A stretch of 64,000 nt of DNA from Candidatus Kapaibacterium sp. (GTDB lineage: Bacteria; Bacteroidota; Ignavibacteria; Kapaibacteriales; UBA2268). Positions 1 through 64,000 of this stretch are shown in pieces; the first letter of the stretch is position 1, and every line of letters begins with the position of its first letter. The notes under the pieces were generated by a model. That model saw nothing but the letters and a program-made list of their open reading frames with translations, made no database searches and was not told where the DNA came from. Both the position numbers and the translations under genes were made by a program. Where the stretch lies: assembly GCA_963665665.1 (NCBI GenBank), contig OY762428.1, positions 896,001 to 960,000 of the forward strand. Reading direction: 5' to 3'.

Positions 1-1444
1 TTAACTCGCTGTCAACTTCAATTATTCCGTCATGAGCATCAACTATCCATTTAACAATTGACAGGCCTAATCCCGTACCGCCAATTTCTTTCGATCTGGC
101 TTTATCAACACGGTAGAATCTGTCGAATATTAGCGGAAGGTCTTTTTCCGGTATCCCCATACCGGAATCCTTAACAGTAAAAATTGCACTATCATCTGAT
201 TTTTCAAGTTTTATAAGAATAGTGCCGCCATCCGGAGTATATTTCACAGCATTGTCCACCAGGTTAAGCAATACCTGGTGCAGCCTTCCCGAGTCATATT
301 CAACCATAACCGCGTTTTCAATTTCAGAATCAACTTTAATATTTTTCTCCTCAGCAAGAATAGTAATGTCATCTGAAATATCCATTACATGCTGGGAAAG
401 GTCATTTACCGTCAGGTTCATTTGTAACTGCCCCATATCTGCCCTTGATAAATCAAGCAGTGTTTCAACAACACTTGACAGCCTTTGTACTTCATTCAGG
501 GCACTGGCGATAAGATATTCATATTCCTCAGTCGACCTGGGACTATGAAGTGCAAGCTCCAATTCGCCACGTAAAATAGTAAGCGGAGTCTTCAACTCGT
601 GGGATGCATCGGAAGTAAACTGCTTTATTTGCCGAAATGAAACTTCAAGCCTGTCGATCATTTCATTAATTGTTTCGATCAAGCGGCCTAATTCATCTTT
701 TACTCTCGGTTCCGGAAGTCTGTCGCTTAAATTCCTTGCTGTAATGGTTTTAGCCGTTTTGGTAATTTTGTCGATTGAACGCAGGGAAATCCTGGAAAGA
801 TACATTCCGCCAAATGCAGAAATCAACAAAATCAATGGCATTGCATATATAAGAATTCTGAAAAGGCCTTTCAGGGTATCTTCCATTTCACCGATAGGAT
901 AGGCTACGGATACGGCTGCTTCCCGGTTAATCAAAGTAAATATCCTGACTTGAATATCTCCAACATAATTATCGGAAAATGCTGAGTCCGGGCAAGTATA
1001 CTTTGAATTTTTAAAGAAACAGGGCAATGTATCGTTTTTAAGATTAGCTGATCTCCATATTTCATTTGTTTTGCGCCACTGCACCTGTATAAGATAGTTT
1101 CTTGAATCCATTAAAATATTATTATACAGCGATGTGAGCAGATCTTCAGAACCCTGGTTTTCAATTTCATTTTCAGCTAATACCGGCCCTATGAATTTTT
1201 TTTCCTGATTACTATTGGCTTTATTAATATCTCTTATAAAGTGGCTCACTTTATCGGACTTCCGGAATTCATCCAGGCTTATAACCTTCCTAACAGCATG
1301 GCCAATATCCATCAATGATTCATCGATATTTTCATTTAATTCCGAGGACAAAGACCAATAAAGGTAGAAACCAAATGCTGCAAGGGTTAATCCAAGAATT
1401 GCTGTGTACCAGAATGATAATTTCGTAAGCGCTGATATTTTCAT
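1..1444 (-). CDS. Two-component sensor histidine kinase (TM-sensor-TM-HAMP-HisKA-HATPase), 3' end runs off the window
   Basis: Not in the ORF track because it has no stop in the window. Manual translation from ATG 1444 gives MKISALTKLSFWYTAILG..., H-box FTSDASHELKTPLT, N-box QVLLNLVDNAVKY, G1 DSGMGI, F-box IFDRFYR and G2 GGTGLGLSI. Confidence 0.92.
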   Translation of the reverse strand, partial: MKISALTKLSFWYTAILGLTLAAFGFYLYWSLSSELNENIDESLMDIGHAVRKVISLDEFRKSDKVSHFIRDINKANSNQEKKFIGPVLAENEIENQGSEDLLTSLYNNILMDSRNYLIQVQWRKTNEIWRSANLKNDTLPCFFKNSKYTCPDSAFSDNYVGDIQVRIFTLINREAAVSVAYPIGEMEDTLKGLFRILIYAMPLILLISAFGGMYLSRISLRSIDKITKTAKTITARNLSDRLPEPRVKDELGRLIETINEMIDRLEVSFRQIKQFTSDASHELKTPLTILRGELELALHSPRSTEEYEYLIASALNEVQRLSSVVETLLDLSRADMGQLQMNLTVNDLSQHVMDISDDITILAEEKNIKVDSEIENAVMVEYDSGRLHQVLLNLVDNAVKYTPDGGTILIKLEKSDDSAIFTVKDSGMGIPEKDLPLIFDRFYRVDKARSKEIGGTGLGLSIVKWIVDAHDGIIEVDSEL

Positions 1445-1594
1445 CTATAATTCCAGCCGGCCAATATCTGTTCAACTGAATAGTACTTTTAATCGTTAAC
1501 AATATAAAAAGTTTTTTGAGAAATTAAATAATTAAGTTACATTATTTTTTTATTTGTGTCAGGCTGAGAAAATTAAATTTCTGGTATTAGTTTA

Positions 1595-4500
1595 ATGGAA
1601 AAAAGCAAAAGAAAAAATGACAATGGGGCCAAACCCAACAAAAACTTTGCAAAAAAACTTGGAAAGCTTCTTCTTTATTTAGTTTTGATTTTTGTGATTT
1701 TTAGCTTTGCACTTTATTTCTTTACAAAGACTGATGCATTCAGGGAATGGGCCAGTGAATTTATCAGCGACCAGGTTAATTCGGCACTCGAAGCTGATGT
1801 TTACTTCAGTGATTTCCAGCTGAATGGATTTCTCGGCCTGGAACTAAATAATGTAATTATGATTTCAGCTGGCGATACATTAGCCCGGATCAGGAAAATA
1901 TCTGTTGATTTTGATCCCTATAAACTTCTTGACAATGAGCTTGATATACATCGGGTTTCATTGAATAATCCAAGGATCAGGCTTTTACGCTCTAATGATC
2001 TGAGCTGGAATTTCGAGCATATAGTCCCTCCATCCGATGATACAACATCTTCAGGAAAGGCCCAACTGAAAATCAACCTGGACATGATGGAAATAAACAA
2101 TGCCAGTATCCGGCTTTTTGATTCCACATCTGATAACAGCTCAATATTTTCAGATTCAAGAATAACTGATCTGAACCTGGAATTGATTGCTGAAGCTGAC
2201 ATCGGTATTAATAGATATAAATTAAAACTGGAGGACCTGAATTTTAAAGAAAACAATAGTGGATTGATACTTGAAGAAATTGATATCGAAGCCTCAATTG
2301 ATACAAATTCAATTGCACTCGGCAATTTATCGCTGAAGACAGGTAATTCCGACCTTTCAATTGACGCTTCTGTTGTTGGCGTGAATTTGTTCGGGGAAAA
2401 ATTTAGCTCGGAATTAAAAAATGCAGGACTGGATATAAATATCGATATTGCAAATATTAATTCTAAGGAATTTGAGCCATTTTCAGACCAACTTCCAATC
2501 TCAGGAGATATAAGCCTTTTATGCAAAATATCAGGCCGGGTGGACAGTATAAATATGGAAAAACTCCTTCTGACTTTTTACAATTCACATATCAGCCTGA
2601 ATGGTAAGATAAACGGACTATTATCTGAAAGCATAAGTCCTGATATTGTTGTTGAAAGTTCACTTATTAACACTATAGATATTTCTTCCCTGCTTACCGT
2701 AATAAAAACCGGTGATATTCCGGATCTGGAAGGAATAAAGCTTAATGGTACAAAAATCTACGGCGATTCGGACAGCCTGAGTACTTACCTGAATATCAAA
2801 TCTGAACCTGTAAACATAGAGGGCCTTGCAGGAATATCGCTGAAGGACTCCATTCCTGTTTACTCGGCTTTGATTGATATTCGCAACCTTGATCTGAAAC
2901 CATTATTGCGGGATAATAGTTTAGCCTCAGATATTGATCTTAGTATAAAAGCAAATGGAAGAAGTTTTGATATCAACAATCTGGTTGCCGTACTGGATAT
3001 GGAAATTTTCGATTCAAGGTTTAAACATATCGATATTAAGAATGGTAAAATTCATACATCTATTGATAAATCTGGAATATTGCACTTAGACACTATGTCC
3101 CTGGCTTTCAAAAATCCAATATCCGAGTTATCATATTCCCCTGAAGAAGGCCATTTATTTGTTAATGCAAATATAAATGTTAGGGATTTGGCAAATTCAG
3201 ATTATTACGCAATGATAGAGTTTGACGGAATAAACCCTGCCCATATTGTCGAGAATCCGGGAATTCCAAATTTAGTATCAGGCGCGGTAAAAGTACAGGG
3301 GAAATATATTGATTTAGATCAACTAAACGCAGATGTACAGTTAGAAGTAAGTGAACTTATGCTGGGAGAAATGTTTATATTTCCATTCAATCTTCAGGCA
3401 TCGCTGCAGGATGCTGCCGATAGTACCAAACACCTGGTACTTAAGTCCGATTTTGCTGACGTGGATGTGAGGGGAGAGTTCATACCAACAGAACTAATTG
3501 ACCTGATGGCAAATCACGGGCAGCAGATCGGCGAGGATATTGTCAGGAAAATTGATAATATATACGGTAATACAGATACGCTTCAGGCAACAGAATTCGA
3601 AAAATATCCCGCCCTTAACTTCAAACTTTCTGCCAATGTGAATGACCTTTCAGTACTGAACTCAGTTGTTGACAGCCTTGATATCACAGCCAATACAAAA
3701 ATTGATCTTAGCTTCGAATCTGATTCCAATAAATGCCATACAACTATCAATGAGCTACAAATTGAAAATTTCGGGCTTGACCTTCCCGGGTTTGATTTGA
3801 ATATTTCCGAGACATCATTATCAGGTGATATTGAACTAATTCATGATGAGAATTATCCGTATATTGGCAAGGGGAAGTTTAAAATTTTCAGTGCTTCTGA
3901 TATATTTATTAACGATCTTTTGATCTCGGGCAGTTCGGTATCTGTTGATATTTCAAACAAAGAAATATCCTTTAACGCCGGTGCCGGAATAAACAATACG
4001 CATATTTTCGGAGCTGACGGGAAAGTTGTATTATCTGGCTCGGCAGCAAATGTAAGATTCTCCAATATCGAGTATAGTTTCGATACATTGTTTACCTGGC
4101 GGAATCAGAAAGAAGTAAATCTGTCCTATGATAATAATCATCTAAAAATATATTCTTTCAATATCAGCCGGGATAATTTTGAAAATATTTCAGTTCAGGG
4201 CAGTTATGATCTTGACGGAAATGCGGATATTGAATGTGATATCAGGAATTTTACTCCTTTAAGTTTTATTTCCTTTGTTCCGGAAAACCTAATAGAATAT
4301 GTTAATGATTTTAGGGGTAAATTTGACAGCTTACATGTTCATGCCACCCGAAACATTGAAAATCCCTCAATAAAAGTTGATTTATATGGTGATAGCCTTG
4401 CTTACAATAAAAATATTCTTGGTGCTGTCAGCCTTTCTCTGGAATATCAAAATCAGAATATTTCCGGTAATGCCAATTTTACTGACAAAAATATAACGGA

Positions 4501-6145
4501 TTCTCCATATCTGGATATTAATATCATCAAACTTCCAATGAACCTTCTTGCCAAAGACGGGAAGATTTTTGTTAAAAACACAGAATCAGATATAAGTATT
4601 ATAGCATCACAGTTTCCTTTACAGATAGTATCCCCGTTTATTCCCGGCATATCTGATATTCGCGGCCCGGCAGACCTGAATTTGAAGATCGGCGGATATT
4701 TACCGGAAGACCCGGATATTAACGGGCAGCTTTCTTTTGACAATGCAGTTTTGGTTCTTGAAGCAACCAATATGCGCTATTATGCCCGGGGAGTAGTTGA
4801 TATTAATGAGGATAAAATAAATATCAGACGCGTTAATCTTTATAATCAAAGGCGTGACCTGAACAATGGGGCGGCAAATGTAGAGGGATTTGTAACTCTG
4901 AATGAATTTATGCCGGACAAGATTGATATTAAAATTAAAACTGACCGATTTATGGTATTAGGCCCTTCATCAATAAAATCTATGCCCGGGCTTTACGGAG
5001 ACTTTGTAATTCAATCCGGAGATAATCCTATTCATTTCTTCGGCACTCTTGATGAACCGAATCTCGAAGGTGATATAAATGTATTAAGGGCTGACCTGCA
5101 AATGCCCCAGGAAATTGAATCCACACAGGAAAAATCAACATTCAGATACATCATCGGAGATGAATTGCTTACTTTCGATGATAAATACAATCCTGATTCA
5201 AGTAATATCTCAACTCCGGACGATAAAATTATTGTTCCAAAACCTTCTTCGTTAAATAAGCAGGAGGTAGATTTTTCAGAATTGATCAATTACGATCTGA
5301 GGATAAAAATACTCGGGCCTTTCGATGTTACTATGGAATTACCTGTGATCTTTTCCAGCCTAACTGCTGAAATTGGTACACGGGACAGGTCTGTTCCGAT
5401 TCGTTACGTCAAAACCAGGAATAAAAAACAGGCTACTCTGTACGGGGAGCTATTAATCAAAGAAGGATCTAAATTAAAAATATACAGAACTCTTGAAGCT
5501 CAGGGCAATATCAATTTCCCATCAGGATCTATCGAGGATCCCGGCCTTGATATCACAGCCGAATATCCATTCCGTAGTACAAGTGGCGAAACAACAAAAG
5601 AATACGTTGTTAAATTAAGAGTATCGGGTACTAAAAGTAAGTTAAACCTTTCATTTACCTATCTGGAAAATGGTGAGGAAGCCACCGGAGATTCGACAGA
5701 AATTGCACAGGATGCCATTTTCCTTCTTACCTTCGGGAAAACAAAGAACGAACTTATGGAATCAGGTTTTGACGGAAATCTTGGCCAGAGTATTGGAACT
5801 CAGGTATCATCAATAGGTACTTCCTACCTCCTTTCTCAGTTATTCTCCGGGATAAAGGAAATTCAAAGCGCCGATATTGATTTTGGCTCCGATGACCTTG
5901 ATTTTTCCCAGGCAAGGCTGAAACTTACGGGCCAGCTTTGGGGACTCAGATGGGAAATTGGCGGATCGGTTGTTGACCTTGCCAATAATTACGAATTTAC
6001 AATAGACGTGCCGATAGCTGCTTTGTTCCAGACTGACCTTATGAATATAAATCTGACAATTACCCGAAGTACAAGCATGAATATTTCACCCAGCCTGGAT
6101 CAGAAAGAATGGGAAGTAAAATTCAAAATCGGCGGAAGCTGGTAG
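1595..6145 (+). CDS. tamB: TamB/AsmA-like translocation and assembly module protein
   Basis: 1516 aa, single N-terminal TM anchor, long beta-rich repetitive body and a DUF490-like C-terminal region (..DPGLDITAEY..). Confidence 0.75.
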   Translation: MEKSKRKNDNGAKPNKNFAKKLGKLLLYLVLIFVIFSFALYFFTKTDAFREWASEFISDQVNSALEADVYFSDFQLNGFLGLELNNVIMISAGDTLARIRKISVDFDPYKLLDNELDIHRVSLNNPRIRLLRSNDLSWNFEHIVPPSDDTTSSGKAQLKINLDMMEINNASIRLFDSTSDNSSIFSDSRITDLNLELIAEADIGINRYKLKLEDLNFKENNSGLILEEIDIEASIDTNSIALGNLSLKTGNSDLSIDASVVGVNLFGEKFSSELKNAGLDINIDIANINSKEFEPFSDQLPISGDISLLCKISGRVDSINMEKLLLTFYNSHISLNGKINGLLSESISPDIVVESSLINTIDISSLLTVIKTGDIPDLEGIKLNGTKIYGDSDSLSTYLNIKSEPVNIEGLAGISLKDSIPVYSALIDIRNLDLKPLLRDNSLASDIDLSIKANGRSFDINNLVAVLDMEIFDSRFKHIDIKNGKIHTSIDKSGILHLDTMSLAFKNPISELSYSPEEGHLFVNANINVRDLANSDYYAMIEFDGINPAHIVENPGIPNLVSGAVKVQGKYIDLDQLNADVQLEVSELMLGEMFIFPFNLQASLQDAADSTKHLVLKSDFADVDVRGEFIPTELIDLMANHGQQIGEDIVRKIDNIYGNTDTLQATEFEKYPALNFKLSANVNDLSVLNSVVDSLDITANTKIDLSFESDSNKCHTTINELQIENFGLDLPGFDLNISETSLSGDIELIHDENYPYIGKGKFKIFSASDIFINDLLISGSSVSVDISNKEISFNAGAGINNTHIFGADGKVVLSGSAANVRFSNIEYSFDTLFTWRNQKEVNLSYDNNHLKIYSFNISRDNFENISVQGSYDLDGNADIECDIRNFTPLSFISFVPENLIEYVNDFRGKFDSLHVHATRNIENPSIKVDLYGDSLAYNKNILGAVSLSLEYQNQNISGNANFTDKNITDSPYLDINIIKLPMNLLAKDGKIFVKNTESDISIIASQFPLQIVSPFIPGISDIRGPADLNLKIGGYLPEDPDINGQLSFDNAVLVLEATNMRYYARGVVDINEDKINIRRVNLYNQRRDLNNGAANVEGFVTLNEFMPDKIDIKIKTDRFMVLGPSSIKSMPGLYGDFVIQSGDNPIHFFGTLDEPNLEGDINVLRADLQMPQEIESTQEKSTFRYIIGDELLTFDDKYNPDSSNISTPDDKIIVPKPSSLNKQEVDFSELINYDLRIKILGPFDVTMELPVIFSSLTAEIGTRDRSVPIRYVKTRNKKQATLYGELLIKEGSKLKIYRTLEAQGNINFPSGSIEDPGLDITAEYPFRSTSGETTKEYVVKLRVSGTKSKLNLSFTYLENGEEATGDSTEIAQDAIFLLTFGKTKNELMESGFDGNLGQSIGTQVSSIGTSYLLSQLFSGIKEIQSADIDFGSDDLDFSQARLKLTGQLWGLRWEIGGSVVDLANNYEFTIDVPIAALFQTDLMNINLTITRSTSMNISPSLDQKEWEVKFKIGGSW

Positions 6146-6251
6146 GAAATCTTAATTTTTTTAAATATTTTTTTTAAATATTGAATTTTTTTACTATTTT
6201 ACTTGTGTTACATATTTCACAAGATTTTGAAAATTTCCCGGGAAATTATTT

Positions 6252-6758
6252 ATGGCCGAAATTCGAAACACCCCGACATCCGGTGAAACAACTGTTATCG
6301 GAGATAACATGCTCCAACTGGTAAGTTTTAAAATTGGAGAAGAAGAATTTGGTGTTGACATCCTGAATGTGCAGGAAATTATTCGTATGGTTGAAGTTAC
6401 CAGAGTTCCTAACGCACCTTCATTTGTTGAAGGTGTTATAAATCTGAGGGGTAAGGTTATTCCGATTGTCGACCTAAGGCGCAGGCTGATGATGGCCGAG
6501 AAGTCGAAAGATAAAAATACGCGAATAGTTGTTGTAGAACTGGAAAGAAAAGTTATCGGATTTATTGTTGACAGTGTAAATGAGGTTTTAAGAATTAACA
6601 AGAACATTACAGAGCCACCGCCCCCGATGGTTTCCGGGATTGATTCCGAATTTATTACTGCCATAGGTAAACTGGATGACAGGCTATTGATTCTATTGGA
6701 TCTGGAAAAAATATTATCAATAGAGGAAGTAAACAGTTTGGAAAAACTGGATATTTAA
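6252..6758 (+). CDS. cheW: Chemotaxis coupling protein CheW
   Basis: QLVSFKIGEEEFGVDILNVQEII, TRVPNAPSFVEGVINLRGKVIPIVDLR, GFIVDSVNEV. Confidence 0.95.
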   Translation: MAEIRNTPTSGETTVIGDNMLQLVSFKIGEEEFGVDILNVQEIIRMVEVTRVPNAPSFVEGVINLRGKVIPIVDLRRRLMMAEKSKDKNTRIVVVELERKVIGFIVDSVNEVLRINKNITEPPPPMVSGIDSEFITAIGKLDDRLLILLDLEKILSIEEVNSLEKLDI

Positions 6759-6783
6759 AATTTAGAATACAATTTAGTTTTTT

Positions 6784-6806
6784 AAGCCCGGCTTCGAACC
6801 GGGCTT
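6784..6806 (+). terminator. Stem-loop after cheW, probable intrinsic terminator
   Basis: aagcccgg-cttcgaa-ccgggctt; weak T-tail. Confidence 0.6.
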
Positions 6807-6993
6807 ATTATTGCAACACAATTGTTACACAACCCTTTCATTTATTTTATTTTCTAATGATCTTTTACCAACTTGATTTTTATCATTCTATATGAATGTT
6901 ATTTGCTATATTGTATTTTTTGGTATTAGTATTAAAGAAATATCAAAGAATTATTTATTCAGGGTTTTATAATATACAATTTAAGGTAGTCTA

Positions 6994-8217
6994 ATGAGCT
7001 TTAGCTTTAGTCTAATTGGTAAATCGATCAAAGAATCAGCTACACTCAAGCTGAATGAAACTGCCGCGATATTAAGGGCAAAAGGCGAGCCGCTAATCCA
7101 CCTTGGTGGCGGTGAACCAAAAAGCAAAGCCCCAATTGAAGCAATTACCAAGATGACCGGCCATTTGAATTCGGGTGAGGTAAGATATGCTCCGGCAGAC
7201 GGAACGTTCGAAATGAAAGCAGCGGTAATACGCTACACAGAACAATTTTATGACAGAATGGTTTCCCCGGAACATATCGTTGTTTCAGGCGGTGCCAAGC
7301 AGTCAATCATGGTTGCCCTTCAGGCAATTCTCGATCCGCAGGACGAAGTGATTTTCCCTGCACCATATTGGGTCAGTTATACGGAAATGGTTAAACTTTG
7401 TGGTGGTGTGCCGGTTCCGGTTTACCCGGAAGACGGGTCTTTCTACCCCAGGCTGAAAGATATCGAGCAGAATGTAACAAGTTATACAAAAGCTGTTATT
7501 ATCAACAGCCCGAACAACCCTTCCGGGGCGATTTATTCAGAAGAATTTATTTCTGAAGTAGTAGAATTCTGTGAAAAAAACAATCTCTACCTGATAATGG
7601 ATGATATTTATCACAGATTGTACTTTGATAACAATCGTCCTGCAAATCCGTGGAAATATGTTAAGGATCGCACGGAAACTAATAGAATGATTATCATCAA
7701 TGGTGTTTCAAAAGCTTATGCCATGACCGGATTCAGGATAGGCTGGGCTGTTGCAAATAAACGTCTGATTGAAGTTATGAGAAATATTCAGGCTCATCAG
7801 ACTTCCGGGCCTTCAATCCTACTCCAAAAGGCTGCTATAGGCGCTCTGGACGGTAGTCAATCCTGCGTGCGTGCTTTACGCTCAACTTTGGAAAACAACC
7901 GCCGGGTTCTCGTGCAACAGCTGAAAGCCTTTGACGGCATTAATTTCCATGCGCCTGACGGAACTTTTTACTGTTTTGCTGATTTCCGCAACTATACAAA
8001 AGATACTACCAAAACAGCACAGTTACTACTGGACAAAGTAAGGGTTGCTCTTATGCCCGGCGTGGAATTCGGTTTGGAAGGCTGGTATCGTATTTCAACA
8101 TGCGGATCCATTAAAGATATAATCGACGGTATCGAAAGGGTGAAGTGGGCTCTTGACCCGAATTCACCTAACGAACTTTACATTGGTGACAGAAAATTAG
8201 TGAGGGACTGGGCATGA
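6994..8217 (+). CDS. PLP-dependent class I/II aminotransferase (aspartate aminotransferase-like)
   Basis: NSPNNPSG, DDIYH and SKAYAMTGFRIG (PLP lysine); overlaps pckA by ATGA. Confidence 0.9.
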   Translation: MSFSFSLIGKSIKESATLKLNETAAILRAKGEPLIHLGGGEPKSKAPIEAITKMTGHLNSGEVRYAPADGTFEMKAAVIRYTEQFYDRMVSPEHIVVSGGAKQSIMVALQAILDPQDEVIFPAPYWVSYTEMVKLCGGVPVPVYPEDGSFYPRLKDIEQNVTSYTKAVIINSPNNPSGAIYSEEFISEVVEFCEKNNLYLIMDDIYHRLYFDNNRPANPWKYVKDRTETNRMIIINGVSKAYAMTGFRIGWAVANKRLIEVMRNIQAHQTSGPSILLQKAAIGALDGSQSCVRALRSTLENNRRVLVQQLKAFDGINFHAPDGTFYCFADFRNYTKDTTKTAQLLLDKVRVALMPGVEFGLEGWYRISTCGSIKDIIDGIERVKWALDPNSPNELYIGDRKLVRDWA

Positions 8218-9875
8218 CAAAATATTTAGAATTCGATACCCCGGCCATTAAGCATGCCGGCGAACTTAAAGGGGATTACGGCCTTTCAAATCACGGGCTG
8301 AAACATCTCGACAATGTTTATTGGAACCTTCCGACTCCCGCACTGATCGAAGAAGCAGTCTTTCGTGGCGAAGGCCACCTGACTAACGGCGGAGCCTTTC
8401 TTGTTAATACTGGTAAACATACATCCAGGGCCGCAAATGATAAGTTTATCGTTCGCGAGGATTCTACCGAAGATAAAATCGACTGGGGTGAGTACAACAG
8501 GCCTATGGAGCCTGAGAAATTTGATGCGCTTTATTCCAGGCTTCAGGCTTACCTTCAGGGCGAGGATGTATTTGTTCAGGACTGTTACCTTGGGGCTGAT
8601 CCCGAGCACCAGATAGCTGTAAGAGTTATCACTGAATATGCATGGCAGAGCTTCTTTGCCAGAAATATGTGTATCCCGATCAGAAACAGGGATAAACTAA
8701 AAACATTCGTTCCTGATTTCACACTTATTGCCTGCCCGAAATTCAAATCCGACCCGCGTGTAGACGGAACAAACAGCGAAACATGCCTTGCTTTGAACTT
8801 CCAGCAACGCACTGCACTGGTACTTGGTTCAAGCTATGGCGGAGAAGTCAAGAAATCACTCTTTACCGTTATGAACTTCCTGAAACCCCTTGACGGCGTT
8901 ATGTCCATGCATTGCTCGGCAAACGTTGGTAAGGAAAACGATGTGGCTCTCTTCTTTGGTCTTAGTGGTACGGGTAAAACAACACTTTCAGCCGATCCTA
9001 AACGCCGCCTTATCGGTGATGATGAGCACGGCTGGAGCGACGAGGGAGTATTTAACTACGAAGGCGGATGCTACGCCAAAGTTATCAGGCTAAATGCAGA
9101 GCACGAACCTGAAATATACCAGTGTACAAAAACTTTCGGAACTATACTCGAAAATGTGGTTTACGATCTGCCGTCCCGTCACCTTGATCTGGATGATGAT
9201 ATAAATACCGAAAACACCAGGGCTTCATATCCTGTATGGATGATACCGAATATTATTTCCAAAGGACATGTAAAAGCTCATCCAAAAAATGTGATATTCC
9301 TTACATGTGACGCTCAGGGCGTGATGCCTCCGATAGCAAGGCTAAATCCTGAGCAGACTATTTATCACTTCATTAGTGGTTATACATCAAAGATCGCCGG
9401 TACGGAAGCTGGACTTGGAATAGAACCACAGATAACCTTCAGTGCCTGTTTTGGCGCTCCCTTCATGGTTCATCATCCATTTTATTATGCCAACCTTCTT
9501 GAGAAAAAAATGGAGCAGCACGGTGCAAAAGCGTGGCTGGTTAATACAGGCTGGGTAGGCGGCAAGTTTGGTGTTGGTAAGCGTATCAGTATCAGGCATA
9601 CAAGAAATATGCTGAATGCTGCTTTGGACGGCGTTCTGGATAATATGGAATTCCGTAAAGACAAGCTATTTGGATTTGAAGTTCCTGTTATCTGCCCTGA
9701 TGTTCCGTCTGATGTTTTCGAACCATCAAATGCATGGGGTAACAAAGACGATTACTGGCGGAAATATGATGCTTTAGCATCCTTATACATTGAGAACTTC
9801 AAGCTGTACAAAGACGGCGTTCCACCGGAAATTTACAATGCCGGCCCCGTCAGGCTGAAAGATACAATGGATTAA
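8214..9875 (+). CDS. pckA: Phosphoenolpyruvate carboxykinase (ATP)
   Basis: YGGEVKKS, SMHCSAN, GLSGTGKTTLSAD, LIGDDEHGW, EGGCYAK, TENTRASYP, FSACFGAPF. Confidence 0.97.
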   Translation: MTKYLEFDTPAIKHAGELKGDYGLSNHGLKHLDNVYWNLPTPALIEEAVFRGEGHLTNGGAFLVNTGKHTSRAANDKFIVREDSTEDKIDWGEYNRPMEPEKFDALYSRLQAYLQGEDVFVQDCYLGADPEHQIAVRVITEYAWQSFFARNMCIPIRNRDKLKTFVPDFTLIACPKFKSDPRVDGTNSETCLALNFQQRTALVLGSSYGGEVKKSLFTVMNFLKPLDGVMSMHCSANVGKENDVALFFGLSGTGKTTLSADPKRRLIGDDEHGWSDEGVFNYEGGCYAKVIRLNAEHEPEIYQCTKTFGTILENVVYDLPSRHLDLDDDINTENTRASYPVWMIPNIISKGHVKAHPKNVIFLTCDAQGVMPPIARLNPEQTIYHFISGYTSKIAGTEAGLGIEPQITFSACFGAPFMVHHPFYYANLLEKKMEQHGAKAWLVNTGWVGGKFGVGKRISIRHTRNMLNAALDGVLDNMEFRKDKLFGFEVPVICPDVPSDVFEPSNAWGNKDDYWRKYDALASLYIENFKLYKDGVPPEIYNAGPVRLKDTMD

Positions 9876-9897
9876 TTTTCCATAATTATTTAAATTT

Positions 9898-9929
9898 AAA
9901 AAACCCCGGGATATTTCCGGGGTTTTTTT
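9898..9929. terminator. Bidirectional intrinsic terminator between convergent genes
   Basis: aaaaaaccccgg-gatattt-ccggggttttttt. Confidence 0.85.
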
Positions 9930-9958
9930 GTTTAGAAAATCGTTTTATTCAAAAAAAG

Positions 9959-12682
9959 CTATGAATAACAGGTTACGCTATTGGTCTTCTGAAGTGACAT
10001 ATCCAGCACTAACCTCGCATTATCAAATACAACTTCCGGAGATTCGCCTGAACTAATTTCAGAAATACCAATTGAAACGGTAACTGTATAGTTCTGCCCG
10101 TCGATATTGATTGATTCACCGGCTATTTCTCTTCTTATTTTTTCAGCCCACATCTGTGCCTGATCCAAATTCGTACCAACAAGTAATATGCCGTAAATAC
10201 TACCTTCAGCCCTGCCAAACACATCATAAGGCCTAATATTCCCTGATACCAAACCGATAGTATGATCAATCGCCTGTTCTAAACGTTCAGGATAGTTCTG
10301 CGGATCAAGCGAACTATAATAGTCCAGGGAAAACAAACAAAGTGAAGCACTCTGCCCAAAATCAACAGAGCGGTGATATTCCTCCTCGATCCTGTATCCG
10401 AAGGATGCTTCGTTCATCATACCGGTATTAGCATCGAAGAGTGCACTGGACTGAAGCATTTCAACAAAATGAATTCTTTCAAGAGCATTCCCGGTTTGAT
10501 AGCAGAGTGTTTCCAAAATATTTATATCATGGGGACTCAGCATACAGGGCTTTTCTGACTCGAAATACAGAACACCATAAGTAGAACGAAGAGTCCTGAG
10601 AGGAATCGGAAACGCAGCAATAAATCCTCCCTCAAGTCTTTCTTCTCCGGGATATATTCTGATTTGCGATGAATCCATAGATGATATTATCGATCTTTTA
10701 CCACTTTTAATCACCTGTCCGCATATTGTATTATTCAGATCAATTATTTTTGCCGGTATTTTATCAGATAAGCTGCCGTTAACATTTCTTTTTAGTATCT
10801 TCCAGGCATCAATTGATGAATCATAACCTATAACACCACAATGTTCATAATCAAACATTCCAGAAACTGTCTCATTCAGGGCATTCACAATTTCAATGAT
10901 TTCCGTTCCTGCTTTTTCCATCAGTCCCCTGAATTTTGAAAGGGCACCAAGAGTATTGGAAGCCTGAATAAGGTCGTATTTTTCTGTATATCCCTGGATC
11001 AGAGCTGCTATCATTTTGGAATAATGCCCCAGGAACCCGACAGTTACCGAATCATAAACATCACTAACATTGCTGTCGGCACAAATCACCCCTACAAGGT
11101 CAGATTCAAAGAATACCGGCACTCCGATAAAAGAGGAAATTTTTGCTGCTCTTTTATAATACGGCAACAGGTCAAGTTCGGCATTTGGATTTATCTCTGT
11201 AAGTATTTCCGGTTTTGCATTCATACATATCTGGCTGATAATGTCATTTCCTGCCGGAAAGCGCCTTTCTTCTTTAAGCGACCGAGGAACATCTGTCTCG
11301 AATGCTTCCAGAATCAATTCCCTTCTTTCGGAATTATACAGGAAAAATGATGCTGTCCGTGTATTGGTAACTGACCTTATGGACATTAATAAGCGCGACA
11401 GAAAATATTCAAATTCAAGCCTTGGTTCTGAATTTTCAATTTGAATATCTTCCATTAGGGAAGACAATGGCAATTCAATATCTTTAGTTTTATAATCAAC
11501 ATCCGGACAGTTTTCTTCCTGAATATTGCCGGTTGTTTTTTCATTTTCCTCAACTGTATCAAAATTCAATACTTCCTGAACATCCTTTGCCTTATCTTTT
11601 TTATCAATTATTTCCGGCACAGGTTGATCTTGAATTTCAGGTGGAATCGGTACAATTTTCTCTTTTATTTCAGGCTTTTGTTCATTCAGAGATTCCACTT
11701 CAGGCTTTTCCTGCCTTATTTCAGTTTTATTAACTATAGGATCTTTTGCAGTGGGTTCATCATCGGTTCTTTTAATTTTATCTGATACAGGACGATCAAT
11801 ATTCGAAGTTTGCTTCCTTTTTTTATTCCTGTTTTTCTTCCTTGCATTTTTCGAAAGTTTAGGCCTGATCGTCTGTTTTGCATCGGTTTCTGATGTAGCT
11901 GCAGCTGATCTTAGCTGATTGTTTTTTATTTCTTCAGGCCTTTCAGTGTTTTTCTCATTGTTTTCAGGTTCAGGAGTTTCTGGAATTTTAAGTGGTTCCG
12001 GAAATATTTCATTTTTTATTTCAGGAGGTTCATTTGTTTCAATTTTGGGTTCAGGTTGAGCATTGGATTTTTTTACACTTCCTTTTTTAATTATTCTGAA
12101 TCCCTCATCAGATCCCATAAAGTCATTATCAACACTATCCTGAGTAATTGATTTGTTTTCATCAATTTTGTTTTCCCTAAACGGCATTTTTGGAGGAATT
12201 GGAATATCCTTCTGTTTTGAATTATCTTCAGGTACTGGTTTTGGCTTTGGTGGTTGTTTTACCCTGGTTTCTATCGTTTCATTTGAAATTTCTTTTTCCG
12301 CAGCCGGCCTTGTAATAAAATCAGCAGCAGGTTTAGGAGCTGGCTTTCTTTTTGTCCGGAATTCACTGTCGTCGTCGCCAAGGGCATCATTAAAATTTTC
12401 AATAACAGTCCTTTTTGCTGAAGTATCTTTTGTATGTGTAACTTTAAATTTATCCTGAGGCTCCTTTGGTGTATGCCTTATGGCAACGGAATCGGAAATT
12501 CTCTGGGATATCAGCATGAATAACATTACAACACTCAGCACGGAGATACTGGCTCCTATTAGCTTTATTGCACCTTCGTCAAGGAAGATAGCAATAAGCA
12601 AACCTACAATAATCACTAAAATTAAGATAAAATCACTGGGTATAAGTAATTTTTTATAGTCTATTTTCCTGCCCTGGAACAT
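9959..12682 (-). CDS. Membrane-anchored GAF-GAF-degenerate GGDEF protein with a long disordered linker
   Basis: Two N-terminal TMs, ~330 aa P/K/E-rich linker and two GAF-like domains. The C-terminal GGDEF fold (FDANTGMMN, VTVSIGIS) has RAEGSIY at the catalytic position. Confidence 0.8.
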   Translation of the reverse strand: MFQGRKIDYKKLLIPSDFILILVIIVGLLIAIFLDEGAIKLIGASISVLSVVMLFMLISQRISDSVAIRHTPKEPQDKFKVTHTKDTSAKRTVIENFNDALGDDDSEFRTKRKPAPKPAADFITRPAAEKEISNETIETRVKQPPKPKPVPEDNSKQKDIPIPPKMPFRENKIDENKSITQDSVDNDFMGSDEGFRIIKKGSVKKSNAQPEPKIETNEPPEIKNEIFPEPLKIPETPEPENNEKNTERPEEIKNNQLRSAAATSETDAKQTIRPKLSKNARKKNRNKKRKQTSNIDRPVSDKIKRTDDEPTAKDPIVNKTEIRQEKPEVESLNEQKPEIKEKIVPIPPEIQDQPVPEIIDKKDKAKDVQEVLNFDTVEENEKTTGNIQEENCPDVDYKTKDIELPLSSLMEDIQIENSEPRLEFEYFLSRLLMSIRSVTNTRTASFFLYNSERRELILEAFETDVPRSLKEERRFPAGNDIISQICMNAKPEILTEINPNAELDLLPYYKRAAKISSFIGVPVFFESDLVGVICADSNVSDVYDSVTVGFLGHYSKMIAALIQGYTEKYDLIQASNTLGALSKFRGLMEKAGTEIIEIVNALNETVSGMFDYEHCGVIGYDSSIDAWKILKRNVNGSLSDKIPAKIIDLNNTICGQVIKSGKRSIISSMDSSQIRIYPGEERLEGGFIAAFPIPLRTLRSTYGVLYFESEKPCMLSPHDINILETLCYQTGNALERIHFVEMLQSSALFDANTGMMNEASFGYRIEEEYHRSVDFGQSASLCLFSLDYYSSLDPQNYPERLEQAIDHTIGLVSGNIRPYDVFGRAEGSIYGILLVGTNLDQAQMWAEKIRREIAGESINIDGQNYTVTVSIGISEISSGESPEVVFDNARLVLDMSLQKTNSVTCYS

Positions 12683-12736
12683 GCCACACCTGATTATAAA
12701 TAAATAATATTGCCCCCCGGTCTATAACCCGGCATA

Positions 12737-12744
12737 CAAAAATA
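12737..12744 (-). promoter_or_regulatory. Bacteroidota-type -7 promoter element
   Basis: TATTTTTG (TAnnTTTG) ~55 bp upstream of the start; AT-rich context makes a chance match possible. Confidence 0.35.
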
Positions 12745-12939
12745 TTAATAATTATCGAGATATATTAATATCAATTATTCCAATTCAAATTTTATCCGGT
12801 GTTTTTTATCCCCCCGGCTCTTCCTCATATCTGAATTTTCAACCGATAACATTTCCCGTCAGTTAAATAAAATTAATTTTATTTAGAATTCAAAATAAAA
12901 AATTGAAAAATTAAAAACTTAGGGCAATTTTTCTTATAA

Positions 12940-14676
12940 TTATCTGAATATTACAAATTTTGAGGAATAAATACTGCTATAACTTACAAAACGAATGAAA
13001 TAAATGCCATTGGAAAAGCTTTTGGTATCAATTTTAATCTTTATTCCTTCTCCGCGAAGTGAACTTTTAGATTTGTTTACTAATCTTCCTGTCTGATCAT
13101 ATATCATTAATGCAAAATCAGAATCCTCAGGATTATTAATAACAATCTCCATTTTTTCATTAGAAACAGGATTTGGATTAATTGAAATAATTCCGGCGGG
13201 AAAGCTGTCGTCGAAAAGCCTGGGAATCGGGTCAATACATAGATCACTCAGGCATATCATGCCCTTACTGAAATTTGAAGAATACTCGCTGCAATCCCAT
13301 TCGCATTCGATTGATATTTCGGTGCAGCTTTCATTTCCAAGCAGGGTTCTGAATTCAGGTCTGCCAATTATCGAATCAGCCGGGTTGAAGTCGATAGAGA
13401 TGAAATTTGTATCATTGCGAATATAATTGGCATCAAATCCGGACAATGGAAAAAGCATGCTTTTATTGAAGCCGAGAATTACTCTTCCTGAATTGATTCC
13501 GCAATCTGCCAAACCGTACTGATCAATAGAAACATCAATTATTAATATTGTATCAACTGGTACGCTCAAAGTATCGATCGAAATGGCAGAATAAATATCA
13601 GCTCCGGAAACTACTATACTGTCAGCAGAAGTACATCCAAGGCTGTTTGTTGAATAAATCCTGTAAGTACCCGGGGAATCAACCATAATTTCATTTTCTT
13701 CCGATCCGTTATCCCATTTATACTCTATTCCGGGTTCCGGGTCTACATAAAGTCTGGCAGAGCTGCACGGACACAAAGGTATATTTTCCGCGAAAATTTC
13801 CGTTTCCGGGCCTGGCACAACGTCAATCACAACTGAATCCAATAAGCTGCATCCAAGGCTGTCCTGCACAAGCACATATATCACTTTATTTTCATTCCCA
13901 CCAATCACAACAGTAGAATCAGTTCCCATAACGTCACCGTTATTTTCGAACCATTCAAATTTATATGGCAGGATACCCGACGGTACTGCGGCAAAGACCT
14001 CGGTACTGTCATCACGGCAGATACTAACTGTACCTGAAGTGTAGCTTGTCAGGAGGCAGGCAGGCTTAAGGGAGATATCGTCAAGTGCAAAATCATTACC
14101 CTTCAGTTCCAGGTTATTGTCGATAATTTTTATATCAACCGATTCAAGCCCGGGGGAAATCCACTCTATTTCGAATTCGGTCCAGTTGCAGGCCGTTGTA
14201 TCAAGCTGAATATCAGCATCAATTTTTTCATCTCCGAAATATACTTCCAGGGTAGCCGGATTTTCCTCATATACACTGGTATGCCAGAAGGAAAAACGAT
14301 ATTTTTTTAATGGTATCAGCCCTGAAACTTTTTGTGACCATACAAGCTGATTCCTGTAGAAGGAACCATTAACTGCAAGCATATTCCCCGCACCGCTTGT
14401 ATGATCGCTGCAATCAGAAAGAGTTGCATGAATTGCCTGCGGGTTAGTTACGATAGCATAGAAGCCTTCAGAAGAAATATCCGACGGAGAATATACATAA
14501 TCCGTTTTGAAATCAGTATTTCCGGCTTCAAAATCCCCATTTTTAATCATTTCAAAATCATCAGAAGGTTCCGGGATATTTCCTGCTTCAATCGGATTTG
14601 CAGTACAGAAAAAACATAATAAGAATATTAAGAAATATCCTGTTGATTGCCTTTTATTTCCTACAAAAGCTGCCAT
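12940..14676 (-). CDS. Secreted protein with T9SS type A sorting domain
   Basis: Signal peptide, NGDFEAG carbohydrate-binding-like N-domain, Cys-containing Ig-like repeats, C-terminal INPNPVS...IYDQTGRLV...NGIYFI...KFVI. Confidence 0.85.
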   Translation of the reverse strand: MAAFVGNKRQSTGYFLIFLLCFFCTANPIEAGNIPEPSDDFEMIKNGDFEAGNTDFKTDYVYSPSDISSEGFYAIVTNPQAIHATLSDCSDHTSGAGNMLAVNGSFYRNQLVWSQKVSGLIPLKKYRFSFWHTSVYEENPATLEVYFGDEKIDADIQLDTTACNWTEFEIEWISPGLESVDIKIIDNNLELKGNDFALDDISLKPACLLTSYTSGTVSICRDDSTEVFAAVPSGILPYKFEWFENNGDVMGTDSTVVIGGNENKVIYVLVQDSLGCSLLDSVVIDVVPGPETEIFAENIPLCPCSSARLYVDPEPGIEYKWDNGSEENEIMVDSPGTYRIYSTNSLGCTSADSIVVSGADIYSAISIDTLSVPVDTILIIDVSIDQYGLADCGINSGRVILGFNKSMLFPLSGFDANYIRNDTNFISIDFNPADSIIGRPEFRTLLGNESCTEISIECEWDCSEYSSNFSKGMICLSDLCIDPIPRLFDDSFPAGIISINPNPVSNEKMEIVINNPEDSDFALMIYDQTGRLVNKSKSSLRGEGIKIKIDTKSFSNGIYFIRFVSYSSIYSSKFVIFR

Positions 14677-14782
14677 AATGCAAATTAACCAAATCTTATG
14701 TTGCTGTAAAAGTTATTTTTCCATATTTTAATATATGTTGTTAAGAAATTACAACACTAATGATTAAAAAAATATTTTAGCT

Positions 14783-14814
14783 TTTGCTAATTATCCGTTA
14801 ACTCATTATCTTTG
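14783..14814 (+). promoter_or_regulatory. Bacteroidota-type sigma-A promoter upstream of sucD
   Basis: TTTG, 20-bp spacer, TATCTTTG (14807-14814). Confidence 0.55.
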
Positions 14815-14979
14815 TTATTAGCAATTACGCTTAATATGAAAAAATGCTAACACAAGCCGGGAAAAAGGCAGTTACAGCAAGGCAAAGGATCAGACAGCAG
14901 GAAATTCAGGATTATGTAATTGAATTAATTTGAATTTGAAATTGGATCCTTTTTATTGTATAATTTATGGGAATAATAT

Positions 14980-15924
14980 ATGAGTATTCTTGTTGACAAA
15001 AAATCCAAAATCCTGGTACAGGGGATAACCGGATCAGAAGGTACATTCCATACTTCCCAAATGTTAGAATATGGAACGAAAGTTGTGGCCGGCGTTACTC
15101 CCGGCAAAGGCGGAACAAACTACAAAGGCAAAGGCGAGATAACATTTAAGAAAGCCGTGCCTGTTTATAACACCGTTAAAGAAGCTGTTGCTGCAAAAAA
15201 AGCTAATGTTTCGCTAATTTTTGTGCCGCCGCCCTTTGCAGCCGATGCGATCCTTGAATCCATCGATGCTGAAATTCCTCTAATTATTTGTATTACCGAA
15301 GGCGTTCCAACAAGGGACATGATCAAAGTAAATGAAGCTCTTGCTAATTCAAATTCAAGGCTTGTAGGGCCAAACTGCCCTGGCGTTATTACTCCGGGAC
15401 AGGCTAAAGTCGGTATCATGCCAGGATTTATCCATAAAGAAGGCAATATTGGCGTTGTTTCCCGCAGTGGCACGCTTACTTATGAAGCTGTTAAACAGCT
15501 TACAGACCTTGATCTTGGCCAGTCAACATGTATAGGAATTGGCGGCGACCCGATTATCGGTACGCCATTCCTGGATGCTGTTACACTCTTCAACGAGGAC
15601 CCCGATACGCACGCGATACTTATGATCGGTGAAATTGGCGGTAATGCCGAAGAAACAGCAGCTGACTACATTAAGAAAAATGTTAAGAAGCCTGTTGTTG
15701 GTTTCATTGCCGGAAGAACTGCTCCTCCCGGACGCAGGATGGGGCATGCCGGTGCTATCATCGCAGGTGGCAAAGGCACTGCCGAAGACAAAATTGCAGC
15801 TTTGAAAAAATCAGGTATATCCGTAGCTGATTCACCTGCAGAAATTGGTGTTACAATGCAAAAAGCGCTTGAAAAAGCTGCAAAACCCAAAAAAACAACA
15901 AGGAAAAAAGCTGCTGCAAAATAA
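14980..15924 (+). CDS. sucD: Succinyl-CoA ligase subunit alpha
   Basis: [42 protein letters not shown] (phospho-His). Confidence 0.97.
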
Positions 15925-16094
15925 TCAGTAATTATGAATTGTAAAATAAGGGTGATAAACTTATAAATTTTAAAGGTTTTTCACCCTTCTATTGTGTATA
16001 ATCGAAAATATTCAGAAATTTGTTTGAGACCTTTTTGCAATTAATGGGTCTTTGTATATTAGAAAGAATATATTTTTTTGAAAGGAATAGAAAA

Positions 16095-16520
16095 ATGGGC
16101 AACAGGACACTCGCCATAATTAAACCGGATTCGGTTAAAAAAAATGTTATAGGGCAGATAATTACAAAAATTACTGACGCTGGCTTTAAAATCAAAGCTA
16201 TGACCATGATGAGTATTACTCCCAAACAGGCCGGGACATTTTATGAAGTACACAAGGAAAGGCCATTTTACGCTGACCTCCTTGAATATATGAGCAGCGG
16301 ACCCGTCGTTCCCTTAGCACTTGAAAAAGAAAATGCTGTTGAAGACTTCAGAAAGCTTATCGGTAATACTGATCCTCAGAAAGCTGACGAAGGAACAATA
16401 CGCCAGTTATACGGAACAGATATTGGAACAAATGCCATACACGGTTCGGATTCCGATGAAAATGCAGCTATTGAAATTGGTTTCTTCTTCAGCGGCAGTG
16501 ATATTGCATCGATGAAATAG
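16095..16520 (+). CDS. ndk: Nucleoside diphosphate kinase
   Basis: [28 protein letters not shown]. Start moved to ATG 16095 (preceded by aaagga). Confidence 0.96.
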
Positions 16521-16553
16521 CGTACTTTGAATTTAATTGAACTTAGATTGTAA

Positions 16554-17084
16554 ATGCTGAAAAAACTAAAGAAAATCTCGGGAGGGGTAAAATATTCAAA
16601 CCCCTACTGGAACTATAATATTGACAATTACGAAATGCCAAATGGCAATACAGGGGATTATCATTACGTCAGTTCAAGGGGGTCAACTATGATAATCCCC
16701 AGGATCGGTGATAAATTTCTGCTGACAGCTCAGTTCAGGTATCTGAACCAAAAAGTCAGCCTGGAATTTCCCGGTGGCGGTATTCAGGAAGGAACAAATC
16801 CCCTGGACAACGCAGTGAAAGAGCTTAAAGAAGAAACAGGGCGTGATCCCGGGAAAATTACTTTTCTCGGCGAGCACAATCCCTTCAACGGGGTAACGAA
16901 TGAAATATGCAGGGTTTATCTCGCTGAGAAATTGAGACCCTGCAATGATAAACCCGATGACTCGGAAGAATTTGAATTATATTTGATGACTGAAAATGAG
17001 ATTATTGACAAAATACAAAAAGGAGAAATATGGGACGGAATGACATTGGCAGCATGGGCCCTGTATTATTTTTCAAAAAGGTAA
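16554..17084 (+). CDS. NUDIX hydrolase (ADP-ribose pyrophosphatase-like)
   Basis: Nudix box GGGIQEGTNPLDNAVKELKEETG. Confidence 0.88.
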   Translation: MLKKLKKISGGVKYSNPYWNYNIDNYEMPNGNTGDYHYVSSRGSTMIIPRIGDKFLLTAQFRYLNQKVSLEFPGGGIQEGTNPLDNAVKELKEETGRDPGKITFLGEHNPFNGVTNEICRVYLAEKLRPCNDKPDDSEEFELYLMTENEIIDKIQKGEIWDGMTLAAWALYYFSKR

Positions 17085-18070
17085 ATATTACCATTTTAAT
17101 ATTTTTCATATCCTTCGCGGGTTTTAATATTTATAGCCTGTCAGCCCAAACAAAAGGCGAGGATACCAAAAAGAAAAAAGAAAAAGCTCTGGAATACAGA
17201 TTACAAGCAAATTTTCCTCTTAAAATGTATTTCAACTATAAACTAACTGAATCAACAAAAGTCTGGCGTCAGTTCTCCGATAGTTCAGTGATTGAATACG
17301 AGCGTGAAGTAACATATTATTTCACTCATTTCGCACCCAATCCTCCCGATGACGGTTTCCAGCAGGTCAGGGTGATATTTGATTCCCTGAGATATAAATT
17401 CAAAGAAGGCGACGCTGTTTTTGAATTTGATTCTCAGGCAGAAGAATTGCCCGCATCCAGCTTTATCGACCTTACTGCTACAACAGTGCCTATGGGAAGA
17501 AGTTTCGAAATGTTTTACTCGCCTTACGGTGATGTTGCAAAAATTGAAGGCAAGGATATTGACTGGCTTCTGAACTTTCTCAGAGAATCAGCAGGAGCAT
17601 TTCCGGATACTGTCAGTGCTTATATATGGTATCATGGCATTTCTGACCCCCACCTGCAGAATATCGCTGATATACAGAAAGGCTCGCTCCCTTCAGGTTT
17701 TATTGCCGAGGATTCTACCTGGGAATCGAGATTTAACATAGAATTAGACGGAATAAAATTCCGTGATACTTTAAAATCAGAAATTATTGAGAACAAAGCC
17801 GGATTCATTACCGTAAAAGGTGAAATTGACAGCCTTATGCCCCTGCCAGAGCAATACAGGCTATATGGAATTAAAAATTCTCTTGTTAATATTGACGCTG
17901 GAAGAGGAAAGGGAAGCTATATGATAGAACTTACTCCGAGACGCGCCATTAATCTTGCTAAAGCTGAATTCTATGCCGAAGTGGTTGCAAGGGTGAAACG
18001 TTCCAAATTCAAACAAAAGATCCATACCAAAATGACATGGGAACTTATAAACCAATTCAAATTCAAATAG
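17030..18070 (+). CDS. Hypothetical exported protein (start uncertain)
   Basis: 346 aa ORF with a signal-peptide-like hydrophobic stretch ending LSAQ; no recognised family. Confidence 0.65.
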   Translation: MGRNDIGSMGPVLFFKKVNITILIFFISFAGFNIYSLSAQTKGEDTKKKKEKALEYRLQANFPLKMYFNYKLTESTKVWRQFSDSSVIEYEREVTYYFTHFAPNPPDDGFQQVRVIFDSLRYKFKEGDAVFEFDSQAEELPASSFIDLTATTVPMGRSFEMFYSPYGDVAKIEGKDIDWLLNFLRESAGAFPDTVSAYIWYHGISDPHLQNIADIQKGSLPSGFIAEDSTWESRFNIELDGIKFRDTLKSEIIENKAGFITVKGEIDSLMPLPEQYRLYGIKNSLVNIDAGRGKGSYMIELTPRRAINLAKAEFYAEVVARVKRSKFKQKIHTKMTWELINQFKFK

Positions 18071-18112
18071 AAATTTCAGCAGAGTAAGCAGCCACAAAAA
18101 CTCCTTCCAACT

Positions 18113-18145
18113 CCTCCGGTGATTCTTAGCCACCGGAGGTTTTTT
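18113..18145 (+). terminator. Intrinsic terminator
   Basis: cctccggtg...caccggagg followed by tttttt. Confidence 0.7.
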
Positions 18146-19733
18146 AATTTTTTTCCTCTAATGTCCTATAAAGTTCATCAATTCTGTCGTCAATTGTTTT
18201 GTCATCCGGCCATAGTTTTTTTAATTTTTTCAGTAAGATCAGAGACGAATCGGGTTTGCCTAATGCAAAGTATGCATATACAAGTCCTATCATAGCATAT
18301 TTATGGTCGGATTTTAGTTCAAGAGCTTTTTTCAGATGGTTCAGGGAAGCATAATAATCTCCGCTGCCAAAGAAAAAATGTCCGGCGTCATATTGAAATT
18401 TATAATTATATGGCGATAGTCTTACTGCTGCACTAATCTGCCTCTCCGCTTGGTCATTATCCTTCTTTTCAAGCATTACTTTATATAATATATAGTGATA
18501 CATAGCCCTGTCCGGGAAGTCGTCAACAGCGCTTGAATAAAAGTTCTCAGCGTTTTTGTATTCAGCTGAAAAAGAGAAAGACAACACTGAAAATATAAGA
18601 AGGATTATTATCCAAATATATGCATATATTTTAATATGTCTCTTATAATCAAATTTTACTATCATTGCCAGCATAATTATTATCAACCCGGCGGTTGCTA
18701 AATATGCACGGCATTCTAAGTATTCGTTCCATTCATGGGCATTCAGCAAAGTTATATAAGTACCCGGTAATACAAACAGAAGAAAAACAGCAATTCCGAA
18801 AAGTAATGTTTTGCCGGGTTTGAATTTAATAGTCAGAAATGCCAAAATGACAATAAAAATTATTCCGGTTATTGTTATTGAAAATGAATAAACAGGCAGA
18901 ACCGAAAGATCAATGGGAAAAACAAATTTAGAAACAAACTCCGGCAGGACCCTCAGGTTTGACAAAACCTCAGTAAAGCCACTTTCGTAAACAGGTTCGC
19001 CAAGAGTCGCATTTGATCTTAATATGAACCATATACCCGGGGGAATTAAAAAGAAAAGAACATGCCGATATTGCGATGCTGAATTCTTAGCACTGCGAAT
19101 ATATATGATAAGTGCCGGAAAAACAGGTAATAACAGGGCAGTTTCTTTTGATAATATTGCTAAAAGACAGAAGAAAACAGAAAATATTAAAATGATATTT
19201 TTTTGATTGTTAAGAAATTTTATAAAGAATATCATGGTCAGCATTGAGAATAGTGCCATCATCATATCATTTCTCCCGGCTATCCACGCTACTGCATTCG
19301 TCAGCAGTGGATGAGAGGCAAACAAAGCTGCCCCGGCAAATGCCAATATCCTGTCGAAACCGAGCAGCCCAAGCAGGATATAAAGACATACAGAGCATGC
19401 AATATGCAGAATAAGATTTGTTATATGATAAACCAGGGGATCGCTCCCCCCTATCGAATAATCAAGGACAAACGATGCCATAACAAGCGGCCTGTAATAA
19501 TCCGTTGTCATGTATCCCTTTTCAAACTCCGATGGGATATTCGAAATAGATGCTAAACGTGAGGAATCCCTTAAAATAATATCCGAGTCATCACAATAAA
19601 CATAATCATTACTTAGAGAATTGAAATAGATAAGAATGGGTAGAAGAATAAGAATAATTATAAATATGATATTTTTATTTTTTACTAAGTAATTATTTAG
19701 GCTCTCCTCTCCTGTTTTTTTTTTGATTTTCAT
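18144..19733 (-). CDS. GT-C fold membrane glycosyltransferase-like protein with C-terminal TPRs (TMTC-like)
   Basis: Many TMs, DD motif (YVYCDD), YYRPL, YHITNLILH, LFASHP..AVAWIAGRND, TPR-like helical C-terminus. Confidence 0.75.
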   Translation of the reverse strand: MKIKKKTGEESLNNYLVKNKNIIFIIILILLPILIYFNSLSNDYVYCDDSDIILRDSSRLASISNIPSEFEKGYMTTDYYRPLVMASFVLDYSIGGSDPLVYHITNLILHIACSVCLYILLGLLGFDRILAFAGAALFASHPLLTNAVAWIAGRNDMMMALFSMLTMIFFIKFLNNQKNIILIFSVFFCLLAILSKETALLLPVFPALIIYIRSAKNSASQYRHVLFFLIPPGIWFILRSNATLGEPVYESGFTEVLSNLRVLPEFVSKFVFPIDLSVLPVYSFSITITGIIFIVILAFLTIKFKPGKTLLFGIAVFLLFVLPGTYITLLNAHEWNEYLECRAYLATAGLIIIMLAMIVKFDYKRHIKIYAYIWIIILLIFSVLSFSFSAEYKNAENFYSSAVDDFPDRAMYHYILYKVMLEKKDNDQAERQISAAVRLSPYNYKFQYDAGHFFFGSGDYYASLNHLKKALELKSDHKYAMIGLVYAYFALGKPDSSLILLKKLKKLWPDDKTIDDRIDELYRTLEEKN

Positions 19734-19793
19734 TTCATTAAGTATTCCATTATTTATTAAATAATATTTTCATTTCTTTGATATTTTATCCAT

Positions 19794-20657
19794 TCAGACT
19801 TTCAATGTTTCTGCATCCAGTCCGGTTATCTTTTCCACCTGACTGAGTGACAAACCTTCCTTGAGCATAGATAGCGCCATATCCCTTCTTTCTTTAAACC
19901 TGACTTCTTCGATAGCAGTATTCAGGCTGTTGGTCAGGTCTCGATTGATTTTGACACTTTCTTCATAAGCCATGTATTGTTCTTGTGTAAATTTTGCAAT
20001 TTCAGCAGTCTCGAAGAATTTTGTAAAGATTTTATCTTTAAGTTTCAATGGAATTTCGTCTAACTTCGGAAGATTTTTTAACAGGTAAAGCCAAGTTTCA
20101 AACCTGTTACTTAATTCATCGAAGGTTTTATTAAATTTAGGCATTTCAAGATATATAAAAACAAGTTTGTCGTTGAAAATCCTGCATTTCTTCAAATCAG
20201 CTATGTTAATTTTATAGAGGTATCTATCCGGGTCTTCCTTATCATCGTCAAAAATAAAATCGAGTATGGCAATAGTATAAACTCTTTTCAGGTTGTAATC
20301 CCATTTGCTTTCCCCTTGCCGGGCAATTGGAAATGTTGAATAGTAGAGGCTTCTGTCCTTAAAGAATTTTTGCATTGTTTTCTGCATTTCAACAATGAAT
20401 GTTTCTCCTTTTTCATTCACACATGCAAGGTCAAAAATTACTTTTTTATCAGATTCGGTTTTACCAGGTTGCTCGTTTTTTATGTATGTAAGGCTCTTTA
20501 TTTCACCTTGTTCTTCTCTTAAAAGTTCATTCAGAAAATCAAGAAGCAGATCCTTGTTTGGTTCCTCGCCAAAAAGCTTTTTGAATCCAAAATCGGTAAA
20601 AGGATTGATATATTTTTCATTAAACTTAACACTCATTTTTTTCTCCTTTTCAACCAA
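19794..20657 (-). CDS. Rpn family PD-(D/E)XK nuclease (recombination-promoting nuclease/putative transposase)
   Basis: YINPFTDFGFKKLFGEE, FDL..IVEMQ, DRSLYY, C-terminal MLKEGLSLSQVEKITGL. Alternative start ATG 20636. Confidence 0.92.
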   Translation of the reverse strand: MVEKEKKMSVKFNEKYINPFTDFGFKKLFGEEPNKDLLLDFLNELLREEQGEIKSLTYIKNEQPGKTESDKKVIFDLACVNEKGETFIVEMQKTMQKFFKDRSLYYSTFPIARQGESKWDYNLKRVYTIAILDFIFDDDKEDPDRYLYKINIADLKKCRIFNDKLVFIYLEMPKFNKTFDELSNRFETWLYLLKNLPKLDEIPLKLKDKIFTKFFETAEIAKFTQEQYMAYEESVKINRDLTNSLNTAIEEVRFKERRDMALSMLKEGLSLSQVEKITGLDAETLKV

Positions 20658-20761
20658 GTCAGAGATAAGATCACAGTTTGTAATATAATCAATATATGAA
20701 TATAATCAATTTAAAAAGTATAGCACCTGAAACTGATTTTTTCCTCAAATTATTTTTTCTT

Positions 20762-20792
20762 TTTGAAAATTAATAAGCTTTTGCTACTTTTG
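20762..20792 (+). promoter_or_regulatory. Bacteroidota-type sigma-A promoter
   Basis: TTTG, 19-bp spacer, TACTTTTG (20785-20792). Confidence 0.5.
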
Positions 20793-20851
20793 CTGAAATT
20801 ATTTTTCAACGAGTACGGAACGAACTATAAAACTATTTTACTTTCTTAATT

Positions 20852-22267
20852 TTGTTTCTTAACAAACGGAGAGTATTTATGTTTTTGCCCAAAAGATCAA
20901 TCACAGCGGTTGTGGTTCTGTTTTTTGCTTTTTGTTCATTGCTCACTTCAGGACTTAAAGATGAAGCTAACCAGGCCGATTACCTGATTATAACACCTGT
21001 TGAATTTCTTGCTGAATTCCCTGAATTTACAGATTGGCGGGAGGATAAAGGCCTGAAAACAATGATAGTAACCCTGGATGAAATAAGACAGGAATTCGGC
21101 CCGGTAGAGGAGTCTGCTGCTATTGGCGATTTTATCAGCTACTCGCTAACCTACTGGCAGGAACCCAAACCGCAATATGTCCTGCTGGCGGGAAGCGTTA
21201 ATTTAATTCCTTCATTTAAAATTGAAAGCGATTTTAAGGATAGCCAGAATATTGATGAAGATTCAGTATCTACGGATCATTTCTATTCAATCAATATCAA
21301 TGAAAATGACATTCTTCCCGATATTGCTGTTGGACGTTTTCCTGTACAAAATAAGGAGGAACTGAAGGCGCTAATTAAAAAAACAATGCTTTATGAAAAT
21401 TATCCCGATGATCTGAAATACGAAAATGATATTGCTTTTTTCATAGATAAAGATGATTTTCAGGCTTTTGAAAGCAATATGACTAAAATTGAAACATATT
21501 TCCCGGAACAGACTATTGCTAAGTTTACAAATAATCCGGAATCAGAATATTTTGGCTCGAAACAGGATTTTTTTGATATTTATAACAGTGGCGCACGCCT
21601 TATGATGAATCTTTGCCATGGTTCACCTGCCGTCTGGTTCAGGGAAGGATTGATAAACAAGGGTGATTTTGATATGTATATTCAGGACAATAAACCATCA
21701 TTATTGCTTTCATTCTCATGTCATCAGGCATTCGACAGCCTTAAAACAAAAACTCTTATTGAAGAACTTATCTCTAATACAAACGGAGGTGCTGCAGCCA
21801 CAATTTTATCCTCAGGAACAACCTACATGGGCGTTTTGAATAAATTTTTTGATGGCATTTATTCAAAACTTAACAACGAGGATTATACAATTGGCAGGCT
21901 GGTTCTCGAAGCAAAAAATAATCAGGGAAATGGTTCATATTATATTGGCCTGATAAATATTCTCGGCGACCCGGCGCTGAAAGTACCGTTCAAACAGATT
22001 GCCGGAATTAATGATCAGGAAAATATCTCAATAAGCATATATCCGAATCCGGTGTCAGAAAGAATGACTGTTAATACATCCGGATCGCCGAATAAATATT
22101 ATAGATTTGAAATATTTGACGCTACGGGAAGGATCCTGAAACAATCGAATTTAATTTCAGATATAACTGTTATTCCCGGCCTGGAAAAATTCTCGAACGG
22201 AACATATTATTTAAGGCTTATTAGCGATTCAAAAACAGAGATAATTCCGTTCGTAATTTTAAAGTAA
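20852..22267 (+). CDS. Peptidase C25 (gingipain-like) with T9SS sorting domain
   Basis: ADYLIITP, YVLLAG, PDIAVGRFP, catalytic CHGS and SFSC, LGDPAL, C-terminal IYPNPV. Likely start ATG 20879. Confidence 0.9.
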   Translation: MFLNKRRVFMFLPKRSITAVVVLFFAFCSLLTSGLKDEANQADYLIITPVEFLAEFPEFTDWREDKGLKTMIVTLDEIRQEFGPVEESAAIGDFISYSLTYWQEPKPQYVLLAGSVNLIPSFKIESDFKDSQNIDEDSVSTDHFYSININENDILPDIAVGRFPVQNKEELKALIKKTMLYENYPDDLKYENDIAFFIDKDDFQAFESNMTKIETYFPEQTIAKFTNNPESEYFGSKQDFFDIYNSGARLMMNLCHGSPAVWFREGLINKGDFDMYIQDNKPSLLLSFSCHQAFDSLKTKTLIEELISNTNGGAAATILSSGTTYMGVLNKFFDGIYSKLNNEDYTIGRLVLEAKNNQGNGSYYIGLINILGDPALKVPFKQIAGINDQENISISIYPNPVSERMTVNTSGSPNKYYRFEIFDATGRILKQSNLISDITVIPGLEKFSNGTYYLRLISDSKTEIIPFVILK

Positions 22268-22713
22268 TTTGTTATATTTATTAAATTTTCAAATTTCAGA
22301 GTTTATGATATCTGAAATACCTTGTGAAGGCTTCCAATCTTCGCAAGCTTACAAAATCAACAAGCGTAAAGGAGTTAGTTATGAAAAATGTCAAGTATTT
22401 AGTTTTTTTGTTGATAATAATTCTTATCTATTCCTGCGGAGGAGTTACTGATTCCAAATATACACTTGATGATTGAAATGCTCCCTATTGCTTAGACAAA
22501 TAAAAGTATAGTTTATGGTGTTTATTAATCTATACTTCTTCTCTAATAAAATAAGAAAAAAATATGTAATAATATTAATTTTTCTTTTTTTTGCTACTTT
22601 TTTTTCTTTTTGTTAACAACCTGGAAATTGTGGATAACTTTCACTCTCCTTTCTATTTCTTTTTTTATCAATTGCTTACCGGATTACATTTTTTCACTTT
22701 TCCAACAAAGTTT

Positions 22714-23559
22714 TCAATTAACGAACCGCTGTTCGTTCATATATTTTTCAGCCGGAATCTGGTATTCAATTCCTGCGTGCGGCCTCGTGTTGTTATACCA
22801 ATCGACATAAGCCTTTATACCGCCATAGAGCTCTTTTCCGTCTTCGTAAGACTTCAGATACAGGTCTTCGTATTTAAAGCTCCGCCAGAAGCGTTCTATG
22901 TAAACATTGTCCAAGGCGCGGCCCTTGCCGTCCATGCTTACCTTAACATCAGCATCCAGAATCGTTTTCACAAAATCATTGCTCGTGAACTGACTGCCCT
23001 GATCCGTGTTTGTTATTTCCGGTTTCCTGGTTTTCAAAGACCTTTTTATTGTATCTATGCAGAACTCCTTCTCAAGGTTATTCGATAATTCCCAGTCGAC
23101 GATATACCTGCTATAAACATCTATAATTGCTATAAGATACATAAATCCTTTACGCATCGGAATATATGTTATATCCAGGCTCCAAACCTGATCCGGACGA
23201 CTTATTTTCATATCCCTCAACAGGTATGGATAAATTTTGTGCTCCTTGTTCGGTTTGCTCGTGTCCGGTTGGGGATATATTGCCCGAAGTCCCAATAATT
23301 TCATTAATCGCCTGATTCGTTTATAGTTAACATGGTATCCCAAAGAACGTAAGTGTGCTGTCATTTTTCTGGCTCCATAAAATGGAGTAATCGCGAATTG
23401 TTCTTTGATCAGCTTCATATATAGAATATTTGCTTCACTTTCACCCTTGGGTTTGTAATAATAACAGCTCCTGCTAATACCCAAAAGCTCGCACTGCCGG
23501 CTTATGCTAATTTCTTTATTATCAGCATCTACCATCTTCCTGCGTTCTTCTTTACTCAC
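22714..23559 (-). CDS. IS3 transposase OrfB (DDE integrase core)
   Basis: WSLDITYIP, TDQGSQFTS, DNVYIERFWRSFKYE, YNNTRPH. Confidence 0.95.
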   Translation of the reverse strand: MSKEERRKMVDADNKEISISRQCELLGISRSCYYYKPKGESEANILYMKLIKEQFAITPFYGARKMTAHLRSLGYHVNYKRIRRLMKLLGLRAIYPQPDTSKPNKEHKIYPYLLRDMKISRPDQVWSLDITYIPMRKGFMYLIAIIDVYSRYIVDWELSNNLEKEFCIDTIKRSLKTRKPEITNTDQGSQFTSNDFVKTILDADVKVSMDGKGRALDNVYIERFWRSFKYEDLYLKSYEDGKELYGGIKAYVDWYNNTRPHAGIEYQIPAEKYMNEQRFVN

Positions 23560-23839
23560 GGCCCAATTTTTTTTTTAACCAGTCTAATTCAATTTTTAGC
23601 CGGCCTATTTCTTCATATAATACTGATTCGTCTTTTTCTTTTTTATTCTTCCCTGGCCCACGCTTGTTTTCAAATACTTCCTTTTCACTTTCTTTTAAAT
23701 GCTTTTTCCACATGCTTATCTGGTTTGGATGAACCCCGTACTCCGATGCCAGCTCGGTTATTGTTTTTCTCTCTTGGACTGCCTCCAGGGCTACCTGCAT
23801 TTTGAATTTTGAACTGTAATTTCTTCGTTTGTTTGCCAT
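23552..23839 (-). CDS. IS3 transposase OrfA (HTH)
   Basis: RRNYSSKFKMQVALE..ELASEYGVHPNQISMWKK. An A10 run at 23567-23576 just upstream of orfB is a typical -1 frameshift site. Confidence 0.93.
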   Translation of the reverse strand: MANKRRNYSSKFKMQVALEAVQERKTITELASEYGVHPNQISMWKKHLKESEKEVFENKRGPGKNKKEKDESVLYEEIGRLKIELDWLKKKLGRE

Positions 23840-24792
23840 TTGATGCTCCTTTTGATTTTTTGCAAGTTAAGATTATTTCACCTTAAATCGCTGTTTTTTT
23901 TAAAGGAAGCCGTTCAGATATTTATGGTTTTGCTATTGAAGATGCGATAACAATAGAACCCGATGAGATAAGTCACGATCTGATACCAATAACACAAGAC
24001 AATGATTACTTGTCATGGAAATTGATCAAAGGCGAACCGCACGTGCTTGTTGTTACCTGGACAAGATATCCCGGCAGCTATACCGTGGATAGTACTATTG
24101 TAAATAACTGGGGCGAAATCTGGGTAACAGTTGTTCCCGAATTAATTGACTGGGTTGATGACAGGTTTTATACTAATCCTGTTAGCAGGGCAAGGTTGGA
24201 GCAACTCATCGGCCTGCCCAACGGTGATGGCAACACACATTTTGCTGAATTCTGGGTTAAACCGGACGATCTTTTCCGACCGTCATACGATAATGAAATT
24301 GATGACAATACCTGCGGAACCGAATTCCCTGAAGGTACTGATCCTGCCTATATTGAATGGTTCAACAATAATATCCAATACTCTTACTATCCACCTAAAT
24401 ATCCATGGACCAGGCTTGGTTATACTTATGACTGGGGAGGTGAAACAGAATTTGGATTAAGCGAGTTTGTAGTTAAAAAGAATTCAACAATAGTTGTGAA
24501 ATCTTTGGTTGGCAATTGCGGATATGTAAATATTCCATGTGAATGATATAATTATTATAAGATGAAAATTAAGCCGGGATAACTATCATAATTGACCCGG
24601 TAATAATTTATTATTTTCAATGAAAAACTTGATTTTTATCATTTTGTTACGAAGCTAAATTTTAAAACGATATTGGGCAATTTGTTTGATTACTTGTCAG
24701 GAATTTTCCAATCAAAAACTATATCCTATGATTTTTCGAACTTTAATTGTTATTTTGCTTTCTTTTATTATTGGGAATAATTTTTCTTAAAT

Positions 24793-25734
24793 ATGAAAAT
24801 CAGCGTTGTAATAGTGACCAGGAACAGAAGAGAGGATGTATTCGATACAATCCACGGATATAACCGCCAGACCTGGAAGGATAAGGAAATTATTGTAATC
24901 GATAACGCCTCGGACGACGGTACCAGGGAAATGATGGAAAATGATTTTCCGGAAATCAAATATGTTTACCTGCCTGATAATTTTGATATCCGATCGATAA
25001 ACATCGGCGTTGAAATGGCTGAAGGAGAAATTATCTGGAGAACAGATAGCGATTCATATCCCGAAGATCCTGGCACTTTTGCCAAAGTTATTGATATATT
25101 TAATAAATATCAGAATATCGACATAATCAGCACAGAGGATGTGGAAGTTAATTCTAATGGAGCTATCTGGGAATGGTACCCGCTGAAAGTCGATAAAGAA
25201 AACGTTCCTGACAATGGTTATAAAGCTCATATATTCCCCGGCACCGGCGCTGCAATCAGAAAGAAAGTTTTCGATAAAATCGGAGGTTTCTGGGAATTCG
25301 GCTTCGAGGAGATAGATTTCTGCACCAGGGCAATTGTTGCCGGCTTCAATGTCAGGTACTTTCCCAATATCAGAACTCTTCACTTTGCTTCGCCGCGAGA
25401 CAGGGACAATTCAAACCGCTGGGTACAGATATCCAAACAGCTTATGCGGTACAACTGGCGCTATTTCCCGTTTTTCACTGCACTTGGTAGAAGCATAGTT
25501 ATATATATCACACAGATTCTTGGCTCATTCTCAATGAAGGTGAAATTATCAGCTTTTATTGAAGGCCTTTTGATAATGCCTGCTGTAATTTTCAGCACTT
25601 ACCGGAATGAAAGAAATGTTGTCCCCAAAGACAAGATAAAAGATATTACTCTCGGAGTGGGAATAATGTCGTCGCAGTTCAAAGTATATGCCGACAAAGT
25701 TAAAAGAAAATTACAAAAATGGACCGGAAGATGA
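24793..25734 (+). CDS. Glycosyltransferase family 2
   Basis: ISVVIVTRNR, IIVIDNASDDGT, TDSD, FEEIDFC. Confidence 0.9.
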   Translation: MKISVVIVTRNRREDVFDTIHGYNRQTWKDKEIIVIDNASDDGTREMMENDFPEIKYVYLPDNFDIRSINIGVEMAEGEIIWRTDSDSYPEDPGTFAKVIDIFNKYQNIDIISTEDVEVNSNGAIWEWYPLKVDKENVPDNGYKAHIFPGTGAAIRKKVFDKIGGFWEFGFEEIDFCTRAIVAGFNVRYFPNIRTLHFASPRDRDNSNRWVQISKQLMRYNWRYFPFFTALGRSIVIYITQILGSFSMKVKLSAFIEGLLIMPAVIFSTYRNERNVVPKDKIKDITLGVGIMSSQFKVYADKVKRKLQKWTGR

Positions 25735-26936
25735 GGATACTTCAGCTTGCCCCCCGATTTCCATTCCCTACTGACGACGGAGGAAAGATCGGAATAGCTA
25801 ATATATACAGGCAATTTTCAGACCAGGGAGCCGAAGTTACTTTTATAGCCTACAAAGAAGAAAATGAGAAAATTCCTGAAAGCGCTATACGTGAAGCTGA
25901 AAAATACGGACGTGTATTATTAATAAATCATTCCACCCTGAACAGCAAAAGTAGAATCTTAAAATCTCTAATTTCTTCATCATCAATTTATTGCAGCAAG
26001 CATTACTCTCAAGAAACAAAACAAAAAATTCTTGATCTTATTATAGATCAGGATTTTGATATTGTTCATGCAGATCACAGTGCAATGGCAAAAATGGCAC
26101 TGGATCTTGCGGGTGAAAAAAATGCGCGTACAGGCATTCGTCTGCATAATATTGAATGGATGATATGGCAGCGCTATGCCGATATGCTTCCGGCATGGCA
26201 TCCCAAACGTTGGTATATTCAAACCCAGGCAAACAGGCTGAAACGCGAGGAAATGGAATTCTTCCCTGCTATGGATGTATGCTTTGCAATAACTGAAAAA
26301 GAAAAACAGCAGGCTCTGCAAATGTCTTCGAATGCTAATGTTACTGTTGCAAGTGCGGGAGTCAATCCGGAAGACTGGAAACCTGATTCGAATGTTGAAA
26401 AGAACCCGAATGAAATTATTCTGGCAACAACTTACCACTGGGTTCATAATGTCGATGCAGTCAGATGGTTTATAAACGAAGTCCTGCCATTGATAAGACA
26501 GGAAGTTCCGAAAGCCTTTCTATCGCTTATCGGGAAGGAGGCTCCCGGCTGGCTTCATGAAATGAAGGACAAGGGCGTAAATGTTCTTGGCTACGTGGAC
26601 AGCGTTCAGCCCCACCTGAGAAGGGCATCGGTGTATATTGCCCCGCTTTTTGTGGGTGCCGGAATCAGGATAAAAATTTTGGAGGCAATGGCAATAGGCC
26701 TGCCAGTTGTAGCAACTCCGGTTTCTGCCGAGGGAATAAACGCAACCCCGGAAAGCGGTCTGTTCATCAGCGATGACGCACGCGAGTATGCCGATATCAT
26801 TATTAAACTGCTTAAAAATAGTAATAAAGCAATTTCTACCGGCAAAAACGCCAGAGAATATATAATCAATAATTTCTCATGGAAGCATAATGTCGGAAAA
26901 ATGTTGGAGGAATACAGGAAACTGTTAAATATTTAG
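25719..26936 (+). CDS. Glycosyltransferase family 4
   Basis: MRILQLAPRFPFPTDDGG, GIRIKILEAMAIGLPVVAT. Confidence 0.9.
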   Translation: MDRKMRILQLAPRFPFPTDDGGKIGIANIYRQFSDQGAEVTFIAYKEENEKIPESAIREAEKYGRVLLINHSTLNSKSRILKSLISSSSIYCSKHYSQETKQKILDLIIDQDFDIVHADHSAMAKMALDLAGEKNARTGIRLHNIEWMIWQRYADMLPAWHPKRWYIQTQANRLKREEMEFFPAMDVCFAITEKEKQQALQMSSNANVTVASAGVNPEDWKPDSNVEKNPNEIILATTYHWVHNVDAVRWFINEVLPLIRQEVPKAFLSLIGKEAPGWLHEMKDKGVNVLGYVDSVQPHLRRASVYIAPLFVGAGIRIKILEAMAIGLPVVATPVSAEGINATPESGLFISDDAREYADIIIKLLKNSNKAISTGKNAREYIINNFSWKHNVGKMLEEYRKLLNI

Positions 26937-26943
26937 AGCATTT

Positions 26944-27246
26944 TTAAATTATTTTCTCCTTAAGCCCTTCGTACTGTTTTATCTTTTCCAGATCATACTT
27001 CTTACTAATCTGAACTTCTTCAATATCGAAATCATTTTGCAGGCCAAGCCAGAATTGCGCGCTGGTTCCAAAATACAGAGCCAGCCTTAATGCCGTATCG
27101 GCAGTAACTCTTCTTTTTCTTTTTATTATCTGCGAAATGCGTGTTTGAGGTATCCCGGTATCTTTTGCCAGCCTGTATGCCGATATTCCTAAAGGCAGTA
27201 AAAATTCCTCAAATAATATTTCACCCGGATGTATGTTTTCTATCAT
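26944..27246 (-). CDS. higA: HigA-family antitoxin (HTH), no adjacent toxin
   Basis: IHPGEILFEEFL, RVTADTALRLALYFGTSAQFWLGLQ. Confidence 0.9.
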   Translation of the reverse strand: MIENIHPGEILFEEFLLPLGISAYRLAKDTGIPQTRISQIIKRKRRVTADTALRLALYFGTSAQFWLGLQNDFDIEEVQISKKYDLEKIKQYEGLKEKII

Positions 27247-27318
27247 AACAATTTACTTATTTTGTATCAGTTCTTTTTCGATTTATATTTCTTAAATATA
27301 ATTATTTCAGTATTATAA

Positions 27319-27351
27319 GGCAAAAAAAAAGGCGTTCCGAAGAACGCCTTT
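27319..27351 (-). terminator. Intrinsic terminator of the EF-G paralog
   Basis: Minus strand aaaggcgttc-ttcg-gaacgcc followed by T9. Confidence 0.85.
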
Positions 27352-27376
27352 ATTAAATATATCCTGCATGGAAAGA

Positions 27377-29509
27377 CTAATCGTCTTCTTCCTGTGATTT
27401 TTTGTATGCTTCGATAAGTTCCTGCTGAACATTTGCGGGAACAACCTGGTACTCGGCATATTTCTGAGTGTGAGTACCCTTTGCCTGTGTCATTGAACGC
27501 AGTGCTGTGGCATATTTATCAAGCTCTGCCAAAGGCATACGTGCGTTGATCTTCTGGTAGCGTCCTTCTGAATCGATACCAAGGATTACACCGCGGCGGC
27601 CCGGAAGGTCACTCATTACGTCGCCGACGAATTCTTCGGGAACTTTGATTGTTACGTCATATACCGGTTCAAGAATCTGAGGCTGTGCTTTTGTAAAGAT
27701 GTCTTTGAACACGTTACGTCCGGCTGTTTTAAAGGCGGCTTCGTTTGAATCTACCGGGTGCATTTTACCGTCGTAGATATACATCTTTATGTCGCGAACA
27801 TAAGAACCTGTAAGCGGGCCGATGTGCATTTTTTCCATAACACCCTTCATAATAGCAGGAAGGAAACGCTGGTCAATAACACCACCAACAATACAGTTAA
27901 CGTATTCAAGTTTTCCGCCCCATTCAAGTTCGATAAGGTCTTTGCCGCGAACATTGAAATCCGGGAAGTCTTTGCCGTCTTCAGTCCATGGTTCAATCAT
28001 CATGTGAACTTCTGCAAACTGGCCGGCGCCGCCGGACTGTTTTTTATGCCTGTATGAGCCTTTAATACCCTTCTGGATTGTTTCCCTGTAAGGAACGCGA
28101 GGTTCAGTATATTCGGCTTCTACTTTATAACGGTTTTCAAGACGCCATTTTGTAGATGAAAGATGAAGTTCGCCCTGTGCATAAACTATCATCTGGCGAA
28201 GTTCCTGTGAATGCTCAACCTGGAGCGAAGGATCTTCATTACAGATGCTGTGAATAGCCATACCAACTTTTTCTTCTTCCCCTTTTGTCTTAGGAACGAT
28301 TGCTACCCTTACCCTTGGTTCTGGATAAACGATCGGGCTGATTGTAATTCCTTTTCCTTTAACATGCAATGTATGGTTAACACCGGAGTTTTTCAGCTTA
28401 ACTGTAGCACCGATATCACCGGCATGAAGTTCTGCAACTTCTTCACGTTTTTTACCATTTGTAACGAAAAGCTGTCCGAATCTTTCTGGAGCGTTTTTCT
28501 GCTCGTTAACAAGGTCCATACTTGGTTTCATTACACCGGACATAACCTTGAAGAAAAGCATCTCGCCAGTCTGCTGTTCGGAAAGCATCTTGTACATGAA
28601 AAGTACAGGTGTTCCGGCAGAATCATAAGGAAATTCTTCTTCTTCAATAGTTTTTTCAGCAGGCATTTCCAGTGGTGAAGGTAAAAGTTTGACGATATTT
28701 TCCATAAGGGTTACACTGCCGACATTACCTTTGGAAGATGCGCAGAATACGGGGAACATCTGGCGGTTAAGAATTGCTATTTTCAGACCCTTGCTTACTT
28801 CTTCTTCTGTAAGTTCGCCTTCTTCGAAGAATTTGTTCATCAAATCTTCATCGGATTCAGCAACTGATTCCATCAATTCGTTATAAAGATTTTCAACTTT
28901 ATCTTTTTCACCGTCAGGAATATCAACTTTTTCAAATTTGTTAGAATCAGCAGTAAATTTATACATTGACTTTGTAAGGATATCGACTATTGAATCGAAT
29001 CCGTTACCTGCATTAATCGGGTACTGAAGAGCAACAGTATTATGTCCGAACCTGTCTTTTAGCTCGTCCATTGATTTATCGAAATCAGCCTGGTCAACAT
29101 CAAGCCTGTTAATAACAAAAGCAACAGGTTTATTATATTTTTGACAATATTCCCAGCCATTTTCAGTTCCAACTTCAATTCCATTATGAACATTTATACA
29201 TATTATTCCCGTATCGGCAATCCTCGTAGCTGAAGCTACCTCGCCGATGTAATCATCGAAACCGGGAGTATCAATAATATTAATTTTAGTATTATTATAT
29301 TCAGCATATAGAGGAGTACTTAAAACAGAACAATTACGTTCATGTTCAAGTTCGTAAAAGTCAGAAACAGTATTATTATCGTCAACTGTTCCGCGTCGGT
29401 TTATGTTTCCGGCCTGGTAAAGCATAGCTTCACCGAGTGTGGTTTTGCCCGAGCCGGCATGCCCCAGAAGAGCGACATTTCTAATGTTTTTCGACTCGTA
29501 AACTTTCAT
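27377..29509 (-). CDS. Elongation factor G paralog (EF-G2/FusA2-like), outside the str operon
   Basis: GHAGSGKTT, DTPG, NRLD, RHKKQSGGAGQF, GKMHPVDS. Switch I reads ERNCSV instead of ERGITI. Confidence 0.9.
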   Translation of the reverse strand: MKVYESKNIRNVALLGHAGSGKTTLGEAMLYQAGNINRRGTVDDNNTVSDFYELEHERNCSVLSTPLYAEYNNTKINIIDTPGFDDYIGEVASATRIADTGIICINVHNGIEVGTENGWEYCQKYNKPVAFVINRLDVDQADFDKSMDELKDRFGHNTVALQYPINAGNGFDSIVDILTKSMYKFTADSNKFEKVDIPDGEKDKVENLYNELMESVAESDEDLMNKFFEEGELTEEEVSKGLKIAILNRQMFPVFCASSKGNVGSVTLMENIVKLLPSPLEMPAEKTIEEEEFPYDSAGTPVLFMYKMLSEQQTGEMLFFKVMSGVMKPSMDLVNEQKNAPERFGQLFVTNGKKREEVAELHAGDIGATVKLKNSGVNHTLHVKGKGITISPIVYPEPRVRVAIVPKTKGEEEKVGMAIHSICNEDPSLQVEHSQELRQMIVYAQGELHLSSTKWRLENRYKVEAEYTEPRVPYRETIQKGIKGSYRHKKQSGGAGQFAEVHMMIEPWTEDGKDFPDFNVRGKDLIELEWGGKLEYVNCIVGGVIDQRFLPAIMKGVMEKMHIGPLTGSYVRDIKMYIYDGKMHPVDSNEAAFKTAGRNVFKDIFTKAQPQILEPVYDVTIKVPEEFVGDVMSDLPGRRGVILGIDSEGRYQKINARMPLAELDKYATALRSMTQAKGTHTQKYAEYQVVPANVQQELIEAYKKSQEEDD

Positions 29510-29688
29510 AAATTGGCTCCAAAAAATTCTATAGTATATAAATTACAATAAAACAACTATTTTACTTAAACAGAACTTCCAATATATTGAAATTTTTGCG
29601 TAAATTGAAAATATTTTTTAGAAATTTATTAAATTTATTATTTAATTAGATAATATATCGAACTGGATAATTTAAAATCAGGCAGGAT

Positions 29689-30984
29689 ATGAAGAAAAAA
29701 ACGTCAGATAAGAATAAGCAGAAAACTCACAGATTCAAATTAAATAACGGCCTTGAAGTTGTTATTGTTCCAATTGGCAAAGCACCCATTGTCAATATTA
29801 CAATGGCATATAAAGTTGGTTCGAAAGATGAAAAACCCGGAAAAACCGGCTTTGCACATCTGTTTGAACACTTGATGTTCGAAGGTACAAAAAATGTTGC
29901 CAAGGGCGGATTCGACGAGTACTGTTCCATGGCCGGGGGAACAAATAATGCTTATACAAGCTACGATCTGACTTCATACACGATGACACTTCCCGCTCAC
30001 CAGGTAGAGATGGGGCTATGGCTTGAATCCGACAGAATGTTCAACTTTGAAGTAACACCCGAAGCTCTTAAAAACCAAAAAGATGTGGTAACAGAGGAAA
30101 TCAGCCAGACTGTTGATAATCAGCCCTATGGTAAATGGAGGGAATTGCTTGCCGCAAGTGCTTTCTCGTCGGAATCGTCCTATTCCTGGGAAGTGCACGG
30201 CAGTAAGGAAGATGTGGCTGCAAGCGTAATCGAAGATGTTAAAGAATTTCACAAAATGTTCTACCGCCCGGATAATGCCTGCCTTACAATAAGTGGATCT
30301 GTTGATATTGACATCGTTAAGAACCTGATTGATAAATATTTTAACATAAGTATTGACTATAAAAACAAGCCGAAAAGAAATTTACACCTGCCTGAATACT
30401 GCCAAAAAGGAAGCTACTCATCCTTCAAAGATAATATTCCTTTCAATGCCGTTTTCGCAGCATTTCATTGCGATGGTTTCTTGTCGGAAAATATATACAA
30501 AGCCGATATTATCTCCAATATGCTGGGCGACGGAAAAAGTTCGGCTATATACAACGAACTTGTTTATAACAGGCAGATTGCATCGGCAGCAGGTTCCTTC
30601 ATGGATAAGAGAGAGCATAATTCTCTCCTGACTTTTTTTGCTATCGGTGCCAATGAAAATGTCAGTAACGATGAACTTTTTAACGGTTTAATGGATATAT
30701 TCGAAAAAATAATTCAAAACGGCCCGGATACCGATGTTTTCCTGAAATCCAGGAATCAGATAAGTACTTTCATAGCTTACGACCTGCAATACCTTGGCGG
30801 GCTCGGCGATCTTATCTCATCACGGACACTCTTCTTTGACGATCCGGAAAGTTCTTTCAACCTGATAGACAATTACCTGAATATTACTATCGATGACCTG
30901 AAGCAATACCTGAAAAATTTTAAGGGAAGAAATGAAGCAATACGGATTGATGCCACACCTGTCTGCAATGACAAAACCAATTAA
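29689..30984 (+). CDS. M16 (pitrilysin) family zinc peptidase
   Basis: GFAHLFEHLMFEGT (HxxEH), NAYTS, LWLESDRM. Confidence 0.92.
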   Translation: MKKKTSDKNKQKTHRFKLNNGLEVVIVPIGKAPIVNITMAYKVGSKDEKPGKTGFAHLFEHLMFEGTKNVAKGGFDEYCSMAGGTNNAYTSYDLTSYTMTLPAHQVEMGLWLESDRMFNFEVTPEALKNQKDVVTEEISQTVDNQPYGKWRELLAASAFSSESSYSWEVHGSKEDVAASVIEDVKEFHKMFYRPDNACLTISGSVDIDIVKNLIDKYFNISIDYKNKPKRNLHLPEYCQKGSYSSFKDNIPFNAVFAAFHCDGFLSENIYKADIISNMLGDGKSSAIYNELVYNRQIASAAGSFMDKREHNSLLTFFAIGANENVSNDELFNGLMDIFEKIIQNGPDTDVFLKSRNQISTFIAYDLQYLGGLGDLISSRTLFFDDPESSFNLIDNYLNITIDDLKQYLKNFKGRNEAIRIDATPVCNDKTN

Positions 30985-31190
30985 AATGACAAAACCAGTT
31001 AATTAAAATAATCAACATTAAATTCTAATAATTATCGTTTTTGCTAAAAATATTCACGCTTTTGAGAATTACAGCTCATTGCATCTGCTTATTGAGTTGC
31101 TCTGGCAGCAGGTTTTAAACATTTTTCACTATGGCACAGAATTTAATACGATAGGTATGATTTAAAAATAATGACTTTGCAGAGGATAAA

Positions 31191-32606
31191 ATGAATAAGA
31201 ACGGAATAAAAGCATCTGACTTTATTAATGAGGACAGAATACAGGAATTGATAGCAAAATCAGTCAGCCCCGATAAAAAAAGAGTTGATGACATTTTGCA
31301 AAAAGCCATGGAACTAAAAGGGCTTGAAAAAGATGAAATTGCAGCATTGCTAAATATCGAGAATGAAGATCAGCTTCATAAATTGTTCGATACAGCGCTG
31401 AATATCAAAGAAGAAATATATGGTAACAGGCTTGTGCTGTTTGCTCCGCTATATATTTCAAACTACTGTTCGAATAATTGCCTTTACTGCGGCTTCAGGA
31501 TTGATAACGATAAAATTGAAAGAGTTTCACTTACCAAAGAAGAAATTGAAAATGAAACTCTCTCGATTCTGGAACAGGGCCATAAAAGGGTTCTCATGCT
31601 AATGGGGGAACATCATAAAGCTTGTACACTTGATGACTTTATTGAAGCTATAAATACTGTTTACAACGTTAAAGATTCAAAAGGTTCATCTATAAGAAGA
31701 ATAAATGTTGAAATTGCCCCTCTGACCTCCGAAGAATTTCAAAGGTTCAAAGATGTGAAAATCGGTACATATACAGTCTTCCAGGAAACATACCACAGGG
31801 AAACTTATAAATATATGCACCCTAAAGGCCCTAAGGCTGACTATGACTGGCGACTCGACACAATGGACAGAGCTTTGAAGAACGGGCTGCACGATGTGGG
31901 AATAGGCACATTATTCGGGCTGTATGATTACCGATTTGAAGTGCTGGCAATGATCGAACACGCAGAGCATCTTGACAGGGAATTTAATGTCGGGCCGCAT
32001 ACCATTTCTATTCCCAGGATAAAACCGGCAGCGGATGCTCCTATCTCTCAGCATATTCCACACCAGGTTTCGGACAGAAATTTCAAGAAGCTGATAGCTG
32101 TGTTAAGGTGTGCTGTTCCATATACCGGTATGATACTTTCAACAAGGGAAACTGCCGAATTACGCTCTGAAATTCTTGACCTCGGAGTATCACAGATAAG
32201 CGCCGGATCTAAAACAAACCCCGGAGGCTACAAACAGGCTCTGCACCTGGATATGGAAGCCGGTCAGTTCAGCCTGAACGACTGCCGTACATCCGGGCAG
32301 GTAATCCATGATGTTATTCAGCAGGGATTTGTTCCTTCATTCTGTACTGCTTGCTACAGGCTTGGCAGGATTGGAGAGGATTTTATGGACCTTGCAAAAC
32401 CGGGCCTGATAAAACTGAACTGCCTGCCTAACGGATTAACAACACTGAAGGAATACTTAGTTGATTATGCAGATGAAGAAACAAAAAAACTTGGTAACGA
32501 GCTGATTGAAAAAGAACTCGAAAATATTCCTTCTGAAACCAGGAAAAAGAAAACCAAAGAATATCTCGGAAAGATCGAGAACGGTGAAAGAGACCTTTAT
32601 TTCTAA
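31191..32606 (+). CDS. hydG: [FeFe]-hydrogenase H-cluster radical SAM maturase HydG
   Basis: NYCSNNCLYCG, FQETYH, VGPHTIS, and a C-terminal Cx2Cx22C motif (CTAC...NC) that distinguishes HydG from ThiH. Confidence 0.92.
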   Translation: MNKNGIKASDFINEDRIQELIAKSVSPDKKRVDDILQKAMELKGLEKDEIAALLNIENEDQLHKLFDTALNIKEEIYGNRLVLFAPLYISNYCSNNCLYCGFRIDNDKIERVSLTKEEIENETLSILEQGHKRVLMLMGEHHKACTLDDFIEAINTVYNVKDSKGSSIRRINVEIAPLTSEEFQRFKDVKIGTYTVFQETYHRETYKYMHPKGPKADYDWRLDTMDRALKNGLHDVGIGTLFGLYDYRFEVLAMIEHAEHLDREFNVGPHTISIPRIKPAADAPISQHIPHQVSDRNFKKLIAVLRCAVPYTGMILSTRETAELRSEILDLGVSQISAGSKTNPGGYKQALHLDMEAGQFSLNDCRTSGQVIHDVIQQGFVPSFCTACYRLGRIGEDFMDLAKPGLIKLNCLPNGLTTLKEYLVDYADEETKKLGNELIEKELENIPSETRKKKTKEYLGKIENGERDLYF

Positions 32607-32621
32607 AATTTAAAAAACTTT

Positions 32622-33719
32622 ATGACTATAGACAAAATCCTTGAAAAGGATAAATTTACAAAAGAAGATATTATTTCCATGCTTTCGGCTGATGATGCGG
32701 AAAGCATGGAAAAACTTCGGATAGCAGCCCACAATGTATTGATAAAATATTCAGGCCATTCAATTAATCTCCGAGGCCTTGTTGAATTTTCTAATTATTG
32801 CACCTGTGATTGCAATTATTGCGGAATAAGGAAAAGCAATACTCATATAAAGAGATATAAGCTTTCCAGGGATGAAGTTGTTGAAATGGCTAAACTCGCA
32901 GTAAAAAAAGGTTTTGGCTCTTTTGTACTTCAATCGGGTGATCGCTCGGATCCTGAATTTATTAATTATACTATTGACCTGCTGAAAGCCGTAAAAGAAG
33001 TATCAAAATCTGAACTACTGCCCGAAGGCCTCGGTATCACTCTTTGTATCGGCGAACAGACTCTTGACATATATAAAAGAATTTTCGAAGCAGGTGCACA
33101 TAGATATTTACTAAGGATTGAAACAACCAACAGAAAATTATTCTCACAAATTCACCCGGACTACCAGGATTTCGACAGCAGGATGAAATGCCTTGAGTAC
33201 CTGGACCAAGCCGGATACCAGGTTGGAACCGGAGTAATGATAGGCCTTCCGGGCCAGACAATAGAAGACCTTGCAAATGATATACTCTTTTTCAAATCCA
33301 GAGATATTGATATGATTGGCATGGGGCCGTATATAGTTCAGAACGATACTCCCATGGCCAGATTCAGGAACGAATGGGAAAAACAGAAATATTCCATTTA
33401 CCAGCTATCACTCAGGATGATTGCCGCAACAAGATTAGTCCTGAAAGATGTTAATATCGCATCTACCACGGCACTGGAAACAATACACCCAAGTGGCAAG
33501 AAAAACGGGCTTGCTTATGGCGGAAATGTGATAATGCCTCTGCTTACTCCGGAATCCATAAGAAAAGAATACAACCTTTACGACCAGAAACCGGTTAACG
33601 ACCCCTATGCCTGGCAGCTTGACCTTGACACCATGGATATCGGATATGGTATAACCAGGCCTATATCTAAAAACCAGTGGGGAGACGCAAAACATTTTGC
33701 AGCAAGGAAAGCTAAATAG
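32622..33719 (+). CDS. hydE: [FeFe]-hydrogenase radical SAM maturase HydE
   Basis: RGLVEFSNYCTCDCNYCGIR, RYLLRIET, MIGMGPYI, ASTTAL, YNLY. Confidence 0.88.
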   Translation: MTIDKILEKDKFTKEDIISMLSADDAESMEKLRIAAHNVLIKYSGHSINLRGLVEFSNYCTCDCNYCGIRKSNTHIKRYKLSRDEVVEMAKLAVKKGFGSFVLQSGDRSDPEFINYTIDLLKAVKEVSKSELLPEGLGITLCIGEQTLDIYKRIFEAGAHRYLLRIETTNRKLFSQIHPDYQDFDSRMKCLEYLDQAGYQVGTGVMIGLPGQTIEDLANDILFFKSRDIDMIGMGPYIVQNDTPMARFRNEWEKQKYSIYQLSLRMIAATRLVLKDVNIASTTALETIHPSGKKNGLAYGGNVIMPLLTPESIRKEYNLYDQKPVNDPYAWQLDLDTMDIGYGITRPISKNQWGDAKHFAARKAK

Positions 33720-34058
33720 CAGTTGTAATCCGGGCGAACAACAGCAAAAAACTCCTGAGCTGGAAATTTTTCCATGTACATTATATCATAATCCTGTTAT
33801 TGGCAGGCATCTCAGTAATTTCATACCTCGTCCGGTAGAAATTCCGTACAAAAATATTATTACCATTGCCGGGCATAGCAAACTTCAATATTTATAAACC
33901 AAATATTTACACGGCCAAATCGAATTCCGGAACTTCCTGATCAAAAAATCAATTGATAAAATGGTTCGACAGGACTAATAGATCGAAAATCTATATCAAA
34001 AAAGTGAAATTCGGTGTTTTCTGAGTAAAATTTTACCTGAAAAAGTGTCTCGGAAAGG

Positions 34059-34283
34059 ATGGGGGAACGCTCGGCAGACATGAGGGAACGCTCGGCAGAC
34101 ATGAGGGAACGCTCGGCGAGCATTAGGGAACACTCGGCAGGCATGGGGGAACGCTCGGCAGACATGGGGGAACACTCGGCAGACATGAGGGAACTCTCGG
34201 CAGGCATGGGAGAACGCTCGGCAGGCATGGGGGAACGCTCGGCAGGCATGGGGGAACGCTCGGCAGACATGAGGGAACGCTCG
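34059..34283. repeat. 21-bp tandem repeat, 10 full units plus 15 bp (consensus ATGRGGGAACGCTCGGCAGRC)
   Basis: Units counted directly, e.g. 34059-34079 and 34080-34100; no spacers between units. Confidence 0.97.
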
Positions 34284-34947
34284 TATAACACAAAACTATG
34301 GTTTTCCGGTTTAGAAAACTGTTACAAAAAAACGTATAAGCAGTATTAAGACCCATAATATCATACAATTACATCAATGGCAACCTATTCAGCTAAATTC
34401 CTAAATAAAGATGATCCGTAACGCCGAAATAATAATATAACCGGGCACTGGTTTATCAGAATTTAATTAATGAAAGCCCCGGGAAAACATATAATGCTCC
34501 CGCAGGGGGAGTATGGCAATTGAAAATTTTCCTGCCTGCCGCCTTTGTCAAAAATTGATTTCTTCCCCATGCTTGATAAAAGATAACTACCTTTCAGCGA
34601 AGTAGCATTTTTCTATTAATTTTAAAAACATCTTACATATTTTTCTTTTTATGCTGAGTTGTAACAATAAAACTGATTTAAAAAAAAGTCAACAGATAAA
34701 AAAAAGCATACGCCCGAATTATCATTACGCAATGGAATTAGCCCGAAATTAAGTTATAAGGAGCCTAGTACATTTCAAAATTAATATTCTCGCTGCAATG
34801 ATTTTAATTTTTTCTAAAATTAATGAATAGTATACAACAAAACATTTTTTTAACGTCATTAACTGTAGTTTTTGAATTCTGTAACGGGGAATAGAAGAAA
34901 CCCTTTAAAAATGATAATAAATTTGTATCACAATAATTGTTAGAAAA

Positions 34948-35934
34948 ATGATTGATTTAACCACAAAGTACATGGGCCTTACGCTCAGAAACCCGATAAT
35001 TGTGGGTTCATCCGGTTTAAGCGAAACACTTGACGGCCTGAAAGACCTTGAAAAGCACGGAGCAGGTGCTGTAGTATTGAAGTCACTTTTTGAAGAAGAA
35101 ATTATTCTTGAAATGCAGCAGGCAGCTGCACAAATGAATGCTCCCGGGAATATTTACCCTGAAATGAACGATTTCTTTGACCTTGATACTGTCGAGGACA
35201 GCGTTAGTAAATATCTTCGATTGATTGAAGATGCCAAGAAAGAACTTTCTATTCCTGTTATTGCAAGTGTAAACTGTGTCAGCTCCCACGAGTGGCCTGT
35301 TTTTGCAAAAAGAATTGAAAAAGCAGGCGCCGATGCACTTGAGCTAAACGTATTCCTTCTTCCTTCTGATTTTGAACACACCAGCGAGGAAAATGAAAAA
35401 GTTTATTTCGAAGTTATTGATAAGGTGAAAAAGGAAATTTCCATACCTGTTTCACTGAAAATCAGCTATTTCTTCTCCAATCTTGGTTCGATGATCAAGA
35501 GATTATCCGAAACAAATGTTGATGCACTCGTGATGTTCAACAGGTCGTATAATCCGGATTTCAATATTGATAACTTCTCGATTACATCAACCAACGTTTT
35601 AAGTACCCCGGGTTCACTGTCAACTTCACTCAGGTGGATTGCTATTATGAGCCAGCGCGTAAGCTGCGACCTTGCAGCTTCAACAGGCGTACATAGCGGC
35701 AGGGCTGTTATCAAGCAGATACTTGCCGGTGCACAGGCAGTGCAGGTTGTATCAGCGCTTTACAGGCACGGCAACCATAAGCTGAGCGCCATACTTGACG
35801 AAATGGTAGAATGGATGAAGGAAAAAGGCTACGACAGCCCGGATGAATTCCGCGGACGTATGAGCCAGGCACGCAGCGGCAACCCCGCCGCCTACGAGCG
35901 CGTTCAATTTATGAAGTATTTCTCCGGAAAATAG
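34948..35934 (+). CDS. Dihydroorotate dehydrogenase-like flavoprotein
   Basis: MIDLTTKYMGLTLRNPII, AVVLKSLFEE, LAASTGVH, ERVQFMK. It lacks the PyrD catalytic NxSCPN (has ELNVFLLP). Confidence 0.85.
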   Translation: MIDLTTKYMGLTLRNPIIVGSSGLSETLDGLKDLEKHGAGAVVLKSLFEEEIILEMQQAAAQMNAPGNIYPEMNDFFDLDTVEDSVSKYLRLIEDAKKELSIPVIASVNCVSSHEWPVFAKRIEKAGADALELNVFLLPSDFEHTSEENEKVYFEVIDKVKKEISIPVSLKISYFFSNLGSMIKRLSETNVDALVMFNRSYNPDFNIDNFSITSTNVLSTPGSLSTSLRWIAIMSQRVSCDLAASTGVHSGRAVIKQILAGAQAVQVVSALYRHGNHKLSAILDEMVEWMKEKGYDSPDEFRGRMSQARSGNPAAYERVQFMKYFSGK

Positions 35935-35954
35935 TAAGCTGTTAAGAATAATTT

Positions 35955-35990
35955 AACCTCCTGATTGCATTAGCCTTCAGGAGGTTTTTT
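35955..35990 (+). terminator. Intrinsic terminator
   Basis: aacctcctga...tcaggaggtttttt. Confidence 0.8.
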
Positions 35991-36224
35991 AATTGACAGA
36001 ATCAATATAGAATGTATAAAATCTGTAATCAGGAATACTATATCTGTTTTTTTACAAATCTTAAAAATTGATATTAATTCCAACTTGTAGCCGGATTTAA
36101 TGTAAGCAATAATTATATTGATCTATTTTTTTGAAAAAGTTAAAACCAATTTTATCCCTTAATCTTTCCCGAATTTTTCATAATTTTGAGGTTTGTTTTA
36201 TTCAACATAATTATAAAGATAATC

Positions 36225-38819
36225 ATGGCATCATATCCTTTCAACGAGATCGAGCCTGAATGGCAAAAGTACTGGGAAAAAAATGAAGTTTACAAAATAG
36301 AAGACGATTTCTCGAAACCCAAATATTTTATCCTTGATATGTTCCCCTACCCGAGCGGGGCAGGACTGCATATAGGCCATCCTGAAGGGTACACGGCAAC
36401 CGACATTGTTGCGCGATATAAAAAAATGAAAGGATTTAACGTTCTCCACCCAATGGGTTTTGATGCTTTCGGGTTGCCAACGGAACGTTACTGCATGACA
36501 AAAAAAATTCACCCAAACGAGGCTACTGAGATAAACATCGGCGTATTTAAGTATCAGCTTAAAAGCCTTGGCCTGGGTTACGACTGGAACAGGGAAATTA
36601 ATACTACCGACCCCGAATACTACAGATGGACACAGTGGATGTTTCTGAAAATTTATAATTCCTGGTTCGATGAAGAGCAGCAGATTGCCCGCCCGATAGA
36701 AGAACTTCCTATTCCCGAACATCTTACCGACGAGAAGGAAATTCAGGATTACGTGGACGAATACAGGCTGGCATACATTGCTATGATACCTGTTAACTGG
36801 TGTGAAGAGCTGGGAACTGTTCTGGCAAACGAAGAAGTTGACGAGTGGCGCGAAAAAGGCTACACAGTGGAACGCCGCCCCATGCGTCAGTGGATGCTCC
36901 GCATAACTAAATATGCACAACGCCTTCTGGATGACCTTGACCTGGTGGAATGGCCGACTTCCACGATGGATATGCAGAAAAACTGGATTGGCAAAAGCAG
37001 CGGTGCAGAAGTAACATTCAAAGTAAAGAACAGCGACGAGGAAATACTTGTTTTCACCACCAGGCCCGATACTTTGTTCGGTGCAAGCTATGTTGTTCTT
37101 GCCCCGGAACATGAACTGGTTTCAAAAATTGTTGCTGACAACAAAAAAGAAGAAGTAGAAAAATATATTGCCACATCAGCATTGAAGAGCGATCTGGAAA
37201 GAACCGAACTCAGCAAGGAAAAAACTGGTATTTTTATCGGATCTTACGCTGTTAATCCCGTTAATGGTGAAGAGGTTCCAATCTGGATAGCCGATTATGT
37301 ATTGGCTCATTACGGAACCGGCGCTATTATGGCAGTTCCCGGACACGATTCGAGAGATCATGAATTTGCAACTGCGATGGATATGCCGATTAAAAAAGTA
37401 GTTGCTCCGGCTGACGGAAGCGAATGGGATATAAAAGCCGAAGCCATGACAGAATACGGTGTTGGCGTTAATTCCGATTACGGCGATCTGAATATTAACG
37501 GAATGCCCACGGCAGAAGCCAAGGAACACACAAATAAATGGCTTGAAGAAAAGGGAATCGGCAAGGCAAAAATTCAGTATAAACTCAGGGACTGGCTATT
37601 CTCGCGCCAGCGCTACTGGGGCGAACCGATGCCAATAATGTTCTTCGAGGACGGAACGCGCCGCGCCCTGAACGAGGATGAGCTACCACTGACTCTCCCG
37701 GATGTTATTGATTTCCACCCGGCAGGTACAGGCGAATCTCCATTGGCAAAAATTGATTCCTGGATAAATTTCACTGATCCCATGACAGGTAAAAAAGCAA
37801 GGTTTGAAACAAATACAATGCCGCAGTGGGCGGGCTCATGCTGGTATTACCTGCGCTATACTGACCCTCATAACCATGAGATTTTTGCTGATCCTGAAAA
37901 GGAAGAATACTGGATGAACGGTGGCGGAGTTGACCTTTACGTTGGTGGCGCCGAACACGCCGTACTCCACCTTCTTTATGCCCGTTTCTGGCACAAAGTT
38001 CTTTACGATTATGGCTACGTAAGCACGAAAGAGCCATTTAAAAAACTTTTCCATCAGGGGCTGATAATGGGCGAGGACGGACGTAAAATGAGTAAATCTC
38101 TCGGGAACGTCATCAACCCGGACGATGTGGTTGCTGAATTCGGAGCTGATTCTCTCAGGATATTTGAAATGTTCCTCGGGCCTCTGGAACAGTCAAAACC
38201 CTGGTCCAAAACAGGTATTGACGGCGTTAACCGCTTCCTTGCGCGCGTATGGAGAATGATCATTTCTGAAGATAAAACAGACGAAAACGGAAACAAAATA
38301 TATACTGCTATTGTTGATGATGTTGATATGACCGCCGAACAGGAATACATTCTCCACAGCACTATCAAAAAAGTAGGCGAGGACATTGAAAACCTGCGTT
38401 TCAATACCGCAGTATCACAGATGATGATATTCGTTAATGAATTTACAAAATCCAAAACCAAACCGCGCGAGGCGATGGAGAAATTCGTTCTTTGCCTCGC
38501 TCCGTTTGCTCCGCATATAGCAGAAACGCTTTGGATGGCATTAAAAGGCAAAACATCTTACGAATCTCCCGAAGAATCAGTTGTTTTCCGTGATTTCCCG
38601 GATTTCGATGAGGCTAAGACCAAGAAGCAGGAAATTGAATTTGTTGTCCAGGTATTAAGCAAGATCAGGGCAAAGATCAAAGTTCAGCCGGGCTTAGCAC
38701 AGGAAGAAATGGAAGAAATTGCCAAAAATGACGAAAAGGTTAAAAAGCATCTGGAAGGCAAGACAATTCGAAAAGTGATCTTTGTTCCAAATAAATTGAT
38801 CAATTTTATTGCAAATTAA
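36225..38819 (+). CDS. leuS: Leucyl-tRNA synthetase
   Basis: [25 protein letters not shown] editing domain. Start ATG 36225; TAATTTTG at 36181-36188. Confidence 0.98.
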
Positions 38820-38845
38820 AATTATTATAATGATAAAAAATGTTG

Positions 38846-38874
38846 AAGCCCGGTAAAAATTATCGGGCTTTTTT
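38846..38874 (+). terminator. Intrinsic terminator after leuS
   Basis: aagcccggtaa...ttatcgggctt followed by tttt. Confidence 0.8.
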
Positions 38875-39093
38875 CTTTGATAAATTTATAAAATATCATA
38901 TATTTATAAATAAGATCATTCAGTCAGGGAATAATAATTACGTTCAGGCAATAATTGAATAATAAGCACTAATATTTTGATATGGACTTATATTACTATC
39001 ATGCCGAATGTGTATGATAGCAGTAAGTTTCACCTTTTACACTTTTATAAGTTTTTTAAAGGCTAAAAATTAATTTTTTCAAAAGGGTTTATC

Positions 39094-40275
39094 ATGAAGA
39101 ACTATTTTACAACATTGATTTGCTTATTTGCTTTAACGTATTTCTCATCCGCACAATGGCAGGAATGCAACAACGGTTTGGGCAATTTAATGACAAGCAG
39201 CATTACTAGTAGCGGCAACAATCTTTTTGTCGGGTCTTTGGACGGGATTTTCTGCTCAACTGACATGGGAAATTCATGGACTCAGAAAAACAACGGCCTG
39301 AGCAATAAAATGGTTAACGCACTGGCAAGCCTGAACGGGACAATTTTCGCAGGTTGCTTTCAGGGCGGTGTTTACTGTTCAACAAATAATGGTGAATCCT
39401 GGAAAGCCAAAAATAACGGCCTTGGAACCCCGACAATTCTTACATTTTTCACCGTTGAAAACAGGATATATGCCGGAACCAACGGAAGCGGTATATATGT
39501 TTCTGATAATTACGGCGAATCCTGGACACAAAAGAATAACGGCCTGGAAAATCATGGTATCTGGTCGATTTACATGAAAGGCAGTACGCTCTTTATCGGT
39601 ACGGCTCTTGGAATTTATGTTTCCGATAATAACGGCGATAACTGGACAAATAAAAGTAACGGGATTGAAGATAAAGTAATCAGGGCTATTGTTGAGATTG
39701 AAGGGATTCTTTCTGCCGGAACAGACGGAGCCGGAGTTTATATTTCCACCGATAACGGTGAGAATTGGACTGAAAGCAATAACGGATTGGATAATAAAAT
39801 TGTCCTGTCGCAAGCAGTTTACGGCAACAATATATTTACGGGAACAAGTGGGGGCGGAGTTTACTTATCGGAAGACGAAGGTGATTCATGGAGCCAGGTA
39901 AATACAGGCTTGTCAAATCTGACAATAAAGGTTTTAATGATCGATGGTGATAATATTTATTGCTGTACATCAGGAGGAGGATTATTCAAAGCTAATGTCT
40001 CAGATTTTATTACCGGCGTTGAAAATAAGGAATTATCATCCGATATAAATATATTTCCAAATCCGGCAGATGATTTTATATCTATTCAAACACAAGAGAA
40101 TAATATCGGTTATGATTTGGAAATACTGGATTCCAGGGGACAATCGGTAATGATATTTAACAGCATTTCTATTTTATCAGATAAAATTGATATATCAATG
40201 CTTCCGGCAGGTTTTTATATCGTAAAAATATCATCTGAATCAAAAATTGAAACAGGGGATTTTATTAAATATTGA
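39094..40275 (+). CDS. T9SS-sorted beta-propeller protein with BNR/Asp-box repeats
   Basis: Signal peptide, repeated GxYxSxxxGxxWxxxNxGL units, C-terminal IFPNPA...LPAGFYIVKI. Confidence 0.88.
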   Translation: MKNYFTTLICLFALTYFSSAQWQECNNGLGNLMTSSITSSGNNLFVGSLDGIFCSTDMGNSWTQKNNGLSNKMVNALASLNGTIFAGCFQGGVYCSTNNGESWKAKNNGLGTPTILTFFTVENRIYAGTNGSGIYVSDNYGESWTQKNNGLENHGIWSIYMKGSTLFIGTALGIYVSDNNGDNWTNKSNGIEDKVIRAIVEIEGILSAGTDGAGVYISTDNGENWTESNNGLDNKIVLSQAVYGNNIFTGTSGGGVYLSEDEGDSWSQVNTGLSNLTIKVLMIDGDNIYCCTSGGGLFKANVSDFITGVENKELSSDINIFPNPADDFISIQTQENNIGYDLEILDSRGQSVMIFNSISILSDKIDISMLPAGFYIVKISSESKIETGDFIKY

Positions 40276-40530
40276 TATAATATTTCGAAAATTTTTATTC
40301 TGTTTGATGCATATTTCCCGCGAGGTAATAAATTCTTTTAGGCGGCATATTTCATAATTCATTTATCAATAGTTGAATTGAACTTCGATACAAATTACTC
40401 GCAAGCATAAAATAAAAGCCCATGCTTATCCGATATCAATAAATGGATAGCATTTTTTTCAATTAGTGAACGAAATTGCGTAAATTTGTTCTAACTGGAT
40501 TATTGTGAAATTTAATGAAACGCGTTACTC

Positions 40531-41832
40531 ATGATGAAAAGCCTAAAATTGTTGATTATCCCGGCATTATTGCTAACTTTCGTGGTATTCAAATCAAATG
40601 CCCAGGTGGAAGACGGGCAGACTATAGATAAAATTATCGCCATAGTCGGCGAGGAAATAGTAATGAAATCCGACCTTGACGGATCGCTTATGTTCCTTGC
40701 CTCGCAAAATCCCGGCATAGATATTAACGATCCTGAAGTCAGGAAAATGGTTCTGGACAACCTTATTAACGAAAAAATACTCGTTACTAAAGCTATTGAA
40801 GATTCTATTGAAGTTGCAGACGAGGAAGTCAATCAGCAGCTCGACTACCTGATACAGCTGAAAGTACAGCAGCTTGGATCTGAAAAACGCGTTGAAGATG
40901 TTTACGGAATTTCCATTAGCAGGCTGCGTTATGAATACCGCGAGGAAGTGAAAAAGCAAATACTAAGCGAGAAATTCCGACAGCAAATGTTGGGTGAGAT
41001 AACAACTACTCCTAAGGAAGTTGAAGAATTCTACCAGGAATATATTGACTCGCTCCCCATGATACCCGCTCAGGTGGAACTTTATCATATTGTTAAGAAT
41101 ATTGAAGCAGATAATACAGCTAAAAAAGATGTATTTAAACTTGCCCGTGCAGTCAGGGACAGCATAATAAACGGAGGGGATTTCGCGGAATTTGCAAAAC
41201 GCTACAGCAGCGACCCCGGAACTAAGGATGAAGGCGGCGACCTTGGTTGGGTAAGCAAAGGCAAATTCTATCCCGAATTTGAAAAAGCCGCATTCTCGCT
41301 TAATAAAGATGAAATTTCCATTCCTGTTGAAACACCTTTTGGCTTCCACATCATTCAGACTCTTGAAAAAAGAGAGGATGCAATGCACTCCAGGCATATA
41401 CTTTTCCGTGTAGGGCAATCCACAGAAGACAGGGACAAAGCAAAGAACGCTCTGCTCGACCTGAAAAAGCAGGTGGAAGAAGGCGCATCGTTCGAAAATT
41501 TAGCTAAAGAACATTCCGATGATAAGGACACAAAGGGGTTTGGCGGTTTCATCGGCAGGGTCAGGATGAACGAAATGCCGGCAAACTTCCGTGAAGCTAT
41601 CCAGGGGCTTGATGATGGCGGTGTTAGCGAACCTTTGCCCTACAATGGCGACCCAACCAAGCAGGCATACCATATTATCTGGAAGAAACAAGAGATACCT
41701 GCCCATAAGCCTTCGCTTAAAGAAGATTATAAGATAATTGAAAAAATGGCGCAGAACAGTAAGAAAACCAATGAATACCAGAAAAAGATGGATGAGCTGA
41801 GGAATGAAATTTATTGGGAAATAAAAGAGTAG
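40531..41832 (+). CDS. surA: SurA-like periplasmic peptidyl-prolyl isomerase
   Basis: IDKIIAIVG N-domain and two parvulin domains (FAEFAKRYSSD..GGDLGW; FENLAKEHSDD). TAAATTTG promoter at 40481-40488. Confidence 0.85.
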   Translation: MMKSLKLLIIPALLLTFVVFKSNAQVEDGQTIDKIIAIVGEEIVMKSDLDGSLMFLASQNPGIDINDPEVRKMVLDNLINEKILVTKAIEDSIEVADEEVNQQLDYLIQLKVQQLGSEKRVEDVYGISISRLRYEYREEVKKQILSEKFRQQMLGEITTTPKEVEEFYQEYIDSLPMIPAQVELYHIVKNIEADNTAKKDVFKLARAVRDSIINGGDFAEFAKRYSSDPGTKDEGGDLGWVSKGKFYPEFEKAAFSLNKDEISIPVETPFGFHIIQTLEKREDAMHSRHILFRVGQSTEDRDKAKNALLDLKKQVEEGASFENLAKEHSDDKDTKGFGGFIGRVRMNEMPANFREAIQGLDDGGVSEPLPYNGDPTKQAYHIIWKKQEIPAHKPSLKEDYKIIEKMAQNSKKTNEYQKKMDELRNEIYWEIKE

Positions 41833-41855
41833 CACTATTCTTAATAGTATAGAAC

Positions 41856-41893
41856 AATCCCCTCTATAGAATAATATAGCGGGGATTTTTTTT
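41856..41893 (+). terminator. Intrinsic terminator after surA-like gene
   Basis: aatcccctctata...tatagcggggatt followed by a T run. Confidence 0.8.
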
Positions 41894-41921
41894 GCTGTTA
41901 TTATTTTGGTAAAACTACAGG

Positions 41922-42381
41922 ATAGCAAACCTGCCATGCGCCGCTGATTCTCGGGTCATTCATGCGGAATTCAGTAGTCAGGCTGTTCCCTGCGCCCTTT
42001 ATCTTATCATCCTTTTCCATGCCGTTAAAGCCCCACCTGTTGCTGCCGCCAAAGAACCTGCCTTCCTCCATAAACCCATTGTCTGAACTATGATTTTTGG
42101 GATGGGCAGGATTAATAGGATAAGAAATCTGAACATCCTATAATCCTTCTTTATCCTATACATCCCAGTGCAGAAAATGGAAACAGTGGCGCGCACATTA
42201 CCGAGGTGGTCAGTTAAGTGATATTGCTTTTCGCCCACAATGCGGTAAAACTGGCTGCCCCGGTCATACTCCAGTGGCTCGTATGCCAGTTCTTCCTTCG
42301 GCTGGCGAATGGCAAACTTACCATGCGCCGCCGAGCCGTATATATCCCACTCGGAGAGGATGGGGTTTGTTTTCAAAGAAC
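41922..42381 (-). pseudogene. Cassette 8: RHS core stub without toxin or immunity
   Basis: boxA-like motif, stub with a 102-bp foreign segment (42078-42179), ends at RMNDPRI. Confidence 0.85.
42369..42381 (-). promoter_or_regulatory. boxA-like motif GTTCTTTGAAAAC (cassette 8)
   Basis: Exact 13-mer, 27 bp after the immunity stop. Function inferred. Confidence 0.65.
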
Positions 42382-42408
42382 TGGAGAAATATCTGCATTT
42401 AATAAAAA

Positions 42409-42915
42409 TTAATAAAAATAATTATTTTTTTGATTTCCAATAAAATCAATTTTTGCCTTAACTTTTTTCCAATTTTTGGAATAAATATAAAATATTGTAT
42501 CATTTTTAGGTTTCATTATCAAATCATATTTGAAGTAACGGGTATATTCTCTGGGTATTCTGATTCTTATTGAATTTGAATCAATTACCTTAATAAAAAA
42601 GTAATTAAAATTCAATAAACTATGATTTATACAAGAATCAAGTGAAATCATTATATTTGAATATGAACTATGATAACTATTTTTTATACTATATATTTGA
42701 CCGATTATTATATAATTTAAAAAGGCTCTATTGCATGAATCAGATACAATACTTTTTTCATTTGATGTTAGGTATCTAATATTGTAAGGTTCACTATACA
42801 TTTCTTCTTCATTAATAATTGATTGTCTAATAACAAAAATGGCAAATACCACCCCAGATATTGCAATGATAAATGTTAAAATTGTAATTAAACATCCATT
42901 TTTTTTCTTTACCAC
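42409..42915 (-). CDS. Putative immunity protein, cassette 7 (N-terminal membrane anchor)
   Basis: Start overlaps the toxin stop; very AT-rich; one TM segment. Confidence 0.7.
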   Translation of the reverse strand: MVKKKNGCLITILTFIIAISGVVFAIFVIRQSIINEEEMYSEPYNIRYLTSNEKSIVSDSCNRAFLNYIIIGQIYSIKNSYHSSYSNIMISLDSCINHSLLNFNYFFIKVIDSNSIRIRIPREYTRYFKYDLIMKPKNDTIFYIYSKNWKKVKAKIDFIGNQKNNYFY

Positions 42916-44219
42916 TAATTACCTCTTAAATAATCTTTAATATCATTAGTAAAATTATTAATATGTGTCCAGGGAAACACCCCTCCAGTCATCATTTCAA
43001 TATGCTTTCCTAATATATTTATTTGACCACTTGTTGAATTCATTAATTCTTTTGTTTTTACAGGATAACGATCTAATAGAAATGATACTGTTTTTGAATA
43101 AACATAATTCAATCGTGAACTTTTCCCTATTCCTACACCAAAACCGAAGCTAAAACCATACCAGTAATCTGCTTTCTCTGGAGGATCATTCCACCATTCA
43201 TATCCTTCTCTTGCAAAATAAGTTGCACCAACAGAAGCACCATATTTCTGAAATATTGCAGCAGATATTGATTGATTGGTGTTCGTTCCAGCAAATGATT
43301 CTGGAGTAATATCACTATCATCGCCTTGCCACCAAGCAGCAAAAGCAGCAGCCTGAATTGAAATATCCGCTCCAGCAATATCTTTAATTTTTAATGGCAT
43401 GTAATTTCCTCCTCCCAATTCTAAGTTCAAGTAGCGATATGGTACAAATGCATAATATCCTTTTGTAAAAATTACAAATGAAGCATCACCTATTGAAGCT
43501 TTTATTCCTGCAGCACTTACAAATGCATTTGCTTCTATTGAAATATCAATTCCAATAGCATCAGGAACATCATATTGATTTAGATTTTTGTATGAACTAT
43601 TTTCAATATCAAATGGTACTTCAAAATTCTTTTTAGCAAATGAATCATGTTCAAACATTATTGAATTACCATTATTGCCAGTTATCGAAATAGTATCCAG
43701 ACCGCTTGGATCTGCAAACCAAATAGGATTACCACTAAAAGAAGAGTATGGGCTTTCCCATTCCTTAACTACCATATCCTGTCGCCACCACTTTACAGTT
43801 CTTGTGTCTAACATCCGAAACTCAGTGTTCAGGCTATTCCCTGCCCCTTTTATCTCATCATCTTTCTCCATGCCGTTAAAGCCCCAGCGGTTGCTGCCGC
43901 CAAAGAAGAACCTGCCTTCCTCCATAAAGCCGAAGGGATAGAAGCTGGCAGCCGTAATGGTATTGGTAAGGAAGCCGCCGCCGCTCGGCTCTTTTATATC
44001 CGAAACAGTGGCGCGCACATTACCAAGGTGGTCAGTCAGGTGGTACTGCTTTTCGCCTACTATGCGGTAAAACTGGCTGCCCCGGTCATACTCCAGTGGA
44101 TCGTACACCAGTTCTTCTTTCGGCTGGCGAATAGCAAACTTACCATGCGCCGCCGAGCCGTATATATCCCACTCGGAGAGGATGGTGTTGGTTTTCAAAG
44201 AACGTATATATAAATTCAC
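42915..44219 (-). CDS. Cassette 7: RHS core tip plus unknown C-terminal toxin domain
   Basis: Intact stub, NPIWFADPSG, then an unrecognised ~260 aa domain. True start uncertain (a TTG inside the boxA-like motif is in frame). Confidence 0.85.
   Translation of the reverse strand: MNLYIRSLKTNTILSEWDIYGSAAHGKFAIRQPKEELVYDPLEYDRGSQFYRIVGEKQYHLTDHLGNVRATVSDIKEPSGGGFLTNTITAASFYPFGFMEEGRFFFGGSNRWGFNGMEKDDEIKGAGNSLNTEFRMLDTRTVKWWRQDMVVKEWESPYSSFSGNPIWFADPSGLDTISITGNNGNSIMFEHDSFAKKNFEVPFDIENSSYKNLNQYDVPDAIGIDISIEANAFVSAAGIKASIGDASFVIFTKGYYAFVPYRYLNLELGGGNYMPLKIKDIAGADISIQAAAFAAWWQGDDSDITPESFAGTNTNQSISAAIFQKYGASVGATYFAREGYEWWNDPPEKADYWYGFSFGFGVGIGKSSRLNYVYSKTVSFLLDRYPVKTKELMNSTSGQINILGKHIEMMTGGVFPWTHINNFTNDIKDYLRGN
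44191..44203 (-). promoter_or_regulatory. boxA-like motif GTTCTTTGAAAAC (cassette 7)
   Basis: Exact 13-mer, 12 bp after the immunity stop. Confidence 0.65.
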
Positions 44220-44986
44220 TGTTTAAATGTTAGGGGAACAACTTTTTTTTCTTCCCTTGAATACAAAGCATCAAAAATATTTTTCATATCAACAGTATCT
44301 CTTTGGCCATTCTTCTCAATTATTTTTTCAAATAAGTAACTACCTCCTATAGTTTCCCAATCTCTATCTCTGAAATAAAATATACCATATTTATTGTTAA
44401 AATAATATTCGGGTACAAAAGGTATTGATCCTTGATTTTTTATACCGTACTCATTTTTGAATATTTTAAATTGAAGATTTGATGAAATTGAAATTTTCTG
44501 GAATTTTTCTAATTGATCATTAATCATTAGAGTATCAATCACCGCAAAAGTACTAAATTGGATATTACCATCTTTATCTAAAAGTCTAATATGATTATAT
44601 AAAGAATCAGTATTTGGATAAAAGTACAAAAGTGAATCATTTGTATTAAATATCTTAAATATATTCCTATCACTTAATTTACCGTGTAATTCATATTGTA
44701 GCTTGTCTTTTTTTATATAAACTGTATCCCGATAATAAATAAGTCCATCAGGCGTATATTTATAACAATTGTTATAATAATCGTAGTGCTTTATTGTATC
44801 AAAATAAAAGTCATTTGAAATTGAATCATATTTCTTGATCAAAGGAATTTCTGACGAACCATAAAAAAAAACTTTTTTTCTTAACAACCAACTTCGATAT
44901 ACTATTTCATCATATTCGTTATCTTCAGAACAGGAAGAAAATAATAAAATGTTAACAAAAAGCAAGATTATCGATTTTTTCACCAT
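44216..44986 (-). CDS. Putative immunity lipoprotein, cassette 6
   Basis: Lipobox LLFSSC; overlaps the toxin stop. Confidence 0.75.
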   Translation of the reverse strand: MVKKSIILLFVNILLFSSCSEDNEYDEIVYRSWLLRKKVFFYGSSEIPLIKKYDSISNDFYFDTIKHYDYYNNCYKYTPDGLIYYRDTVYIKKDKLQYELHGKLSDRNIFKIFNTNDSLLYFYPNTDSLYNHIRLLDKDGNIQFSTFAVIDTLMINDQLEKFQKISISSNLQFKIFKNEYGIKNQGSIPFVPEYYFNNKYGIFYFRDRDWETIGGSYLFEKIIEKNGQRDTVDMKNIFDALYSREEKKVVPLTFKQ

Positions 44987-45945
44987 TTCTTTTTATAACC
45001 TCCTGATTCAAATTTTTTCTTTTTCTCATTTAAATGATCTCTAACAGTATCATCTGGATCTGGTTTATCTTTTATTCTATTTAAATTAATAAATTTTTTG
45101 ATTTCAGCTTTTAACTTTGCAGCTTTTAATATACTAATTATATGTTTGTCATATGTCGTTCCTTTTCTCCAATTCTCAGAATGTAACTTAATATATGCAA
45201 AGTAGTTAAAACACTCAATTTTATTAAAATCATTAAGTTTCTTATTATTTAACATTTCCCAGCCCAATTCCCTAAATTCAAGCCAAAAATATCTCCATTG
45301 ATCACCATGCAAATTTACTTCATGACTCCAAGTATTCACAATTTTTAATAATTGATAATCAGGATAATTATCATATGCAGACCATGCCCACAAATCCTTC
45401 TCAACGCGAAAATTGATTAAAAAGCGCCCATCTTTTTTTAGTTCACCAATGGCTTCACCAGCTCCATCATATTTGGTGTCTTGAATACTAAAATTAGCAT
45501 CCATACCATGATTATGATTCGTACCGTTTTCTTCAGCACTAATTGAAAAATCAATTATTTTTCCTTCCATTTTAAATCCTTCATGAGCATAAGATAATAT
45601 TGTCTTTCTGCCTTGTGGAGTTGATGCCCACAACTCAAATGCTTTCACTTGGATTTTATTCTTCAATTCACCTGTTTTTTCATCATAGTTATAAATTCCA
45701 TCAACATTAGCGCTATCACCCCTCGGATCGCTATAGAAAACAGGATTGTTGTCATATCCGGCATAACGGCTGATTGACGGATTTGGTTTGGGATCCAGGC
45801 TCCACCACCGGCCGCCAATTCTCGGATCATTCAGGCGGAATTCAGTAGTCAGGCTGTTCCCTGCGCCTTTCATCTCATCATCCTTTTCCATGCCGTTAAA
45901 GCCCCACCTGTTGCTGCCGCCAAAGAAGAAGCGGCCTTCCTCCAT
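44980..45945 (-). CDS. Cassette 6: RHS tip plus HExxxH toxin domain (upstream stub disrupted)
   Basis: NPVFYSDPRG and WSHEVNLHG. The stub at 45946-46244 carries a foreign segment at 45952-46053. Confidence 0.8.
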   Translation of the reverse strand: MEEGRFFFGGSNRWGFNGMEKDDEMKGAGNSLTTEFRLNDPRIGGRWWSLDPKPNPSISRYAGYDNNPVFYSDPRGDSANVDGIYNYDEKTGELKNKIQVKAFELWASTPQGRKTILSYAHEGFKMEGKIIDFSISAEENGTNHNHGMDANFSIQDTKYDGAGEAIGELKKDGRFLINFRVEKDLWAWSAYDNYPDYQLLKIVNTWSHEVNLHGDQWRYFWLEFRELGWEMLNNKKLNDFNKIECFNYFAYIKLHSENWRKGTTYDKHIISILKAAKLKAEIKKFINLNRIKDKPDPDDTVRDHLNEKKKKFESGGYKKKW

Positions 45946-46244
45946 AAAACCATTGTCTGAACTATGATTTTTGGGATGGGCAGGATGATTTGGATAATAA
46001 ATTGGAACATCCTATAATCCTTCTTTATCCTATACATCCCAGTGCAGAAAATGGAAACTGTGGCGCGCACATTACCGAGGTGGTCGGTCAGGTGGTATTG
46101 TTTTTCGCCTACTATACGGTAAAAAGCGCTGCCTCGTGGTATTTCACTCGGCGAGTACACAAGTTCTTCCTTCGGCTGGCGAATAGCAAACTTACCATGC
46201 GCCGCCGAGCCGTATATATCCCACTCGGAGAGGATTTTGTGTTG

Positions 46245-46256
46245 GTTTTCAAAAAC
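46245..46256 (-). promoter_or_regulatory. boxA-like variant GTTTTTGAAAAC (cassette 6)
   Basis: One-base deletion variant at the same position in the cassette. Confidence 0.5.
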
Positions 46257-46347
46257 TTTAATACAAAAACACTATGGTAGTAATTAATGACTACAAATAA
46301 TATTATGGCAGAATATCAACGAATATTATCATCTATGATTTCGTTTT

Positions 46348-46710
46348 TTATGAAACTATCTCGCCAAGAATAAAAAGTAATATTATAATCATTAAAAATG
46401 CCATTAGTCTCAAATATAACATACTTTTACTCTGATATTTAAAATCAAATTCTTCTGCAATTTTTTTATGCTTTTCTTTCCATACATACATAAAAAAGTT
46501 TTTAAAAAACAGCAATATATAAGTAACAGTAATTACTATACTTTCAATATCCCATACAATATCAAATATACAGAAAATTAAATAAAACAAATTTATTAAA
46601 AAAACTAATTCAAAAAATGATATTAAAATAATTGTATAAAATTCGATATAAGTTTCTTCGCGACGAAATTTTCTATTGAGATAATAGATTATATAAAATA
46701 TTTCTTTCAT
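46348..46710 (-). CDS. Putative membrane immunity protein, cassette 5
   Basis: 120 aa, about 3 TMs; paralog of 49809-50171. Confidence 0.75.
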   Translation of the reverse strand: MKEIFYIIYYLNRKFRREETYIEFYTIILISFFELVFLINLFYLIFCIFDIVWDIESIVITVTYILLFFKNFFMYVWKEKHKKIAEEFDFKYQSKSMLYLRLMAFLMIIILLFILGEIVS

Positions 46711-46725
46711 AGTGTATGTCCTTAT

Positions 46726-47922
46726 TTAAAAATTGCGGTTTGTTTTTGATATTGGCCGAACCATATTTCCTAATTTTGATCCATCATACTGACTAAAATC
46801 ATAATCCTGATCAAAAATTCGTTCCCATTTTCGAATTGCATCTCCCATTCGTCGAGGAAGATGAACAACTTTACGAATTAATGCCCAATTACCATTTGGA
46901 TAATGTTCATCAGCTCTATACCAATAACGTGCATCGCGAGTATTGCTTAAAGCAAATTTTCCAATAGATAGTGTCAGTCCAGCTGGTGGTGAAATATATG
47001 CAACACCGCTAAACAAACCATCTAATGCAAGATCAGTTCCTGAAATATTATTTTCCCGATATTCATCTAAACTAAGTGCTGTTGAAAGTATAACCAATGA
47101 TGTTCCAATTGTTTTACCAGCTTTGGCAATATTGAATGATGATGATGAACCTAACATTGCAGATCCAATACTTCCAATTAATAAGCCAGCTTGTGCTGCT
47201 TTATTAAATTGATCTTGATCAGTAATTTCAATTAAAATATTTTCTCCATGACCAACAATAACTAAACCCCACTCATCCATCACAGCAGTCCAATACTTAT
47301 CTTCTGGGAATATATCAGCAACTTTTGGTAGACCGTATTTTCCAACAGCCTCTTCAACTCCTGATTGATCAAATCCTGTTATTTTATCAGCCTCAACCGC
47401 AACATCTTCTAATTTTGCATCATTCACCCAATTTCCATCTTGAAAAGTCCAATTAAATCCTTTATAATTACTTCTTGTATCTCCTTCATGTGGTGTTACA
47501 TCTTCTCCTGCGTTATATTTTGAAGTCAGATCTTCGAGTCCAGACGGATCAATAAACAAGATTGGATTATTCCCATATCCACTATAAGGACTCGTCCAGG
47601 GCTTCACAATAGGATCTCTTGACCACCACCTGCCGCCAATTCTCGGGTCATTCATGCGAAATTCCGTGGTCAGGCTGTTCCCTGCCCCTTTTATCTTATC
47701 ATCCTTCTCCATGCCATTAAAGCCCCACCTGTTACCACTACCAAAGAACCTGCCTTCCTCCATGAACCTCCCGATTGTTTTATGGAATTGGAATGCGGTC
47801 GGGATTTCGCTTCGCTCAACAAAGGGATAGAAGCTGGCGGCGGCTTCGCCGCAATTAACAATTGACAATGAACAATTGAAAATGAAGAGAAAAGAACAGC
47901 CGACCCAATTGTTAATTCTCAA
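46726..47922 (-). pseudogene. Cassette 5: RHS tip plus hydrophobic (possibly membrane-active) toxin domain, stub disrupted
   Basis: NPILFIDPSG. The ORF start lies inside the foreign segment 47842-47943; a second insert sits at ~47767-47820. Paralog of cassette 3. Confidence 0.78.
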
Positions 47923-48010
47923 TTTTCAATTTTTAATTGGATACGGCTGGCGAATAGCAAACTTGCCATGCGCCGCCGAGCCATATATATCCCATTCGGA
48001 AAGGATGTGT

Positions 48011-48023
48011 GTTTTCAAAGAAC
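48011..48023 (-). promoter_or_regulatory. boxA-like motif GTTCTTTGAAAAC (cassette 5)
   Basis: Exact 13-mer, 15 bp after the immunity stop. Confidence 0.65.
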
Positions 48024-48038
48024 GGAATTATTTTGATA

Positions 48039-48464
48039 TTAATTTTCAATATAGGTTAATTCAAGATTGTTAATTTTTAACGAATAGTCTAGATTAATCT
48101 TTTGATATAAATCAACACATAAGGATAACTGGTCATTTACTTTAAAAATATACTTAAAAATTTCATCATGAATGATATAAACTTCAGAATAAAAACCATA
48201 TTTATCAAATAAATCTTGAAAAATAATCTCAAAAGATCCACCGATACTTAATGATTTTATTTTATTATTTTCAGTATGTAAAAAAATATTATTAAAAATT
48301 TTATTTTTAGGTTTAATAAAATATGTACCAATTCCATTAATACTATCAATATCACCTAATTGCCTGATTGTTTTCTCTATGTTTTTTGTCTCAACAAGAA
48401 ACAAAAAATAATCAATAAATTTTTGTAATTCTATAATATCAAGTTTAAATAATGTATTTATCAT
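48039..48464 (-). CDS. Putative cytoplasmic immunity protein, cassette 4
   Basis: Starts 2 bp after the toxin stop; no signal peptide. Confidence 0.7.
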   Translation of the reverse strand: MINTLFKLDIIELQKFIDYFLFLVETKNIEKTIRQLGDIDSINGIGTYFIKPKNKIFNNIFLHTENNKIKSLSIGGSFEIIFQDLFDKYGFYSEVYIIHDEIFKYIFKVNDQLSLCVDLYQKINLDYSLKINNLELTYIEN

Positions 48465-48466
48465 AT

Positions 48467-49711
48467 TTAATCCACAATTTCGTATTTGACATTAGGTGAA
48501 AATAATTGAGTTTCACCACCCTTATAAATTTCTCCACTTCCATCTAAAGCTTTAAAATCATTTGCTGTACTTTGCAAGAATTCTGTGTTCTCTAATAGTT
48601 TAATTTTCACTTTTTTTCTATTTTTTAAAGAAATTCCAAGCTTGTTTTTATCTGCTCCCAATTTTGTGAAATAATTTCCAATTTTAACTTCTCCAGTATT
48701 TTTATCTACATAGGCCCATTGCTCAAGTATTGTCCCTTTTTCATAAGGTTTAGTAAATACTGGCTTATCAAAATCTATTCCCATTAAATGACTTGCTCTA
48801 TGATTATCATCCGTAAACCCATTAATTCTATAAAAATTATCAGCCAATGAATATCTCTTGAGGTTTGTTGTTGATTTGATTATTGACTTAAATACTTTCA
48901 TACTATTGTAAATGCAATAAGCAGAAGTTGCAAGATCTGCGGCTCCTCCCCAGAATCTTAAGTGTCCCTCAAAATCAGCATCCACAACATCATAGTGATT
49001 AGTTTCATATATGCCATTGTTTATTGACCAACCGTATGATTTCCCATCGCCTCCAGATGCTCCAGATACACCAATATCACCGAACAATTCATCAGCATTC
49101 GTTAAAAAGTAAACAATTCCATCAACAGTAGCTTCAAAAGTTGCCTTAAGATATGCTACTTCGGCTCTCTTGATATCATCACTTCTGTTTATCGGAAGGA
49201 ATTCCAATCCCTCCAATTCTACACCATCAATGACTCGATTTTCAGAAAACGCGTAGGATGAGTTATGTGGATATTTTGCCGCAATTGGGTCTATGGCGAA
49301 AAATCTTCCGGAACGTGGATCATACATCCTGTATTTATAGTTTATGATGTTTGCAAGGCCACGAATTTCGTCGTCCCGTTCCTGCCCCTGCATGCCCCAG
49401 CGGTTCTTGCCACCGAAGAAGAAGCGCCCTTCCTCCATGAAGCCGAAGGGATAGAAGCTGGCGGCCGTAATGGTATTGGTAAGGAAGCCGCCGCCGCTTG
49501 GCTCTTTTATATCCGAAACGGTGGCGCGCACATTACCGAGGTGGTCAGTCAGGTGGTATTGTTTTTCGCCTACTATCCGGTAAAATGCACTGCCCCTGTC
49601 ATACTCCAGTGGATCGTAAACAAGTTCTTCTTTCGGCTGGCGAATAGCAAACTTACCCTGCGCCGCAGAGCCGTAAATATCCCACTCGGAAAGGATGAGT
49701 GAGGTTTTCAA
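48467..49711 (-). CDS. Cassette 4: RHS tip plus polymorphic toxin type 46 (Ntox46)-like domain
   Basis: SENRVIDGVELEG core end. The CT motifs SHLMGIDFDKPV, EQW, GNYF, LGI, LQSTA and GGETQLF resemble Ntox46 (recognised from memory, no HMM run). Confidence 0.75.
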   Translation of the reverse strand: MKTSLILSEWDIYGSAAQGKFAIRQPKEELVYDPLEYDRGSAFYRIVGEKQYHLTDHLGNVRATVSDIKEPSGGGFLTNTITAASFYPFGFMEEGRFFFGGKNRWGMQGQERDDEIRGLANIINYKYRMYDPRSGRFFAIDPIAAKYPHNSSYAFSENRVIDGVELEGLEFLPINRSDDIKRAEVAYLKATFEATVDGIVYFLTNADELFGDIGVSGASGGDGKSYGWSINNGIYETNHYDVVDADFEGHLRFWGGAADLATSAYCIYNSMKVFKSIIKSTTNLKRYSLADNFYRINGFTDDNHRASHLMGIDFDKPVFTKPYEKGTILEQWAYVDKNTGEVKIGNYFTKLGADKNKLGISLKNRKKVKIKLLENTEFLQSTANDFKALDGSGEIYKGGETQLFSPNVKYEIVD

Positions 49712-49716
49712 AGAAC
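49704..49716 (-). promoter_or_regulatory. boxA-like motif GTTCTTTGAAAAC (cassette 4)
   Basis: Exact 13-mer, 92 bp after the immunity stop. Confidence 0.65.
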
Positions 49717-49808
49717 TTTAATTCAAAAACACAATGGTAGAAATTATTGACAAAAAATAATATTATGGCAAAATATCAACGAATATTATTATCTATGATT
49801 TCGTTATG

Positions 49809-50171
49809 TTATGAAACTATCTCGCCAAGAATAAAAAGTAATATTATAATTATTAAAAATGCCATTAGTCTCAAATATAACATACTCTTACTCTGATATT
49901 TAAAATCAAATTCTTCAGCAATTATTTTATACTTTTCTTTTCTAACATACAGAAAAAAATTTTTAAGATACAACATTAACCAAATTATTGCAACCACAAT
50001 ATTTTCAATATCCCATACAATATCAAATATACAGAAAATTAAATAAAACAAATTTACCAAAAAAAATATTTCGAATAGAGATAGTAAAATAATCGTGTAA
50101 AATTCAACATACGTTTCATCTCTTCGAAATTTTCTATTAAGATAATATATTATATAGAATATTTCTTTCAT
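49809..50171 (-). CDS. Putative membrane immunity protein, cassette 3
   Basis: 120 aa, about 3 TMs; paralog of 46348-46710. Confidence 0.75.
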   Translation of the reverse strand: MKEIFYIIYYLNRKFRRDETYVEFYTIILLSLFEIFFLVNLFYLIFCIFDIVWDIENIVVAIIWLMLYLKNFFLYVRKEKYKIIAEEFDFKYQSKSMLYLRLMAFLIIIILLFILGEIVS

Positions 50172-50229
50172 AATTCTTTCTCCAATTTAATTCAATACAG
50201 TATAAGTAATATTTTAAAATATTGAAAAA

Positions 50230-51372
50230 TTACCAGTTTCGCTTTACTCTATGAGTACGAACCATATTTCCAAGTTCAGATCCTTCATACTGACTTAAAT
50301 CATATTCTTGGTCAAATATCCTTTCCCATTTCCTTATTGCGTTTCCCATTCTTGTTGGAAGAAAAGCATATTTGCGTATCAATGCCCAGTTACCATTTGG
50401 ATAGTGTATATCTGCCCGATACCAATAACGTGAATATATTGAATGACTAAGAGCAAATTTCCCAATTGCTAAGGTTATACCTGCAACTGGACAAAAATAT
50501 GCTACACCTGTGATTCCCAAATCAATTGCAAAATCAGTTTTTGATATATTATTGTTTCTTAGTTCATTTAAACTAATTGCTGTTGACAATATTGCTAATG
50601 AATTTCCCAGAAATTTACTAGCTGTTAAAATATTAGCTTTACTAGAGCTACTTAGTACATTAGACAGAACACCTCCAAGTACTAAACCACCCCCCAAAGC
50701 TGTTTTATATTTATCCTCATCAGTAATTGAAAGTAATATATTATCACCATGACCAACAACAACTAATCCCCACTCATCCATCACAGCAGTCCAATACTTA
50801 TCCTTAGGGAATATATCAGCAACTTTAGATAGACCGTATTTTCCAACAGCTTCTTCAACCCCTGATTGATCAAATCCTGGTTTTTTATCAGTTTCAACCA
50901 CAACATTTTCTGATTTTACATCATTTACCCAATTTCCATCTTGAAAGGTCCAATTATACCCCTTATGATTTTGTCTTGTATCACCTTCATGTGGTGTTAC
51001 ATCTTCTCCTGCATTATATTTCGAAGTCAGATCTTCGAGTCCGGACGGATCAATAAACAAGATTGGATTATTACCATATCCACTATAAGGACTCGTCCAG
51101 GGTTTCACAATTGGATCTCTTGACCACCACCTGCCGCCGATTCTCGGGTCATTCATGCGGAATTCGGTTGTCAGGCTGTTCCCTGCCCCTTTTATCTCGT
51201 CATCCTTTTCCATGCCGTTGAAGCCCCACCTGTTACCACTACCAAAGAACCTGCCTTCCTCCATGAAACCGAAGGGATAGAAGCTGGCGGCGGCTTCGCC
51301 GCAATTAACAATTGACAATGAACAATTGAAAATGAAGAGAAAAGAACAGCCGACCCAATTGTTAATTCTCAA
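50230..51372 (-). pseudogene. Cassette 3: RHS tip plus hydrophobic toxin domain, stub disrupted
   Basis: NPILFIDPSG and Gly-rich hydrophobic helices. The ORF start lies inside the foreign segment 51292-51393. Confidence 0.78.
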
Positions 51373-51462
51373 TTTTCAATTTTTAATTGGCTACGGCTGG
51401 CGAATAGCAAACTTCCCATGCGCCGCCGAGCCGTATATATCCCATTCGGAAAGGATGGTGTT

Positions 51463-51475
51463 GGTTTCAAAGAAC
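51463..51475 (-). promoter_or_regulatory. boxA-like variant GTTCTTTGAAACC (cassette 3)
   Basis: 12/13 match, 21 bp after the immunity stop. Confidence 0.6.
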
Positions 51476-51496
51476 GAAAGAAATATATATTTTAAA

Positions 51497-52177
51497 TCAT
51501 TTATTATTTAAAATTTGATCCAATACATCTTTAGGAAATTTGAAGTCGATATCTTCATTTGAATGAAAGAAACTAGTATCCTTTTTTACCATTTGAATTA
51601 AATTCAATATCTCAGATTCTTTATATGAAGCTCCTTCGATTTTTTTTATTTCATACATGAATCTCATTTTTGTTCCGACATAACAAATGAATCCGATATT
51701 ATCAACATAATAGGCTTCACATGAATGCATAGAATCTGATTTATCAAATAAGAATTTCGATACTTCAATTTCATCGTTAGAATTAATATTGAACAACTTT
51801 GTTTCTAAAAAGATTGATGTTTCTGGTATTACAGGCTTTAGCGAATAAACTATTTTATTCTTCCATTTTATGTACCGAAAATTAAATTCTGTAAAAGTTA
51901 AGGTATCTTTTCTAAAAAGTGATAATGATGTTATTTTATTTGTCGAATCAAACATATTATCATCAATCTTCAATTGATAGTAATGCTTGTATTCAGTCCA
52001 ATTATGGAATGTACATCTATTATAAAACACCCCCGAATTATTTTTATTAACTTCAATAATGAAAGACAAATATCCAGAATATGAATCCTTATATTCGATC
52101 TTAAAAGTTTTAGTATTGTCCTTATCATTACAACATGAAAATAATATTATCATCAATAAAATAAAATAATTTTTCAT
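51497..52177 (-). CDS. Putative immunity lipoprotein, cassette 2
   Basis: Lipobox ILFSC; lies 14 bp after the toxin stop. Confidence 0.75.
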   Translation of the reverse strand: MKNYFILLMIILFSCCNDKDNTKTFKIEYKDSYSGYLSFIIEVNKNNSGVFYNRCTFHNWTEYKHYYQLKIDDNMFDSTNKITSLSLFRKDTLTFTEFNFRYIKWKNKIVYSLKPVIPETSIFLETKLFNINSNDEIEVSKFLFDKSDSMHSCEAYYVDNIGFICYVGTKMRFMYEIKKIEGASYKESEILNLIQMVKKDTSFFHSNEDIDFKFPKDVLDQILNNK

Positions 52178-52191
52178 AACTTCCTTTAATA

Positions 52192-53421
52192 TTAATTATT
52201 TATTTTACTTAAAACCTTATTATTACTTTTTTTTAAATCATTTATATTCTTTACTGATAGATATTGAGTCCAGCAATGATTTAATACACCTAAATTCCAA
52301 ATATCTTCCGAAGTTAGACCAAGATTATAATTATTTGAAAAATTTCGTAACATGGGAAAAGCTTCTTCCTTAAGTCTTTGGATATGGAAAAATAACTCGA
52401 TATTTGTGCTCTTATAAAGTCCAAACAGCTGTGAATATAACCCGAGGAGAGCATCTTGTTGATTTGCTCTTTCCTGTTTATGATACCAGTCAAACCCATA
52501 TTTAATTATTGCTTCTGTAACAAAAAGTTGATGTACATAATTTTCGTGAACAATTGTCCCTAACCTATCCAATAATAATAGATTATAAGTATAATCATTT
52601 GGTGATTCTCTGAAAGCTTTATGTAATGGTTCAACAGTATGAAGTGATTTATTAAATAATACTTCCACTTGATACCGTCCTCCTACTATTGGTACGGTTT
52701 TAGTTCCTTCATAATCAAAAAGGTTTAATTGTGATGCTTCATCACCCATATATTTAGTAGTATAAACGGCATCAATTTTTGCCTTATGGAAATCCCCATC
52801 TTTATCAAATTTAACCTCTTTTCCACCAACTTTTAATATTTGATCTTTTTTTGCAAATTGAGCTAAATATGCTTTGCCTTCAGGTGAAACCATCCATTCT
52901 CCAAAAATTTTATCTGTTGATTTTTCTGGATCATCAAATCCATTTAGTATAATTTCCCTTCCATCAGGATCGGAAAACATTATCGGGTTGTCGCCGAAAG
53001 CTAAATATGAGGAAAATCCGGGATATTTCCCAATTAAAGGGTCAATATTTTGCCTCATGGCCTTGCGCGGGTCGTAGCCATAATCCCCAAAACTAAGGCG
53101 GTTGCCAATTCCACGCACTTCATCGTCCTTCTCGTGCCCACCAAAGCCCCAGCGGTTGCTGCTGCCAAAGAACCTGCCTTCCTCCATAAAGCCGAAGGGA
53201 TAGAAGCTGGCGGCCGTTATGGTGTTGGTGGTGAAGCCGCCGCCACTCGGCTCCTTTATATCCGAAACAGTGGCGCGCACATTGCCCCCGACAAGTCGGG
53301 GCAGGCAAGGTGGTCTGACGAGAGAGTTCCCCTCTTGAGGGGTGCCCGAAGGGCGGGGTGGATAAAAAGGCTGTAGGTTGAAGGCAGTATTTCCATATTT
53401 CGCAATACAAAAGAACCCCAC
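52192..53421 (-). pseudogene. Cassette 2: RHS tip plus HExxxH toxin domain, stub disrupted by a REP-like element
   Basis: NPIMFSDPDG and IVHENYVHQ. The ORF start lies within the REP segment; genuine RHS sequence resumes at ~53287 (GNVRATVS). Confidence 0.78.
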
Positions 53422-53461
53422 CCCGTCTCGCTGCGCTCGCCACCCCTCCAGAGGGGAATTT
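53288..53461. repeat. Composite REP-like element
   Basis: GC-rich palindromes ccccgacaagtcgggg, ttcccctcttgaggggtg and cacccctccagaggggaa, the last two in inverted arrangement. Confidence 0.8.
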
Positions 53462-53510
53462 TTGCCATGCGCCGCCGAGCCGTATATATCCCACTTGGAG
53501 AGAATTTTGT

Positions 53511-53523
53511 GTTTTCAAAGAAC
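53511..53523 (-). promoter_or_regulatory. boxA-like motif GTTCTTTGAAAAC (cassette 2)
   Basis: Exact 13-mer, 19 bp after the immunity stop. Confidence 0.65.
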
Positions 53524-53542
53524 GGAATTAAGAAAGTTAATT

Positions 53543-54247
53543 CTAATTATCAATATATGTTCTGTCTTCAAATTCCCACTTTGCTTTAAGAATTTCTGAT
53601 AACAGATATATTTCTAAAAAGTGATAAGTCTTATATTTTGGATTATTTCTGTCATACATCTCATCCATATCTGTATATATGAAAAATTCATCATTTAATT
53701 TAATCCAGATATTTGTTTCATAATGGACTTTCGAAAAAAGTGGGATTTTGTTCGATGTTTTGAAACTTTTTAATATGTATATAATTTTTCCAACAAATTC
53801 TACCGAACTGATGCTGGCAATAAACTTTGGTAAGTCATGTTTACTAAAGCTATATATCTCAATATTATAAGAATTACCATCCAGAGAGTCCGGATTTGAA
53901 TAAATTCCATTAATTGGATTTTCAGTTGTATAACAATCTCTTTTAAATACAAACAAGTACTGCCTAGATTTGGGCCGGTTTCTCATGTCAACCATAGAAT
54001 TCCATTGACGTTGAATTAGTATAAAATCAAAACTACTTGAATCAGAATGAACAATCTTACTCTTTCCATTGATTTTAGGAATAATATTTTTTATTCTTTC
54101 AATAATATAATCAATATCTGTTTCATCAGCAATAGAAGAGCCTCTATCTAATAACTTATTGTTTTTATTTATATTAAAAGGATTGCACCCAAAAAAAAGG
54201 AGTAAAACAATTAAAAAAATATATGTGTTAATATTAACATTTTTCAT
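53543..54247 (-). CDS. Putative immunity lipoprotein, cassette 1
   Basis: Lipobox LFFGC; ATGA overlap with the toxin stop. Confidence 0.75.
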   Translation of the reverse strand: MKNVNINTYIFLIVLLLFFGCNPFNINKNNKLLDRGSSIADETDIDYIIERIKNIIPKINGKSKIVHSDSSSFDFILIQRQWNSMVDMRNRPKSRQYLFVFKRDCYTTENPINGIYSNPDSLDGNSYNIEIYSFSKHDLPKFIASISSVEFVGKIIYILKSFKTSNKIPLFSKVHYETNIWIKLNDEFFIYTDMDEMYDRNNPKYKTYHFLEIYLLSEILKAKWEFEDRTYIDN

Positions 54248-55326
54248 TTTATTAATCCTTGATCTCTCATACTATCAATAATGTCTTCTTCATCTTCATT
54301 ATGGAACTCTTTTGGATCTCCGCCAATGGGAACTTTTACATCCAAAGGATCAAGTCCAAAAAATACTCTAATGGGATTAAGGAAATTTTTTCTCCATCCT
54401 GATGGAACCTTATATATACTTCTAAATCTAATTTCCCAAAGAGTTGTTTCCATGCAATTATCTTTCATATAGAAACCTCTAGTTTGGAATACTTTCCAAT
54501 TGGGATGGGTAAGATATAGATACGAATGACCTAGTTCATGTAATGCGATTATTCCATATTCCCAACTATCTACTTCTTTTTGTTCTCTTTCATTCGCCAT
54601 TACTATATCTTTAAAATAAATATTTACACTTGTTAGATTTCCATTAGCGTCAAAAACCGGATCAGCAAGACCATTACCAAACAGATTATCCAATTTACGA
54701 GTTTTTCCTCCTCCCCAGTAATAGGTCAAATTAGCGCTGCCACTCTGGGTGACCATATTAACAAAAATCGGATCTTCAATATTTCTTTTTACCTTTTCAT
54801 AAACCTCTAATTGTTCGGAATTATAATTTGAAATATCAAAGTTATAATTGATTTCCCATCTTCTGGTTTTATTATTATACGAAAACGGATGATCTGGTCC
54901 AAGAGTATTTTTTAAACCTATATTTGTTTTATCCCATGAAGCCTGATCACTCACAACTGTATCACCCCTCGGATCGCTATAGAAAACAGGATTGTTGTCA
55001 TATCCGGCATAACGGCTGATTGACGGATTGGGCTTGGGATCCAAACTCCACCACCTGCCGCCAATTCTCGGGTCATTCATGCGGAATTCGGTTGTCAGGC
55101 TATTCCCAGCACCTTTTATCTCATCATCCTTTTCCATACCGTTAAAACCCCAGCGGTTACTGCCGCCAAAGAAGAAGCGGCCTTCCTCCATGAAGCCGAA
55201 GGGATAGAAGCTGGCTGCGGTAAAGGTTTTTGTGAAGAAGCCGCCGCCACTTGGCTCCTTTATATCCGAAACAGTGGCGCGCACATTGCCCAAATGATCT
55301 GTTAAATGGTATTGTTTTTCGCCCAC
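54244..55326 (-). CDS. Cassette 1: RHS tip plus HExxH metallopeptidase-like toxin domain
   Basis: NPVFYSDPRG and IALHELGHSY. RHS homology extends upstream to ~55449 without an in-frame start. Confidence 0.82.
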   Translation of the reverse strand: MGEKQYHLTDHLGNVRATVSDIKEPSGGGFFTKTFTAASFYPFGFMEEGRFFFGGSNRWGFNGMEKDDEIKGAGNSLTTEFRMNDPRIGGRWWSLDPKPNPSISRYAGYDNNPVFYSDPRGDTVVSDQASWDKTNIGLKNTLGPDHPFSYNNKTRRWEINYNFDISNYNSEQLEVYEKVKRNIEDPIFVNMVTQSGSANLTYYWGGGKTRKLDNLFGNGLADPVFDANGNLTSVNIYFKDIVMANEREQKEVDSWEYGIIALHELGHSYLYLTHPNWKVFQTRGFYMKDNCMETTLWEIRFRSIYKVPSGWRKNFLNPIRVFFGLDPLDVKVPIGGDPKEFHNEDEEDIIDSMRDQGLIK

Positions 55327-55454
55327 TATGCGGTAAAACTGGCTGCCCCGGTCATACTCCAGTGGCTCGTATACCAGTTCTTCCTTTGGCTGGCGAATAG
55401 CAAACTTACCATGCGCCGCCGAGCCGTATATATCCCACTCGGAAAGGATTTTGT

Positions 55455-55467
55455 GTTTTCAAAGAAC
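55455..55467 (-). promoter_or_regulatory. boxA-like motif GTTCTTTGAAAAC (cassette 1)
   Basis: Exact 13-mer, 45 bp after the immunity stop. Confidence 0.65.
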
Positions 55468-55512
55468 GGGAATTAATGAATTTTAAAAATATTCAAGAAA
55501 AAACCGGATCAA

Positions 55513-56043
55513 TTATTTCCATCCTTCTGGTAAATTTAAAAAATCGTATTTATTCGAATCAAATACTACCATTATTAAACTTGAAGGACCAAGGATAAAT
55601 ACCTGGTTTTGTTCATAGTCTTCTGGTTGACCAGAAATTATTATTAGTTTTTTACCATTATCAAATTTTATTTTTATGCCTAATAATTCATGATTTTTCA
55701 TATAGGTGTCTGATAGCAAATCAATATTTTCTTCTTGATAACAAAAAGTTTTTTTTCTATACCAAAAATCTAACTCAATTATTTTTTTATTATATATTTT
55801 TTTCCAATTATTATCATTTCTCTTTGTATCATCATCAGAACAGCTATCAATTGTATCAATTTTTATTTCAGAGTAACTACCCTGCCAATAATCACTAAAC
55901 TTATAATAATTCCCATCATCTAATTTTATAATTAACTTATTTTCTATCTCATAGAAATCTAATTCTCCTTTAAAAGGAATTTCTTCATCATAATACACAG
56001 GCTCACAATAAGCCTCAATTATTTTTTTTAATTTAATATCCAT
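55513..56043 (-). CDS. Putative cytoplasmic immunity protein for the head toxin
   Basis: Acidic 176 aa protein overlapping the toxin stop; no signal peptide. Confidence 0.75.
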   Translation of the reverse strand: MDIKLKKIIEAYCEPVYYDEEIPFKGELDFYEIENKLIIKLDDGNYYKFSDYWQGSYSEIKIDTIDSCSDDDTKRNDNNWKKIYNKKIIELDFWYRKKTFCYQEENIDLLSDTYMKNHELLGIKIKFDNGKKLIIISGQPEDYEQNQVFILGPSSLIMVVFDSNKYDFLNLPEGWK

Positions 56044-58453
56044 ATTGCCTCGGGTTTTCTGGATGTACAGTTACTGTTTTCTTTCCTTTTATTGTAAAGA
56101 TATTTGATTCTCCACTAATTGTCCCATCCTTTACTCTAAAAGTTCCACTTACCTTTTCGTATTTTACAACAATTTCGTTTTTATTTACTACTTTGAGAAC
56201 AGTAGCGGTTCCAGAATGATAAGCATTAAGAACTCTTTGAGCATCCTCAATTGAATGCATTGTTCCTTTAGTTACGATTGTATTAGTCGGGACATTCATT
56301 TCTAAGTGCTTATGTGTTTTCATCTTTTGGATACTTACTGTTCGCCCAATTTGTAAATCTATTGAAGGATTGCTTGCTTCAATCTTAGAAATTATCTTTT
56401 TCGGTTTAAAAGCTCCAACGCTGGCTTTACCAACCTTACCCATGAAATAACCGTCAATTGCAAGCCGAATTGGATCGTCAAGACCAGATACTTCCCCGAC
56501 ACGTTTCCAGAAATCGAACTTATCATAATAATATTGATCAGGTTTTACCCCAATTTCAATTGCTGCATCAGGATTACTGGCAAAATCATCTTCTTTTTCG
56601 ATATTCCACGACCAAATCCATAAGTTATCATCTTCAGGATTTCTATCACTAAAAGTATAGGTGTTGCCATTATAGTGATAAATACTATAATTCCCTTCAA
56701 GTTCCTGCCCGTTTAGCTCATCAACTGTTTCTCCTTCAATTTTTTCAAAACTGCCATCTTCGTTTTTCTTCAGGGTATAATGAGTTGCATCGAGTCCCAT
56801 CGGATCAGCAAAAACAATCGGGTTGTCGCCGAAAGCTAAATATGAGGAAAATCCGGGATATTTCCCAATTAAAGGTTCAATATTTTGTCTCATAGCCTTG
56901 CGAGGGTCGTAGCCATAATCCCCAAAACTAAGGCGGTTGCCAGTTCCACGCACTTCATCGTCCTTCTCGTGCCCACCAAAGCCCCAGCGGTTGCTGCCGC
57001 TGAAGAAGAAGCGGCCTTCCTCCATAAAGCCGAAGGGATAGAAGCTGGCAGCGGTAATGGTATTGGTAAGGAAGCCGCCGCCGCTTGGCTCTTTTATATC
57101 CGAAACAGTGGCGCGCACATTGCCCAAATGATCTGTTAAATGATATTGTTTTTCGCCAACAATTCTATAAAAAGCGCTGCCTCTCGGTATTTCACTTTCA
57201 GTATATACCAGTTCTTCCTTTGGCTGGCGAATAGCAAACTTACCATGCGCCGCCGAGCCGTATATATCCCACTCGGAAAGAACATGCCGATCAGGAAACA
57301 GCAGCACATCATTTCCATCTGATGCATACAAATACAACTTTTCAGGCACAGTTTTTTTCGATTCATATATAGCGAGCACCTGCCCGTTGGCATCAAGCAT
57401 GTAGTAGGTGGAACCTACGCCAACCTGATCAAGAAGGAGGTTTAAAGACTCTGTCGGATCTGCAACAAAAGGTGCAACAACATTGTTGACTTCATGTATC
57501 ATCACATCCTTACCAACCCTGTTGCCAAATGCATCGTACATGAAGCTGATCTTCACGGGTTGGCTGACAGTATTGCTGTTATTAGAAACAATCATATCCT
57601 TTTCCACATAGCTGACCTTGCCGTCGGCAGTCCATTCTATGTGATTTATATTATCCTTCACGTCGCTGATCAGGTTTCCGGAAGCGTCGTAGGTATAAGC
57701 ATAAAAATCAGTTACAGGATTTGGGGTTTCCAGGTCGCGCGTACTTGCCGTAGTTCCGGGCATATCTTTAAGAATGCTTAGGCGGTTGGTTCTGTAAACC
57801 GGCCCTGACGGTGAATACCGAAAGTCCTGATAGAGATAATTAAGATCATCAAGCTGTACGCCGGAATTATCATTCCTCACCAGGTTCATCAGGTTGCCAT
57901 TGGCGTCGTAATTATAATGTGAGGAATTATTAGGGCTGTTTGCCCATGCTCCGGCAGTATAATTATAAGTAGTATTATCCTTCAGCCTGTTCAGCTTATC
58001 GTATTGGAACAGCCTTGCCCTGGAGCTTTCAAAATTTAGCGGGTCAGGCATCTTTGCTGATGTTTCTGAGCCGTAATACTCTTCCCATGCCGCTATATTG
58101 CCGTCATAAAGGGAATGATTAACGGCTCCGGCAGTAGGCAGCAGAGTAGCGCCGTTGCCAAAATCTGTACTGTTATGAACAAAATCCTTGTCGCCGCTGC
58201 CGTCATTGTAATAATCAAGAGTATATCCGTAGGCGTCGCCCGGAGTGGCCCCGGAAACGCCGTATTCCGGGTTGTTATGATTATCCTCGATATTAACGGA
58301 TTTAAGCCATCCGTTTATGGTGTAGAGGAAGTCAATACCCTGGATTTTGTCCTCGCCAAGCTCGATACGTTTCAGCGGGCCATGGAGGTAGTAGTAATAG
58401 GCGGCATCGCGATCCCAAATTTCCATATCCCGGTCGAGCATCAAAATCTCCAA
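56033..58453 (-). CDS. N-terminally truncated RHS/YD-repeat protein with Ntox50-like (putative RNase) tip
   Basis: YD repeats (YDKLNRL, YDANGNL, YDASGNL, YDAFGNR), HLTDHLGNVR, NPIVFADPMG. The basic CT (SIEDAQRVLNAYHSG...FTIKG..TVHPENP) is assigned from memory. Confidence 0.85.
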   Translation of the reverse strand: MEILMLDRDMEIWDRDAAYYYYLHGPLKRIELGEDKIQGIDFLYTINGWLKSVNIEDNHNNPEYGVSGATPGDAYGYTLDYYNDGSGDKDFVHNSTDFGNGATLLPTAGAVNHSLYDGNIAAWEEYYGSETSAKMPDPLNFESSRARLFQYDKLNRLKDNTTYNYTAGAWANSPNNSSHYNYDANGNLMNLVRNDNSGVQLDDLNYLYQDFRYSPSGPVYRTNRLSILKDMPGTTASTRDLETPNPVTDFYAYTYDASGNLISDVKDNINHIEWTADGKVSYVEKDMIVSNNSNTVSQPVKISFMYDAFGNRVGKDVMIHEVNNVVAPFVADPTESLNLLLDQVGVGSTYYMLDANGQVLAIYESKKTVPEKLYLYASDGNDVLLFPDRHVLSEWDIYGSAAHGKFAIRQPKEELVYTESEIPRGSAFYRIVGEKQYHLTDHLGNVRATVSDIKEPSGGGFLTNTITAASFYPFGFMEEGRFFFSGSNRWGFGGHEKDDEVRGTGNRLSFGDYGYDPRKAMRQNIEPLIGKYPGFSSYLAFGDNPIVFADPMGLDATHYTLKKNEDGSFEKIEGETVDELNGQELEGNYSIYHYNGNTYTFSDRNPEDDNLWIWSWNIEKEDDFASNPDAAIEIGVKPDQYYYDKFDFWKRVGEVSGLDDPIRLAIDGYFMGKVGKASVGAFKPKKIISKIEASNPSIDLQIGRTVSIQKMKTHKHLEMNVPTNTIVTKGTMHSIEDAQRVLNAYHSGTATVLKVVNKNEIVVKYEKVSGTFRVKDGTISGESNIFTIKGKKTVTVHPENPRQYGY

Positions 58454-58548
58454 ACCATAACTAAATATCTAATTGCCAATTAAATTATGAATATATTAGG
58501 AAATTAAAAAATTTATTTTCAGTTTAATGGATGCTTTCACCAATATAA

Positions 58549-58556
58549 CAAAGCTA
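58549..58556 (-). promoter_or_regulatory. Candidate -7 promoter element for the RHS array
   Basis: TAGCTTTG (TAnnTTTG) ~95 bp upstream of the head ORF and downstream of the valS hairpin; ATTG at the -33 position. Confidence 0.45.
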
Positions 58557-58592
58557 TGCGAGAATTGAAACATATACAATTATCAATAATCA

Positions 58593-58628
58593 AAACAGCC
58601 CGGCAATAATATTATCGCCGGGCTGTTT
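58593..58628 (-). terminator. Hairpin terminator after valS
   Basis: aaacagcccggc...gccgggctgttt. Confidence 0.75.
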
Positions 58629-58651
58629 CAATAATTACAAATAGCGTCGAT

Positions 58652-61369
58652 CTACAGGCCGAGGCTTTCCATATTTTTCTTCACCTGTTCCAGCGAGCCT
58701 TTCATGCTTTCGAGTTTTTCGCGTTCGTAAGCAACAAGGTCGGCAGGGGCGTTGGCCACGAATTTCTCGTTGCCGAGTTTTTTCTCTGTTCCCCTGATAT
58801 TTCCTTCAAGGCGTTTTATTTCTTTGTTCAGCCTTTCTCTTTCCTTGTCCATATCCAGGCTGCCGCCAACTTCCACGAAAATTTCAACCTCGCGTACAAC
58901 AGATGCAAGGCTGCCTTCCGGCTTGGGAGTATTCACGCCGGTTTTCACTTCGCTGCATTTACCGAGTGCTGCAATAATAGCTGCCTGTTCGCCCATGAAT
59001 TTTGCCTGTGCTTCATCCTTGCAGGAAATCGTTACGGGCAGCTTCTGCGAAGGAGCTATGGATGTGATTGAACGCATGCGGCGTATTTCCTCTACAACCA
59101 TCTGCAGGTGTTCGAACATTTCCTCGATTGCCGGATCGATCAGGGCTGTGTCGGCTACAGGAGAATCCTCGGTGCTGATAGACCTTTCATCGCCGCGGTC
59201 TTCCATCAGGTGCCATATTTCCTCGGAAATGAATGGCATTACCGGGTGGATCATTTTCAGTATGCCCTCGTATATCGAGAATGCAAATTTCATAAGGCCG
59301 CGCGGGTGGGCGCAACCTTTTTCGGCGTTGAGTTCCACCTTGAGAACCTCCACGAACCAGTCGCAGAAGTCGCGCCAGATGAAGTCGTAAAGTATTTTGG
59401 AATACTCGTTCACTTTGTAATCATCAAGCGCTTTGTTCAGCTTGTCAAGCGTGGAATTATATCTTGATAGAATCCATTTATCTGCATGGGAAAGCTCGTC
59501 AATACTTAAAGTCTTATCTTCATTATCCGGACATACGTCCGGCAGATTTACCATGTCCTGTTTCATCATCAGGAAGCGGCCGGCGTTCCATATTTTATTG
59601 TTAAAGTTGCGGCCAATTTCCATTGAAGGAATGTCCTGAGCCTTCACGTCAACATCCATTTTAATATCCTGCCCCAAAGGCGAAAGATATATCATGGTGA
59701 AGCGAACAGCATCAGAGCCGTATTTATCAATAATATTCAGCGGATCGGGAGAGTTGCCGAGAGATTTCGACAGTTTGCGTCCCTGTCCGTCCCTGATTGT
59801 GCTGGTGAAATAAACATCTTTGAAAGGAATTTCCTGTTTGAAATGTTTGCTGGCCATTATCATTCTTGCCACCCAGAAGAAAATAATATCCGGCGCCGTA
59901 ACCAGCAGGTCGGTGGGCAGGAATGCTTTCAGGTCGTCTGTTTCTTCAATATCTCCGTCTTCAAGCCATTTCATCGTGGTCATTGGCCAGAGCCATGATG
60001 AAAACCATGTATCAAGCACGTCTTCATCCTGGCGAAGCGACGTACCCGCGGGAAGGTTAAGTTTTTCCCTTGCGGCGTCTTCGTCGCGTGCAGCTGTGAA
60101 CTGTCCGTCCTCGGTATAAAATACCGGTATGCGGTGGCCCCACCATAGCTGACGTGAAATACACCAGTCGCGGATATTATTCATCCAGTGCTCGTAAGTT
60201 TTCACCCAGTGGCCGGGGTAGAAATTGATCTTGCCTGATTCCACGGCTTCGAGAGCTTCTTCTGCAAGCGGTTTCATTTTCACGAACCACTGATCGCTGA
60301 GATAAGGTTCGACGGGTTCTCCGCCGCGCTGCGAGAAACCGATGTTGTGAGTGTAGTCTTCTTTCTTTTCCAGCAGGTCCAGTTCTTCAAGTTTTTTCAG
60401 GATAGCTTTCCGGGCTTCGAACCTGTCCATTTTATTATAATCTCCGGTCAGTTCATTCAGGGTTCCGTCCGGGTTGATAGTATTCAGCATTTCCAGTTTG
60501 TGCCTTTCGCCAACCATGAAGTCATTCGGGTCGTGAGCCGGTGTGATCTTCACGCAGCCCGTACCGAATTCGGGATCGGCATGTTCGTCGGCAATGATTG
60601 GAACAACGCGCCCAACGAGGGGAACGATACAATTTTTGCCAATCAGGTGTTTGTATCTCTCGTCTTCAGGGTTAACAGCCACTGCAACATCGCCGAAGAT
60701 AGTTTCTGTACGAACAGTCGATACCTGTAGATATTCGTCGCTGTCCTCAAGGTAATAGCGCAATGTGTAGAGCTGCTCCTGAACTTCTTTATGCTCTACT
60801 TCCTCGTCCGAAAGAGCAGTAAGCGAAAGAGGCGACCAGTTAATAATTCTTTTGCCCTTATAAATAAGGCCTTCGTCAAACATGCGGATAAATACCTCGC
60901 GCACAGCGTTGGAGGCTGATTCATCCATTGTGAAAAGAGTCCTGTCCCAGTCGGCTGAAATTCCAAGCTCGCGAAGCTGTTTCAGGATAATGCCGCCGTA
61001 TTTTTCTTTCCATTCCCAGACTTTTTCAATAAATTTTTCCCTGCCGAGATCGTAACGTGTAAGGCCTTCCTCGCGGAGCTGTTTTTCAACCCTCGTCTGA
61101 GTGGCAATACCGGCATGGTCGGTACCCGGGAACCAGCATGCTTCATATCCCTGCATACGCTTGCGGCGCAGGTACATATCCTGAAGAGTGATATTCAGCA
61201 CGTGGCCGAAATGAAGGATGCCCGTAACATTCGGCGGGGGCATTAAAATACTGTATTTGGGTTTTTCGGACTTGTTGTCCGCCTTGTATATACCCATATC
61301 CTGCCATTTCTGATACCATCTTTTTTCAACGCTCTGGGGCTCGTAAGCCTTTGGGAAATCTCTTTTCAT
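58652..61369 (-). CDS. valS: Valyl-tRNA synthetase
   Basis: PPPNVTGILHFGH, DHAGIATQ, WCISRQLWWGH, KLSKS, C-terminal coiled coil. TAACTTTG promoter at 61423-61430. Confidence 0.98.
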   Translation of the reverse strand: MKRDFPKAYEPQSVEKRWYQKWQDMGIYKADNKSEKPKYSILMPPPNVTGILHFGHVLNITLQDMYLRRKRMQGYEACWFPGTDHAGIATQTRVEKQLREEGLTRYDLGREKFIEKVWEWKEKYGGIILKQLRELGISADWDRTLFTMDESASNAVREVFIRMFDEGLIYKGKRIINWSPLSLTALSDEEVEHKEVQEQLYTLRYYLEDSDEYLQVSTVRTETIFGDVAVAVNPEDERYKHLIGKNCIVPLVGRVVPIIADEHADPEFGTGCVKITPAHDPNDFMVGERHKLEMLNTINPDGTLNELTGDYNKMDRFEARKAILKKLEELDLLEKKEDYTHNIGFSQRGGEPVEPYLSDQWFVKMKPLAEEALEAVESGKINFYPGHWVKTYEHWMNNIRDWCISRQLWWGHRIPVFYTEDGQFTAARDEDAAREKLNLPAGTSLRQDEDVLDTWFSSWLWPMTTMKWLEDGDIEETDDLKAFLPTDLLVTAPDIIFFWVARMIMASKHFKQEIPFKDVYFTSTIRDGQGRKLSKSLGNSPDPLNIIDKYGSDAVRFTMIYLSPLGQDIKMDVDVKAQDIPSMEIGRNFNNKIWNAGRFLMMKQDMVNLPDVCPDNEDKTLSIDELSHADKWILSRYNSTLDKLNKALDDYKVNEYSKILYDFIWRDFCDWFVEVLKVELNAEKGCAHPRGLMKFAFSIYEGILKMIHPVMPFISEEIWHLMEDRGDERSISTEDSPVADTALIDPAIEEMFEHLQMVVEEIRRMRSITSIAPSQKLPVTISCKDEAQAKFMGEQAAIIAALGKCSEVKTGVNTPKPEGSLASVVREVEIFVEVGGSLDMDKERERLNKEIKRLEGNIRGTEKKLGNEKFVANAPADLVAYEREKLESMKGSLEQVKKNMESLGL

Positions 61370-61518
61370 AATTACCTGTAAAACTTATATGTACAATTTT
61401 ATTTTCAATATTAACCAAGTTACAAAGTTACGGAATTTTCAGGGAATTTATAAGTGGAATTAGATATTGTTGAAGGATAGTAAAATAGAAACGGGGCAGT
61501 CTCAAAAGGTTGAAAAAC

Positions 61519-61611
61519 TGTCATTCTGAGCGCAGCGAAGAATCTATAACCAGCATGAATACTGGATTCTTCACTTCGTTCAGCCTGCCCTCGGCTTGTC
61601 GGGGAATGACA
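61519..61611. repeat. REP-like inverted repeat with a nested 21-bp hairpin insert
   Basis: tgtcattctgagcgcagcgaagaatct ... ggattcttcacttcgttcag[cctgccctcggcttgtcgggg]aatgaca. Confidence 0.8.
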
Positions 61612-61682
61612 AATCGAAAATATTTCAAATAAAGAAACATCCCGATCAACAATCAAAAATTTTATCAGTATTATTTAACTCT

Positions 61683-62558
61683 TTATTTCTTTTTCAGTAT
61701 CTGGAACAGTTCATCAAGTTTGGGCGTCAGGATAATTTCCGTGCGCCTGTTTTGTGCTCTTATTTCGGGGGTATCGCCCTCGGTTACGGGGAAGTATTCA
61801 CCACGGCCGGAGGAAATAATCCTCGATGGATCAACTCCGCCGTCTTCAACAAGGTAGCGGGTTACTTCAGTTGCCCTTAGAACGCTCAGGTCCCAGTTAT
61901 CCTTGAACCTCGGGTTGCCTTTCACTTTTGCCACGTCGGTATGGCCTTCAACCACAATATTGATATCTGCCTGTTCATTCAGAACATCAGCAAGGCTTTT
62001 AAGGGCATTTTTCCCGTTTTTATCAATATTCGTGCTGCCAAGCCCGAAAATCAGCTGGTTCGCCAGAGTAACATAGATTCGCCCGTCTTTTACAGCAAGT
62101 GAAAGGCCGCTGTCCTTAAATCCAAGTAGAGACGTTTCAAGTTTTGCCATCAATCTTTCCAGGGCACTTTCTCTTTCTCTGAGTTTTGATTCGATATCCT
62201 TTATAAGCGCTTCCCTGGCGCTAAGTTCCTGTTTGCTTTTTTCCAGTTTGTCTATCAGAGACTGGATTTCGGCACTGCTGCTGGATTTCATGGACTTTAT
62301 CTGTTCTTCCAAAGATGCAATTTCCTTGCTCATAACTTCCCTGCTCAGGTTCAAAGATTCAATCTCTTTGTTCAGCTCTTCTATAGTCCTATTTCTTTCA
62401 GCAAGTTTCATCTCAAGGGATTTTCTTGTTTCCTGCTCACTCTGGAAATCCTTCAGAACGCCCTTGTATTTCAACTCAAGCTCGTCGTACTTTCCTGCGG
62501 TAACACAGCCGGTAAGAACAATCATAACCGCTATAAATAAAATGTTTACTGTTTTCAT
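61683..62558 (-). CDS. OmpA/MotB-family lipoprotein with coiled coil
   Basis: Lipobox VLTGC (start ATG 62558), coiled coil, VEGHTD, NWDLSVLRA, NRRTEI. Confidence 0.9.
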   Translation of the reverse strand: MKTVNILFIAVMIVLTGCVTAGKYDELELKYKGVLKDFQSEQETRKSLEMKLAERNRTIEELNKEIESLNLSREVMSKEIASLEEQIKSMKSSSSAEIQSLIDKLEKSKQELSAREALIKDIESKLRERESALERLMAKLETSLLGFKDSGLSLAVKDGRIYVTLANQLIFGLGSTNIDKNGKNALKSLADVLNEQADINIVVEGHTDVAKVKGNPRFKDNWDLSVLRATEVTRYLVEDGGVDPSRIISSGRGEYFPVTEGDTPEIRAQNRRTEIILTPKLDELFQILKKK

Positions 62559-62935
62559 TACAATTCCCCGATATGGTTTATTAATAATTATCAAAATTAA
62601 ATGAACTCTATTAATAGCAAATTGAAGTATTAATGTATATTTTATTGGGTAAACAGTTTCCAAATAAATTTTTTTGTTATTTCTGCACCCGATAACGAAA
62701 ATATTGCAAATTTCCGGTCAGTGCATATCATAACTTCTCTGCTACCCTAAAGATACACAAAATAAATCTCCAGCTCTTCAAAAATCCGAAAAATCAGTAC
62801 TTGTATGAAAGCTGCAATCCAAAGCTATGGAATGGTTTAGATTCAAATACAACCTTTGTTGTGTAAATACAAAACCTTGCGATAATATTATTTATGCCTG
62901 AAAGTTTAGTATATAAGTATATGAATTATCTTAAA

Positions 62936-63898
62936 TTAATTTATTTCTTCTCTCCCGCCTGTACTTGTTCTGAGTATCATTCCGAATTCGGAGCTTATCA
63001 CAAGGTTTTCCGAATCGATAGCAAAAATATCAAGCAGGACAAAGTCTGTATCAGTTTCCTGCAATGTCCATGTAGTACCGGAATCTTCGGTGTAATACAC
63101 AGCCCCGTTATGTCCGCACACCCAGCCATGGTCTTTGTCAGTAAAGCATATCCCGAGAAGTGTGGCTTCGGTGCTTACCTGTATAGTTTCCCAGGTCTGT
63201 CCGCCGTCACTTGTCCTGATTATATCTTTGGGATTGGATATAATAAAAGCATGATACTGGTCGGGAAATGCAATTTTCTGGTAGTTATCCAGTTCGTCTA
63301 TCTCAACAACATCCCAACTGGCACCTCCGTCATGTGTTATTATTACCTGCCCATAAGCACTGCTTACCATACCATGCAGCCCGTCGGCAAATGCAATATC
63401 ATTAACATAAATATCATCAGGAAATGTTTCATTCTCCTGCCAGATACCACCGCTGTTCGTTGAATAAAGTATTTTATCGCCGCAAACAGCCCAGGCATAA
63501 TTCCTTGAACTTACAGCCAGGCCGGAAACACTAAAATCCCCGGGATTATCCCATACTTTCATCCAGTTGGCTCCGCCGTCAACTGTCCTGTAGATATTTA
63601 CACCACACAAGATAGAATTATTCATGTCATAATTATGGATATTATAAAACTGCTGCAATTCCGGATGCCTTTGTTCAGACCAGTTTTTGCCGCCGTCTGT
63701 TGTTGTTGCTATCAGGCTGCTGTCTCCGCAAACGCGTCCAAAACTATAATCGATAAAATGGGAGGATATTACATAAGGCCTGCTGCCGGTCTCTATCTTC
63801 ACCCAGCCGTTAAAATCCTGAATATTACTTGTCGGATCATCGTCAGAACATGATACTATAACAATCAGTAAAAACAAAATTGATAATTTGGAATACAT
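62936..63898 (-). CDS. YCF48/BNR-repeat beta-propeller lipoprotein
   Basis: Lipobox IVSC and repeated TxDGGxxW. Confidence 0.85.
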   Translation of the reverse strand: MYSKLSILFLLIVIVSCSDDDPTSNIQDFNGWVKIETGSRPYVISSHFIDYSFGRVCGDSSLIATTTDGGKNWSEQRHPELQQFYNIHNYDMNNSILCGVNIYRTVDGGANWMKVWDNPGDFSVSGLAVSSRNYAWAVCGDKILYSTNSGGIWQENETFPDDIYVNDIAFADGLHGMVSSAYGQVIITHDGGASWDVVEIDELDNYQKIAFPDQYHAFIISNPKDIIRTSDGGQTWETIQVSTEATLLGICFTDKDHGWVCGHNGAVYYTEDSGTTWTLQETDTDFVLLDIFAIDSENLVISSEFGMILRTSTGGREEIN

Positions 63899-64000
63899 AT
63901 TACTATCCGTTATTAATTACAAAATATATAACTAATATATTCAATACAGGCTAATATTCCAATCAAAATTGCTTATTGGATTCAACAATCTTTCTTTATT

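Follow-up and report, generated by a model that had tools for sequence, protein, structure and literature searches.

A boxA-like element heads every orphan cassette of an RHS toxin/immunity array and may act as a per-cassette antitermination signal

Introduction

The boxA of rRNA operons is an RNA element for NusB and S10 (NusE) on nascent rRNA, where a complex that also holds NusA, NusG and SuhB is assembled. The nut site of phage lambda combines a boxA with a boxB hairpin and works with an N-type protein. In a study of CRISPR-array boxA, long untranslated arrays were reportedly protected from Rho in a Nus-dependent manner. To our knowledge, it has not been reported that each orphan rhs-CT starts with a conserved non-coding signal, and no published description of a boxA carried by each cassette of an RHS array was found in the literature.

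The placement of a boxA 5' of CRISPR operons is already known (PMC13753749), and GYTCTTTAANA is given as the gamma-proteobacterial boxA consensus (PMC5725501). Orphan rhs-CT/immunity arrays are described as a head RHS gene with displaced C-terminal toxin/immunity modules behind it, which retain part of the core (PMC3150448, PMC3967940). The rAID-1 arrays consist of co-oriented, low-GC orphan immunity genes with conserved, repetitive intergenic motifs, occur in the phylum studied here, and are defined by an adjacent tyrosine recombinase (bioRxiv 10.1101/471110; PMC12247911).

Results and Discussion

Every orphan cassette starts with the motif

The window, by which we mean the whole stretch of 64,000 nt that was analysed, holds an array of orphan RHS-CT/immunity cassettes on its minus strand (Table 1). 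All eight carry the 13-mer GTTCTTTGAAAAC at their start, as six exact copies and two variants, and all copies lie on the coding strand. This confirmed the observation that the motif heads every orphan cassette; the window scan also reproduced the positions and both variants given in the first-pass annotation. Matches to the 13-mer with at most one mismatch numbered eight in the 64,000-nt window, against 0.19 expected. The eighth of these, GGTCTTTGAAAAC at 23030, lies inside an unrelated IS-like repeat away from the array.

Table 1. Features of the RHS array, in the direction of its reading
Feature	Position	Strand	Basis or remark
Terminator-like hairpin + T-run (aacagcccggc ... gccgggctgtt tttg)	58592..58628	-	directly past valS stop; read from sequence
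Promoter-like site, Bacteroidota-type (aTTG-N20-TAGCTTTG; TAGCTTTG is -7-like)	58549..58580	-	5' of head gene; read from sequence
Head gene, 806-aa RHS-repeat fragment + own C-terminal domain	56033..58453	-	PF05593, E 4.7e-6
Small AT-rich ORF, 176 aa, 24% GC, putative immunity gene	55513..56043	-	follows head; function from position; Pfam: no match
Cassette 1 boxA-like 13-mer, exact	55455..55467	-	motif scan, alignment
Cassette 1: 5-nt spacer, RHS stub + C-terminal domain ORF 54244-55326, small ORF 53543-54247	53543..55454	-	
Cassette 2 boxA-like 13-mer, exact	53511..53523	-	motif scan, alignment
Cassette 2: stub broken by hairpin-bearing insert, C-terminal domain ORF 52192-53421, small ORF 51497-52177	51497..53510	-	
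Cassette 3 boxA-like 13-mer, GTTCTTTGAAACC, 1 mismatch to GTTCTTTGAAAAC	51463..51475	-	motif scan, alignment
Cassette 3: short stub, 109-nt CAATTG-rich insert, ORF 50230-51372, small ORF 49809-50171	49809..51462	-	
Cassette 4 boxA-like 13-mer, exact	49704..49716	-	motif scan, alignment
Cassette 4: stub + C-terminal domain ORF 48467-49711 (motif TTG in frame), small ORF 48039-48464	48039..49703	-	
Cassette 5 boxA-like 13-mer, exact	48011..48023	-	motif scan, alignment
Cassette 5, cassette 3 paralogue: ORF 46726-47922, small ORF 46348-46710	46348..48010	-	similar translations
Cassette 6 degenerate motif AGTTTTTGAAAAC, one base lost	46245..46257	-	alignment
Cassette 6: broken stub, ORF 44980-45945, small ORF 44216-44986	44216..46244	-	
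Cassette 7 boxA-like 13-mer, exact	44191..44203	-	motif scan, alignment
Cassette 7: stub + C-terminal domain ORF 42915-44219, small ORF 42409-42915	42409..44190	-	
Cassette 8 boxA-like 13-mer, exact	42369..42381	-	motif scan, alignment
Cassette 8: decayed terminal stub, without toxin/immunity pair; array end	41999..42368	-	

The orphan translations, whose stubs also gave tblastn-type hits, share LSEWDIYGS...DPSGL and then diverge into differing C-terminal domains, each followed by a small ORF. The small ORFs found no match in a Pfam search, so their immunity role is assigned from position. The layout is that of the described orphan rhs-CT/immunity arrays, except that here the head itself is truncated, at 806 aa versus 2757 aa for the full-length RHS of the same genome, and that a second array in this genome is headless.

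In cassettes 1 to 8, the motif follows the stop of the preceding small ORF after 45, 19, 21, 92, 15, 90, 12 and 27 nt, and precedes the RHS stub by A/C-rich spacers of 5, 5, 6, 7, 4, 9, 7 and 7 nt. The spacers contain no G and vary in both length and sequence. In the cassette alignment, the stub 3' of the motif is conserved, and the sequence 5' of it is not. Of 11 cassettes, 5 have the TTG of the motif in the reading frame of the stub, versus about 3.7 expected, so that frame is not conserved. The earlier values for the gaps (12-92 nt) and the G-free spacers, as well as the earlier statement on reading frame, all held.

The motif matches the rRNA boxA of the same genome

Both rrn leaders of this genome contain the element about 104 nt before 16S, inside the leader and 3' of Bacteroidota-type promoter-like sites. 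Comparison with the rrn operons, as the first-pass annotation had proposed, gave letter-for-letter identity (13/13) in both leaders, whereas the best counterpart in the 16S-23S spacer was only a 10/13 relative, GTACATTGACAAC. By its sequence, the array 13-mer is a match to the organism's own rrn boxA; it is sense-oriented, close to the general boxA consensus, and one position off the gamma-proteobacterial one.

A genome-wide count of the 13-mer, likewise proposed earlier, yielded 13 exact copies versus 0.37-0.87 expected under order-0 to order-3 Markov models, the copies inside one genome being related by duplication and not independent counts. Eight of them head RHS cassettes, two lie in the rrn leaders, one lies in a CRISPR leader and one is intergenic, all twelve in sense orientation; the last is antisense in a coding frame. 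The genome has a single large CRISPR array (about 103-104 repeats), and the CRISPR copy lies between its first repeat and cas2. In the headless second array, the motif stands at the start of four of four cassettes, and across the whole genome 12 of 12 orphan cassettes (8 in the window, 4 in the second array) carry it with at most one mismatch or one deletion.

The array copies recur about every 1.7-2.2 kb, a period like that of the rrn operon of one relative (G160), in which the leader and 16S-23S spacer copies lie 1.96 kb apart. Unlike rRNA boxA, they belong to an array of protein genes, stand one per cassette (8 and 4) and are not beside a promoter, and no conserved counterpart was seen of the boxB-like hairpin that precedes boxA in the rrn leaders. 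The CRISPR case is similar in that a long, repetitive, horizontally acquired array has distal units still to be transcribed, and it is present in this genome too; however, a CRISPR array has a single leader boxA, whereas the RHS array has one per unit, and its units hold genes.

The head gene and the cassette boundary

Homology between head and stubs starts at LSEWDIYGS, near 57283. At the place equivalent to the motif, the head gene reads ...CAT GTT CTT TCC GAG TGG (HVLSEW), the ordinary coding sequence that the first-pass annotation had described. Unremarked there was that the homology boundary in the head coincides exactly with GTTCTTT, the 7 nt with which the motif opens. This hints at a possible sequence role in junction formation and counts against the boxA reading.

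The motif could accordingly be a recombination or junction site at the DNA level, be it attC-like, rAID-like or a microhomology that forms orphans, with its likeness to boxA being secondary. The cassette boundary is sharp, and 11 of the 12 cassettes share it exactly; hairpins adjoin the motif in relatives, and integron-reminiscent intergenic repeats are described for the rAID-1 arrays of gut Bacteroidales (bioRxiv 10.1101/471110). The window array, however, lacks the adjacent tyrosine recombinase by which those arrays are defined: of ten PF00589 (tyrosine-recombinase) matches in the genome, the nearest is about 214 kb away and none is near the second array. The first-pass annotation had named a recombinase crossover site as a contrary outcome; no tyrosine-recombinase match lies closer than roughly 200 kb to either array. 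The array neighbours are housekeeping genes, with ORFs that are SurA-like, T9SS/BNR and OmpA-like. All cassette copies are sense-oriented, the head of one relative (G129) shows no microhomology at either of two different junctions, and a recombination site would leave unexplained why both rrn leaders and the CRISPR leader hold exact copies. We regard this explanation as unlikely.

Transcription of the array

The promoter-like site ahead of the head gene is, we infer, the start of the array transcript. The hairpin and T-run past valS, which the terminator scan left out because the loop is longer than its limit, suggest that the array is apparently not fed by valS read-through. No intrinsic terminator was found by that scan between cassettes on the coding strand. 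At the far end, the SurA-like gene on the plus strand converges on cassette 8.

TTTG forms the -33 core of Bacteroidota promoters, and the motif contains TTTG, is common to highly expressed loci, and heads cassettes in a second array that, being headless, requires some means of expression. It might therefore belong to a promoter, be bound as DNA by a regulator, or be an RNA processing site at which the transcript is cut into cassette mRNAs. The promoter-pattern scan revealed no consistent promoter per cassette, with no TAnnTTTG at promoter spacing 3' of the motif and none consistently 5' of it. The position of the rrn element inside the leader, 3' of promoter-like sites, also argues against such roles, as does an Rfam search of the array region, in which nothing was found; we give them very little credence.

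A possible role in antitermination

We consider it probable that each copy is a NusB/S10 loading site that makes read-through of its cassette termination-resistant. The array would be read as a single minus-strand transcript from a promoter before the short RHS head gene, and the 13-mer, as the boxA of this organism, would stand at the start of every orphan cassette. Each copy emerging in the RNA would load or reload the Nus complex on RNA polymerase, which could thereby pass about 1.2 kb of RHS stub and toxin sequence, translated poorly or not at all, and reach the small downstream ORF, the putative immunity gene, and then the next cassette. Without boxA, Rho or other termination would be expected to stop the transcript. 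Since every cassette carries its own signal, duplication, loss and reshuffling would leave distal genes expressed. It is from sequence that we infer one-unit transcription, NusB/S10 binding and an antitermination effect; if true, the array would carry its own means of keeping RNA synthesis going across all of its toxin/immunity modules.

The machinery appears to be encoded, contrary to one outcome that the first-pass annotation had held would refute its reading. In profile searches the genome gave two matches to the NusB domain (PF01029), one in a 205-aa frame, and one match to the Rho RNA-binding domain (PF07497); S10, a universal ribosomal protein, is assumed to be present. The earlier premise that AT-rich toxin stretches attract Rho fared worse. 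The stub/toxin stretches have 38-41% GC with G exceeding C, and low GC is found in the putative immunity genes instead (19-26%). Only 0-3% of windows in the stub/toxin stretches qualify as C-rich and G-poor; the classical rut signature is lacking, which speaks against the boxA reading. What stands of the earlier antitermination proposal is the identity with rrn and CRISPR copies, the conservation of the rrn element in relatives, the NusB-domain and Rho genes, the lack of an evident promoter or intrinsic terminator per cassette, and recurrence in other genera and on another stub type, while the AT-rich premise and the spacer boxA did not hold.

Nus recruitment might instead be mainly negative, with NusB/S10 blocking translation of the orphan toxins so that no free toxin domains are made by the cell, and with antitermination secondary. 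The boxA of E. coli suhB, which likewise lies outside rRNA and before protein-coding sequence, represses rather than activates, and its repression of translation is documented (PMC5725501); this counts against an activating reading. The motif stands 4-9 nt before the stub with TTG in frame in some cassettes, and in one relative (G161) no boxA accompanies the orphan stubs that have an ATG of their own (MPKLSEW, MKPKLSEW). The suhB element, however, is a single, non-modular copy that also promotes Rho termination, which here would silence later cassettes along with the immunity genes. The in-frame count is close to random expectation, and the rrn and CRISPR copies of this genome stand in antitermination contexts. 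A primarily repressive role therefore seems improbable.

Recurrence of the motif in relatives

The search between cassettes of relatives' RHS arrays that the first-pass annotation had suggested found the motif in other genera of the family. Of five relatives with a 16S locus, four have the element in the rrn leader, at -86 to -114, although its flanks have diverged; G129 and G179 hold exact copies. Among orphan stubs of relatives, 10 of 60 have G[CT]TCTTT[GAT]AAA at the head versus 0.5 expected, a figure that is inflated because the sample was partly motif-selected, L064-L067 having been added after their motif matches were known. The other 50 of 60 lack the motif, as do 72-73 of 75 orphan stubs in wider Bacteroidota, and both counts weigh against the boxA reading.

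Where the motif does occur, a hairpin often follows. In G159 and G177-G179, a stable hairpin lies 6-35 nt past the motif, a layout like that of lambda nut; in G177, G178 and G179 a T-rich run accompanies it, and an inverted-repeat site check recovered the hairpins of G159, G178 and G179. The three motif copies of G159 come with a hairpin that shows a compensatory change, A-U to G-C between the L072 copies. The window cassettes differ from nut in that no hairpin is clearly dedicated to the motif, as the only structure there lies inside the conserved coding stub, and we know of no N-like protein here.

The motif may also have no present function, if an ancestral orphan cassette acquired it a single time at its 5' edge and duplication and gene conversion then copied it together with the stub. 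Duplication is evident for cassettes 3 and 5 and, with them, for the heads of 4 and 6; the stub beside the motif is equally conserved, and the copy of cassette 6 has decayed. Against this, the motif does not vary, while the spacer that separates it from the stub does so freely. The motif is also kept where the stub is replaced or begins elsewhere: it is present in the b1 cassette of this genome, whose following stub differs, and it stands directly before each of two G129 cassettes with differing stub boundaries. In G159 it heads stubs that are PT-HINT and not RHS. The 13/13 match to the rrn boxA would not be expected by chance, and we consider a functionless relic very unlikely. Coding sequence also yields near-matches, a point against the boxA reading: GTTCTTTGTAAAT comes from PFF in PT-HINT, and the g9 stubs hold GTTCTTTCAAAAA.

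Motif copies and organization of the cassette heads

The boundaries of the array and the positions of the motif copies at its cassette heads are collected in the table. The head gene of the array is short, with 806 aa compared with the 2757-aa frame of the full-length RHS elsewhere in the genome. Each cassette opens with the motif and a spacer. About 170 RHS-core codons (the stub) come next and run to a DPSGL-type motif; the C-terminal domain behind them is divergent, and the last part is a small ORF, the putative immunity gene. The small ORFs had no Pfam match. The stub and toxin segments have 38-41% GC with G exceeding C, and the small ORFs 19-26%. The stubs of cassettes 2, 3, 5, 6, and 8 are broken or in part replaced by short inserts.

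Features of the array in the window and its borders
Feature	Position	Remark
valS end	58652	terminator-like hairpin follows
Bacteroidota-type promoter-like site, aTTG-N20-TAGCTTTG	58580-58549	precedes head ORF
Head, 806-aa RHS-repeat ORF	56033-58453	PF05593
176-aa AT-rich ORF		directly after head, before the eight cassettes
Exact motif copies, GTTCTTTGAAAAC	55455, 53511, 49704, 48011, 44191, 42369	cassette heads, minus strand
Variant motif copy, GTTCTTTGAAACC	51463	cassette head
Decayed motif copy, AGTTTTTGAAAAC	46245	cassette head
Array end	~41999	convergent SurA-like gene faces it

Pattern scanning of the window found again the six exact copies and the variant at 51463 that the first-pass annotation had placed, and the decayed copy at 46245 was seen as well. 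When one mismatch was allowed, the scan gave 8 matches across the window where 0.19 would be expected. Besides the seven at cassette heads, these include GGTCTTTGAAAAC at 23030, which lies inside an IS-like repeat unrelated to the array; it was rejected as an array-type motif, being coding sequence in 18 near-identical copies of that repeat (position 23030 and 17 other genomic sites).

We aligned the heads of the eight cassettes with those of four cassettes from a second locus of the genome. Across the 12 heads, no conservation was observed 5' of the 13-mer, while the 13-mer itself was near-invariant. It is followed by an A/C-rich, G-free spacer of 4-9 nt, variable in both length and sequence, and then by the conserved stub, which opens with ATCCTYTCCGAGTGGGAT..., encoding ILSEWDIYGS. 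The distance from the end of a small ORF to the next motif was 12-92 nt. Spacers and gaps thus agree with the earlier description.

Identity of the motif with leader elements of the same genome

Apart from phages, antitermination by boxA and Nus factors is known from CRISPR leaders, rRNA operons, and a small number of 5' UTRs. The first-pass annotation had suggested counting the motif genome-wide and comparing it with the boxA of the rrn leader and the 16S-23S spacer. The 5.46-Mb single-contig genome contains 13 exact copies, where 0.37-0.87 are expected. Two of them lie 104 nt 5' of the two 16S genes, within the leader and downstream of promoter-like sites; the match was 13/13 at both, and a weaker second copy, GAACTTTGAAAAC, is found behind a promoter-like unit located further upstream. 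The identity did not extend to the genome's own 16S-23S spacer, where only GTACATTGACAAC, a 10/13 match, was found. In relatives with diverged leaders, the rrn element was present at −86 to −114 in four of five genomes (GTTCTTTGAAAAT, GCTCTTTGAAAAC, GTTCTTTGGAAAT). It was exact in G179 and G129, and G160 has one copy in the leader and another 460 nt past the 16S 3' end. Judged by sequence, the rrn-leader element is genuine, since it is kept at a similar place in relatives despite their diverged leaders. The 13-mer differs at one position from GYTCTTTAANA, a gamma-proteobacterial consensus (PMC5725501). The earlier reading depended on nusB and rho being present, and NusB-domain genes and a Rho gene were found in the genome.

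Another exact copy, in sense orientation, is located in the leader of the genome's only large CRISPR array (103-104 repeats, ~6.9 kb), in the interval that separates cas2 from the repeats (G000:C1:127106-127118, where G000 is the window's own genome; 7106-7118 of locus L012, minus strand). About 65 nt separate it from the preceding cas2 stop and about 150 nt from the first repeat, with cas3-cas4-cas1-cas2 on the same strand. Eight exact copies head RHS cassettes, six in the window array and two in a second array (C1:3372800-3376900), whose four cassettes are headed by two exact and two one-mismatch copies, and which has no head gene. This second array (~7000-10830, minus strand, of L011, G000:C1:3366001-3386000) directly follows an MFS-type transporter gene, and in its first cassette the motif is joined to a much shorter stub. 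A further exact copy, at G000:C1:3808425-3808437 (+), is intergenic and in sense orientation. It is preceded by a MATE-type transporter gene, with a 564-aa ORF starting 164 nt downstream, and may mark an additional boxA target. The remaining exact copy is antisense within a coding frame.

Function of the motif in the array

We examined whether the motif could serve as a promoter or a translation start. No TT[TG]G-N17-23-TAnnTTTG consistently precedes or follows it, and none of the five full matches in the region adjoins a motif; a scan for sigma-70-type promoters is irrelevant for this phylum. Of 11 cassettes, 5 have the internal TTG of the motif in the stub frame, which is close to the ~3.7 expected by chance; this argues against translation initiation as the main function of the motif and bears out the earlier remark that the frame is not conserved. 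A terminator scan of the coding strand found no intrinsic terminators between cassettes, and no Rfam family was detected in 41500-58800 at E <= 1.

Most likely, on the sequence evidence, the array would be one transcript protected by Nus factors loaded at each cassette. The boxA of each cassette would load or reload NusB-S10, and hence the Nus complex, onto RNA polymerase. Elongation would then resist Rho and other termination through the poorly translated stub and toxin, so that the immunity-like ORF and the following cassette would be transcribed. The first-pass annotation had proposed AT-rich toxin stretches that attract Rho, and this premise was not supported by the GC content of the stub/toxin segments, in which only 0-3% of 78-nt windows are C-rich and G-poor. 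The per-cassette boxA mirrors the leader-plus-spacer boxA of rrn operons. Because the signal is placed in each cassette, this property of the array would persist when cassettes are gained, lost, or shuffled. By analogy, repression of stub translation as in suhB may coexist with antitermination.

It is established that boxA occurs at rrn operons, at suhB, and in CRISPR leaders (PMC5725501; PMC13753749). Orphan RHS arrays (PMC3150448, PMC3967940) are likewise established, as are rAID immunity arrays, in which intergenic repeats are conserved (10.1101/471110; PMC12247911). No literature linking boxA to Rhs, polymorphic-toxin, or orphan-immunity arrays was found among the top-ranked matches. If the proposal is correct, boxA at every toxin/immunity cassette head would constitute a new class of Nus target and the first modular use of boxA, with the signal moving with the cassette. 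It would also explain expression of, and protection by, genes many kilobases from any promoter and behind untranslated toxin remnants, and the 13-nt element could help to express long synthetic operons in Bacteroidota.

Distribution in relatives

A search of 254 genomes of the order with the stub protein gave matches in 69. Most of the relatives' arrays examined had variable orphan boundaries and no boxA-like motif, and most of the 20 loci chosen by stub match alone were without it (L046-L049, L051, L052, L054, L057-L060). The family members G129, G177-G179, and G159 do carry the motif at cassette heads. In G129, the stubs of two cassettes do not start at the same point of the core; the two starts are separated by 14 nt in the head, and GTTCTTTGAAAAC/T lies 4-6 nt before each stub. 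In G177, G178, and G179, which belong to one genus, the motif takes the form GTTCTTTGAAAAT or a degenerate version (GCTCTTTAAAAAT, GTTCTTTTAAAAT, and others), and a T-rich run and then a stable hairpin come between it and the stub. G159 has three copies, each 12 nt before a hairpin (GGGCGAA...TTCGCCC versus GGGCGGA...TCCGCCC) that precedes a PT-HINT stub instead of RHS. In this PT-HINT-stub orphan array (L072, G159:C1:2038000-2054000), the heads at 2714, 5958, 7095, and 10649 combine boxA, a UGAAAG-loop hairpin, and a conserved AATTGGAATATTCCC box; at 2714 the copy is degenerate. One neighbouring frame in L072 has an Ntox50 domain. The PT-HINT case, together with the freely variable spacer and heads with different or missing stubs, contradicts hitch-hiking of the motif.

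These hairpins, which go with the motif in relatives, would also fit a part of the motif sequence in recombination or the formation of cassette junctions. Its first 7 nt, GTTCTTT, occur in the head gene of the window exactly at the homology boundary (57283-57289, minus strand, CAT GTT CTT TCC GAG), and may be a microhomology used for the first orphan junction or may be coincidence. The G129 head has no microhomology at either of its two junctions. All 10 tyrosine-recombinase matches in the window's genome are far from both arrays, and recombination is unable to explain the rrn and CRISPR copies. On account of the head GTTCTTT and the hairpins, the motif may nevertheless contribute to junction formation, with Nus loading as the leading account.

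Among 40 non-redundant relatives' loci, G[CT]TCTTT[GAT]AAA was present at the head of 10 of 60 orphan stubs, in five genomes, compared with 0.5 expected; four of these loci were chosen after motif matches were known, and same-genome copies are not independent. In 80 loci sampled independently across Bacteroidota, 2 of 75 orphan stubs had the core pattern at the head, or 3 of 75 with <=2 mismatches, where 0.2-0.5 is expected and one positive is the already known G233 record. Given its recurrence in the family and these low counts across Bacteroidota, the feature is real but limited to certain lineages. The pattern GTTCTTTGAAAAY was found in 121 of 130 family genomes, mostly 2-6 times, versus 0-2 for the reversed control. 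Two candidate sequences were rejected as coding sequence, GTTCTTTCAAAAA within g9 stubs and GTTCTTTGTAAAT, which encodes PFFVN of PT-HINT.

A broader proposal is tentative, and we regard it as rather unlikely in its full extent. The family's orphan polymorphic-toxin cassettes, RHS and PT-HINT alike, might be equipped with a portable module of nut-like type, consisting of boxA and in many cases a hairpin, that loads NusB-S10 per cassette, leaving stubs untranslated and transcription termination-proof, with immunity genes expressed at any depth however the array changes. The intergenic repeats described as 'integron-like' in rAID arrays of gut Bacteroidales could be the same device.

Other elements

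Cassette 3 carries a 109-nt CAATTG-rich insert in place of ~55 stub codons (window ~51286-51394). The CAATTG-rich insert is also present in cassette 5 and in second-array cassettes b1-b3 (L011), and makes an ORF start, MRINNWVGCSFLFIFNCSLSIVNCG..., resembling a lipoprotein-type signal peptide fused to the remaining core and toxin. The stub of cassette 2 is interrupted by a short element (window ~53430-53475), a hairpin CCCCTC-nnn-GAGGGG followed by TGGC(G/A)..GC; the CCCCTC-nnn-GAGGGG element also interrupts stubs in arrays of G179, of a different genus (L067, ~10700 and ~13330).

Six copies of a GTTCTTTGGAAAC element are located at G000:C1:236323, 2721165, 2870583, 3994723, 4451510, and 4736380. 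GTTCTTTGGAAAC has one mismatch to the 13-mer, is the same as the rrn boxA variant of the relative G010, and is followed by ~15 tandem 21-nt and ~14 tandem 22-nt repeats; for two of the six copies, a tyrosine-recombinase gene is ~4 kb away. Downstream of the full-length RHS, at G000:C1:1353000-1367313, lie three small ORFs as well as a 134-aa ORF in three tandem copies, with GTTCTTTGACAAT (2 mismatches) just 5' of the tandem copies. Two loci of other genomes, L075 (G160:C92:1-3000) and L076 (G140:C210:1-3500), consist of tandem non-coding units of ~400-480 nt, each starting with the exact 13-mer; no convincing ORFs were found in these units. No boxA heads the orphan RHS stubs of G161 (L053-L055), which instead start with an in-frame ATG of their own (MPKLSEW / MKPKLSEW), and such translated orphans may be an alternative solution to the same problem.
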